Notes under the pieces: model-generated
Told to the model about the DNA's origin: nothing
The model's input: only the letters and a program-made list of their open reading frames with translations
The model's database searches: none
Program-made: the position numbers and the translations under genes
Source: Octopus sinensis
Lineage: Eukaryota
Direction: 5' to 3'
DNA: 64,000 bases
NCBI RefSeq assembly: GCF_006345805.1
Contig: NC_043014.1
Location: forward strand, 5,580,001-5,644,000
Shown here: positions 1 through 64,000 of the stretch, in pieces
Numbering within the stretch: position 1 is the first letter of the stretch
Layout of the letters: each line of letters starts with the position of its first letter

Positions 1-198
1 AGGAGATAAGAAAGCGGTAAGCCACCAGGATGTAACACAACGATGAAAATTTGGTGGAATTAACCATGAAGTTGTCTCACACATCTTCAAAAGAAGCTGT
101 CCAAAAGTGCCATTATTGTATTGCTTAGCTTTAAAATCTGAACATTGATGAATTTTCTGAAAATCTATTTCTATGATGTTATTTCAATTTTTTCACAG

Positions 199-250
199 AA
201 CCGTTTCCTTTTCAAGAAATCTCTGGATGACAAAGCTGTTCACACGCCAA
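199..250 (+). CDS. Paralog 1, exon 2 (stalk, NRFLFKKSLDDKAVHTP), short-chain collagen C4-like family; exon 1 lies upstream of the window
   Basis: ttttttcacag acceptor at 197-198 and gtaaga donor at 251; 52 nt, phase 0 to 1; same length and homologous to the exons at 20124-20175 and 46289-46340. Confidence 0.85.
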
Positions 251-827
251 GTAAGAACTAATTTTATAACGTGAAAGATAAAAACGTAAAAAACGTTGCT
301 CAGTAATTCTGCGAGTCTGGTGGTTCTAGAGAAATCATGCACCTGTCTTTGAGGGCCATTCCAGAGGGAAGCAATTGTTATTAAGATTTTCTAGCCTTTT
401 ATTTAACTTTTGATCTAGCCTTTTATTTGATGCTCCAACCTTGAATTAATTTATCTCAAAAAATTTAGCTCAAGACTCGATCATCATTGCTAAAAAACCG
501 CATTGAATTCGGCTGAGAAGTGAATTAGTGATGAATCATGCAAATCTTTACCAGTAACTAAAAGTATACATTCACCCCCAGGCGTGGGGGACTATTTCTC
601 GGAATCAGCTTTACGTTCATAGGAAAAAGAATTTTCAAACTCTTTGTTTGTTTGTTTGTTTGTTTCTTAATTTTTTTCTCTCATTCTTTCTTTCTTCCTT
701 TCTTTCTTTCATTCATTCTTTCTTTCTTTTTTCTTTCTTCCTTCTTTTCTTTCTTTTCTTCTTTCTTTCTTTCTTTCATTCTTTCTTTCTTAACTTTTTA
801 AATCCTCTATCAAGTTCCCATCTACTC

Positions 828-910
828 TTCCTTCCTTCCTTCCTTCCTTCCTTCCTTCCTTCCTTCCTTCCTTCCTTCCTTCCTTCCTTCCTTCCTTCCT
901 TCCTTCCTTC
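828..910. repeat. (CCTT)n
   Basis: Seen directly. Confidence 0.95.
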
Positions 911-1017
911 TAATCATTGTCTCCCCAATTCATTAATTCCCAGCCAAGATATTCTCTCCCACATGGTTCACCAATTATTTTCTTTTAAACTACATTGTTT
1001 CCTTCGCAATTTCGCAG

Positions 1018-1092
1018 GACCCGGTCCTGGATCCCTGTATACCCGGTGGGGTAGAACAAAATGTCCACGTATTTCAAGTCTGGTATACGATG
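1018..1092 (+). CDS. Paralog 1, exon 3 (R-PGPGSLYTRWGRTKCPRISSLVYDG)
   Basis: cgcag acceptor and gttagt donor; 75 nt, phase 1-1; YxRWGRxxCP...LVYxG motif opens the short-chain-collagen-C4-type C-terminal domain. Confidence 0.9.
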
Positions 1093-2403
1093 GTTAGTAT
1101 ATTTTGTTTCTAATCTCTCTCTCTATTTCTTTCTCTCTCTCTCTCTCTCACTTTCTCTTCCTCTCTCCTCCCTCCTTCTTTCTGATCTACACAAACGTTT
1201 TTCCTATTATGGTATATCACATTTTAAACGGCGATTATAGATTCTTTTGAGTTTACACAAAACTACTTTCTCCGTTGAATTTATTTGGTCATAGCCGAAG
1301 TATAAATGGCGTCAAGAATGATCACACCAACAGGATATCATCGAAAGTACCCCCATGAACCCAACCACAGAATATAGTTACCGAAGGACTGTATGCATTA
1401 ACTACGCACCATTCCACCACTTAATCACGCTAGTGCCTCATGGTAAGGCAATTCTGAGGTTTCCAGTCAGAAGACACTATTTTCCACCTCTTCCCCACCA
1501 ACTGTTCTTTCTTTAAACGAGATTTGTTTTTGCTTGAAATGCGATGGAACAGATTTTACCTGTCTATAACCGAACCATTAACGGTTTTATTAAAGGTTTC
1601 CCAATTCAGCTTAAACTGAACTTTACAATCCTTTCTCCTCTCACTTTCCTTAAGACGTAAAATAACCCCAATGATGCAGCAAATAAAACCAACGTGACCT
1701 GTTCACGACTAGCCGAGAGGTTTAGCTACGGTGTGCAGGATGTTCTGTTAAATAACTTTTAACTCCCTATCGACTGTCAATACTCTGCACCTCACCGTGT
1801 TCTTCTATTTTATATTGGTTAAAAATTCCTTGCATCGTTCTTCTATTTTATCTCCGTTAAAATTTGAACAAAATCGTCTTTTTCCATTTTAGAGGAAATG
1901 CCTTACGTAACGGCCTTCCCTTCACACTCTTTTGACATCTGCACACAACCATCTACAGCCATGTATCTAGACATATTCATAAATATTACCTACACAAACA
2001 CGTTGGCGTACACCTACAACATATATACATATAAATCATAGACACGTACAGTTCTTAACTCATACACAAACATTCATTCAGCAACACAGCTTACACTCGC
2101 ATCGATAGTAGTTTGTATACACAAACCTACACACGTAAACATAGTGAATGTTCAAACACATAGACACACGCACACGCGCACACACATAGACACAAAGACA
2201 CACACACACACACACACATACACACACATAAACTCAATCACATACACATATAGACACACACACACAAACTCGGATGTGTGTCTATTTATAATCGCAAATT
2301 TTAAAATTGAAAGTTCCTTTTCAAGGATTTCTTTTAATCCAAGTTTTTCTTATTTCACTTTACTTAATATTTTATTTATTTGATATTTTCTTACCAATTC
2401 TAG

Positions 2404-2902
2404 GTGTGGTTGGTGGAACAGCGCATAACGAAACAGGCGGCGGAAGTAATCTCTTATGTCTACCTAACGACCCCATTTGGGCAATTACACTGGAGAAGCT
2501 ACATACTGGAGTCACATGTATGGCAGTGAATATGAAACACGAAATTCCTATGCGAAAAAATACTTTTCTTTTGCTAACGCTGAATCACTTTTTGATCACA
2601 ATGTTCCGTGTGCTGTCTGTTTGACACGACAACCTGCTGTTGTTATGATGTTACCAGCCAGGACAAAGTGTTACGATGGTTGGACGATTGAGTATTCAGG
2701 ATATTTGATGACCGAGTATCATAATCATAAAGGCAGACATGAATATGTGTGTGTGGACTATGCACCAGAAGCTGATCCAGCGGGTTACAGAAACGAGAAT
2801 GGAGCTTTATTATATTTTGTGAAGGGAATTTGTGGTTCATTGCCATGTCCACCGTATGTCTATGGTCGCATATTAACCTGCGTTGTGTGCAGTAAATATT
2901 GA
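2404..2902 (+). CDS. Paralog 1, terminal exon 4 (Cys-rich NC1-related domain), with an apparent 1-nt deletion at about 2479-2482
   Basis: ctag acceptor at 2402-2403. GVVGG..GGGSNLLCLPNDPIW is in one frame (ORF 2307-2624) and GNYT..CAVC..CVVCSKY* in another (ORF 2477-2902). Restoring one base gives an intact exon homologous to 50176-50666. Confidence 0.8.
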
Positions 2903-3193
2903 ATGGAATATGGTTGAGTTTGCTTCTCTATGAAAACTTATGTTAACCAATTACAAGACATAATATAATATCATAAAAAATATAGACATTTTAAATTCTG
3001 TTTGCTAATATTTTATTGAAGTTATATAAATCGTTAAAATACTCTGCGCTACTAGTTAACAGAAAAATATTATAATGGAGAGAAAACCGGCGTCAGAGAA
3101 TGTGAGAATTATGCTTATAGAACAATGCAAAGCTGAGTGAATAATTCTAGATAAACATTGTATAAGGATCAGTTCATAAAACTAAAATGTGGA

Positions 3194-3199
3194 AATAAA
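3194..3199 (+). promoter_or_regulatory. Candidate polyadenylation signal of paralog 1
   Basis: AATAAA about 290 nt after the stop, a similar distance to the AATAAA of genes A and B. Confidence 0.4.
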
Positions 3200-4199
3200 A
3201 TTGTATTTCGTTTAACTGTATTTTGTGTTCTGCCTTAAATCTCAATAAACCCCACTTGAAGTAATATCATAGAAATATATGATGGTTCCATCATTTTTGA
3301 GAGGAATGTTAGTAGTAATCCTCTCACCACCTATTTTGTATTTACCTGTATTTATACAACCTCGTGACCCCGCCACAAGATTAGTTGACATCCTCATAAC
3401 CGGGACACGTAACCCTCACACCTTGCACCATTTCCTAAACACTGATGCACAACCATCAGAAATTAAATCACCAGCGAGTATCGAATAAGAATATTTCTCT
3501 CACTGAAAAGCAGAATAATGGTAATTTGGAGCAAACATTTGCTTTACAACACTTACCACATACATAGAAAGCAGAGTAAAGACAGCAAAAGGACGTAGAA
3601 ACATAATGAGGGTAAGCAAAGTTACTCTGTGTAAACTGTGTGATATGTTGAGACTGTTACAGCACATCCAATAAGAAACATCACTATGTGTTAGTGTAGA
3701 ATATTCCTTAGATAAAAAAGAAGAAGATGGATATTTGGGAGACACAACGTCTTTCATGCAAGTAATTGAGTGCCATAAGCTTGCCATTAAGAAAATGCAT
3801 GTATTTAGACATTTATAATAGGAATCAACTTTAAAGGTATACATGTGTTTATTCTTAACCCAATAAATCTTTTGGAAAATTCGGACTGAGAATTTTAGCT
3901 ACGTTCGAGTGGCACAGAGTGCGTCCTGTTTCAATCAATATTTCTGCGATATGATATTTTAGATGAGCTCAACCGTCTATTTATTTGTTTAATACTATAA
4001 TACACTCGACGTATTTACTCCCGTCCTAACATGGACAAATGCCATGCATCTAATCAAATCTTAAGTTTCCCTGCTGGAATGTACGCACATGTTCAGACTC
4101 GCCTGGCTCCACACACTCTGACCGCCGTTTTGCTTTTATAGGGAAGTAACTGTTTCGATGTAACATCAATATAGTTGTACTCTCAGAATCGAGGGTCCT

Positions 4200-4720
4200 G
4201 ATGACGGCCAGTTAAAAGATATTTGGATACACTTTATAACATGCCGGCTGGAAATATCATCATTGGGTGAGACAAGCTGACACTGAATCAGCTTCACTGA
4301 CTGACAGGTGGCGGTCGTTTAGAGAATGCGCGGGCTGAAATTACTCAGTTAAAGTGAGACTGTTTCACGTGACAACTTGCTGGGGCTGCCTGCTGGAGCC
4401 TTGCGGCAGGTATTTAAAGGGAAGAATTTGACAAGTCAGTCAGTCACCGGCTGACACTCGCTGACGATACATCGAAGAGGCCATGGAACAGAAGAAAGAA
4501 GAAGAAAGAAGACATGCACCCAACACCAGAGCTGAAGACACCTCCGAAAGGCGGAGCCCCGCCACGTCAAAACGGTAATGGAGTAGGGACCGAAACCGGA
4601 CGTGGTTCCTCTGGATGATGCCTTGAGCTAACTGGATACTATAAAGGAGCTGTTGTGGTAGCAGACCACGAAACACGGTTGTAATTCCTACAGTGGTAGG
4701 CAAATGTACCAAGTTAATGT
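4200..4720 (+). mobile_element. LTR-like or Penelope-like GC-rich repeat (approx.)
   Basis: TATTTAAAG followed by cagtcagtca, with CTGAAGA...GAAAC motifs; GC-rich relative to the flanks. Confidence 0.3.
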
Positions 4721-5599
4721 TTATTTCCCTGATAAACGAAATTTTTGCAGCATTTGGCAGAGCTTCGTCATAGATTCTTTGGAGTTACTCGGACACTGGG
4801 TTTGCAGATTGAAACCTTTTGTGAGAATGGTTATTCTTTATGCACCAACACTTGTCAGTGCAAGGGAGATGGGCTGCTCCTGCTATAGCTGTATCATGAG
4901 TGATGACTAATATTTGGTTCAACTGAAAGTATAAATAGAAGCATCCACGTTGAAGTCATAAGAACATTCATGATTATGTAATTGTCAACAGAAAAGACCC
5001 ATCGGATGTAAAGCTGCCCGATTCATGCAGGGCGATGAATTATGGACAGATGACAGGTTTTTTTTCCGTTGATTACACTGGCGATCACTGTCCCCCAAAG
5101 GCTGAGGTGTGAAGCAGGAAGGCATCTTGGTGGGTGGATGCTTCTAAATGAAACTTTCCTGCAGCACTTAGACATTACAAAGAAGCAGCGAAATTAGACA
5201 ATTCTACACAGCAATCAAGGATAAAGAAAGAAAATATAGAAAAGTACAAAACCAAGACAAAATAAACATAAACAAACTACATTTATTAGCTACGATTCAC
5301 ATACAAACTCATTCTACTGCTCGACATTTTCAATTTATTGAGCTAACAACCAGAACTTTGAACAGAATCTTGACTGCTAACTGGTAGATTCTATACGTAG
5401 ATAAGTGTTGAATGATTAGAAAAATGAATATTTTATAGCTAAATTTGATATCTGCTGACTGCATGCACAGACAGAGAACGTAATTATTCAGTCATTGACC
5501 TACATAGAAACAACTCCTGGCTTTTCTGCCACTCGACACATGAAATCTGAGAACATGACTTTGGATCTGTCAGTAGATATGTTCACTGAACCGCGCCAG

Positions 5600-5730
5600 C
5601 CTTCAGTTTCCGTCTTCCAAATTCACTCACAAGGCGTTGGTCGGCCCCAGGCAATAGAAGAAGATACTTGCCCAAGGTGCAATGGAGAGGGACTGAACCC
5701 GGAATCATGTTGTTGGGAAGCAAGCTTCGT
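5600..5730 (-). mobile_element. SINE type A fragment (approx.)
   Basis: cttcagtttccgtc..aaattcactcacaaggc..cttgcccaaggtgc core. Confidence 0.7.
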
Positions 5731-6379
5731 GTCAATTTATTACGGCCGTGTCTAACGACTACTTTAATTGATTGATGAAAATATTACACCATTGTAAAGA
5801 AACCGTTTCTGCCAGATGAATTCATGAACATTAAAATCGTGAATTCTTCTGACGAAAGCGATTTCTTTACAGTGATGTAATGTGTTCATTACTCCAATAA
5901 GGAGTCGTAAGAAACGGCCGTAATGAATTGACACCTGTACCTCTCCCGTTACTCATTTACATTTTATTCACCTGTCCTGGAATCTGCTCTTCGTAAACAT
6001 TATGGACCGCATTTATATATAATATACATGTCTGAGGCGCTCAAGAGCCGATTTCTTCACTCAACTGGGTTTAATTGTCTGCATACTCTGCAAGAATATC
6101 ATTCGGCCGGTTCTAAGGTACAAAGTTCGATATTTACTCAGTAGTGTTGTGTGTGTATATTATTCCTACCTAACGAGGTGTCTCAATTCAAGTACCTGAT
6201 TCAACAGAATGTTATTTATATTTTATATACATATGTGTATACTACGTACGTGCGTATACACACATACATACATACATAAATACATACACAATTATATATG
6301 TATGTATAAATATATATGTATTATATTTATATATATAAGCACAGAGACACACACATAATTATAGAGCTCTCTCTATCCC

Positions 6380-6413
<34 letters not shown>

Positions 6414-6970
6414 GGAGTAAACACATAAATGTGAAACAAGGTGGAAATACTGTCCGATGCACGGCAACGGGAAATTCAGAGTAACGGGTTTTGTTGAATT
6501 TTCTGCTGCTTTAAATAAAGCATATATATATATATATATTTCAATAGCATCATTCATTGACGGATTCTTCGATTATTCCGATGATATCAAGCAAACAAGT
6601 TGCCATTTTCAGGTGATATTTAACAAATAACCACATTGGTATGGAGCGAATTTTAATCAACCCGCTTGATAACTAATTCAGAACCACAAAGCGAATTTGC
6701 TAAAAGGAAAGTTGAATTGAAGAGTATATGAGTTAGATTTCGAAAGCAGAAATCAGAACCTACAGAAGGTAGACAGATCACCATCCTGATTATTTATGGG
6801 ACCAGAGCGGACCGTAGTAAACATTCTACAATAAGAAATAAAAGGAGAAGAGAGAAAAGAAAGGAAATGAACGAAACCGTGGATATACAATTTACATTGG
6901 ATAGGGTACTTAGGTGTGTATATGTCCAAATATATGCAACTGCCTATGTATACACAGACACACACACACA

Positions 6971-7016
<46 letters not shown>

Positions 7017-7160
7017 CATATGAAGAGAAGATTTCATTGTTTTACATCATTTATTCCTTTGGAATAATATCAGTGAAATTTTCGAAACATGTGTCGGAAG
7101 TAAAAGTATTTGAATTATACCTGCGTTAAACTCCATTTATATATATATATATATATATAT

Positions 7161-7441
7161 ATGTAATATATTAGAAGAAATAAGGTATCAGAAATCTGGA
7201 TGGTTTTAAATTTACAGATTTTTATTAAAACGTCACATGTTCTTATAAGTTATATTATAGCGCTTGCATCTACTCTAGTAGACTCTCCAGATTTGGAGAC
7301 TCTCAAATCTGGAGAGTCTACCAGCGTAGATGCAAGCTCTATAATAGGATTTATAAAAAACATGTGATATATTAGTAAAAATCTGTAAATATAAAACCAT
7401 CCAGATTTCTGAGTACCTTATATAATACCTGTATATCACAT
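7161..7441. repeat. Diverged foldback (~135-bp arms, ~8-nt loop), MITE-like
   Basis: ...gtagactctccagatttg/caaatctggagagtctac... extends to the outer ends; flanked by (TA)n. Confidence 0.8.
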
Positions 7442-7452
7442 CAAAACGTTCT

Positions 7453-7508
<56 letters not shown>

Positions 7509-7780
7509 CATATATAACAATATCCACACACAATGTACACACGTAAACTTAATCAACGTATGTACAAACACACGCGCGTGCGCACACGCAGATACTTCCC
7601 CCACACACAAACGCTCACTGAAATGTTCGACACCTGCAGAAATCGTGCGTGAACTTAAATGTCTCTAATGGCGATTTTCACACTAAAATCTCCTTTTCAA
7701 GTATTGCTTTTAATCAACATTTTCCGCTATTTCATGTACAAATTTTCTCTTCTTAATCGATATATTCTTACCAATTCTCG

Positions 7781-7927
7781 GTGTAGCTGGTGGACATTTC
7801 TCTGATCAAATGGGTGGTGGAAGTAATCTCTTATGTCTACCTAACGATCCCATTTGGGCCAATTATCTTATAGAGGTCGAAAAAGCCAGTGACATATTCG
7901 CTGGTGAATATCAGTTATCGACTTACA
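7781..7927 (+). pseudogene. Orphan, truncated copy of exon 4 (GVAGGHFSDQMGGGSNLLCLPNDPIWANYLIEVEKASDIFAGEYQLS)
   Basis: The upstream ~100 nt matches the intron end of paralog 1, but the acceptor reads ctcg instead of ctag. Homology stops where a Helitron begins (7928). No exon 2 or 3 copy was seen between 2902 and 7781. Confidence 0.85.
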
Positions 7928-8233
7928 TCTTTATATATAAAACTGAAGTTGTGTGTGTGAGAGTCTGTCTACTCCGATTTAGATTCCTAACTACTCCCAC
8001 ATTTTGCGGTTCAGTTTAACCAAAACCGGGTATCTTATAGTCGTGATTCATATCGAGCCCTTCTGGGTATTAGCGCGCGTCTACAATGAGTCTACGATTA
8101 AAAAAAAATTATCATCATTTTTCCGCATTTTAATGCGTTTTTTGCTCGGTTTATATAAGGGAAGTAACTCTCTAAAAATGCTTATATAGTTATTTCCCTT
8201 ACAAACCCGAGCAACGCCGGGCGATACTGCTAG
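7928..8233 (+). mobile_element. Non-autonomous Helitron (family H1)
   Basis: Inserted A|TC...CTAG|T; 5' TCTTTATATATAAA; 3' hairpin cccgagcaacgccggg just before CTAG. Confidence 0.85.
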
Positions 8234-8342
8234 TTCGAAAATAAAAACATGATGCATTTCTATGATGGTACGTCCATAGTGTTACAGACAGTTTGGTGGA
8301 CAATACTTTGAAGATGTCGACGGTAGATGCAATAATACGTAT

Positions 8343-8747
8343 ACTCTTTTACTCTTTACTCCTTTATTTGTTTCAGTCATTTGAGTGTGGCCATGCTGGA
8401 GCACCGCCATTAGTCGAGCAAGCCAACCCCAGGACTTATTCTTTGTAAGCCTAGCACTTATTCTATCGGTTTCTTTTGCCGAACCACTAAGTTACGGAGA
8501 CGTAAACACACCAGCATCGGTTGTCAAGCGATGTTGGGGGGTACAAACACAGAAACACAAACATATACACAGACACATGCACACATATATACGACGGGCT
8601 TCTTTCAGTTTCCGTCTACCAAATCCACTCACAAGGCTTTGGTTGGTCCGAGGCTATAGTAGCAGACACTTGCCCAAGGTGCCACGCAGTGGGACTGAAC
8701 CCGGAACCATGTGGTTAGTAAGCAAGCTACTTACCACACAGCCACTC
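8343..8747 (-). mobile_element. SINE type A (tRNA-like head, internal microsatellite, (AAGAGTA)n tail)
   Basis: Full consensus, shared by more than 12 copies in the window. Confidence 0.9.
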
Positions 8748-8869
8748 GAAGCCATCATTTATTTTCTGTGACAAGCAAATGGTATGGTGGCTCAACGTGT
8801 TTAGAGATTTTAAGCAAACAACTTGCAAGCGTTACCAGTTGAAAGTTCTGCACACCGAATACTAGTTTA

Positions 8870-9160
8870 TTGTGTCATCAGTAGAGAATGCGCGCCGTTT
8901 CAGAGCCTTCCTCTCTACGGGATCATTGCGCCGCGCCTCACTGAAATGAAGGTCAGCTTGCTAGATCAGCTGATTATCAATTTTCGTTCAATATTCTTCT
9001 AGCCATTGCTCATATTCTCTTTTTAACCAAATTCAGCAGTTTGCCTTCTCTACTGTAGTCTGGATATAACTCATGATGGTTGATGTTTTACGATGAGCCA
9101 AGCCCGGCAACAACAGCAGCCGCCTCACGCTGTGTGGAACGAATCGTCAATATGGACAAT
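8870..9160 (-). mobile_element. 3' end of a REL-endonuclease (NeSL/HERO-like) LINE, degraded (approx.)
   Basis: GFVPHSVRRLLLLPGL...IQTTVEKANC*IWLK; homologous to 55640-55950. Confidence 0.6.
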
Positions 9161-9261
9161 CATTTCAAAGTTATCAATTATTTGACACGAGTAAAAGTAT
9201 TGATCCTCTTACCAACTATTTATTAAACCTATATCTACACAACCTTTCGATCTCTCTAGAC

Positions 9262-9480
9262 CAGTGGTTTTCAACCAGGATTCCGCGGAACCTTAGGGTT
9301 CCGCCAGTACAGTCCTGGGGTTCCGCAAGAAGTTACAAAACTGCTAAAATCGGCAGTAATTTTTAATTCTCCTGTGCAGATATGTGTGCATAAGACTATT
9401 AAATTACTGCACAGGGGTTCCTCGAGCCAGTGGAATGTTTCCTTGGGGTTCCGCTCCAGCAAAAATGTTGAAAAGCACTG
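9262..9480. mobile_element. hAT (Charlie-like) MITE
   Basis: TIRs CAGTGGTTTTCAAC / GTTGAAAAGCACTG; 8-bp TSD ctctagac / ctctacac. Confidence 0.85.
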
Positions 9481-9604
9481 CTCTACACAATATGGAGATG
9501 GCCTTATAATCGGAGCACTTAACACTCATATATTCGAACTTTTCTTGAAATACTAGGGTGCAGGGAAAACAAACGAGATCACCTGGAAATATAGCCTAAC
9601 TTAT

Positions 9605-10471
9605 AGGTGCAGGAGTGGTTGTGTGGTAAGTAGTTTGCTTATCCAAGCCGTCCAAAAATTTTTGGACGGCTTGGGTGACCGAGAACGTGTGGACACGGTC
9701 TGCTCAAGTAGTCCGTTATGGCCTCCGCAGGTGGCTGCGGAGGTAGTAACGGAAAACATTTTGTCAGAGGTCACAGCGACCTTTGACAAGAAAGAATTTG
9801 CCTTCCTCTTTGCAGGACCCGACTTGTCGTTGCAGAGTTGTCTGCAGGCGGCAAGTCACTTTGCTTGGAGGACCTGGCTAGGAGAATTGTTGTAAATCTA
9901 TGTGCTGCCCTTGTGGCAAATTAAATGAAAGAAAGTAGCTTGTAAGAGGTTTTAGTGCCTCCTTCTTGTAAGAGGTACGAAACCTCATATTGATTTTTAA
10001 AAAAAGAAGAAAAAATGTTTTCGAGAAAAATCCAATCGGCGGGTGTTGGGTTTCGTCTCATTTATTCATTATATTTCATTTTCATTCATTAATGTGTTTG
10101 TCCAGCCCGCAAAGCCCTTTGTACTGTCTATATGACAAATTTTATGAAATAAAGTAGTTTGCTTACCAACCACATGGTTCCGGGTTCAGTCCCACTGCAT
10201 GGCACCTTGGGCAAGTGTCTTCTACCAAAGCCTTGTGAGTGGATTTATTAGACGGAAACTGAAAGGAGCCCGCTATGTATGTATATATGTGTCTGTGATT
10301 GTCCCTCCACCATCGCTTGACAACCGATGCTGGTGTGTTTACGTCCCCATAACTTAGAATAAGTACTAGGCTTGCAGAGAATAAGCACTGGGATCAATTT
10401 GTTTTACTAAAGGCGGTGCTCCAGCATGGCCGCAGTCAAATGACTGAAACAAGTAAAAGAGTAAAAGAGTA
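9605..10471 (+). mobile_element. SINE type A split by a 510-bp insertion
   Basis: Head at 9605-9641; resumes at 10152. Confidence 0.85.
9642..10151 (+). mobile_element. 510-bp retroposed insert inside a SINE head (probably the 3' end of a non-LTR element)
   Basis: 14-bp TSD aagtagtttgctta (9628-9641 and 10152-10165); A-rich 3' end; ORF remnant ending at 9895. Confidence 0.55.
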
Positions 10472-11084
10472 ATTCCTACAGTTTTAATGTAGCACGAACC
10501 AAATCGGCAACACCAAAGAGCATCAAATACAATGAATTATCTCGCTCAACTACTTAAACATAACATACTCGAAGAAAACAAAAATTCTAGGAGTTACACA
10601 CATTTCCTATACAACATTTACAAGACACATAAAAGACAGAGTAAAGACAGCAAAGCGACTTTGGTGCAAACAGAGCAATATGGTGATCCGTCACACTAGA
10701 TTCATAATTTATGTTCGAGTCTGTACAATGGTTCTCAGATAGACGAAGAGTAGTTACTGGGGGGGGGGGATTTGTGGCCGGTAGCTCAACGTCTGAACAA
10801 TTATCTGCATGCTATGGGAATGCTCTATCAGAGGTAATCTGGGAATATACAACAACTTCAAGAACAAGAATAACCTGAAAATGAAATAGAAGTATGGAAT
10901 CTAGTGGCAATGCGAGGATTGAGAATTGTGATTCGCAGTCTTTTCAGGAAAACTTGGAACTAATTCCTCCGAGGGAATTGAAACCGATGAGTCAGTTACG
11001 ACTCGTGAAATTACTAAAGTATGTTAACCCTACAATAAGCATGTCATATAAAATTATCAATTCTAGTATATGCACAAGGCCTGA

Positions 11085-11272
11085 AATTTGGGGGAGGGGT
11101 AAGTCGATCACATCGACCCCAGTACGCCACTGGTACTTATTTCATCGATCCCGAAAGGATGAAAGGCAAAGTCAGCCTCGGCGAAATTTGAACTCAGAAC
11201 GTGAAGACAGACGAAATGCCGCTAAGCATTTTGCCCGCCGTGGTTACGATTATTCCAGCTCGCCGCCTTTGT
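11085..11272 (-). mobile_element. SINE type B (approx.)
   Basis: ggcggcgagctgg..ctgagttcaaattt..gcctttcatcctttcggg core. Confidence 0.8.
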
Positions 11273-11515
11273 CATAAAAAATAATACCTGAGTGATGTTG
11301 AAAATATAGCATTTAAGGTAGTATATCATGCATCGAATGGCTATATTTCTCTTTGATATCATTCGCTATGATACCCATATTTCCAGTTCTTCTTGGCTCT
11401 CACACTCTCCCACTCTAGCGGAGCTGGCATTGAAGAAAGATATCCATGTACGATATTTGTTGAGTTTTGTTGTATGCAAAGAAAAGGAACACTATATTTT
11501 AAAATTAGATATCAC

Positions 11516-11521
11516 TTTATT
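11516..11521 (-). promoter_or_regulatory. Candidate polyA signal of gene A
   Basis: AATAAA on the minus strand, kept at the mirror position in gene B (50939-50944) although the flanks have diverged. Confidence 0.55.
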
Positions 11522-11788
11522 TCAGTATATAGATATATAACGATAAACAAAGCCTTACATAGTGTTTTTCAAGAATTATTCGCTGAGATTTACATCGTTC
11601 TGCTTGGATATCATTCTCGTTTCGAATACTTTTCTAAAAATTATATTGCTGCTTATTTTAACCATAAGCATAAATTGAATAAAATATCATGAAACAAAAT
11701 TACGTAATTATAAACTTTTCTTTGATATTATCACATGCAATTTTCCCATATACATTTTCAAATTGAAACGGATTCAGTTATGTTCTAT

Positions 11789-12279
11789 TCAGTATTTACT
11801 GCACACAACACAGCTTAATTCTTGGCCATTGACATACGGTGGACATGGCAATGAACCACAAACACCCTGAACGAAATACAATAAAGCTCCATTTTCGTTT
11901 CTGTAACCTGCTGGATCAGCTTCTGGTGCATGGTCAACGCATACATACTCTTCTCGGCCCTTGTGATCGTTGTGGGCTGTCATTAAATAACCGTAATACT
12001 CAATCGTCCAGCCAGGGTAACAGCGTGTTCTGGCTGGTAACATCATAACAACAGCAGGTTGTCGTGTCAAACAGACAGCGCACGGAACGTTGTGATCCTG
12101 AAGAGTTTTAGCGTTAGCTAAAGAAAATATATTAGCAACTGTTATCTCATATTCGCATCCATATATCTGAGCGGCCACTTCAAGCTCTGTAGTATAATTG
12201 GCCCAAATCGGATCATTTGGTAGACATAAGAAATTACTTCCACCACCAGGTTGGTCAAAGAACTGCCCACTAACCACAC
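11789..12279 (-). CDS. Gene A exon 4 (Cys-rich NC1-related domain, ends CVVCSKY*)
   Basis: ttccag acceptor (12281-12280); 491 nt; ORF 11789-12277. Confidence 0.93.
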
Positions 12280-12774
12280 CTGGAAATAGTAAGAATGTAT
12301 ACCAAATTTATTAATGAAAATTTATATATGAAATGACATTGATAAAAATTTATGTTTGTATCTCATAACCTACCCGAATCTTATGTATATGTTAGGGGAA
12401 CAGCAGAAGAAACAGAATATTTGTAACGAAAATATCAAAATTATGGAATATTGTATATAGTAAAGACTATCATACAACCATGATACAAACCTGAATTCAT
12501 ATGGAAACAACGGGTTTACGATTAACAATTTGGGATCCTAGGATGTCCTACATGCAAGAATCAGGAGAATTGAATGCAACATGTTGATGAATCTCTCTAT
12601 TATCATGTTATTTTCTATAGTTTTTCCACGTATTATTTGATAGGACACATCTCCACTGCAAATAGTATAAGTAGTATACCATCGATAAAAGTTTCGTTAG
12701 TTTACGGGGGTTAATTTAATTGGTCAAGAGATAAAAAAAAAATGGTCGGTATACACTATGAACAAATACAACAT

Positions 12775-13188
12775 AGGCGCAGGAGTGGCTGTGGGGTAAG
12801 TAGCTTGCTTACCAACCACATGGTTCCGGGTTCAGTCCCACTGCGTGGCACCTTGGGCAAGTGTTGTATACTATAGCCTCGGGCCGACTAAAGCCTTGTG
12901 AGTGGATTTGGTAGACGGAAACTGAAAGAAGCCCGTCGCATACATATATATATATATATATATATGCGTGTATGTTTGTGTGTCTGTGTTTGTCTCCCTA
13001 GCATTGCTTGACAACCGATGCTGATGTGTTTATGTCCCTGTCACTTAGCGGTTCGGCGAAAGAGACCGATAGAATAAGTACTGGGCTTGCAAAAAGAATA
13101 AGTCCCGGAGTCGAGTTGCTCGACTAAAGGCGGTGCTCCAGCATGGCCGCAGTCATATGACTGAAACAAGTAAAAGAGTAAAAGAGTA
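12775..13188 (+). mobile_element. SINE type A
   Basis: Full length. Confidence 0.92.
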
Positions 13189-13315
13189 TTGCTATACATA
13201 TGACACCGTACACAACGGGACTAGTTGTGACATTATAATGCAGGATTATAGTGAGTCATATTTAGGTTGAATTTTTATGATCCTTCTTCAGATATATTTA
13301 GAGTGATATTTGAAT

Positions 13316-13720
13316 TACTCTTTACACTTTTTACTCTTTTTACTTGTATCAGTCATTTGACTGCGGCCATGCTGGAGCACCGCCTTTAGTCGAGCAACTC
13401 GACCCCGGGGCTTATTCTTTTTGCAAGCCCAGTACTTATTCTATCGGTCTCTTTTTGCCGAACCGCTAAGTAACGGAGACGTAAACACACCAGCATCGGT
13501 TGTCAAGCAATGCTAGGGGGACAAAAATACACGCACATACATATATATACATATACACGACAGGCTTCTTTCAGTTTCCGTCTACCAAATCCACTCACAA
13601 AGCATTGGTCGGCCCGGGGCTATAGCAGAAGACACTAGCCCAAGATGCCACGCAGTGGGACTGAACCCGGAACCATGAGGTTGGTTAGCAAGCTACTTAC
13701 CACACAGCCACTCCTGCGCC
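13316..13720 (-). mobile_element. SINE type A
   Basis: Full length; inverted relative to 12775-13188. Confidence 0.92.
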
Positions 13721-14182
13721 TATATAAACACTTAGAAACATTTTTTTGTATATGTAGAAGAAAGGAAACTGTAACAGAGAGACAGGTTACGTAGGTCGCT
13801 TTGTATGTGGGAGAAAAAGGCTGCAAACTTGAAAATGGTTCAAACGTAAAAAACGCAGAATTTTCCTTTCGTAAGCTGCAGCAGTTTGAGAAATCGACAA
13901 TTTTTACCATTCTTTATCTGTATTGTCTATCCAGTGGCGTATGCTAGGGTAAACTGTACAACCGAAACTGCAAACGCCTAAGTCTGGATAGTTTGAAGAA
14001 AAGAAAATTTCCCTGTTTTTTTCTTCGCTGATTACGTCTCATTTTTGGAGAGACCTACACAGACCCTTTTCTTTTACCATTGTTATTCCCTTAAATTATG
14101 CCTCGTTTCTGTCGTTTTCCCACCTATTCTTTATTCCTATTGCTTAACTCTTGGCATATGCAAGGGTAAACTGTGCATTGGA

Positions 14183-14558
14183 TACTCTTTTACTTGTTTC
14201 AGTCATATGACTGCGGCCATGCTGGAGCACCGCCTTTAGTCGAGCAAATCGACCCCGGGACTTATTCTTTTGTAAGCCCAGTACTTATTCTATCGGTCTC
14301 TTTCGCCGAACTGCTAAGTGACGGGGACATAAACACACCAGCATCGGTTGTAAAGCAATGCAAGGGGGACAAACACAGACACACAAACACACACACACAC
14401 ATATATACATATACATATATACGACGGGCTTCTTCCAGTTTCCGTATACCAAATCCACTCACAAGGCTTTGGTCAGCCCGAGGCTATAGTAGACAACACT
14501 TGCCCAAGGTGCCACGCAGTGGGACTGAACCCGGAACCATGTGGTTGGTAAACAAGCT
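14183..14558 (-). mobile_element. SINE type A
   Basis: Near full length; the head abuts (TATG)n. Confidence 0.9.
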
Positions 14559-14599
14559 GTATGTATGTATATATGTATGTATGTATATATGTATGTATG

Positions 14600-14633
<34 letters not shown>

Positions 14634-14736
14634 TGTATGTATATATTATGTATGTATGTATGTATGTATATATTATGTATGTATGTATGTATGTATATAT
14701 TATGTATGTATGTATGTATGTATATATGTATGTATG

Positions 14737-14770
<34 letters not shown>

Positions 14771-14840
14771 TGTATGGTGCATCAGCATGGCCGCAGCTCT
14801 GAGCTGAAACTGGAGAGAGAAAAAATACATCCAGACTTAA

Positions 14841-14906
<66 letters not shown>

Positions 14907-15689
14907 GTGTTTGTGTCTCTGTGTGTGTGCGCGCGCGCGTGTGTGTGTGTATGTATATATACGCACATTCGAATATATACACGAAGCGATACATTCCCTT
15001 TCTACACCACTCTTTACTTTCTGTTATCTCGTTTTGGTACGCCTCCTTCTATTGTTCAATGTAACTCGGTTAGCGACCACACACTTTCCTTTTCCCTCTT
15101 CTTTATCCCTTTCCCTTCGAGTTGAATTAACGTTTATATTTGTTCACTTACAATGTCGGAGACTTACATTTTGAGGTTTTTTATACTCGTCTGCTCCTTT
15201 ATTGTATCAACCATGATAAGAAAGAAGATAATACTGAGTTGAAAAACAGGACGTAAATACCTGAGAACTAAACACTTAATTTTTTCTGATGCGCACACGA
15301 TTCATGCAATTCGTTGAGTTATTTATATCAGCAAGGAATTTGAGGGAAAGATGCAGTTGATTATATCCTCTGCTATACATGATCGGTACTTTATTTTATC
15401 CTCGAGTAATATGAAAGGCAAATTTAACTTGAGTGGGACTTCAATTGAATATATAATAGGTTAACAGTTACGCAAGGCATATGCGAAAGCTATAAATATT
15501 TTAGGTTGTCAGAAGAGTTTAAACTGAGAGAAGAGGACAGATTGGGTCGCAAAAATCTTGTAAAAATGTCTAAGAAACAAAGCCATTCCCCCAAGAAAAA
15601 CTGAAATATTATCATATTAAATTAGAAAGAAAGTCCGATTACGCTTTTGATACGATCATTTAAGGATCCTTTTTCAATATTTGCATTCT

Positions 15690-15928
15690 CTTACTCTTTA
15701 CTCTTTTACTCTTTTACTTGTTTCAGTCATTTGATTGCGGCTATGCTGGAGCACCGCCTTTAGTCGAGCAAATTGACCCCGGGACTTATTCATTGTAAGC
15801 CCAGTACTTATTCTATCAGTCTCTTTTGCAGAAACCGCTTACTTACGGGGACGGAATCACAACAAGCATCGGTTGTTAAGAGATATTGGGGGGACAAGCA
15901 TAGACACACAAACTCACACACACACACG

Positions 15929-15964
<36 letters not shown>

Positions 15965-16103
15965 CGATGGGCTTCTTCCAGTTTCCGTCTACCAAATCCA
16001 GTCACAAGGCTTTGGTCGGCCCGAGGCTGTAATAGAAGACACTTGCCCAAGGTGCCACGCAGTGGGACTGGACCCTGAACCATGATTTTGGTAAGGAAGC
16101 TAC
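15690..16103 (-). mobile_element. SINE type A
   Basis: Near full length. Confidence 0.88.
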
Positions 16104-16167
16104 TCTATTTCAAAAATATTGACATTAAGGCAAGATACAGAGTTGCTTGCGGGCTGGACAGAAACAT

Positions 16168-16579
16168 TACTCTTTACTCTTTTATTTGTTTCAGTCATTT
16201 GACTGCGGCCATGCTGGAGCACCGCCTTTAGGCGAGCAAATCTACCCCGGGACTTATTCTTTGTAAGCCCAGTACTTATTCTATCGGTCTCTTTTGCCGA
16301 ACCGCTAAGTGACGGGGACGTAAACACACAAGCATCGGTTGTCAAGCAATGCTAGGGGGACAAACAGAAACACACAAACATATACACACACACTTATATA
16401 TATATATACATATATACGACAGGCTTCTTTCAGTTTCCGTCTACCAAATCCACTCACAAGGCATTGGTCGGCCCGGGGCTATAGCAGAAGACACTTGCTC
16501 AAGATGCCACGCAGTGGGACTGAACCCGGAACCATGTGGTTGGTTAGCAAGCTACTTACCACACTGCCACTCCTGCGCC
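16168..16579 (-). mobile_element. SINE type A
   Basis: Full length. Confidence 0.92.
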
Positions 16580-16619
16580 TCATTGATGAGATGATTGATG
16601 AAATGGGTCCTTTTCTTTG

Positions 16620-17650
16620 GTCTTTGACAGCGGCATTGATGACCCAGACAGAATTTTGTTTTTTTACTCAGAAAAGGGCTCGGACGATCTAGAAAGATCT
16701 GAAAATTTGAGGTGTCGCCTAGTATGCGGTGTCAGCTTTTCACGTTACATATCATCATTGGAGGGTTATGTGTGCTCAGGATATTTGCTTTACTTCCCGA
16801 CAAAAAAGAAGCCTCATATCATCGTGTTCTGTCTGCTGTGCGGGAACAAAGGGAAAATTGTCAACCAGCGACCTGTCTCATGGACTTTGAAAAAGCTCTC
16901 CATAATTCATTTATTTCTGTATTTCCGCATTTAGAAATAGTTGGGTGTGTTTTTCATCTCGGGCAGTCTATTTGGAGCAGATGAAAGTTTTCAGCTTAAG
17001 ATTAAATGTTTTTGCGCTTTAGCGTTTTAAACAATTGAAGATATTGTCAATGGATTTGAAGACTTGTCTAATGATGAAAGCACCTCTTCTGAGTTTATCA
17101 CTTATTTTGAGAACTCATACATTAGAACAGTTTCCTATCCTACCCTGGAATATACACGACCGCGTTTTAAATGACTTGCCAAGAGTAAATAATTCGGTAG
17201 AAGGGTCCCACAAAATCTATAGAAAGTTTGCAATGCCCTTAAGACTGAAGAAGGCTTAAGCCAAACGAAAATTGTGCACATTCGACGTGGGGACTTGATA
17301 ACAACAAAAAAGTCCTATTAAATGATTGATACACGTCTAAAGAAGCTAGCTGAGAATTATCAATATGAAAACGCTCTGCATTTTTTAAGAAATATCAAAG
17401 GCAATTCGTCATTAAAGAATTTTCTTCAAATATGTTAAATTTTTCCATAACTTTATTTTTATGTACTGGCTGTTATTTTTACCTTAACATGGGAATAAAA
17501 TGTGAGCTAAAATGTATTCATATTACCTTTAGTGAAATTTACAGATAGTGGAATTTACCTTAGTGGAATCTACCGTAATAGAATTTACTTTAGTGGAATT
17601 TCCGTAGTGAATTTTACCTATAGTGAAATTTATCGTAGTAGAATTTACCT
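16620..17650 (+). mobile_element. Degraded MULE/Mutator transposon, 3' part
   Basis: FALLPDKKEASY...LMDFEKAL...GCVFHLGQSIW and RVNNSVEGSH are MULE transposase motifs; tandem gtggaatttacc-like subterminal repeats at about 17530-17650. Confidence 0.75.
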
Positions 17651-17692
17651 AGAAACAGATGCAGACAGGAATGAACAAAATAGTATACTAAC

Positions 17693-17767
17693 CATCATAT
17701 ACAAGATCTGAATAGGGGGGACAGGTAGTTCTACCCCACCGGGTATACAGTGATCCGAGACCGGGTT
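17693..17767 (-). CDS. Gene A exon 3 (K-PGLGSLYTRWGRTTCPPYSDLVYDG)
   Basis: ttttacag acceptor and gttagt donor; 75 nt; homologous to 1018-1092 and 48510-48584. Confidence 0.9.
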
Positions 17768-18090
17768 CTGTAAAATTAAAATAAAATGATATAGTTTAAT
17801 AGAAACGATGGGCGATTCATCTTCAAGGGTAGTTGTTGTCTAAAAGTTATGTAATTGTGGAAAGAATACGTAGAAGAGAGGGGGGAAGGAAGAAAGGAAG
17901 AAGGGGATGCAGAATTTTTTAGTGAAGACATAGATAGAGGGGTTAAGAGAAAGAAAGAGTGAATAAATGAAAGACAGAAATAAATAAACAAATGGTTGGA
18001 TAAATCTACGAGATTCGATAAGAATAAGCTGCAAAGAAAGAAAATGTTTCATATTGAGTGTAATTTGCTGTTCTTGGTGAAATAGTTGAG

Positions 18091-18561
18091 AGGCGCAGGA
18101 GTGGCTGTGTGGTAAGTAGCTTGCTAACCAACTACATGGTTCCGGGTTCAGTCCCACTGCGTGGCACCTTGGGCAAGTGTCTTCTACTGTAACCTCGGGC
18201 CGACCAAAGCCTTGTGAGTGGATTTGGTAGACGGAAACTGAAAGAAGCCCGTCGTATATATGTATATATGTATGCGTGTGTGTGTTTGTGTGTCTGTGTT
18301 TGCCCCCCTAGCATTGCTTGACAACCGATGCTGGTGTGTTTATGTCCCCGTTATTTTGCAGTTCGGCAAAAGAGACCGATAGAATAAGTACTGGGCTTAC
18401 AAAAGAATAAGTCCCGGGGTCGATTTGCTCGACTAAAGGCGGTGCTCCAGCATGGCCGCAGTCAAATGACTGAAACAAGTAAAAGAGTAAAGAGAGAGTA
18501 AGAGTATATGTATGTGTGTTTGTGTGTCTGTGTTTGTCCCCCTAGCATTGCTTGACAACCG
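18091..18561 (+). mobile_element. SINE type A plus a partial repeat
   Basis: Full length to about 18502, then a repeated internal segment. Confidence 0.9.
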
Positions 18562-18574
18562 ATATATATATATA

Positions 18575-18724
18575 TGATTGATTGATTGATTGATTCTAGT
18601 TTCAGCTTATGAGCTGTGGCCATGCTGGGGCACCGCCATTTGGTGTTGCTACTTGGTTTCACTTCACGAAAGCTTTCTAGAAACTGCCATTTGGTGCATG
18701 AGAGAGTTCGATGCAGCTGCCCTC
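18575..18724 (-). mobile_element. Short 3'-end copy of the same CR1-group LINE
   Basis: Matches 27219-27352, including the (AATC)n tail. Confidence 0.8.
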
Positions 18725-18918
18725 AGTATAAATTAATAATTTAAATAATTTTTTAAATTTTAACTTTAAATTTAAATAATTTAAATTTTGAATTTTATAT
18801 TTTATATATTTTGTATATTATATTAATTAATTTCATTTCTATGTATTGGTATATGTTTTTCACTGTTTGATTTGCCTAATAGTGGTTTCATCTCTAATTT
18901 AATATATATATGTATATA

Positions 18919-19033
<115 letters not shown>

Positions 19034-19066
19034 GTATATGTGTATGTATATATATATATATATGTA

Positions 19067-19137
<71 letters not shown>

Positions 19138-19711
19138 CGCGTCTGTGTTCGCAGGCGCACGTTAGTGCCTGTGTGTTAATATATCTACACACACACATAC
19201 AGATATAAATACACGCCACACGTGCATGCACAAATATATATTAATATTTTGTTCATTTTTTACATATAATGTTATCTATTTTCCTTCACAAATTCATTTC
19301 AGGATGCACTCCACATTTCTTTATACTTATTTTCTATCTTACCTTCATAACTGAATTGAAAATACCTGTCTGATGTTTTTCTCATAATCATATTCAAAGG
19401 TACTAATAAATATCGACGTAGCCTTGCTCAGGTACACGTATAAACATTTATTTGTACAGCATAATAGCATTAGTTTATATTATGGAAATTATTGCAAAGT
19501 AGAAAATGTTTTAGTAAGCAGCTAAACCTTCTGTATTTCATTGAGCAGATAGGGATAATAATGAAAAACCAATCCGATGTTGAAGGAACTAGAAGTCAGT
19601 CGCTGAGGAGACTAGTTTGGCTGAACACTGTAGAACTGAAAGCTAAATATTTTATGATACCTAATGAGGTTCCCGAACATTTCTTCAAATTACTTTGTCT
19701 TAAGAGTTTTA

Positions 19712-20100
19712 TCTTTATATATAAAAGTGAAGTTGTGTGTCTGTCTCCTACGATTTAGATTCCAAACTACTCCCACATTTTGCGGTGCAGTTTAACCAAA
19801 ACCGGGTATCTTAAAGTCGTGATTCATATCGAGCCCTTCTGGGTATTAGCGCGCGTCTACGATGAGTCTACGATTTAAAAAAAAAAATTACCATAATTTT
19901 TTTCCATTTTAATGCATTTTTTCGCTATTTTATAAGAGAAGTAACTCTCTAAAAATGTCTACGATGAGTCAACGATTTAAAAAAAAATTTACCATAATTT
20001 CTTTTTGCATTTTTAATGCATTTTTTTGCTATAACTCTCTAAAGATGCTTATATAGTTATTTCCCTTACAAACCCAAGCAACGCCGGGCGATACTGCTAG
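19712..20100 (+). mobile_element. Non-autonomous Helitron H1 (shared by both inverted arms)
   Basis: Same termini; mirror copy at 46364-46754. Confidence 0.85.
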
Positions 20101-20123
20101 TATATTATAAAATTCATTCTTAC

Positions 20124-20175
20124 TTGATGTGTCATCAGGTTTATCATCGAGAGATTTCTTGGAGACGAAACGGTT
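20124..20175 (-). CDS. Gene A exon 2 (NRFVSKKSLDDKPDDTS)
   Basis: tttcacag acceptor and gtaaga donor; 52 nt; identical to 46289-46340. Confidence 0.88.
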
Positions 20176-20808
20176 CTGTGAAAAAAATAGAAATAATATG
20201 TTACAAATGGACTTCAGAATATTTATCATAGTTCAGAATCTAAAACGAGACCAAATCAGGTTTACTAAACCTTTGATGTCGAATGATTAACAACGTCATT
20301 ATATTTTGATGTGTTTAATATACAAGCAATTCAACGTATATTTTACAAGTAACTATGCTGTTTGTGAAAAGAAAACAACAATTTTATCAAGTATTTATCA
20401 CAACCATGCTTTGACTCTGGAGTTAAGTAAACGTAGAGACTATACAACAGAGGAGATAATTCAGCTAATTTCGTTAAGAAAGATATCTCAACGCTAGTGT
20501 GGTATTCCTTCATTCTCTTAATCTTTTTCTTGTTTTCGTCATGGGGCTGTTGCCATACTGGGGCACCGCCTTGAAGAATTTTGGCCTAACGAATCGACCC
20601 CAGAATATTATTTTAAGTCTGGTACTTAGAGTATCCGTTCCTTTGCGCGAATCGACAAGTTTTAGTAACGCTTTTTTCATTGATGACTAAACCAATTAAA
20701 TAAAGGAAAACTCAATTATGTATTATATACATAATATATAATATGTAATTATATGCATGCATGCATGTATGTATGTATTATGCATGTATGTATTTATGTA
20801 TATGTATA

Positions 20809-20846
<38 letters not shown>

Positions 20847-21061
20847 CATACATATATATATATATATATATTTGAGTAGTTGAATGAATTATCTTATTAA
20901 GGATAATTCGAAATTAACCGATACCTGGGGAGCAAATTCACATCAGAAAAAACATGGTTGAAGTTACGTGCCTAGGGCATGGATTACGTGCTTTCGTGTG
21001 GAAATTTGTATGTTTATTTTAAAAATATGAAAGAATGAAGCTGAACGACGAATTAACATAA

Positions 21062-21159
21062 TTCCTTTATTTTCGACATATGTTTCGAAGGCTGCATATT
21101 CCTAATTGTGAAGGAATAAGGAGTACATTATGCCGCTTTCTCTTCAGGAAAACAAGGAA
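21062..21159 (-). ncRNA. Minimal type I hammerhead ribozyme (mirror copy, sense to the gene A pre-mRNA)
   Basis: Reverse complement of 21242-21339; CUGAAGA at 21147-21141. Confidence 0.75.
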
Positions 21160-21241
21160 CTTATGTCAGCATCAAATGCACTAAAAACTTTTAGATGATT
21201 GCTCATCTAAAAGTTTTTTGTGCATTTGATGCTGACATAAG

Positions 21242-21339
21242 TTCCTTGTTTTCCTGAAGAGAAAGCGGCATAATGTACTCCTTATTCCTTCACAATTAGG
21301 AATATGCAGCCTTCGAAACATATGTCGAAAATAAAGGAA
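21242..21339 (+). ncRNA. Minimal type I hammerhead ribozyme
   Basis: CUGAAGA 21254-21260; stem II gaaagcggcat/atgcagccttc; GAAA 21315-21318; palindromic stem III ACAUAUGU; GUC 21324-21326; stem I ttccttgttttc/gaaaataaaggaa. Confidence 0.78.
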
Positions 21340-21375
21340 TTATGTTAATTCGTCGTTCAGCTCCATTCTTTCATA

Positions 21376-21456
<81 letters not shown>

Positions 21457-21766
21457 CACATATACATATATATATATAATCGGGATGAACAGAAGCAAAC
21501 ACTTTTTAAATTATGTATATATATATGTATATATATATATATATATTAATTAATATACAGATTAATTGGTATGTGTAGGTTAGTGTTTTAAAGTGTTGAG
21601 TAGAGCACAGGTTGGACTACCTGGTGTCAGGTAGTCGAGGTATATTTCTGTTGGATCTACTTCCGTAATTCCGCAGTGTTAGTTGAGATAATAATAATTT
21701 CTTAAATAACGAGAAAATGGATTTGGTATTAATCTTTATTTTGTACGACGGCCATCCCGAGACATC

Positions 21767-21823
<57 letters not shown>

Positions 21824-21824
<1 letters not shown>

Positions 21825-21961
21825 TTATTATATAGAAGGAGCTTCTACAGGACTAGAACTGTTTCATTCAGAGAAATCTTCAGGAAGCTAGTTAACAAGA
21901 ATGAAGATTTCTCTTGAATGAAACAGTTCTAGTCCTGTAGAAGCTCCTTCTATATAATAAA
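21824..21961. repeat. Short foldback (~59-bp arms, 19-nt spacer)
   Basis: tttattatatagaaggagcttctacaggactagaactgtttcattca and its reverse complement, with a 1-nt bulge. Confidence 0.85.
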
Positions 21962-22167
21962 TTAATTTTACTCTGCTATGTATTGAGTACCTTATTTACT
22001 GTGGTTAACCCCGAATCAACCCGGGACCTACATATATATATATATGTATATATATATACATATATTATACACCTACACACACACACACGCACACGTCCAC
22101 ACACATCTATGAAGTAAATTCCGAATGTTCTGAGACTTCTTTGGAAGGGGCAATAATAACTAGAATC

Positions 22168-22548
22168 GTGGAGGCGCAATGGCCCAGTGGTTAGGGCAGC
22201 GGACTCGCGGTCATAGGATCGCGGTTTCGATTCCCAGACCGGGCGTTGTGAGTGTTTATTGGGCGAAAACACCTAAAAGCTCCACGAGGCTCCGGCAGTG
22301 GATGATGGTGATCCCTGCTGTACTCTTTCACCACAACTTTCTCTCACTCTTTCTGTTTCTGTTGTACCTGTATTTCAAAGGACCGGCCTTGTCACTCTCT
22401 GTGTCACGCTGAATATCCCCGAGAACTACGTTAAGGGTACACGTGTCTGTGGAGTTCTCAGCCACTTACACGTTAATTTCACGAGCAGGCTGTTCCGTTG
22501 ATTCAGATCAACCGGAACCCTCGTCGTCGTAACCGACGGAGTGCTTCC
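22168..22548 (+). mobile_element. SINE type C (tRNA-like head ggaggcgcaatggcccagtggttagggcag)
   Basis: A-box and B-box (ggtttcgattccc); shared body and tail ggaaccctcgtcgtcgtaaccgacggagtgctt. Confidence 0.9.
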
Positions 22549-22791
22549 AATAACTAGAATATTGTAATTTTAACACATCATTGCTTTACATCTAATAGGG
22601 TGACCTGCTATATTTTGTTACCCCTGAATTGCGAGAAACGTCTAGAACGTCACTTTGAAGATAGCCTACTAAAGAATTTTTCTCGCAATTTAATAGTTTG
22701 CAGAAAGCAGTCAAGCTGCGGTGATGGCAATTTGGAAGCACGTCGTGTCATAAGATATTCTGCTAAACTGAACATAAACCATACAGACATA

Positions 22792-24595
22792 CACTGGCCA
22801 AAATAAGTTTAAGACCGATGATGACAGTTCCGTTCCTTCATTGATTTATTTTAAACAAGACTGAATAAAATCACTTTACCTTCTACATTGTATGAACACT
22901 TTCTTTTTCTCTTTCGAATCATATAGGCATTATATATCTTTCTACAGTTTGAATAATTTTAATGTGTAATTAATTCAAATGATTAAAAATTGTCGGTAAA
23001 ATAAGTCTAAGACCTACCAATATTATTGTGTTTAAATTTAAAATTTACGGCACAAATGATCAACAAAGATTTATTATTAATATCTAATTAATTCTATAGC
23101 TATTATTTTCAATTACGGCCTTAGAACGGTGAGACATGGAATTCGACAAATGAGCACAAAAATCACTCGGAATGTTTTGCTATATTTCTTCAATAAAATT
23201 ATAGAATTGGGACAAATTTGTTTTTTTAGCATGAACTCTTTTAGAAATATGATTCAATAAATTTTCTATCGGATTCAAATCCTGGCTCCGCGGAGGCCAC
23301 TCAATAACCACCATATTATTGCGCTCAAAATATTGCAAAACTTTCCTAGCCTTATGAACGGGGTAGTTGTCCTGCTGGAAAATAGATCCCGGTGGCATCT
23401 GATTATTCAAATAAGGCAGCACATTTCATTTACTAATTGCAGAGAGTCTACATTGCTCATTCTGCCATCAACCTTATTGGATTGGACGAAAACCTAAGCT
23501 GCTGAACACGGCTTACACTTAGGATGGAATTTTTCAGGCGTCAAACATAAGGCTTTCCCTCTAATCCAAAGATGCAGAAGCCAAATTTGTCGCTCCAAAC
23601 AACTTTTGATCAGTCTTCGGCCGTCCTTTCAATGTGACATTTAGCAAACTTGATCCGCTTTCACCGATTCGTCTCAGAAATTATCGGCTTCTTTCGAGCG
23701 ATCTAGCCGAACAGTCAAAATTCCCTTAGGTGGTTTCTGAGAGTGGTGTAAAGCTGATGTGAGTTTCATCAGATAATTGCTTGCAAATGTCCACTGCTGT
23801 TAGCATTCAGTTACCCTCAGAGAGCATATGAATTCTGTTTCTTTATTACTCACAAGGGGCTAAATATAGAGGGGACAAACAAGGACAGACAAACGGATTA
23901 AGTCGATTACATCGACTCCAGTGCGTAACTGGTACTTAATCTATCGACCCCAAAAGGATGAAAGACAAAGTCGACCTCGGCGGAATTTGAACTCAGAACG
24001 TAACGGCAGACGAAATACTGCTAAGCATTTCGCCCGGCGTGCTAACGGTTCTGTCGAATTCGCCGATCTATCTGTGCTGCTGTTTTTCTCGGAAAGTGCG
24101 GTCTTTGCTGACCTTTGTATTGGCCAGTGGCTTGGTAAAACTTCTAGGCTTGAACACAAGCCGTTTTTCTGCATCCTAATTGCTTTCTAATGTTCATGAA
24201 GGACATATTTTTCTGATGAAGTAACACGATCTTTGATCCAGTAACTGGACTGACACTACGATGCTTTCCTATTGCGAATTAATGTGTAACAATGTTCGAT
24301 TATTAAACAAAACTGTGCAGTACGACCAGCCATATGGCCACCCATTTGGTTTATTAATTTGCATAATCTTGGTACGGACTTAAACTTATTTTTTCGACAA
24401 TTTTTAATAATTTGAATTAATTGTGCATTAAAATTATTCAGATTGTAGAAAACTATATAACGCCTGTATCGTTCGAAAGAGAAATATTTTTACATAAACT
24501 GTAAAAAGTAAAACGATGTTATATAGTTTTGTTAAAAATAAACTAATGAGGGAATAGAACAGTTATCATCGGTCTTAAACTTATTTTGCCCAGTG
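22792..24595 (-). mobile_element. Degraded Tc1-like transposon, interrupted by a SINE
   Basis: TA TSDs; TIRs cactggccaaaataagtttaagaccgatga / tcatcggtcttaaacttattttgcccagtg; remnant IFQQDNYPVH..WPPRSQDLNPIEN (23180-23422). Confidence 0.85.
23838..24062 (-). mobile_element. SINE type B inside the Tc1 element (approx.)
   Basis: Type B consensus. Confidence 0.85.
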
Positions 24596-24899
24596 TATAT
24601 GAAATGCTCCGGGCTGTTTATGGATGTTCTTGTAGGAGCGGATTATCAGTTTTTCGACGGTACCAGATCTACGCACCAAACCTATCGAAAGCATCATCAT
24701 CATCCACTTGGTTCTCTCTGGTTAACAAATTGTAATTTGTGGAAGTTTGCGGGTAGTCCAAGAGGAGAGATAAACGCAAAAGGCTAGAGTACTGCAATAG
24801 GTACACTGGAATCAGAGCATTCTGCTTTGAAATCGATGTCTCTCTTGAACTAAGTATCAACACTTTTGCAATATAATGTATATATATATACATATATAC

Positions 24900-24963
<64 letters not shown>

Positions 24964-25014
24964 TATGTATGTATATATGCTTATTGGAGAATGGTTATGG
25001 ACTATCTATAATTG

Positions 25015-25320
25015 TTTCAGTCATTAGACTGCCATTACGCTGGGGCACAGCCAAGACTTAATTCTATCGCTCTCTATTGCTGAACTGCGAAGCTTAAGGA
25101 ACACAAACTCACCAACGCCAGCCGTCAACCGGCGGTGGGTTGCAAGCGCTATGAAACACACACACACACGCACACATATACGACAGGTTTCTTCCAGTTT
25201 CCGTCTACCATTTCCACTCGTAAGACTTTGGTAGAAATACTTGCCCACGGTGTCACACTGTGGGACTGAACCCGGAATCATATTGTTAGAAAGCAAGCTT
25301 CTTACCACACAGTTACGCTT
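25015..25320 (-). mobile_element. Degenerate SINE type A-related copy (approx.)
   Basis: gggactgaacccggaa and cagtttccgtctacca remnants. Confidence 0.65.
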
Positions 25321-26039
25321 CACTCATGCATACATACATACGTAAATACATGCATACACAGACACACACAGACACATATATATATTGGAAATGAAAGACA
25401 GAAATTGGAATATACGAGAATTTATTATTAATCACGACACTTGTCTCGACACATCTAGCATCGATTCGTCTTGGGTGAGACACTCAACAACTGGTTCAGG
25501 AGTATCCGGTGGTGCAGTTGTATCTCGTCGGGTGATAAATAGATACATCTCGTTAAAATGACTGTTCAGCAATGTAACTTTCCGTTTTGTAGAGAGAAAA
25601 ACAACCAGACGGAGGAAATATCTTCGTTTATATAGAAGACAAAAATGAAATCGCTGATGATAAAAAGAGAAACGAACACTCAATCTAGCGAGAAAAGTAT
25701 TAAAATTAACCGTTAATAGATATGGATGTAAAAACACCCTCGCGAAAACTGTATGGCGCGAGTAGAATCGCTCATACAAGCATCCCCCAAAATGTAAGCA
25801 TAGGTACACGACAGGTTTTGTGGACTCATGATCACAAAGCGAGTTAGATATTTACTTGGTGTTTATAAGAATGGGTATGTTAGAAATACACTTAAGTCAG
25901 CCATGCCTTAAAGTAAATTATGTTAAGTTAACGGTTATTCGAAATTCATTCTCACTGCATTATGTGAGGGCGCTTTTATGAGCGTGTAGGCACCTCGCGG
26001 GTCGTTCAGAAAATCTATTAATTATACTTTCGTTATTTC

Positions 26040-26227
26040 ACAGAGTATGTATGTATGTATGTATGTATGTATGTATGTATGTATGTATGTATGTATGTAT
26101 ATATATATGTATGTATGTATGTATGTATAAAGTCATTACGCTGTGCCTAAGGCCTACGATTTTATGTGTGTATGTATATATATATATATACACACTCACA
26201 CACATATATATACATATATCATATACA

Positions 26228-26308
<81 letters not shown>

Positions 26309-26425
26309 CACACACACATATATATATGTATGTATATATATATGAATATATATACATAATTTAATAAATAAAATATATGCATACATACATATATGTACGT
26401 ACCTACTTCTACATGTATATATACA

Positions 26426-26499
<74 letters not shown>

Positions 26500-26941
26500 T
26501 ACAGGACACCACAAATAGACGTAGAACTCAACGAGAAACGAAAACATAAAAACATGGAAACGGACTTTTTTTAACAACGAAAAAACAGAACACAAGGCAA
26601 ACAACACAAGGAACATTCCCCTTCATCAACTGTCCCCGGTTCGACTGCATGCGTATTTCGAAGGACAGAACACGACCCGTCGAACCGGTCCTTCCTGCAA
26701 AGGAATTAAATAAAAATCCTTTGTAGAGGGATAAAAACAAGGAAAGAAAAAATTGTGACAAGAACAGGACGTAAAAGTCAATACAAATAAAAATACAAAT
26801 ACCAAATAAAAATACAAATACAAAAAGAAATACAGTACACATAAAGAATAAAAACAGGACAAAGAAACCAACATTGAGGGCCTTTTCTTTTTTCCAAGTA
26901 TGTTTTTATATATATATATATATATATATGTATATACATAC

Positions 26942-26992
<51 letters not shown>

Positions 26993-27036
26993 AGTATTAT
27001 ATACATATATATGTTTATATCTATACATATATATGA

Positions 27037-27071
<35 letters not shown>

Positions 27072-27101
27072 TAAATATATATATATATATGTATGTATAT
27101 A

Positions 27102-27137
<36 letters not shown>

Positions 27138-27144
27138 CATATAT

Positions 27145-27207
<63 letters not shown>

Positions 27208-27218
27208 CATATATATAT
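26040..27218. repeat. (TA)n/(TATG)n arrays with a unique core at 26500-26900
   Basis: Seen directly. Confidence 0.85.
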
Positions 27219-28515
27219 GATTGATTCTAGTTTCAGCTCACGAACTGTGGCCGTGCTGGGGCACCGCCATTTGGTGTTGCTACATGGTTTTACTTCACAA
27301 ATGCTTTTTAGCAACTGCCATTTGGTGCATGAGTGAGTTCGATGCAGCTGCCCTCATCTGCACCTCCTGCAATGAAGTTGGTTCATCTGGGATACCTGAC
27401 AGGAAGAGATCCAGTCCTACTTTAAAGACATCCGCATCCACACCATGCAGGTCCTTCAGGTTCTTCGGGAGGATATTGAAGAGCTGTGGGCCTCTGAAGC
27501 CCAGGCTATCACAATATCTTGTCCTACATCTTGATGGCAAATTTGGAGTCCTTGGTACTACGCAGTGGCGTCCGGTTCTGGCATTTGTGTGACTCTCGAT
27601 GCCAAAGTCTGGGACAAGTCCTTCCAGGATCTTCCAGATATACATTATGGCATATCTTTCTCGCCTACGCTCCAGGGAATAGAGCTTTAATCTCTTGAGT
27701 CTTTCCCAGTAGCTCATATGTTGTACAGAGGCTATCTCCTTCGTGTAGCTTCGTTGGATCGCCTCAAGTTCTGTGATCGACTTGACACTGGATGGTGACC
27801 ATAGCTGAGAGCAATAGTCAAAATGGCTTAGGACAAGTGTCTTCCAGAGGACCATCATGGTTTCTTGTTCTCTTGTTCTAAAGGTTCTAAGAATCCATCC
27901 AGCCAGCCGTCTACATTTCATTGCCAGTTTAGCAACATGTACATGAAAGGTCGCGTCATCACTAATGTGAATACCAAGGTCACGCACTGATTGTGCCTCT
28001 GGGATTGCAATCCCTCAGGGTCCAGTATATTCATTGGGTATTGCATTCAGTTTTGCATGCTGATAGTATAAAGCTTGAAACTTTTCAGCATTGAACTGCA
28101 TGCTATTCTTTTCAGCCCACTTGTATATTTCGTCCAGCTCACATTGCAGATGCTTAGTGTCTTCATGGTTCTGTATTGCCTGTGAAACTTTTGTATCATC
28201 TGCATAACTTGTGATCGTGGCTCTCCGCGTGGCTGAGGGTACGTCTGAGAGGGCCATTATGAACAGTAGTGGTCCCAAAACAGTGCTCTGCGGAACACCG
28301 CTCACTATTTGAGTGTTAATGGAAATGGCCCTATTGGCTACTACCACCTGACTTCTATCTTTCAGAAAGTCATGAAGCCATTCTCCCAGTTTTCCAACTA
28401 TGCTAAGATCACGCAGTTTGTGACATATCATTCCATGATCGACTTTATCAAAGGCCTTTGCAAAGTCGAGATATATCACTTCCACATTTGAGTGGTTGAG
28501 CAGTCGTTTCAGCAC
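27219..28515 (-). mobile_element. 5'-truncated CR1-group LINE (RT fragment, one premature stop)
   Basis: YLDFAKAFDKVDH, GVPQSTVLGP, YADD, RDLG and LERRRERY motifs. ORFs 28015-28515 and 27295-27987 are in frame across a single TGA. (AATC)n tail. Confidence 0.9.
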
Positions 28516-28575
28516 ACAGTCATAGTGTTGTAGGAGCTGAGTTAAGCTGCCCTAACCACTGGGCCATTGCGCCTC

Positions 28576-28634
<59 letters not shown>

Positions 28635-28655
<21 letters not shown>

Positions 28656-28760
28656 TGAGAATGTGTGTCTGTCTGTGTGTTTCCCTAAAACTTGAGAACT
28701 ACACAACCAATTTCATTCAAATTTTACACATGCCTTACTTAGGGCAAGCCCACAGTAATA
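28635..28760 (+). mobile_element. Helitron-like 5' fragment (approx.)
   Basis: atatataaaactgagaatgtgtgtctgtctgtgtg..., resembling the 5' ends of the other Helitrons; no 3' end seen. Confidence 0.4.
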
Positions 28761-30167
28761 TATCTTCTCCACTATTTCAGTATTACGTGTTAAAAATGAA
28801 ACAAAAAATTTCTCTATTTTATGTCAGATACTTTCACATTAACAATAAAAATTTGAAATAATAATAACAATTGAATTATATGTAGTAAGTAATAATTAAA
28901 ATCAAACTAAAGTATAATATAATCGTAACATAACAAAAGTAAAAATAGCAATTGGTATAAAATTGCATCAATGACTTGAAGTTGAATAAGTGGCTTCACA
29001 TGAATGGAAATAAATTAAAAATAAAATTAGCGTGCAGAAATGGAATAGTCCAGATGGAGCTGTACACATACCGTTTACCACGGCTTTTACATTAGATTAT
29101 CTACTAATTAGCTAGCATTAAGTATCTATATGAAGTTTGGTTGTATGTAATGTCTGTTTTCTCGAACAGCCGATTCTACTGAGTACTGCTGTTGGTTTAT
29201 TTCTTATACATAAAGGACTATAGCTTCAACTGCGTACTGCTATTTGATTCACCGTAAGGTTTGTTGTTATTATTTCTGTTTAACTATTGTTATCACGTTT
29301 GTTGGTTCCTCGTGAGGGAAATGTTGTTGCGTTGCATTTCTTAAATAATTGTAAACTGTAACCCTCCCCCTTTGGGAGAAGGAGCTTTGGTTATTGTTTA
29401 AAAATTTGATTGTGCCCCTGTTTGGGGAAATTGACAATATTTTCACCGTTTATACGAAGCATTTTCGTTAGAATGCCTTCGATAGAAGAAAGTCCAAAAA
29501 TGAATATCGCTGCAGCCGCCGGAAGAAATACGGATTGATTACCGACAAAGACGGTGAATCTAGGATAACACCACCAAACGAAATAAAAAATTAAAGAAAA
29601 GACTTTTGTCTATAAAGTATACAATGTAGAGAAAAAAGAAGATTTGAACACCTGGAGGAAAGCACCATCGAAAAGTGTCTTGGTGCGACTATGAAAGATA
29701 TCTAACCAGAGGCGGTAAATTCGCCACAATAGAAGCAAGGTTCGAGTCAACGGAACGTGCAAGGGAGTACTCGACTTGAAACTTGCAAAGTGGAAATATT
29801 TTATTTTTACCTTTATATCTGGGACGTAGGACGTGCCGGAAAAAAATTTAAAATGCACCCCCCCCCCCACCAGAAGTAGAGGTAGGCTGAATTGTAGCCA
29901 CACTTCTATACAAGAGGGAGGACAAGCTACAATCGATCGAAATTGCAAGAGACGGGCCTACAATTCCAGTCTGTTATATATTTTGAGTATTGTTATCACT
30001 AGCGATATCAAGATATAACTTTGTATTTTGTATTTTATGTGTAGATGTATATATATAGATGTACATGTAATATGTACACATATATATACACATATATACA
30101 TGCACTAGCACTATGAGCCGGCAACGACGGTCTTTAATGCTAGTATATATATATATATATATATACA

Positions 30168-30268
<101 letters not shown>

Positions 30269-30699
30269 TACTTATATTTACAACAAAATATACACACGAT
30301 ATTCCAGGAAATTTTGCTTTTACTAGAAAACAATATTTCTATTAGTGTATAACAACTTCATATTAAGCAATATTTTCAGATAATTAACAACAACTGTGCT
30401 ACAAAATGAAAATCATTGTGAGATTTGTATCCACTCATTATAATTACCGATTTCACCTGAAAAGCAAAATCGAAATTATGTAGAAATATGTGAGACACAT
30501 AAGTTCTATAATTGAATATTTTCATCACTTCTAAAGTGAGCAATAGAAAACAGCCTGCACAGAAATAGGCGACAGTATGTTAAAATAGGTTGTGTATAGT
30601 TGAGATGTTTTCTGGCAACTGTTTCGAAAGAAATTTTAGTTTGTGTTTTGTCCATTAGACTTTATTCTCAAAATAATGAAACATATATATTTCTGTACT

Positions 30700-30920
30700 A
30701 CCCACAAGAGGATAAACATAGAGGGGACAAACAAGGACAGACATAGGTATTAAGTCGATTACATCGACCCCAGTGCGTATCTGGTACTTCATTTATCGAC
30801 CCCCAAAGGATGAAATGCAAACTGGACCTCGGCTGAATTTGAACTCAGAACCTAACGGCAGACGAAATACAGCCACGCATTTCGCCCGGCGTGCTAACGG
30901 TTCTGCCAGCACGCCGCCTT
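30700..30920 (-). mobile_element. SINE type B (shared by both inverted arms)
   Basis: Mirror copy at 39467-39690. Confidence 0.88.
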
Positions 30921-31161
30921 AAATACTGAAGCATATAATTGGGTGATTTGTGACTTGTCTGTCTGTGTATCAAGCTAACTTGTCATACGCGTGGGTGCAT
31001 ATAATGCGTATCCCTCGTCTCTCCATCTATCTCCACCTCTCTCTCTCTCTCAACCTCTCTCACTGTCACTCACTCTGTCCCTATCTATCTATGCGCATTA
31101 GTAAAATTTACACATATACATATTTATAAAATGTGTATATATATGAATGTGTGTCTGTATG

Positions 31162-31192
<31 letters not shown>

Positions 31193-31196
31193 CTGC

Positions 31197-31229
<33 letters not shown>

Positions 31230-31325
31230 TATGCGAGCTTGTGTATATTAATACATATATTCTATACGGAGCAGAGGCAGGAAGACGGAAGTCACATACA
31301 AACACATACAAATTTCTCTACTCAC

Positions 31326-31469
31326 TTGTTCTGATTTCTCTTCCATTTTCCTTATCCTTGAATCTTGGTGAAGAACCGTTATGGTGAGAATGAGAACTAA
31401 TCCGAAAGCTACGAGAGAAGAAATGGAAAAACGTTGCGAAACGTTCCTGGACAGCTGAGAGAAATCCAT
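31326..31469 (-). CDS. Gene A exon 1 (MDFSQLSRNVSQRFSISSLVAFGLVLILTITVLHQDSRIRKMEEKSEQ): N-terminal anchor
   Basis: ATG at 31469; 48 codons ending at a gtgagt donor; one hydrophobic stretch; conserved in three copies in the window. Confidence 0.88.
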
Positions 31470-31632
31470 CGTGACGATAGTTGTCGGTGGTTGTATGTGA
31501 TATTTCGTGTTGGCCCAACAATTAACTTAGAGTAGATCTAAGCTGGAGGCTTACAACTGGCTGCCTATGTATCTGTCTTAGATTTGAAGTTGGTCTCAGC
31601 TGAAGAACTGTTACTGACTTCCTGACGACCTA

Positions 31633-31639
31633 TTATATA
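31633..31639 (-). promoter_or_regulatory. Candidate TATA box of gene A
   Basis: TATATAA about 165 nt upstream of the ATG; mirror of 38745-38751. Confidence 0.45.
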
Positions 31640-31980
31640 TGGAACCCAGCTCTGCCGAAAATCTTTTCGTGAATTCGTAAACCAATGGGAAAACTATAAC
31701 CAAAAAGTGTGGATGTATACTTGTAAATGATAGGTTTTTGTGATTGGATAGATATTGTTTTATATATGTACACACACATACATACATACATACATGCATA
31801 CATGCATACAACATACATACATACATGCATACATGCATACAACATACATACATACATACATGCGTGCATACATATATACATATATACATATATACATACA
31901 TACATACATACGTGCATACATATATACATACATACATACATACATGCATGCATACATACATACCTATATACATACATATA

Positions 31981-32013
<33 letters not shown>

Positions 32014-32519
32014 TCATACATATATACATACATACATTCATACATACATGCATACATACATACATACATACTTGCATACATTCACACACACACACACATA
32101 TTTTACGTTATGTTAAAGAAATAATATTTGTATATAACGTCAGAAACATGTTGGACTCAAATTTCTTGTCTGAGAAAAGTATCTTCATGTTCATTACCCC
32201 ATGGTGGTTATTGTGTAGGCATAGCGATCTCCATGTGAGCTGAATTCTCGGACCTAGTAGCGTGTTGTGTTTGCGAGAGGGACTACCCATTTCACTTTGT
32301 TCTAGTACTGTGTGGGTATCCGCATTTCAAAGACTAGACTTGCCCCACCCGCTTAAAATGTAGAATTAAAATCAGTCTTGCTCGGTCCATGTGTTAGAGG
32401 GTTGTCTCCTGAGTGGAAAAAAGGTGTCATGCTTTGGAGTAGAAACTCACCAACAAATGGTGGATGTAACGATATAACGTTTCGGTTCATGCTCTCATAA
32501 AGACACTCTTCACACGTGA

Positions 32520-32838
32520 ATAAGCAGGGGATTGCTGCTAGAAAGTTCCTCTTCGAGGCAAAAGTCCGGGCAAGGTTGTGTTAAGGAAGACCATTTGTCG
32601 CCCATGCATACTAGTCTCAACTCTCCACACCAAAGATTTTGTCCAAGGCAAAGTGAAAGGCCGGTACAGCTTGGCATCAGTGGTCTCACAACTATTTCTG
32701 CAGCTGAGTGAACCGGATGAATGTGAAATAAATCGTCTTGCGCAAGAACACAACACAGCCCGGTCCGGGAGTCGAACTCACAACTCCACGGTTACAGACC
32801 TAAACCTAAACCTCTAACCACTGAGCCATGCACTTTCA
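32520..32838 (-). mobile_element. SINE type D (approx.)
   Basis: catggctcagtggttag head and ttgtgttcttg..caagac core. Confidence 0.75.
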
Positions 32839-32854
32839 CATAAGTATGCTCCCA

Positions 32855-32895
<41 letters not shown>

Positions 32896-32896
32896 T

Positions 32897-32965
<69 letters not shown>

Positions 32966-33000
32966 AGCTGCTGCTACCGCTGCTGTTGCTGCCGCCACTA

Positions 33001-33041
<41 letters not shown>

Positions 33042-33060
33042 ACTACCACTACTACTACTG

Positions 33061-33108
<48 letters not shown>

Positions 33109-33375
33109 GTGAAGGCAAATGGCTCAGTGGTTTGAGTGTCGGACGTTTGGCCGGAGTTTAGTGGTTGCTTCTGCTCAATGACGGAGCAATATCTATTTAT
33201 CTAATTATCTATTGCACCGATCTTGTTTATCACACAAGATGGCGTCGGTATCGTCATCATCGTCATTGTCATTGTCATCAGCGATCATCAATGGAGCATC
33301 AAGGTGAGGGATTTCATTCCTCCCACCGGACCTCCCGCTGAAGTAGACTTTTAACCCCTTCTGTCACTTACTCCC

Positions 33376-33471
<96 letters not shown>
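32855..33471. repeat. Compound trinucleotide arrays: (CTA)n/(CTG)n and (CAA)n/(CGA)n
   Basis: At 32855-33108 and 33377-33471. Confidence 0.9.
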
Positions 33472-33472
<1 letters not shown>

Positions 33473-33573
33473 TATGTGCAGTCAGCAGCAGTATCCATGC
33501 GAAGATGGACAACGGGAAGCGAGAAGGAAGCAGTTGCTAAGGACAAAGACGAAAATGCAAATCCCCAGAACTA

Positions 33574-34224
33574 TTCAGTTGGTGCATAATTACTGCGGTT
33601 ATTTTTTTTTTCCAACAAATTTTATTCAACAAAAACAATATCATTAACTAGCAGTATAGCCCGGCGTTGCTCGGGATTGTTTCGACCCTTTAGAATTGGA
33701 ATTTTTGAAAAGTAAAAATTTTGCATTATGTAGCTTGTTATTCTCTTTAAGTGAACATTTTTCTGGTTGAAATACACCGAAAAATGGCGACACAGCAGTT
33801 AAAAAATCGTAAAAAATAGGGATTTTCATAGAAAAAAGCACCTTTTGATGTAAATAATTTTTGGTGTTAACTTGGTCCGATTTGAATTTTTTCTTCTACG
33901 GAAGGAAGAGCAAGCCTTCTTCTATCATACTCACAATTTTGGTCAACTTGCGCCGCAGGGTCTCGGAGGATATAGTGTTAGTTGAAGGCTACCAAACCTG
34001 CCATACACAGACAACTTCAGCTTTATATAGAGAGAGATTAACAAAAACATATTTAAATGATGGTCCGACCGTCTATCAAGTAAATAGGAAGCAGTAATTG
34101 AAGTAGATGGTGATTATGCTCCGGAATAATCATTTACAGATGTTTTTGTTACATGTTGTTATCGTTTTTGTCGAATAAAATTTATTAAAAAAAAAAAAAC
34201 CGCAGTAATTATGCACCAACCCTA
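33574..34224. mobile_element. Mariner-type MITE
   Basis: TA TSDs; TIRs gttggtgcataattactgcggtt / aaccgcagtaattatgcaccaac. Confidence 0.75.
33648..34037 (-). mobile_element. Non-autonomous Helitron with H1-like ends and a different interior, nested in a mariner MITE
   Basis: ctagcagtatagcccggcgttgctcggg 3' end and atctctctctatataaag 5' end. Confidence 0.75.
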
Positions 34225-34345
34225 TAGTTATTTTAAATGTGTTTCGCGTAAGAATTAGTACCCATATGTTAAGTTAGAGATCTGAAGGACATCTTAGAAG
34301 ACGTGGCCTACAGACAAAGAGGCTGACAGTATGCCAGCATCGAAA

Positions 34346-34909
34346 GGCTGCGAGCTGGCAGAAGTGTTAGCACGCTGGCCGAAATGCTTAGCGGTATTTC
34401 GTCTGCCGTTACGTTCTGAGTTCAAAATCCGCCGAGGTCGACTTTGCCTTTCATCCTTTCAGGGTCGATAAATTAAGTACCAGTTACGTACTGGGGTCGA
34501 TATAATCGACTTAATCCGTTTGTCTCTCCTTGTTTGTCCTCTCTGTGTTTAGCACCTTGTCGGTAATAAAGAAATAGGTATTTCGTCTGTCTTTACGTTC
34601 TGAGGTCAAATTCTGCTGAGGTCGATTTTTCCTTCCTCCTTTAATGGTCGATAAATTAAAGACAGACGAAATACCTATTTCTTTACTACCCACAAGGGGC
34701 TAAACACATAGAGAACAAACAAGGACAGACAAAGGGATTAAGTCGATTATATCGACCTCAGTGCGTAAATGGTACTTATTTTACTCGACCCTGAAAGGAT
34801 GAACGGCAAAGTCAACATCGGCGGAATTAGAACTCAGAACGTAACGGCAGACGAAATAAGGCTTCGCATTTCGCCCGGCGTGCTAACACTTCTGCTAGCT
34901 CGCCGCCTT
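34346..34909. mobile_element. Tail-to-tail inverted pair of type B SINEs
   Basis: Plus copy at 34346-34660 and minus copy at 34661-34909. Confidence 0.85.
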
Positions 34910-35077
34910 ACCGGCTGATTATTATAATATTTTATCCTTTAAATTATCCTGAGAATACAAAAATCCTATGCATTTTCCTTCTTTTATTGTATATTATTCA
35001 TTACAACTCAGCACGTGAGGAAAATCTTTCCGACAAAACTCGTTTTAACCACACACACATATCTGTATGTATGTATG

Positions 35078-35131
<54 letters not shown>

Positions 35132-35269
35132 TACATTCGTGTGTGTGTGTGTTACTGTTCTATATTTACTGAAAGCAAGAGGATGTATCAGCGGAAACGT
35201 TGTGTTAACAACAAACAAGAAGAGGACGAATATCCGTCAAATGTAAATAATGTAAATAATGTAAATAAT

Positions 35270-35574
35270 ATATGTATGTATGTATGTGTGTATATATGTA
35301 TGTATGTATGTATGTATGTAGGTAGGTAGGTATGTATGTAAGTATGTATGTATATATGTATGTATATATGTATGTATGTATATATGTATGTATGTATATA
35401 TGTATGTATGTATGTACGTATATATGTATGTATATATGTATGTATATATGTATGTATGTATATATGTATGTATGTAAGTATGTATGTATATATGTATGTA
35501 TTTATGTATGTATATATGTATGTATGTATGTATGTATATATGTATGTATGTACATATGTATGTATGTATGCATG

Positions 35575-35608
<34 letters not shown>

Positions 35609-36010
35609 TGTATGTATATAAATATGTATGTATGTATATATATATGTATGTATGTATGTATATATGTATGTATGCATGTATGTGTGTATATATGTATGTA
35701 TGTATGTATGTATGTAAGTATGTATGTATGTATATATGTATGTAAGTATGTATGTATGTATATATATATGTCTCCCTCTATCCTCCCTCCTCCCCTCCCC
35801 TCCTCTTCTCCTCTCCTTCCTTTTCCCCCCTCCTCTTCTCCTCTCCTTCCTTCTCCCCCTCCCTCCCCCTCCTCTTCTCCCCTTTCCTTCTCCCCTCTTC
35901 TCCCCTTTCCTTCTCCCCTTTCTTCTCCCCTCTTCTCCCCTTTATTTCTCCCCTCCCCCCTCCCATTTCCTTCTCCCCCTTACCTCCCCCCTCTTCTCCT
36001 CTCTCTACAC
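35270..36010. repeat. (TATG)n array followed by a polypyrimidine tract
   Basis: Seen directly. Confidence 0.9.
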
Positions 36011-36462
36011 TACACCATACGACTTTACACATCACATCATATATACATACACACGTCTAGACCTCTCATACGCACTAATACTCTCTCATACACACACACA
36101 CACACTCTTCTCATACACACACACACTCTTATGTTTGAGCGGGGGTCATTTAACCCTATTATCTCCCCTAATTTCGCTCTTGCGTCTCATGTTTGATCTT
36201 TGACTTCTGGCCGAAATCAGATCGCCATGTTGATTCGCTAGCTTTTGCACGCATATTTTTTTCTCTCCTTCTTTCTGTGTTTTTTTTCTCTGTGTATCTT
36301 TCTGTTGAAGAGCGTAGGCTCGAAACGTTAAAGACTTGTTTCATTTATATTTCCTGAGCGCCATACTAATACAATTGTTTGTTTGTATTCCACCTGCCTT
36401 CGTCTTTTGTTTATTTCCGTAAACCTGCCTTCGTCTTTTGTGTATTTTCATAAAGCTTACCG

Positions 36463-36529
<67 letters not shown>

Positions 36530-36607
36530 CATATGTATGTATGTATATATGTATGTACGTAAGTATGTATGTATATATGTAGGTATATATGTATGTATAT
36601 ATGTATG

Positions 36608-36641
<34 letters not shown>

Positions 36642-36789
36642 TGTATGTATGTATGTATGTATGTATGTATGTATGCATGTATATATGTATGTATGCATGT
36701 ATGTATGTATGTATGTATATATGTATGTATGCATGCATGTGTGTATATATGTATGTATGTATGTATATATGTATGTATGTAAGTATGTA

Positions 36790-37900
36790 TGTATGTATAT
36801 ATGTATGTATATATGTGTGTATGTATGTATATATATATGTATGTATGCATGCATGTATATGTGGATGTATGTATGTATGTATGTATGTATATATGTATGT
36901 ATATATGTGTGTATGTATGTATATATATATGTATGTATGCATGCATGTATATGTGGATGTATGTATGTATGTATGTATGTATATATGTATGTATATATGT
37001 GTGTATGTATGTATATATATATGTATGTATGCATGCATGTATATGTGGATGTATGTATGTATGTATGTATGTATATATGTATGTATATATGTGTGTATGT
37101 ATGTATATATATATGTATGTATGCATGCATGTATATGTGGATGTATGTATGTATGTATGTATGTATATATGTATGTATATATGTGTGTATGTATGTATAT
37201 ATATATGTATGTATGCATGCATGTATATGTGGATGTATGTATGTATGTATGTATGTATATATGTATGTATATATGCGTGCGTATGTATGTATATATATAT
37301 GTATGTATGCATGCATGTATATGTGGATGTATGTATGTATGTATGTATGTATATATGTATGTATATATGTGTGTATGTATGTATATATATATGTATGTAT
37401 GCATGCATGTATATGTGGATGTATGTATGTATGTATGTATGTATATATGTATGTATATATGTGTGTATGTATGTATATATATATGTATGTATGCATGCAT
37501 GTATATGTGGATGTATGTATGTATGTATGTATGTATATATGTATGTATATATGTGTGTATGTATGTATATATATATGTATGTATGCATGCATGTATATGT
37601 GGATGTATGTATGTATGTATGTATGTATATATGTATGTATATATGTGTGTATGTATGTATATATATATGTATGTATGCATGCATGTATATGTGGATGTAT
37701 GTATGTATGTATGTATGTATATATGTATGTATATATGTGTGTATGTATGTATATATATATGTATGTATGCATGCATGTATATGTGGATGTATGTATGTAT
37801 GTATGTATGTATATATGTATGTATATATGTGTGTATGTATGTATATATATATGTATGTATGCATGCATGTATATGTGGATGTATGTATGTATGTATGTAT
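36790..37900. repeat. 92-bp minisatellite built from TATG/TA microsatellite, 12 units
   Basis: The marker gtgga recurs at 36861, 36953, 37045, 37137, 37229, 37323, 37415, 37507, 37599, 37691, 37783 and 37875. Confidence 0.92.
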
Positions 37901-38744
37901 GTATGTACGTATGTATATGTATGACTTAAACGACATGCAAAGGTACATGAAGCCCAGTTGCAACTACAGCCGGCTATTACCAGTAAAGGCTTTGGCTGCC
38001 AATTTTGTACAAGACATTGTAGATCTTTAGCTGGGCTAAAAAGTCTCATTCGATCACAGCACCAGTAACAGTTAAGCTTCGTGCAATGGCCATACTCGAT
38101 AACGAGGGGGCAGCCATAAAATGTATGTATGTATGTATGTGTATATTTATATATGTATGTATATATGAAGGTATGTATGTACGTATATGTGTATGTATGT
38201 ATGTATGTATACATGTATGTATGTTAGTATGTATGTATGTATGTATGCGTGCGTATGTATGTATGTATATATGTATCTATGTATGTATATATGTATGTAT
38301 GTATGTATGTAAGTATGTATGTAAGTATGTATGTATGTAAGTATGTAAGTATGTATGTATATATGTATGTATGTATGCGTGCGTATGTATGTATGTATAT
38401 ATGTATGTATGTATGTATGAATATATGTATTTATGTAAGTATGTATGTAAGAATGTATGTATGTATGTAAGTAAGTATGTATGTATGTGTATATGTATAT
38501 ATGTATGTATGTATGTATATATGTATATATGTATGTATGTATGCATATATGTATGTATGCATGTATGTATGCATGTATGTATGCATGTATGTATATATGT
38601 ATGTATGTGTGTGTACATATATAGAACAATGTCTATCCAATCACAAAAACCTGTCATTTACAAGTATACATCCACACTTTTTGGTTATAGTTTTCCCATT
38701 GGTTTACGAATTCACGAAAAGATTTTCGGCAGAGCTGGGTTCCA

Positions 38745-38751
38745 TATATAA
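38745..38751 (+). promoter_or_regulatory. Candidate TATA box of gene B
   Basis: TATATAA with an Inr-like ACAGTT 30 nt downstream (A at 38775) and a CCAAT near 38637. Confidence 0.45.
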
Positions 38752-38914
38752 TAGGTCGTCAGGAAGTCAGTAACAGTTCTTCAGCTGAGACCAACTTCAA
38801 ATCTAAGACAGATACATAGGCAGCCAGTTGTAAGCCTCCAGCTTAGATCTACTCTAAGTTAATTGTTGGGCCAACACGAAATATCACGTACAACCACCGA
38901 CAACTATCGTCACG

Positions 38915-39058
38915 ATGGATTTCTCTCAGCTGTCCAGGAACGTTTCGCAACGTTTTTCCATTTCTTCTCTCGTAGCTTTCGGATTAGTTCTCATTCTCAC
39001 CATAACGGTTCTTCACCAAGATTCAAGGATAAGGAAAATGGAAGAGAAATCAGAACAA
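38915..39058 (+). CDS. Gene B exon 1 (N-terminal anchor; identical to gene A exon 1)
   Basis: ATG at 38915 and gtgagt donor at 39059. Missing from the ORF track because the unspliced ORF is only 55 aa. Confidence 0.88.
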
Positions 39059-39144
39059 GTGAGTAGAGAAATTTGTATGTGACTTCCGTCTTCCTGCCTC
39101 TGCTCCGTATAGAATATATGTATTAATATACACAAGCTCGCATA

Positions 39145-39184
<40 letters not shown>

Positions 39185-39187
39185 TAG

Positions 39188-39226
<39 letters not shown>

Positions 39227-39466
39227 CATACAGACACACATTCATATATATACATATTTTATAAATATGTATATGTGTAAATTTTACTAATGCGCATAGA
39301 TAGATAGGGACAGAGTGAGTGACAGTGAGAGAGGTTGAGAGAGAGAGAGAGGTGGAGATAGATGGAGAGACGAGGGATACGCATTATATGCACCCACGCG
39401 TATGACAAGTTAGCTTGATACACAGACAGACAAGTCACAAATCACCCAATTATATGCTTCAGTATT

Positions 39467-39690
39467 TAAGGCGGCGTGCTGGCAGAACCGTTAGCACGCC
39501 GGGCGAAATGCGTGGCTGTATTTCGTCTGCCGTTAGGTTCTGAGTTCAAATTCAGCCGAGGTCCAGTTTGCATTTCATCCTTTGGGGGTCGATAAATGAA
39601 GTACCAGTTACGCACTGGGGTCGATGTAATCGACTTAATACCTATGTCTGTCCTTGTTTGTCCCCTCTATGTTTATCCTCTTGTGGATAG
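39467..39690 (+). mobile_element. SINE type B (mirror of 30700-30920)
   Basis: Near-identical reverse complement. Confidence 0.88.
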
Positions 39691-40192
39691 TACAGAAATA
39701 TATATGTTTCATTATTTTGAGAATAAAATCTAATGGACAAAACACAAACTAAAATTTCTTTCGAAACAGTTGCCAGAAAACAGCTCAACTATACACAACC
39801 TATTTTAACATACTGTCGCCTATTTCTGTGCAGGCTGTTTTCTATTGCTCACTTTGGAAGTGATGAAAATATTCAATTACAGAACTTATGTGTCTTACAT
39901 ATTTCTACATAATTTCGATTTTGCATTGCAGGTGAAATCCTTAGATTAAGTAGATCAAAATCTGATGATTTTTCTTTTTCTAGAACATTAATTTGTTCGC
40001 ATGTTTTTGCATTGAACATGAGTACGAATTGTTCCAATGTTTTTCTCTTTGATTCCTTAAAAGAAATTATTTATTATATTTGATTTGACGGACACATCGA
40101 AACCGATTATATTTTAAATCACTCATTGTAATAAAAATCTTAAACATTCTCTAAAATATACTTTTGCGCTTTTCCCAACTTTACTTCTCGAA

Positions 40193-40443
<251 letters not shown>

Positions 40444-40576
40444 GATATGTAAAGAAAAATACAAACAGGGACAAGAACATATAACTCTTAGAAGACATAT
40501 ATGTCTATCTATTTATCTATCTATCTATCTACCTATCTCTCTCTCTCTCTCTCTGTATCTATCTATCCATCCATCC

Positions 40577-40607
<31 letters not shown>

Positions 40608-40695
40608 CATATATGTATGTATGTATGTATTTATGCATGTATGTATGTGTGTGTACATATATAAAACAATATCTATCCAATCACAAAAACCTGTC

Positions 40696-40733
<38 letters not shown>

Positions 40734-41189
40734 GCACATACATACATATAACACTAAAAGACTATGACAGAACCATTACTTCTGCCATGTCAATATCTAT
40801 AAAGCTGAAATGCGAAAAAGTTGTTTAATTTCTTGGTTATTTGTCTCATTTTGAGATGGGAACGGTTTAAGGGGAGGAATGGCGCCAAAATTTACCCTGG
40901 GGGTAAAATGGGGTGGGCAATGGAGTAAGGAGGGTTGCAAGTCGCTCGGGGCTACCGTTTGGTTGCCATGGAGAGGAATATGGGAAAAATTGAGTTTTAT
41001 GGGATAGACAGGTTGTGCTATTTGAATAATGGTGGCTTTTCGTGTTACTGCAGGGGCTAGAGGCGATTATCTTTAAGTGTGGGCGTAAAAATTTGGGGGA
41101 TTTTGGATAGGGGGTAAAATTTTTCAACTTTTAAAAAGAGTACATTTTTGCCCTATTTTTAGATTTTATTTTTTTCTGTTTGCATTATG

Positions 41190-41494
41190 AGGTCGACTTG
41201 GCCTTTCATCCTTTCGGGGTCGATTAAATATGTACCAGTAACGCACTGGGGTCAATATAATCGACTTAATCCGTTTATCTGTCCTTGTTTGTCCTCTCTG
41301 TGTTTAGCCCCTTCTGGGTAATAAAGAAATAGATATTTCGTCTGTCATTACGTTCTGAGTTCAAATTCCGCGGAGAGCGACTCTCATCCTTTCGGGGTCG
41401 ATAAATTAAGTACTAGTTGCGTACTGGGGTCAATCTAATCGACTGGCCCCTTCCCCCAAAATTTCGGGCTTTGTACCTAGATTAGAAAAGAATA
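41190..41494 (+). mobile_element. 5'-truncated compound SINE type B flanked by a 44-bp direct repeat
   Basis: Direct repeat at 41146-41189 and 41495-41538. Confidence 0.8.
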
Positions 41495-41563
41495 TTTTGC
41501 CCTATTTTTAGATTTAATTTTTTTCTGTTTGCATTATGTGCTTGACATGGGTAAAAATGGCAT

Positions 41564-41756
41564 TACTCTTTTTACTCTCTTTTACTTGTTTCAGTCATTT
41601 GACTGCGGCCATGCTGGAGCACCGCCTTTAGTCGAGCAAGTCGACCCCGGGACTTATTCTTTGTAAGCCCAGTACTTATTCTATCGATCTCTTTTGCCAA
41701 ACACACCAGCATCGGTTGTCAAGCAATGCTAGGGGGACAAACAGACACACAAACAT

Positions 41757-41809
<53 letters not shown>

Positions 41810-41973
41810 TACGACAGGCTTCTTTCAGTTTCCGTCTACCAAATCCACTCACAAGGCATTGGTCGGCCCGGGGCTATAGCAGAAGACACTTGCCCAAGAT
41901 GCCACGCAGTGGGACTGAACCCGGAACCATGTGGTTGGTTAGCAAGCTACTTACCACACAGCCACTCCTGCGC
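41564..41973 (-). mobile_element. SINE type A
   Basis: Full length, nested in a Helitron. Confidence 0.9.
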
Positions 41974-42744
41974 CTATATTGTGTTAAAGGCTAAAATTTT
42001 AACTTTCATTTGCATCATGAACCGTCAAAAGATATCAGAAAGAGTATCAAATTTCACAAAATTTTAAGTAATTTTGAATTATTTTTTGTGATTATAAGTG
42101 CACGCGTAAGAGAAAGCGAGGGAGAGTCCAAGAGAAAGGAAGCGTACGATAGTGGGAAAGTGAGAGAGAAAGGAGAGAGAAACAAAGAGGGAGAATGTGG
42201 TGATAAGAAACAGAAAGGAAGCAACAGAAAATAACAACCACACCTTCACCCGCGCGTAGAGCGGGTCACCTTAAGCTAGTATTGTATACAATTTTGAGTA
42301 AATATTCGGTTTAACCGGGAATATAAGCAGGAATTTAAAATATAGAATGGTGGTAAAATAAGACAAGACGTTCGACCCTGTCATAAGCATAAGCAAAGTT
42401 TTATACGAATCTAAAAATTTAGTTTACCCCCTGTATTTGTATTAACAGATAGCTGGTAATATATTTTGCCCAATCCCTCATCAAGAAGCATGCATACATA
42501 ATAGATACATACATACATGCCGTTGTGGAAAGATACCGACCACCCTCATGTGACTAAAAGTGAACTGCGATGGTTCTACTAAATAGACAATTGTCAGGTC
42601 TTATGCAGTTCGGGTTGGTTAAACAGTTCACAGTGAACCGTGATTGAAAGTTGAGTCTCGTGTAACATTAATAGTAGTACGTTGTGTCTATACTTTCTGA
42701 CCCATTGCTTCGTTGATGTATATATCCAATACAAAGATATATAG

Positions 42745-44592
42745 CATGCATGCATACACACACACATACATACTTAGATACATACATACATACATACATA
42801 CATACATACATACATACATACATACATACATACATGCAGGCATACATACATACATACATACCTACATACATACATACCTACATAGAGACATACATACATA
42901 CCTACATACATACATACATACATACATACATACATACATACATACATACCTACATACCTACATACATACATTCATACACACATACCTACATACATACATT
43001 CATACATACATACATACATACGTACATACATACATACATACATACATACATACATACATACATACATACATACATACATACATACATACATACCTACATA
43101 CATACATACCTACATACATACCTACATACATACATACAGACATACATACATACCTAGATACATACCTACATACATACATACCTACATACATACATACATA
43201 CATACATACATACCTACCTAGATACATATATACATACAGACATACCTACATACATACATACATACATACATACCTAGATACATACATACATACCTACATA
43301 CAAAGATTCATACACACATACCTACATACATACATACATACCTATATACATACATACATACATACATACATACATACCTACCTAGATACATATATACATA
43401 CAGACATACCTACATACATACATACCTACATACATACATACATACATACATACATACATACATACATACCTAGATACATACCTACATACCTACATACATA
43501 CATTCATACACACATACCTACATACATACCTACATACATACATACATACATACATACATACATACATACATACATACATACACACATACATACATACATA
43601 CCTACATACAGACATATATACATACCTAGATACATACATACATACATACAAACATACATACATACATACCTACATACCTACATACATACATTCATACATA
43701 CATACCTACATACATACATTCATACATACATCCATACAAACATACATACCTACATACATACATACATACATACCTACATACATGCCTACATACATACATA
43801 CATACATACATACATACCTACATACATACATACCTACATACATACATACATACATACATACCTACATACATACATACATACATACATGCAGACATACATA
43901 CATACATACATATATACATATATACATACCTAGATACATACATACATACAGACATACCTACATACATACATACATACATACACATACAGACATACATACA
44001 TACATACATACATACATACAGACAGACATACATACCTACCTACATACATACATACATACATACATACATACATACCTAGATACATACATACATACATACA
44101 TTCATACATACATACATACATGCATACATACCTACATACATTCATACATACATACATATATACATACCTACATACATACATACCTAGATACATACATACA
44201 TACCTACATACATACATACATACATACATACTTACATACCTACATACATACATGCATATATACCTACATACATACATACCTACATACATACCTACATACA
44301 TATATACATACATACATACCTACATACATATATACCTACATACATACATACCTACCTACATACATACATACATAATACATACATACATACATACATACAT
44401 ACATACATACCTACATACATACATACATACATACATACCTAGATGCATACATACATACATACCTACGTAATACATACATACATACCTAGATACATACATA
44501 CCTACATACATACATACATACATACATACATACATGCATACATACATACATACATACCTACATACATACATATATACATACATACATACATA
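42745..44592. repeat. (TACA)n degenerate tetranucleotide array
   Basis: Seen directly. Confidence 0.95.
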
Positions 44593-44611
44593 CTTGAGTA
44601 AGTGAGGAGGA

Positions 44612-44940
44612 GACTCCCTTCGATCATGACTGACCATGGGATTGAACCTAGAAAGTTACCCTCCGAGGCACATGCCTGGTCAAGGTTGTTTATTGAAGGC
44701 CAGCATTCGTCCATGCATACCAGCGTCCCCTCTCCACTCCACACCCCTGATGTTATCCAAGGGAAAGGCAAAGGGGTCGATATAGCCTGGCACCAGTGAT
44801 GTCATAACACATTTCTACAGCTGAGTGAACTGGAGCTACGTGAAATAAAGCGTCTTGCTCAAGAACACAACACGCATCCCGGTCCGGGATTCGAACTCAC
44901 AACCTCGACGCTCTAACCACTGAGCCATGCGCCTTTACAC
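44612..44940 (-). mobile_element. SINE type D
   Basis: Same head and core as 32520-32838. Confidence 0.8.
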
Positions 44941-44970
44941 CTGCGTGCGTATATATGCATATATAGGTAT

Positions 44971-45356
44971 GTGGAGGCGCAATGGCCCAGTGGTTAGGGC
45001 AGCGGACTCGCAGTCATAGGATCGCGGTTTCGATTCCCAGACCGGGCGTTGTGAGTGTTTATTGAGCGAAAACACCTAAAAACTCTACGAGGCTCCGGCA
45101 GGGGATGGTGGTGATCCATGCTGTACTCTTTCACCACAACTTTCTCTCACTCTTACTTCCTGTTTCTGTTGTACCTGTCTTTCAAAGGGCCGGCCTTGTC
45201 ACTCTCTGTGTCACGCTGAATATCCCCGAGAGCTACATTAAGGGTGCACATGTCTGTGGAGTGCTCAGCCACTTACACGTTAATTTCACGAGCAGGCTGT
45301 TCCGTTGATTCGGATCAACCGGAACCCTCATCGTCGTAACCGACGGAGTGCTTCCA
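44971..45356 (+). mobile_element. SINE type C
   Basis: Full length. Confidence 0.9.
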
Positions 45357-46288
45357 TCCATATAGGTATATTTACAAACATGATGCATCGCAGAAGTTTT
45401 GACATTTTTGCAAAAGAGACATTTATTAATTTCTAAAAAGTAAAAGTCTACTTCAAAGTGGAATACACTGAGTTCTGTGCACTTATTGCAGTACTCTAGA
45501 CTTTTGCGCCTATATATCTTCCAGAACTACACCCAAACCCCAAGAAAATACGATTTGTTGAGCGTCCGACTAGAGAGAACACAGTGGATGTAGATGATGG
45601 TCCCGCTCGTTTTAGTACCTCTATCTGGTGCCTGCGAAAAACAGATAATCGGCTCGAACAAGTAAAACCATAAATAGCCTGAAGTATATCATATATGTCT
45701 GTAATGCTTTTGATCAGTTTAACCGGAAACTTTCTTGTATATCTTGATTTCAAGTTGTCTGCCCAACCTGACTGCTCTCTGCAGGTAAAATTGTTTTCAT
45801 TTTACAGAAGGTAAAACGCAAAGAAACGGATACTCTAAGTACCAGACTTAAAATAATATTCTGGGGTCGATTCGTTAGGCCAAAATTCTTCAAGGCGGTG
45901 CCCCAGTATGGCAACAGCCCCATGACGAAAACAAGAAAAAGATTAAGAGAATGAAGGAAGACCACACTAGCGTTGAGATATCTTTCTTAACGAAATTAGC
46001 TGAATTATCTCCTCTGTTGTATAGTCTCTACGTTTACTTAACTCCAGAGTCAAAGCATGGTTGTGATAAATACTTGATAAAATTGTTGTTTTCCTTTCAC
46101 AAACAGCATAGTTACTTGTAAAATATACGTTGAATTGCTTGTATATTAAACACATCAAAATATAATGACGTTGTTAATCATTCGACATCAAAGGTTTAGT
46201 AAACCTGATTTGGTCTCGTTTTAGATTATGAACTATGATAAATATTCTGAAGTCCATTTGTAACATATTATTTCTATTTTTTTCACAG

Positions 46289-46340
46289 AACCGTTTCGTC
46301 TCCAAGAAATCTCTCGATGATAAACCTGATGACACATCAA
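46289..46340 (+). CDS. Gene B exon 2 (NRFVSKKSLDDKPDDTS)
   Basis: tttcacag acceptor and gtaaga donor; 52 nt. Confidence 0.88.
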
Positions 46341-46363
46341 GTAAGAATGAATTTTATAATATA

Positions 46364-46754
46364 CTAGCAGTATCGCCCGGCGTTGCTTGAGTTTGTAAGG
46401 GAAATAACTATATAAGCATCTTTAGAGAGTTATAGCAAAAAAATGCATTAAAAATGCAAAAAGAAATTATGGTAAATTTTTTTTTAAATCGTTGACTCAT
46501 CGTAGACATTTTTAGAGAGTTACTTCTCTTATAAAATAGCGAAAAAATGCATTAAAATGGAAAAAAATTATGGTAATTTTTTTTTTAAATCGTAGACTCA
46601 TCGTAGACGCGCGCTAATACCCAGAAGGGCTCGATATGAATCACGACTTTAAGATACCCGGTTTTGGTTAAACTGCACCGCAAAATGTGGGAGTAGTTTG
46701 GAATCTAAATCGTAGGAGACAGACACCACACAACTTCACTTTTATATATAAAGA
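46364..46754 (-). mobile_element. Non-autonomous Helitron H1 (mirror of 19712-20100)
   Basis: CTAG at 46364-46367, hairpin, and TC at 46754-46753. Confidence 0.85.
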
Positions 46755-47501
46755 TAAAACTCTTAAGACAAAGTAATTTGAAGAAATGTTCGGGAACCTC
46801 ATTAGGTATCATAAAATATTTAGCTTTCAGTTCTACAGTGTTCAGCCAAACTAGTCTCCTCCGCGACTGACTTCTAGTCCCTTCAACATCGGATTGGTTT
46901 TTCATTATTATCCCTATCTGCTCAATGAAATACAGAAGGTTTAGCTGCTTACTAAAACATTTTCTACTTTGCAATAATTTCCATAATATAAACTAATGCT
47001 ATTATGCTGTACAAATAAATGTTTATACGTGTACCTGAGCAAGGCTACGTCGATATTTATTAGTACCTTTGAATATGATTATGAGAAAAACATCAGACAG
47101 GTATTTTCAATTCAGTTATGAAGGTAAGATAGAAAATAAGTATAAAGAAATGTGGAGTGCATCCTGAAATGAATTTGTAAAGGAAAATAGATAACATTAT
47201 ATGTAAAAAATGAACAAAATATTAATATATATTTGTGCATGCACGTGTGTGTATGACGTGTGTTTGCGTGTGGGGTGTGTCTATTTATATATGTATATCT
47301 GTATATGTGTGTATATATATTTATATATATTAATATATATACGTTGAACCGCTTATATATCAAACACATCAAAATATAATTACATTGTTAATCATTCGAT
47401 ATCAAAGGTTTAATAAACCTGATTTGGTCTCATTTTAGATTCTAAAAGATGGTAAATATTCTAAAGTCCATTTGTATGATATCATTTCTATTTTTTCTCA
47501 G

Positions 47502-47531
47502 AACCGTTTCGTCTCTAAGAAATCTCTCGAT
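47502..47531 (+). pseudogene. Truncated duplicate of exon 2 within gene B intron 2
   Basis: ttttttctcag then AACCGTTTCGTCTCTAAGAAATCTCTCGAT, followed by TA-rich sequence with an in-frame TAA and no donor; preceded by ~170 nt of duplicated intron. Confidence 0.75.
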
Positions 47532-47601
47532 ATATAATATATATATCATATATATTAATATTTGTATATATATTTATATATACATATATTCACACAGACA
47601 A

Positions 47602-47638
<37 letters not shown>

Positions 47639-47664
47639 GACACTCACGCGCACACATTTAATTA

Positions 47665-47856
47665 AGCGTGACTGTGTGGTAAGGATCATGCTACCCAAAT
47701 ACTTGGTCCCGGGTTCAGTTCCACTACGTGCCCCCTTGGACAAGTGTCCCCTACTATAGCCTAAGGACGACCAAAAACATGTAACTCGTCGTGGTAGACG
47801 AAAACTGAAAAAAACCGTCGTATATATACACACACACATATGTATTTGTATGCGTG

Positions 47857-47898
<42 letters not shown>

Positions 47899-48216
47899 CA
47901 CGCATACAAATATATATGTGTGTGTATATATACGACGGTTTTTTTCAGTTTTCGTCTACCACGACTAGTTACATATATATATGCGTGTATATCTATGTGT
48001 GTGTTTTTCTGTCTGTGTTCTCCCCACACACACCTACCACTTGATTACCGGCGTTGGTGTGTTTGCATCACCGTAACTTAGTGGTTCGGCAAAAGAAACC
48101 GATACAAGAAATACTAAGATTTGAAAAACGCACTGACGTCGATTCGTTCGACTAAAATTCCAAGGAGGTAACTAAGCATGGCTGCAGTCTAATGACTGGG
48201 ACAAGCAAAAGATAAA
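47665..48216 (+). mobile_element. Degenerate SINE type A with a partial internal duplication (approx.)
   Basis: ccgggttcagttccactacgtg.. and gtagacgaaaactgaaa remnants. Confidence 0.7.
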
Positions 48217-48509
48217 AGTTTCAATATTTAACATTTTCTTTTATTGAAGTTTATTCCTATGGAACATTTATGGGTATATTCAGCCACTTGCTCCTTTCTT
48301 TCTGTCTTACATTTATTCACCCTCTCTTTCTCCTAGCCCCTCTATCTGTGTTTTACCTAACAAATTCTGCACCCCTTCTTTTTTCTTCCTTCCTTCCTTT
48401 CTTCTAGTTATTCTTCCCACGATTTCATAACTTTTAGCCAACGACTTCTTTTGAAGATGATTCTTCTATTGTTTCTATTAAAATACATTGTTTCATTTTA
48501 ATTTTACAG

Positions 48510-48584
48510 AATCCGGTCCCGGATCACTGTACACCCGGTGGGGTAGAACGACCTGTCCACCTTATTCAGAGCTTGTATATGATG
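48510..48584 (+). CDS. Gene B exon 3 (K-SGPGSLYTRWGRTTCPPYSELVYDG)
   Basis: ttttacag acceptor and gttagt donor; 75 nt. Confidence 0.9.
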
Positions 48585-48662
48585 GTTAGTATATTATTTC
48601 GTTCATTTTGTCTGCATTTAAAAAATTTTTTCCATCACTCCCCCTCCTCCTCCTTCTCTCTC

Positions 48663-48716
<54 letters not shown>

Positions 48717-49059
48717 GTATGCAGATCTTCGTATTTTATATTATGTCAGTTTACAGGCATAGCTTACAGATTTTTCAGAGACTACACAGGAAAATTTCCA
48801 TTCGCAACGTGAACTGTAACTTATTTTCCACCTCGGAACAAAATAGTCAAATGTATTAAACAACCAGGTTTCCTTTCTCGGAATACATAACTCAACACAC
48901 GTACAACATACAGGTATAGCTACCAGTGGTACACGTATGTTCGTAGAGTAATGCAGTTCGAAACATGCAGCATTTTCATCCTCTTTCTTCCTTTCAACGT
49001 TAAGGTATTAATAGTTTCAAATTTTGATTCAAGACCAGTAATTTGAGCAAAGCAGGGAA

Positions 49060-49218
49060 GTCAGTTACATCGACCTCAGTGCTCAACTGACAGTTTATTT
49101 TTATCGACGTCGAAATGATGAAATTCTACCACGGTAGAATTTGAAACCAGAAGGTAAAGACGGACGAAATGCCGATCTGCATATTTCTCGAGCGTGCTAA
49201 CGATTCCGCCAGCTCACC
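49060..49218 (-). mobile_element. Degenerate SINE type B (approx.)
   Basis: acatcgacctcagtg..gtgctaacgattccgccagctc remnants. Confidence 0.6.
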
Positions 49219-49525
49219 AAATGCTACAGAAAAGTATGTTGGAAAGAAATTCGTGTTGCATTTCAAGATGGGAAAGAATCAACTCGTTTGTTACTCTTTT
49301 CTCATGTTTCTAATGGGTGGTCGATAGTCAACTTCAATCATATTTATAATCTGGTGACCAGTTAAATCGACCAGTGTAAACTGACGTAGCTTTTCTCGAT
49401 AATATATTGCTCACTCTGATTGAGGTAGGAATGTGTTCTATCCAATAATACATAAAAGATCTATTGCAAATAACATGATTATAGAAAGAATTCATTGATT
49501 CGTAATTTCGTACACTAACAGGTGG

Positions 49526-49903
49526 GAAGCACTCCGTCGGTTACGACGATGAGGGTTCCGGTTGTTCCGAATCAACGGAACAGCTCGTGAAATTAACGTG
49601 TAAGTGGCTGAGCACTCCACAGACACGTGTACCCTTAACGTAGTTTTCGGGGATATTCAGCGTGACACAGAGAGTGACAAGGCCGGCCCTTTGAAATACA
49701 GGTACAACAGAAATAGGAAGTAAGAGTGAGAGAAAGTTGTGGTGAAAGAGTACAGCAGGGATCACCACCATCCCCTGCCGGAGCCTCGTGGAGCTTTAGG
49801 TGTTTTCGCTCAATAAACACTCACAACGCCCGGTCTGGGAATCGAAACCGCGATCCTATGACCGCGAGTCCGCTGCCCTAACGACTGGGCCATTGCGCCT
49901 TCA
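49526..49903 (-). mobile_element. SINE type C in gene B intron 3
   Basis: Full length. Confidence 0.9.
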
Positions 49904-50175
49904 CAATAACAGGTAACACTAACAGGTAAGACGTCGCAGAATTCTAAATTGTTAATCACAAACTAGTTGTTTCATATAAATTCAGGTTTGTATTATGATT
50001 GTATAATAGCCCCTACTATATTCCATAATTTTGATATTTTCATTACAAATATTCCATTTCTTCCTCCATTCAGTTAACTTATTTTACAAAAGATTCAGGA
50101 ACGTTATGAAATTCAAGAATTAATTTTTATCATGTTTTTTCATATTTATTTTGTATATGTTCTTACCATTTCCAG

Positions 50176-50666
50176 GTGTGGTTGGTGGGCAGTTCTATGA
50201 CCAACCTGGTGGTGGAAGTAATTTCTTATGTCTACCAAATGATCCGATTTGGGCCAATTATACTACAGAGCTTGAAGTGGCCGCTCAGATATATGGATGC
50301 GAATATGAGATAACAGTTGCTAATATATTTTCTTTAGCTAACGCTAAAACGCTTAATGACCACAACGTTCCGTGTGCTGTCTGTCTGACACGACAACCTG
50401 CTGTTGTTATGATGTTACCAGCCAGAACACGCTGTTACCCTGGCTGGACGATTGAGTATTACGGTTATTTAATGACAGCCCACAACGATCACAAGGGCCG
50501 AGAAGAGTATGTATGCGTTGACCATGCACCAGAAGCTGATCCAGCAGGTTACAGAAACGAAAATGGAGCTTTATTGTATTTCGTTCAGGGTGTTTGTGGT
50601 TCATTGCCATGTCCACCGTATGTCAATGGCCAAGAATTAAGCTGTGTTGTGTGCAGTAAATACTGA
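50176..50666 (+). CDS. Gene B exon 4 (Cys-rich NC1-related domain)
   Basis: ttccag acceptor at 50174-50175; 491 nt; ORF 50151-50666. Confidence 0.93.
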
Positions 50667-50938
50667 ATAGAACATAACTGAATCCGTTTCAATTTGAAAA
50701 TGTATATGGGAAAATTGCATGTGATAATATCAAAGAAAAGTTTATAATTACGTAATTTTGTTTCATGATATTTTATTCAATTTATGCTTATGGTTAACAT
50801 AAGCAACATTATAGCTGTTTAAAATAGTATTCCAAACGAGAAGAGTATCTATCTAAAGCGAAGGATGCAAACCTCAATGAATGATTCTTGAAAAGCATTA
50901 TATAAGCTTTTGTTTATCTACATATATTTATATACTGA

Positions 50939-50944
50939 AATAAA
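50939..50944 (+). promoter_or_regulatory. Candidate polyA signal of gene B
   Basis: AATAAA about 270 nt after the stop, mirrored in gene A. Confidence 0.55.
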
Positions 50945-51174
50945 ATGATATCTAATTTTAAAAGACAGTGTCCTCTTTGTATAAATATATTACAAAACCC
51001 AACTAATATCATACATGCTATGTGTCATGCATAATCTCATAATTAAAAAAAGTGTTAATACTTGGAACGAATCGGATTCAGAGTAATACTAATACAGTGA
51101 GTGACCATTCTACCCACAATTCGGAAACAAAATACTCGATATCTCAAAAAATAAGTCCTCCCATCTGCTGGATG

Positions 51175-51412
51175 AGTACCTATTTCTTTATTACCCACAA
51201 GGGGCTAAACACAGAGGGGACAAACAAGGACAGACATAGGTATTAAATCGATTACATCGACCCCAGTGCGTAACTGGTACTTAATTTATCGACCCCGAAA
51301 GGATGAAAGGCAAAGTCGACCTCGGCGGAATTTGAACTCACAACGTAACGGCAGACGAAATACCGCTAAGCATTTCGATCGGCGTGCTAACGTTTCTGCC
51401 AGCTCGCCGCCT
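51175..51412 (-). mobile_element. SINE type B
   Basis: Full type B consensus. Confidence 0.9.
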
Positions 51413-51439
51413 TTTAATGCTGTATGAGTACCGCAAGAC

Positions 51440-51670
51440 TACCGCATTTATGTGGCGGCACGGCCCACGCACTAGAGAGTCCAGCGAAGCACAATGAAGA
51501 AAATATGCGTGAAAGAAATTGAGGAAGACCTGAAGTCGCACCGTTTCGACTTCAGGCAAGCTAAGGACAACGCCATGGGTCAAAAAGCGTCAAATAACAT
51601 CATCAGCAGTGTCCATCATACAGCGGTGCCCACAGCAGCATATTACTTGAGAGTACAGCTACCCATTCCG
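51440..51670 (+). mobile_element. RTE-like LINE 3' remnant (approx.)
   Basis: KEIEEDLKSHRFDFRQAKDNAM resembles the C-terminus of RTE ORF2. Confidence 0.45.
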
Positions 51671-52403
51671 GACGCCAGCTAGGGATCAAAAAGATGAACG
51701 TCCTGGAAGAATAGTGACAGAATCGAAATGTGCTTTAATTCGTTAGAATGTTTCATTAGAACATTCTAGCAATTTCTAGCTGCTAAGCAATGGAATGCTT
51801 AGCGGCTACAAATAGAGGATTTAAACAAAAAGACAAATTAAACAGCTTGGTTGGTGTTAAAGAAAGAGAGCTCATCACACACTACTTCTTTTGCGCCGTC
51901 CAATTTCGAAATATGTCCTACAGAAGATAACAATTTCATTTGGTTCTCGACCCGTGCTTCAAATCTAATGCAGAAACCTAGCGTATGTGTAGTATTGTCA
52001 TGAGATAATTCTAGGTAGTTTACCCTTGAAGAAACGCTATAACTGAGTCTACAAAATACTTGGCCTTGTAAGGAAATATGAAGACAAGCTTGAGAAAAGA
52101 TTCCAGTGAATCACACCCAGTAGTATCCCGGACAATAAATATTAATTAGTGAATATACAAGGTACAGTATACAAGAAATTATCAATATTCGAGATGGCTG
52201 GAGAAGAATCGATCTGTTTCAAACAATTCTTTATAAACGTTTGCTGATAAACACAGTGGGTTTCCTTTCTCTTTATTTCTGTGGCCCCTTACATGTTCTT
52301 CTAAAAAAGAAAGAATTAAACTCATACGGTATTTGAAAATTGTCACGAAAGTTTCTTTTTCTTAAGCAGTCAATACTTTTAAACTCCCCACAAAATGCCA
52401 TAC

Positions 52404-52593
52404 GTACTCTTTACTCTCTTTTACTTGTTTCAGTCATTTGATTGCGGCCATGCTGGAGCACCGCCTTTAGTCGAGCAAATCGACCCCGGGACTTATTCTT
52501 TGTAAGCCCGGTACTTATTCTATCGGTCTCTTTTGCCGAACTGCTAAGTGGCAGGGACGTAAACATGCCAGCATCGGTTGTCAAACAGACACA

Positions 52594-52692
<99 letters not shown>

Positions 52693-52856
52693 TACAACAG
52701 GCTTCTTTCAGTTTCCGTCTACCAAATCCACTCACAAGGCATTGGTCGGCCCGGGGCTATAGCAGAAGACACTTGCCCAAGATGAAAAGCAGTGGGATTG
52801 AACCCGGAACCATGTGGTTGTTAAGCAAGCTACTTACCACACAGCCACTCCTGCGC
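52404..52856 (-). mobile_element. SINE type A
   Basis: Full length. Confidence 0.92.
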
Positions 52857-53240
52857 CAAGAGTTGGAAGTAATTTTGTTGTTTCATTAAAAACTTAGCTT
52901 CCGGCACAATAGTACTTTTCACGTTCCATATTCCTGAATTTATCAGTGTAAACGAAACTCACATTCGCTTTCCTGTTTATCGTTATACTGTTTCTTCTCA
53001 TATTTCAAAAGTAGCACTTGTATATACAACTTGACGGTAAAATGTTAGAGTATTTGTATATATTGAACTGCTCCCCCCCCCCTCTAACCAGATCACTAGC
53101 AGTAACAGCTGCAGCAACGCTCAACTTAGCTGACAACTTCTTCCTCTGCGTCTCAGTTTCCCGTCCGTTTTCTTAAGATATTATGTAAACTTCATTTCCG
53201 CTTTAGAAAACCAAAAATCTAATTTTTATAAATAAGAAAT

Positions 53241-53601
53241 AGGCGCAGGAGTGGCTGTGTGGTAAGTAGCTTGCTTACCAACCACATGGTTCCGGGCTCA
53301 GTCCCACTGTGTGGCATCTTGGGTAAGTGTCTTCTGCTATAGCCCCGGGTCGACCAATGCCTTGTGAGTGGATTTGGTAGATGGAAACTGAAAGAAGCCT
53401 GACGTATATATGTATATATATATATACATATTTATAGGCGCAGGAGTGGCTGTGTGGTAAGTAGCTTGCTTAACAACCATATGGTTCCGGGTTCAGTCCC
53501 ACTGTGTGACATCTTGGGCAAGTGTCTTCTGCTATAGCCCCGGGCCAACCAATGCCTTGTGAGTTGATTTGGTAGACGGAAACTGAAAGAAGCCTGACGT
53601 A

Positions 53602-53646
<45 letters not shown>

Positions 53647-53878
53647 ATATGTTTGTGTGTCTGTGTTTGTCCCCCTAGCATTGCTTGACAACCGATGCCG
53701 GTGTGTTTATGTCCCCGTCACTTAGCGGTTCGGCAAAAAAGAGACCGATAGAATAAGTACTGGGCTTACAAAAGAATAAGTCTCGGGGTCGAGTTGCTCG
53801 ACTAAAGGCGGGTGCTCCAGTATGGCCGCAGTCAAATGACTGAAACAAGTAAAAGAGTAAAAAGAGTAAAAAGAGTAT
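53241..53878 (+). mobile_element. SINE type A with a tandemly duplicated 5' half
   Basis: Heads at 53241 and 53437. Confidence 0.9.
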
Positions 53879-54124
53879 ACTTTGTGCAATATACTGATAT
53901 TTTCAAATGTAATAAAATTACGAAATGACACATTTTTTTATACGGTGTGGTAATTAACATCATTAAATCTAATTATCAATTCACCAAAATGTGGGTTTTC
54001 TGGGTCAGAAATTCACTGTTTACTACACTCAATAAGATTCAGCAGTCCGATTGGTTACTTATTAACGCTGCTTTTGTCAGTTCATATAAACTAGTCTTCG
54101 AGTTTAATGAGGTTTTATTTTAGA

Positions 54125-54521
54125 CTAGCAGTATCGCCCGGCGTTGCTCGGGTTTGTAAGGGAAATAACTATAAAGCATTTTTAGAGAGTTATAGCCCAA
54201 AAGTAGCAAAAAATGCATTAAAAATGGAAAAAAAATTATGGTAAATGTTTTTTTTTTAATCGTTGACTCATCGTAGACATTTTTAGAGAGTTACTTCCCT
54301 TATATTTAAAAAAATATGCCTTAAAATGGAAAAAAAATGATGGTAAATTATTTTTAAAATCGTAGACTCATCGTAGACGCGCGCTAATACCCAGAAAGGC
54401 TCGATATGAATCACGACTATAAGATACCCGCTTTTGGTTAAACTGCATCGCAAAATGTGGGAGTAATTAGGAATCTAAATCGGAGTAGACAGACACACAA
54501 CCTTTCTTTTATATATAAAGA
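54125..54521 (-). mobile_element. Non-autonomous Helitron H1
   Basis: CTAG, hairpin and TC termini. Confidence 0.85.
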
Positions 54522-54757
54522 TTTAACAATTCTTAAATATTTACAGTAGAGCATCTTGTGTTGAATTATACCCACATAATCCTGCAAAGAACTGCTGGAG
54601 TACCACGTTGAAACTGAATATTCTAACCAGGTAAAGGCTCTTTTTCATCTCAGGCGTATTCTTGGCATACAGTGTGTAATTTTAGTATTTCTGTTTCTGA
54701 ACCAGTGAGATATCTTCAAGGCTTTCTTAACATGCATGACAAGAGAGTTATAGAAAA

Positions 54758-55055
54758 CTAGCAGTATCGCCCGGCGTTGCTCTGGTTTGTAAGGGAAATA
54801 ACTATATAAGCATTTTAGAGAGTTACTTCCCTTATATAAAACCGAGTAAAAAATGCATTAAAAATAAGAAAAAATGATGGTAATTTTTTTTAAATCGTAG
54901 ATTCATAGTAGACGCGCGCTAATACCCAGAAGGGCTCGATATGAATCACGACTATAAGATAGTTTGGTTAAACTGCACCACAAAATGTGGGAGTAGTTAG
55001 GAATCTAAATCGGAGTAGACAGACTCTCACACAACTTCAGTTTTATATATAAAGA
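54758..55055 (-). mobile_element. Non-autonomous Helitron H1
   Basis: CTAG, hairpin and TC termini. Confidence 0.85.
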
Positions 55056-55059
55056 TATA

Positions 55060-55560
55060 AACATCACAGAGGGGCTTTCCCTTCGGAATATAATTCTGAG
55101 ACACTGCTTTTCATCGCTCCTTGTATTTAACTTGAAGATGGTGGCCCACGATGAAGTCATGAAAGCTATGATTTTGACTATGCTCACTGGAACTTTACCA
55201 AGTTGAAGGGGTTCTAGCATCCATTGAAACTATTTACCTTTTACGCATCCGCACCTCTGACATTACAGTTTTGTTTATTAACAGGTGCTCGGTAATCCCT
55301 TGACACCCTTTTGTTCTGCTGTGATGATGTTATTACTTCCACAATGTTCTTGGAGGAAGAAGTTTAAACATGTATATATTTTATACATTATGTTCTGATG
55401 GCATGCAACTGGTCGGTTGTTTTTGCCTTGTAGGTGGTTCGGCTTTTGAGGAGCAGTTTTGTCTTTGCCGAAGCTAAACAGTGTGGTATGCTACTACTCC
55501 CATTGAAAGCTTAATGGTACAGGTTGACAAAATATGGTCGATAGAAGGTTAGGTTCTTGT
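55060..55560 (-). mobile_element. Degraded non-LTR reverse transcriptase remnant (R4/Dong-like; approx.)
   Basis: GKTKLLLK and LQLGKVPVSIVKIIAFMTSSWATIFKL..IIFRRESPS resemble the RT segment leading to the GIFQGDSLSP motif. Confidence 0.45.
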
Positions 55561-55639
55561 ACCAGTATCAATCAATCAAGTCTCTTCCAGACGCTTTTTT
55601 CATTCTGAAATTCCTGGATTATAGTCACAAATGTATCGC

Positions 55640-56010
55640 TATCAATGCTGTATGTCTGGAGTGGGATGTAATGAAGGGACTGTCATTATCGTTAGGCCTA
55701 ACTCATCGCCAAGTCAATACCACCATGACCGATATCCAAGCTACAGTGGAGAAGGCTAGCCACTGGATTTGGTTAAAAAGGGACGATGTACAATGGCTAG
55801 AAGAATATTGAGCTTTATCTGATAACCAGCTGATCTAGCAAGCGGGGCTTCATATCAGTGAGTGGGGCCGGTGCACATTGATGCCGTCGAGAGGTAGGCC
55901 CCGAAACGGCGCGCATTCTCTCCTGATGACCACATACACTTGCTGGCTTCCGGTATGCGGAGTTTTTGACTGAAAGCACTTGCATGTGCAAGTTGTTTGC
56001 AAGACGTGTC
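55640..56010 (+). mobile_element. 3' end and UTR of a REL-endonuclease (NeSL/HERO-like) LINE (approx.)
   Basis: LGLTHRQVNTTMTDIQATVEKASHWIWLKR C-terminus, then a structured UTR; copies at 8.9, 57.8 and 62.3 kb. Confidence 0.6.
55835..55946 (+). ncRNA. Permuted hammerhead-like motif in a LINE 3' UTR
   Basis: gccGUC (55883-55888) pairs with GAAACggc (55903-55910); gagag/ctctc forms stem I before CUGAUGA (55923-55929); ggggcc/ggcccc precedes GAAAC. The segment order is non-canonical. Confidence 0.45.
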
Positions 56011-56289
56011 TGGAGTGGGGTGTAATGAAGGGACAGTGGTCATTTCGAATGTCTATCAGCCACATACGTTTCAGTGAAACTCCACCTTGCTCCAGATTTT
56101 CCTTCGGGAAAAGTCTGTTTTTTCGCGAAGGAGCTTTTATGATATGTTTTACTTCTTCTTCTCTCGTGTCTCTCTACACTGCTGCCGGGTTGCGGTTAAA
56201 TGTTTTGTTTATTCTTTTTCTTTCGGTTATTCCCACTGACAGCATTTAGCTCCTGCTTGAGGGCGATCAGTTTGCGACTGAGTGATCTC

Positions 56290-56789
56290 TTCCTGCTATG
56301 CATGCATGTATGAATGTATGTATGTGTGTATGTATGTGTGTATGTATTATGTATGTATGTATGTTTGCATGTATGTATATATGTACGTATGTATGTATGT
56401 ATGTATGTATGTATGTGTGTATGTGTCATGTATGTACGTATGTATGTATGTACGGATGTATGTATGTGTGTATGTATGTATGTATGTATGTATGTATGTA
56501 TGTATGTATGTATGTGTATGTATTATGTATGTGTGTATGTATGCATGTACGTATGTATGTGTGTATGTATGTATGTTCGTATGTATGCATGCATGTATGT
56601 ATGTATTATGTATGTATGTGTGTTTGTATGTATGTATTTACCTACGTATGTATGTATGTATGTATGTATGTATGTATGTGTGTATGTATGTATGTACGTA
56701 TGTATGTATGTGTGTATGTATGGTTGTATGTATGTATGTATTATGTGTGTGTGTATGTATGTATGTATGTATGTGTGTATTTACGCACG

Positions 56790-56820
<31 letters not shown>

Positions 56821-57110
56821 TGTATGTATTATGTATGTTTGTATGTATGTATGTGTGTATGTATGTGTTTGTGTATGTATGTATGTATGTATGTATGTAT
56901 GTATGTATGTGTGTGTGTATGCATGTATGTGTATGTATGTATGGATTATGCTTATCTGTATGTACGTATGTATGTATGTTTGTATGTATTATGTATGTGC
57001 GTATGTATGTATGTACGTACGTATGTATGTATGTATGTATGTATGTATGTATGTATGTATGTATGTATGTGTGTATGTATGTATGTATGTATGTATGTAT
57101 GTATTCATGC
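56290..57110. repeat. (TATG)n degenerate array
   Basis: Seen directly; a longer version is at 62750-63970. Confidence 0.92.
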
Positions 57111-57130
57111 ATGCATATATGTGTATATAT

Positions 57131-57362
57131 ATTTCTTTACCACCCACAAGGGGCTTAACATAGAGGGGACAAACAAGGACAGACAAAAGGATTAAGTCGA
57201 TTACATCGACCCGAGTGCGAAACTGCTACTTTATTTATCGACGCGAAAGGATGAAAGGCAAAGTCGACCTCGGCGGAATTTGAACTCAGAAACGTAACGA
57301 CAGACGAAATACCGCTAAGCATTTCGCCTGGCGCGCTAACCACTCTGCCAGCTCGCCGCCTT
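57131..57362 (-). mobile_element. SINE type B
   Basis: Full type B consensus. Confidence 0.9.
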
Positions 57363-57719
57363 TATGTATATGTGTATATACTTATACGTATGTATCTGTT
57401 TATGTATATACGTATATCGCTTCCACAACGATATTCTCACAGTCGAATATTTTAATTAGATTAACAGAAGTAATTTAATTATCTGAAAATTTGTTTAATA
57501 AATTGTTATGAACAAACCAATATTAATAGGCGGTTGCAGAACGTTTGGTGTACAAAGAAAGTAGCTCTCTCAATGAGTATTAAATGTTTTCAAGAAATAA
57601 CAAATTAAATAAATACAAAATTAAGCAAGAAAATAAATCTTAATCCCCTAACAAACTGGGATATTTAATAATTTTACGGGTTTCTGCCTTTGTCATTAAA
57701 GTATTTCTGTAAATGTCTT

Positions 57720-57870
57720 TCAAACAACTTGCACATACAAGTGCTACCAGTTAAAAGCTCCGTATACCGGAAGCTAGCAAGTGTATGGGGTCATCAGGAG
57801 AGAATGCGCGCCGTGTCGGGGCCTACCTCTCGACGGCATCAATGCGCACCGGCCCCACTCACTGATATGT
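57720..57870 (-). mobile_element. 3' UTR fragment of the same REL-type LINE (approx.)
   Basis: Reverse complement of about 55850-56010. Confidence 0.65.
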
Positions 57871-58132
57871 AATTATTTTGTGTCTGCACCGAATCACAAC
57901 CACCTTTCATTCATAAATCTACACCCACACTTCTGATTATAGAAATATCATTGGTTTATGATTAAATTTTCGTCAAGGCTAGGTTATGGTGGGTTGAATA
58001 TAAATTGAATATATGAATATTGTAAATTGAATGTATACAGAAAGTCAGTAACAAACCTCCAGCTTAGATCTATCCTAAATTTATTGTTAAACCAACACAA
58101 ATATCGCATACAAGGAACGTCTATACATCCCA

Positions 58133-58276
58133 ATGGATTTCGCAAAACTGGCCAGGAATATTTCGCAACGTTTATCCATGTCTTCACTCATAGCTTTTGG
58201 AATACTGCTCATTCTGACCATAACGATTCTTAACCAAGATTTAAGAATGAGGAAAATGGAAGAGAAATCAGAACAA
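58133..58276 (+). CDS. Exon 1 of a further paralog, gene C (MDFAKLARNISQRLSMSSLIAFGILLILTITILNQDLRMRKMEEKSEQ); remaining exons not in the window
   Basis: Same 48-codon length, same gtgagt donor, mostly conservative substitutions relative to A/B, and a homologous 5' UTR (ctccagcttagatcta...). Confidence 0.82.
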
Positions 58277-58489
58277 GTGAGTAGAGAAATTTGTATATAC
58301 TTGTGTGTGGAATTTTCCTGTCTTTCAGTTTTTGGTGGGTATATAACATACACCGATATACACAATTTTGTATATATTTCCAAAAAAAACAATAAATGCA
58401 AACAGCAAACAACAAAAAGCAAACATACATATACACGTACAGACATACAGACATACATACTTATATGAGTAGCACAATCCTGTATATTG

Positions 58490-59010
58490 TGACCCCCTTT
58501 CGGTCATGAATGACCATGGGGCTGTATCTAGAAAGTTACCCCCCTCCGAGGCACAATTCCGGGAAAGGTTGTTTCTGGAAGACCCGCGTTGCCCATGCAT
58601 ACCAGCCTCTCCTCACCACACCACCACCGATGGTATCCAAGGGAAAGGCAAAGGGGCCGATACAGCTTGGCACTAGTGTCGTGGCGGCTCATTTTAAACG
58701 TGCAAGTGGCTGAGTACTCCACAGACACGTATACCGTTAACGTACTACTTCTCGGGGAGATTCAGCATGACACAGAGTGTGACAAGGCTGGCCCTTTGAA
58801 ATACGGTAGAACAGAAAACAGGAAGAAGGAGTGAGAGAAAGTTGTGGTGAAAGAGTACAGCAGGGTTCACCAACACCTCCTGCCGGAGCCTCGTGTAGTT
58901 TTAGGTTTTTTCGCTCAATAAACACTCACAATGCTCTGTCTGGGAATTGAAACCGCGATCCTACAACCGCGAGTCGCTGCTCTAACCACTGTGTGCCATT
59001 GCGCCTCCTC
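58490..59010 (-). mobile_element. Composite: type C SINE 5' part joined to a type D SINE 3' part (approx.)
   Basis: Type C at 58690-59010 and a type D tail at 58490-58685. Confidence 0.75.
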
Positions 59011-59043
59011 AGTCCTGTATGTATGTATATATATTATATATAT

Positions 59044-59106
<63 letters not shown>

Positions 59107-59305
59107 TGGTTGTGTGTATGTGTGTGTGTGTGTGTGTGCGTGTGTATCTGTGTATGTATATTGTGTCCACAGGACATGATTAACGCTTTATCTTACAGAG
59201 CCCATATATGTCGTTCACTACTGAGAATCCATCATGTACATATATATATACATATATACACGGGTATATATATGTATATATGTATATAGGTATTATATAT
59301 ATATA

Positions 59306-59360
<55 letters not shown>

Positions 59361-59890
59361 CCAAAATATCCCGATTGACGAAACAAAGAAAGGACGGGTC
59401 ATTCGAATTTTCTATCTTCAGTCAGAACCAGGTTATCCTAGCAATTTCGGCTGGTGGTATACTCGAAATTGCTCTAATCTTGACAGCCCAAGTTAAAACT
59501 AAGCTAAGAGCATTACATTACATGGAAGAAATCAGCGAATGTATACAAAAACAAAGAGGGAAAAAATGGACAATGTTACACCAATATAAATACAATAACA
59601 AATACAATATGAATGATAAAAGGACATAACAACAGGTGTCTTTCGACTAAGGACGAATGATTAAGCTGGCGCGTGTGGAAATGAAGCTTTACATATATAT
59701 ACACACATATATGTATATATATATGTATGTGTATATATATATATAATATATATTATAATATATATATATATATAGTTATATACGTTATACATATACACAC
59801 ACAGAAGATATGCATAAATATACATATATATATATATACATACACATATACATTATATACACATATCTACTTATTTATATATATATATTG

Positions 59891-59923
<33 letters not shown>

Positions 59924-59989
59924 TATAATATATATATTATAATGTATATATATATATGTAATAATATATTATATTTGTATGTATATATT

Positions 59990-60155
59990 TTCCTTATTGC
60001 CCACAAGGGGCTAAATATAGAGGGGAAAACTAGGACACGTCAGAGGATTAAGTCAATTACATCGACCCCAGTGCGTAACTGGTACTTTATTTATCAAACC
60101 TTGAAAGGAAACATAACGGCAGACGAAATACCGCAAAGCATTCGCCCGCGCGCTG
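59990..60155 (-). mobile_element. Partial SINE type B at the duplication junction (approx.)
   Basis: Type B core with indels. Confidence 0.7.
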
Positions 60156-60596
60156 GCGTCTCTGATGCTGTTGTGTTTACGTCCCCGTCAATTAGCGGTT
60201 CTGCAAAAGAGACCGATAGAATAAGTACTGCGCTTACAAAGAATAAGTCTCGGGGTCGAGTTGCTCGACTAAAGCGGCGGTGCTCCAGTATGGCCGCAGT
60301 CAATGACTGAAACAAGTAAAAGAGTAAAAAGAGTAAAAAGAGTATACTTTGTGCATATACTGATCTTTTTCAAATGTAATAAAATTACGAAATGACCATT
60401 TTTTTATACGGTGTGGTAATTAACATCATTAAATCTAATTATCAATTCACCAAAATGTGGGTTTTCTGGTTCAGAAATTCACTGTTTACTACACCACCTC
60501 ATAAGATTCAGCAGTCCGATTGGTTACTTATTAACGCTGCTGCTTTTGTCAGTTCATATAAACTAGTCTTCGAGTTTAATGAGGTTTTATTTTAGA

Positions 60597-60991
60597 CTAG
60601 CAGTATCGCCCGGTTGCTCGGGTTTGTAAGGGAAATAACTATCAGCATTTTTAGAGAGTTATAGCCCAAAGTAGCAAAAAATGCATTAAAATGGAAAAAA
60701 AATATGGTAAATGTTTTTTTTTTTAATCGTTGAACTCATCGTAGACATTTTTAGAGAGTTACTTTCCCTTATATTTAAAAAAATATGCCTTAAAATGGAA
60801 AAAAATGATGGTAAATTATTTTTAAAATCGTAGACTCATCGTAGACGCGCGCTAATACCCAGAAGGGCTCGATATGAATCACGACTATAAGATACCCGCT
60901 TTTGGTTAAACTGCATCGCAAAATGTGGGAGTAATTATTGAATCTAAATCGGAGTAGACAGCACACACAACCTTTCTTTTATATATAAAGA
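60597..60991 (-). mobile_element. Helitron H1 (duplicate of 54125-54521)
   Basis: Lies within the direct duplication. Confidence 0.8.
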
Positions 60992-61225
60992 TTTAAAACA
61001 TTCTTAAATATTTACAGTAGAGCATCTTGTGTTGAATTATACCCACATAATCCTGCAAAGAACTGCTGGAGTACCACGTTGAAACTGAATATTCTAACCA
61101 GGTAAGGCTCTTTTTCATCTCATGGCGTATTCTTGGCATACAGTGTGTAATTTTAGTATTTCTGTTTCTGACCAGTGAGATATCTTCAAGGCTTTCGTAA
61201 CATGCATGACAAGAAGTTTAGAAAA

Positions 61226-61515
61226 CTAGCAGTATCGCCCGGCGTTGCTCTGGTTTGTAAGGGAAATAACTATATAAGCATTTTAGAGAGTTACTTCCCT
61301 TATATAAACCGAGTAAAAATGCATTAAAAATAAGAAAAATGATGGTAATTTTTTTTAATCGTAGATTCATAGTAGACGCGCGCTAATACCCAGAAGGCTC
61401 GATATGAATCACGACTATAAGATAGTTGGTTAAACTGCACCACAAAATGTGGGAGTAGTTAGGAATCTAAATCGGAGTAGACAGACTCTCACACAACTTC
61501 AGTTTTATATATAAA
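61226..61515 (-). mobile_element. Helitron H1 (duplicate of 54758-55055)
   Basis: Lies within the direct duplication. Confidence 0.8.
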
Positions 61516-63562
61516 ATATAAACATCACAGAGGGGCTTTCCCCTTCGGAATATAATTCTGAGACACTGCTTTTTCAATCGCTCCTTGTATTTACTTGAAG
61601 ATGGTGGCCCACGATGAAGTCATGAAAGCTATGATTTTGACTATGCTCACTGGAACTTTACCAAGTTGAAGGGGTTCTAGCATCCATTGAAACTAGTTAC
61701 CTTTTACGCCATCCGCACCTCTGACATTACAGTTTTGTTTATTAACAGGTGCTCGGTAATCCCTTGACACCCTTTTGTGCTGCTGTGATAATGTTATTAC
61801 TTCCACAATGTCTTGGAGGAAGAAGTTTAAACATGTATATTTTTTATACATTATGTTCTGATGGCATGCAACTGTCGTTTGTTTTTGCCTTGTAGGTGTT
61901 CGGCTTTTGAGGAGCCAGTTTTGTCTTTGCCGAAGCTAAAACAGTGTGTATGCTACTACTCCCATTGAAAGCTTAATGGTACAGGTTGACAAAATATGGT
62001 CGATAGAAGTTAGGTTCTTGTACCAGTATAATCAATCAAGTCTCTTCCAGACGCTTTTTTCATTCTGAAATCCTGGATTATAGTCACAAATGTATCGCTA
62101 TCAATGCTGTATGTCTGGAGTGGGATGTAATGAAGGACTGTCATATCGTTAGGCCTAACTCATCGCCAGTCAATACCACCATGACCGATATCCAAGCTAC
62201 AGTGGAGAAGGCTAGCCACTGGATTTGGTTAAAAAGGGACATGTACAATGGCTAGAATAATATTGAGCTTTATCTGATAACCAGCTGATCTAGCAAGCGG
62301 GGCTCATATCAGTGAGTGGGCCGGTGCACATTGATGCCGTCGAGAGGTAGGCCCCGAAACGGCGCGCATTCTCTCCTGATGACCACATACACTTGCTGGC
62401 TTCCGGTATGCGGAGTTTTTGACTGAAAGCACTTGCATGTGCAAGTTGTTTGCAAGACATGTCTGGAGTGGGGTGTAATGAAGGGACAGTGATCATTTCG
62501 AATGTCTATCAGCCACATACGTTTCAGTGAAACTCCACCTTGCTCCAGATTTTCCTTCGGGAAAAGTCTGTTTTTTCGCGAAGGAGCTTTTATGATATGT
62601 TTTACTTCTTCTTCTCTCGTGTCTCTCTACACTGCTGCCGGGTTGCGGTTAAATGTTTTGTTTATTCTTTTTCTTTCGGTTATTCCCACTGACAGCATTT
62701 AGCTCCTGCTTGAGGGCGATCAGTTTGCGACTGAGTGATCTCTTCCTACTATGCATGCATGTATGAATGTATGTATGTGTGTATGTATGTGTGTATGTAT
62801 TATGTATGTGTGTATGTATGTATGTATGTATGTTTGCATGTATGTATATATGTACGTATGTATGTATGTATGTATGTATGTATGTGTGTATGTGTCATGT
62901 ATGTACGTATGTATGTATGTACGGATGTATGTATGTGTGTATGTATGTATGTATGTACGTATGTATGTATGTATGTATGTATGTGTGTATGTATGTATGT
63001 ATGTATGTGTGTATGTGTGTATGTATGTACGTACGTACGTATGTATGTATGTATGTACGTATGTATGTGTGTGTATATGTATTATGTATGTGTGTATGTA
63101 TGTATGTACGTACGTATGTATGTATGTGTGTATATATTACGTATGTATGTATGTATGTATGTATGTACGTATGTATGTATGTCTGTATGTATGTATGTAT
63201 GTATGTATGTATGTATGTATGTATGTATGTGTGTATGTATTATGTATGTGTGTATGTATGCATGTACGTATGTACGTGTGTATGTATGTATGTTCGTATG
63301 TATGCATGCATGTATGTATGTATTATGTATGTATGTGTGTTTGTATGTATGTATTTACCTACGTATGTATGTATGTATGTATGTATGTATGTATGTATGT
63401 ATGTATGTATGTATGTGTGTATGTATGTATGTACGTATGTATGTGTGTATGTATGTATGTATGTACGTATGTATGTATGTATGTGTGTATGTATGGTTGT
63501 ATGTATGTATGTATTATGTGTGTGTGTATGTATGTATGTATGTATGTGTGTATTTACGCACG

Positions 63563-63593
<31 letters not shown>

Positions 63594-64000
63594 TGTATGT
63601 ATTATGTATGTTTGTATGTATGTATGTGTGTATGTATGTGTTTGTGTATGTATGTATGTATGTATGTATGTATGTGTGTGTGTGTATGTATGTATTATGT
63701 ATGTGCGTATGTATGTACGTATGTATGTGTGTATGCATGTATGTGTATGTATGTATGGATTATGCTTATCTGTATGTACGTATGTATGTATGTTTGTATG
63801 TATTATGTATGTGCGTATGTATGTATGTACGTACGTATGTATGTGTGTATGTATGTATGTATGTATGTATGTATGTATGTATGTATGTATGTGTGTATGT
63901 ATGTATGTATGGATTATGCTTATCTGTATGTATGTGTGTATGTATGTATGTATGTATGTATGTATTCATGCATGCATATATGTGTATATATATTTCTTTA

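What the first reader, a model, noticed from the sequence alone, without database searches (positions are those of the whole stretch)
2404..2620. Hypervariable blocks within a conserved Cys framework across paralogs
Seen: the invariant GGGSNxLCLPNDPIW is flanked by three different sequence sets. Block 1: TAHNET (paralog 1), QFYDQP/QFFDQP (B/A), HFSDQM (dead exon). Block 2: GNYTGEATYWSHMYGSEYETRNSYAKKY versus ANYTTELEVAAQIYGCEYEITVANI (3 aa shorter) versus ANYLIEVEKASDIFAGEYQLS. A third patch is EYHN versus AHND. The C-terminal 97 aa of paralog 1 and B differ at only 15 positions. Inference: these are surface loops under diversifying selection, as in immune or allorecognition receptor families.
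Basis: partly seen in the sequence, partly recalled or inferred. Interest (0 to 1): 0.7.

Follow-up and report, generated by a model that had tools for sequence, protein, structure and literature searches.

The report
Variable loops in octopus NC1-like genes
The flagged stretch is the start of the last exon of one (frameshifted) copy in a tandem cluster of octopus "short-chain collagen C4-like" genes, whose collagen-IV-NC1-like domain carries three fast-evolving loops on a cysteine framework that gene conversion keeps uniform; a few loop codons show signs of positive selection, but nothing links the family to immunity.

Summary
Four copies of an exon encoding GGGSNxLCLPNDPIW lie in the window, and the three variable blocks and the "15 differences in 97 aa" check out. 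The genes belong to the known spongin short-chain collagen ("short-chain collagen C4-like") family. The domain folds like collagen IV NC1. The octopod members have no collagen helix and carry an N-terminal hydrophobic anchor.

The blocks map to loops of a confident AlphaFold model. They are also the most variable, indel-prone positions in other phyla. Site models still find about 7 loop codons with ω≈3, and this replicates in 17 independent genes (p=8e-7). A per-site test that allows synonymous-rate variation keeps only 2 block codons and 1 framework codon.

Recombination is strong. Block and framework trees conflict, and A and B share a 412-nt identical tract. The pattern therefore mixes tolerant loops, concerted evolution of the framework and probably limited positive selection. 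The immune/allorecognition reading has no support. Partner-specificity loops, as in collagen IV NC1, are the better analogy.

The parts
199..250 (+). P1 exon 2 (stalk, NRFLFKKSLDDKAVHTP); exon 1 lies off the left end of the window
   Evidence: tblastn with N-termini of Octopus homologues and splice sites read from the sequence
1018..1092 (+). P1 exon 3: start of the NC1-like domain (PGPGSLYTRWGRTKCPRISSLVYD + first base of the Gly codon)
   Evidence: AG acceptor at 1016-1017, GT donor at 1093-1094
2404..2902 (+). P1 exon 4 (the finding): rest of the NC1-like domain up to the stop codon; the frame is broken by a 1-nt deletion
2418..2435 (+). Block 1 in P1 (TAHNET), in the loop after strand 85-95 of the model; contains an N-E-T sequon
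2436..2480 (+). Invariant GGGSNLLCLPNDPIW (includes the family-invariant Cys109 of P0001 numbering)
2481..2483 (+). Site of the 1-nt deletion (GC + AAT instead of GCC AAT), which frameshifts P1
   Evidence: all 21 other copies are intact here
2483..2563 (+). Block 2 in P1 (NYTGEATYWSHMYGSEYETRNSYAKKY), 3 aa longer than in A and B
2714..2725 (+). Block 3 in P1 (EYHN), in the loop after strand 182-191 of the model
7781..7922 (+). Dead exon-4 fragment (47 codons): splice acceptor AG changed to CG, and homology ends where an interspersed repeat (7923-8235) begins
11789..12279 (-). Gene A exon 4 (block 1 at 12265-12248, block 2 at 12202-12128, block 3 at 11977-11966)
17693..17767 (-). Gene A exon 3
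20124..20175 (-). Gene A exon 2
31326..31469 (-). Gene A exon 1 (Met, hydrophobic anchor, start of the stalk)
38915..39058 (+). Gene B exon 1, head-to-head with gene A
46289..46340 (+). Gene B exon 2
48510..48584 (+). Gene B exon 3
50176..50666 (+). Gene B exon 4 (block 1 at 50190-50207, block 2 at 50253-50327, block 3 at 50478-50489)
50386..50797 (+). 412-nt tract perfectly identical between B and A (a second tract of 153 nt lies at 50198-50350): gene-conversion tracts
58133..58276 (+). Exon 1 of a further family member (gene C, 96% identical to the O. bimaculoides P0002 N-terminus); the rest lies off the window

Best explanation
The window comes from an Octopus chromosome and carries part of a tandem cluster of four-exon genes of the spongin short-chain collagen ('short-chain collagen C4-like') family. 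The octopod version has lost the Gly-X-Y helix. It consists of an N-terminal hydrophobic anchor, a short stalk and one collagen-IV-NC1-like domain held by 10 conserved cysteines.

The flagged blocks are three loops between beta-strands of that domain. I think three processes produce the pattern. (1) These loops are structurally tolerant in the whole family, so they change about 3.4 times faster than the rest and take indels. (2) The framework is under purifying selection (omega about 0.07-0.3) and is also homogenised among neighbouring paralogues by gene conversion, which sharpens the contrast. (3) After duplications a handful of loop codons (about 7; P0001 residues 97, 125, 128, 137, 138, 193, 195) were probably driven apart by positive selection (omega about 3), giving each paralogue lineage its own loop signature. 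That signature then changes only at about the neutral rate or slower between close species.

By analogy with collagen IV, where NC1 is the module that selects which chains assemble, I infer that the loops set partner or ligand specificity of each paralogue. That functional step is inference only. Paralog 1 itself is frameshifted in this assembly: either a very young pseudogene or an assembly indel.
For: Family and fold:
- 967 homologues, named short-chain collagen C4(-like) by the sources; the best is O. bimaculoides at 94%.
- The top 39 PDB fold matches are all collagen IV NC1 (E down to 4.5e-6, probability 1.0).
- The literature defines spongins as collagen IV variants with an NC1 domain.
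- 7 invariant and 3 near-invariant cysteines.
- No Gly-X-Y run in 32/32 octopod proteins; a hydrophobic 19-mer near residue 15.

Loops:
- Model pLDDT 88.8; the blocks fall between strands.
- The same positions are the most variable, and carry the indels, in other phyla (2.39 vs 1.47 bits, p=4e-6, rho=0.58).

Rates:
- M0 omega 0.72-0.77 in the blocks vs 0.30 in the framework; tree length 10.2 vs 3.0.

Positive selection:
- M2a vs M1a LRT 88 on the full alignment.
- LRT 23.6 on the blocks' own tree.
- LRT 28.1 in 17 independent intact genes, and 16.7 without the indel-adjacent columns, with the same sites.
- In the P1-like recent duplicates block dN is 0.24-0.43, above the exon-wide dS of 0.06-0.17 (Fisher p 0.001-0.02) and above the flank divergence of 5-11%.

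Gene conversion:
- Blocks and framework reject each other's trees (AU p=0.004 and 7e-6); PHI p=0.0045.
- O. bimaculoides copies cluster by species in the framework but by lineage in the blocks.
- A and B share identical 412-nt and 153-nt tracts within 81.7%-identical surroundings.

Lineage signatures:
- The P1 blocks recur almost unchanged in O. sinensis L005:18050 (blocks 95.5% nt, blocks 1 and 3 identical).

NC1 as recognition module: Fidler 2017, PMC5395295.
Against: - Block-wide omega is below 1.
- With a per-site synonymous rate, only 2 block codons (columns 8 and 37) and 1 framework codon (column 88) remain significant. The synonymous rate is itself about 2.5 times higher in the blocks, as expected if conversion rather than selection creates much of the contrast.
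- M2a-type tests are known to give false positives under recombination, which is present.
- The three blocks were concatenated on one tree, so recombination among them is not controlled.
- The data cover one exon, 17-21 sequences and NEB posteriors only.
- No 3D coordinates were available, so exposure and clustering are inferred from secondary structure.
- There is no evidence at all on binding partners, oligomeric state or expression. One proteomic peptide of a family member in O. vulgaris ink shows only that some member is translated.
Confidence: 0.55

Rival explanations
1. There is no adaptive diversification. The blocks are simply unconstrained loops drifting near-neutrally. The 'conserved framework' is exaggerated by concerted evolution (gene conversion) among tandem paralogues, and the site-model signal is a false positive caused by recombination, synonymous-rate heterogeneity and multi-nucleotide changes.
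For: - Block omega is 0.72-0.77, not above 1.
- Pairwise block omega is 0.4-1.1 in the L003 and L004 arrays.
- The synonymous rate is raised 2.5-fold in the blocks, and only 3 FEL sites survive.
- The partitions have incongruent trees, and the PHI test is significant.
- A and B share a 412-nt conversion tract.
- The same loops are variable and indel-rich in all phyla.
Against: - M2a remains strongly favoured when the blocks are analysed on their own tree with their own branch lengths, in an independent sequence set, with the same codons each time.
- In the P1-like duplicates block dN exceeds both exon-wide dS and the divergence of the non-coding flanks, which pure drift does not predict.
- About a third of block codons are under strong constraint (omega about 0.1), so the loops are not simply free.
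Confidence: 0.3
2. One reading: the family is an immune or allorecognition receptor repertoire whose loops are kept hypervariable by pathogen- or self/non-self-driven diversifying selection.
For: - The family is a tandemly expanded, membrane-anchored or secreted Cys-framework family with variable, glycosylation-sequon-bearing loops.
- Some loop codons have omega about 3.
Against: - The family is an ECM-type NC1-like family found from sponges to amphioxus.
- Loop variability is family-wide rather than octopus-specific.
- Close orthologues keep the loops (W_P1 vs Osi_5_18050: blocks 1 and 3 identical, block omega 0.9 on 5 changes; B vs O. bimaculoides: block omega 0.77), so there is no sign of a continuing arms race.
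- Block-wide omega is below 1.
- The literature searches gave no octopus immune link: only transcriptome mentions in other phyla and one ink-proteome peptide.
Confidence: 0.07
3. The pattern is an artefact: it comes from reading across frames or a pseudogene, or from misalignment around the indel in block 2.
For:
- Block 2 contains a 3-aa indel.
- Two copies in the comparison are dead (the W_dead fragment and the O. bimaculoides pseudo-exon with an in-frame stop).
Against: - The same blocks are variable among 17 intact genes from outside the window and in 25 database octopod proteins.
- The signal survives removal of the indel-adjacent columns and the pseudogenes.
- Downstream of the frameshift P1 keeps every conserved Cys, and its framework omega is 0.23 against its closest relative.
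Confidence: 0.03

Closest known systems
Spongin short-chain collagens (SSCC; 'short-chain collagen C4', Exposito 1991; Aouacheria 2006; Fidler 2017 PMC5395295)
   Same: There is clear sequence homology of the C-terminal domain (E about 1e-51 to cnidarian and sponge members that carry Pfam Collagen repeats). The framework has 10 cysteines (7 invariant and 3 near-invariant). There is no HSQ motif (read from the sequence). The taxonomic spread matches: invertebrates other than ecdysozoans, plus cephalochordates.
   Different: The octopod genes have no Gly-X-Y collagenous domain at all (0/32). Instead they have an N-terminal hydrophobic anchor and a short stalk, so the database name 'collagen' is a misnomer for them. 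They are also expanded into large tandem arrays: 14 intact last exons in 247 kb of O. sinensis.
Collagen IV NC1 domain (Pfam C4, PF01413; PDB 1LI1, 1M3D, 1T60/1T61, 5NAX-5NB2, 8TYS)
   Same: It is the same fold by Foldseek: the top 39 hits all have probability 0.72-1.0. The literature treats the spongin NC1 as homologous. In collagen IV, NC1 is the recognition module that selects chains for trimerisation, which offers a mechanistic analogy for paralogue-specific loops.
   Different: There is no detectable sequence match to Pfam C4 or to any PDB chain, even with a 92-sequence profile. TM-scores are modest (0.33-0.46). The domain has 10 rather than 12 cysteines. According to Fidler 2017 it lacks the domain-swapping region. 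It has no triple helix to nucleate.
Tandem multigene families with variable loops on a conserved framework, shaped by gene conversion plus positive selection
   Same: The family is arranged in tandem arrays. Its exon is a mosaic with incongruent histories and conversion tracts. A small class of loop codons has omega >1.
   Different: Block-wide omega is below 1. There are no polymorphism or expression data. The loop signatures are kept between close species. No immune domain or signalling motif was seen.

Membership tests
Spongin short-chain collagen family | C-terminal NC1-like domain homologous to named members | tested here: met
   967 hits at E<=1e-3, including Exaiptasia, Amphimedon, Branchiostoma and coral 'short-chain collagen C4(-like)' proteins at E about 1e-51 over 97-99% of the query.
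Spongin short-chain collagen family | Conserved cysteine framework (7 Cys shared with collagen IV plus 3 spongin-specific; Fidler 2017) | tested here: met
   C81, C109, C157, C160, C177, C204 and C247 are invariant and C231, C236 and C250 are >=90% conserved across 92 sequences. All are present in P1, A and B.
Spongin short-chain collagen family | Short collagenous (Gly-X-Y) domain N-terminal to NC1 | tested here: not met
   0 of 32 octopod proteins have a run of >=5 Gly-X-Y; exons 1-3 of A and B encode an anchor and a stalk only. Among the other phyla 19/88 have such a run, but the search's length filter disfavours long members.
Spongin short-chain collagen family | Absence of the HSQ motif of collagen IV NC1 | tested here: met
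   No HSQ tripeptide occurs in the spliced B product (read directly from the sequence).
Collagen IV NC1 (Pfam C4 PF01413) | Match to the Pfam C4 model | tested here: not met
   no C4 hit for B, for the P1 piece, or for any of 92 family members, even at E<=1.
Collagen IV NC1 (Pfam C4 PF01413) | NC1 fold | tested here: met
   Foldseek against PDB; ranks 1-39 are all collagen IV NC1 chains, with E from 4.5e-6 and TM 0.33-0.46.
Collagen IV NC1 (Pfam C4 PF01413) | Sequence similarity to solved NC1 chains | tested here: not met
   phmmer and a profile hmmsearch against all PDB sequences gave 0 hits at E<=10.
Collagen IV NC1 (Pfam C4 PF01413) | Trimer/hexamer assembly and sulfilimine (Met93-Lys211) cross-link | not testable with these tools
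   This needs a residue-level structural alignment or biochemistry; the fold search returns no residue alignment.
   Block-wide omega is 0.72-0.77. About 7 codons have omega about 3 in site models. Only 2 block codons remain in the FEL-type test, and recombination is present.
   No population data were available. Close orthologues keep blocks 1 and 3 identical.
   The only octopus mention found is one peptide in the ink proteome.
   Model coordinates are not exposed. Secondary structure only shows that all the sites lie in loops.

The most novel reading that the evidence does not exclude
Octopods have turned the ancient NC1 'chain-selection' module into a collagen-less, membrane-anchored multigene family. 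In this reading, positively selected loop residues encode a combinatorial code of homo- or heterophilic partner choice at the cell surface or in the matrix (a recognition-code family expanded by tandem duplication), while gene conversion maintains the scaffold.
Probability: 0.12. Interest if true: 0.75.

Novelty: new variant of a known kind. Interest (0 to 1): 0.4.

Why it matters
If the loop code is real, it would give a function to a large and so far unstudied octopod gene expansion. It would also show that the NC1 recognition module, which Fidler 2017 reported as a stand-alone gene only in ctenophores, has been reused without its collagen helix in lophotrochozoans. Practically, the result corrects a misleading database name ('collagen'). 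It flags a frameshifted copy that may be an assembly error. It also shows that dN/dS claims for this family must be made with recombination-aware methods.

Tried and rejected
- The repeat finder on the whole window was swamped by microsatellites, so I replaced it with a self-BLAST.
- Single-sequence and profile searches against Pfam and PDB sequences found nothing for the domain. The link to NC1 rests on fold and literature only.
I used the 94%-identical, same-length orthologue P0001 instead.
- P0014 is not on record, and the P0012 gene is too long for its DNA to be returned.
- One script call returned no answer, but its files had been written.
- IQ-TREE does not report or separately fix omega, so I wrote my own GY94 engine and validated it against IQ-TREE (M0 lnL -4114.83 vs -4114.825).
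- I first took O. bimaculoides P0008 as the P1 orthologue, and the apparent block omega of 1.55 looked like fast evolution. That was rejected once O. sinensis L005:18050 proved far closer in blocks and flanks.
- Pairwise NG86 between distant window paralogues is saturated in the blocks and is uninformative.
- Literature searches for NC1 hypervariable or variable regions gave nothing usable.
- The founding paper (Aouacheria 2006) is not held.
- No database protein matches the P1 pieces exactly, so neither the species nor the reality of the frameshift could be settled.

Full report
**What is there.**
The window is eukaryotic: about 36% GC, many microsatellites and short exons. The motif GGGSN[LF]LCLPNDPIW occurs four times:
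- P1, 2404-2902 (+)
- a truncated copy, 7781-7922 (+)
- gene A, 12279-11789 (-)
- gene B, 50176-50666 (+)

Each is the last exon of a four-exon gene. The upstream exons were located with homologue N-termini, and the splice sites were read from the sequence.
- Gene A (-): exons at 31469-31326, 20175-20124, 17767-17693 and 12279-11789.
- Gene B (+): exons at 38915-39058, 46289-46340, 48510-48584 and 50176-50666.
- P1 (+): exons 2-4 at 199-250, 1018-1092 and 2404-2902; exon 1 is off the window.
- A fifth gene, C, contributes only exon 1 (58133-58276).

**Check of the observation.**

One thing was missed. A DNA alignment of the four copies, and later of 22 copies, shows that P1 alone has lost one base right after the W codon: GC at 2481-2482, where every other copy has GCC or GGC. 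P1 is a very young pseudogene or an assembly indel. Downstream of the break it keeps all the cysteines and shows framework omega 0.23 against its closest relative. Intact close relatives exist in O. vulgaris and O. sinensis.

The 'dead exon' call is right. Its acceptor AG has become CG. Homology stops at 7922, exactly where an interspersed repeat begins. No exon 3 lies upstream of it.

**What the genes are.**
The spliced B product finds 967 homologues, which the sources name 'short-chain collagen C4(-like)'. The best is O. bimaculoides at 94%. There are dozens of Octopus and Argonauta paralogues, and members in bivalves, nemerteans, annelids, echinoderms, hemichordates, amphioxus, cnidarians and sponges. 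This is the spongin short-chain collagen family, described as a collagen IV variant with an NC1 domain, seven cysteines shared with collagen IV, three of its own, and no HSQ motif (Fidler 2017, PMC5395295).

By sequence, the link to collagen IV is not detectable here:
- no Pfam C4 hit for any of 92 members, even at E<=1
- no PDB hit, even with a profile

By fold it is clear. An AlphaFold2 model of the orthologue P0001 (pLDDT 88.8) has collagen IV NC1 chains as its top 39 PDB matches (E from 4.5e-6; TM 0.33-0.46).

The octopod proteins do not have the collagen helix that defines spongins (0/32). They have a hydrophobic 19-mer near residue 15, a helical stalk, and then the NC1-like domain. A type II membrane anchor or an uncleaved signal peptide is my inference. 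One family peptide was reported in the O. vulgaris ink proteome (PMC10142993).

**Where the blocks sit.**
In P0001 numbering:
- Block 1 is residues 96-101, in the loop after strand 85-95.
- Block 2 is residues 117-141: a loop, the short strand 130-134, and another loop.
- Block 3 is residues 192-195, in the loop after strand 182-191.

A conserved N-Y-T sequon opens block 2, and the P1 lineage adds N-E-T in block 1. Both fit exposed extracellular loops.

The same positions are the most variable in 64 proteins from other phyla (2.39 vs 1.47 bits, p=4e-6; Spearman 0.58 with the octopod profile), and they carry the family's indels. Loop tolerance is therefore a property of the fold, not an octopus innovation.

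**Is it diversifying selection?**
I fetched the O. bimaculoides loci (L001, L002) and three O. sinensis loci (L003-L005), and harvested 20 complete last exons plus the window copies.

*Orthologue pairs.* B or A against O. bimaculoides P0001 gives framework omega 0.08 and block omega 0.8-0.9, on 6-7 non-synonymous and 2 synonymous changes.

My first choice of P1 orthologue (P0008) gave block omega 1.55, not significant. It was the wrong partner. O. sinensis L005:18050 has 98.5% identical 3' flanks and carries the P1 blocks almost unchanged (blocks 1 and 3 identical, 3 aa changes in block 2). The blocks are lineage signatures that persist between close species.

*Recent tandem duplicates of the P1 type.* Block omega is 0.9-2.6. 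Block dN (0.24-0.43) significantly exceeds exon-wide dS (Fisher p 0.001-0.02) and the 5-11% flank divergence. In the other arrays block omega is 0.4-1.5.

The framework gives 0.30. The blocks evolve 3.4 times faster.

*Site models.* My GY94 engine reproduces IQ-TREE's M0 likelihood.
- Full alignment: M2a beats M1a (LRT 88; 6.6% of sites at omega 4.1). Seven of the eight sites with P>0.8 lie in the blocks: columns 6, 34, 37, 46, 47, 105 and 107. The eighth is column 88.
- Blocks' own tree: LRT 23.6.
- 17 intact genes from outside the window: LRT 28.1, or 16.7 after dropping indel-adjacent columns, with the same sites.

*Caveats.* A FEL-type test with a per-site synonymous rate keeps only columns 8, 37 and 88 at p<0.01. 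The synonymous rate is itself about 2.5 times higher in the blocks.

Recombination is demonstrable:
- Block and framework data reject each other's trees (AU 0.004 and 7e-6), and PHI gives p=0.0045.
- O. bimaculoides copies group by species in the framework tree but by lineage in the block tree.
- Inside the window, A and B share perfectly identical tracts of 412 and 153 nt within 81.7%-identical surroundings.
- O. bimaculoides has a single gene where the window has the A/B inverted pair.

Gene conversion thus contributes to the 'conserved framework', and it can inflate site-model tests.

**Conclusion.**
The pattern is real and has three layers: tolerant loops, a constrained framework homogenised by conversion, and probably positive selection on a handful of loop codons after duplication.

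The immune or allorecognition reading is not supported by anything I could test. The family is ECM-type. The loops are variable in all phyla. Close orthologues keep them. No octopus immune link appeared in the literature I searched.

The best available mechanistic analogy is collagen IV itself, where NC1 is the recognition module that selects chains for assembly. Paralogue-specific loops could set partner or ligand specificity. That step is inference.

I could not test whether the sites cluster on one face, because model coordinates are not exposed. I also could not test polymorphism or expression.

Noticed in passing
window 2481-2483: P1 has a 1-nt deletion right after the invariant W codon, and all 21 other copies are intact there. 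It is either a young pseudogene or an assembly indel in a GGGCC context. Intact close relatives exist in O. vulgaris (P0020) and O. sinensis (P0021, L005:18050).
   Followed up: partly
window 7781-8235: The dead exon-4 fragment has its splice acceptor mutated from AG to CG. It is cut off after 47 codons by an interspersed repeat (7923-8235) that has copies near 19.7, 46.5, 54.3-55.1 and 60.7-61.5 kb.
   Followed up: yes
window 11445-12531 and 49946-51017: Genes A and B form a head-to-head inverted pair with patchy identity (82-99%). Exon 4 and the proximal 3'UTR contain identical runs of 412 and 153 nt within 81.7%-identical flanks, which indicates recent gene conversion. O. bimaculoides has only one gene at this position.
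   Followed up: yes
window 47499-47531: An extra partial copy of exon 2 (QNRFVSKKSLD) lies inside intron 2 of gene B.
   Followed up: no
window 53694-57122 and 60164-63607: A 3.4-kb direct repeat (94% identical) flanks exon 1 of gene C (58133-58276). It may be a local tandem duplication or a large element.
   Followed up: no
window 12764-16581 (also 8335-8747, 18091-18508, 41554-41982, 52405-53880): A roughly 410-bp interspersed repeat occurs in at least 12 copies in both orientations. Six sit in intron 3 of gene A, which accounts for that intron being 5.4 kb against 1.6 kb in gene B.
   Followed up: partly
window 35130-37920 and 43140-44374: Two long microsatellite arrays (copy spacing 8 or 12 nt) lie in opposite orientation, with strong and opposite GC skew (+0.39 and -0.44). 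They sit between gene A and gene B and in intron 1 of B.
   Followed up: no
window 2483-2491, 50256-50264; alignment: An N-glycosylation sequon, N-Y-T, is conserved at the start of block 2 in nearly all copies. The P1 lineage has an additional N-E-T sequon inside block 1.
   Followed up: partly
window 50298-50300 (B), 12157-12155 (A): There is an eleventh, unpaired cysteine inside block 2 (IYGCEYE) in A, B and O. bimaculoides P0001. Several O. sinensis paralogues have a different extra Cys (EKCGY). These could form intermolecular disulfides.
   Followed up: no
L002 34566-35063 and 28316-28429; L001 22469-22660; L005 55782-56000: The O. bimaculoides and O. sinensis arrays also contain dead last exons (an in-frame stop, truncations and a degenerate fragment), so gene death is common in this family.
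   Followed up: partly
proteins P0001-P0120: Most retrieved lophotrochozoan members, not only the octopod ones, lack Gly-X-Y repeats and have an N-terminal hydrophobic segment. 'Short-chain collagen' is therefore a misnomer for much of the family. Fidler 2017 reported NC1-only genes only in ctenophores.
   Followed up: partly
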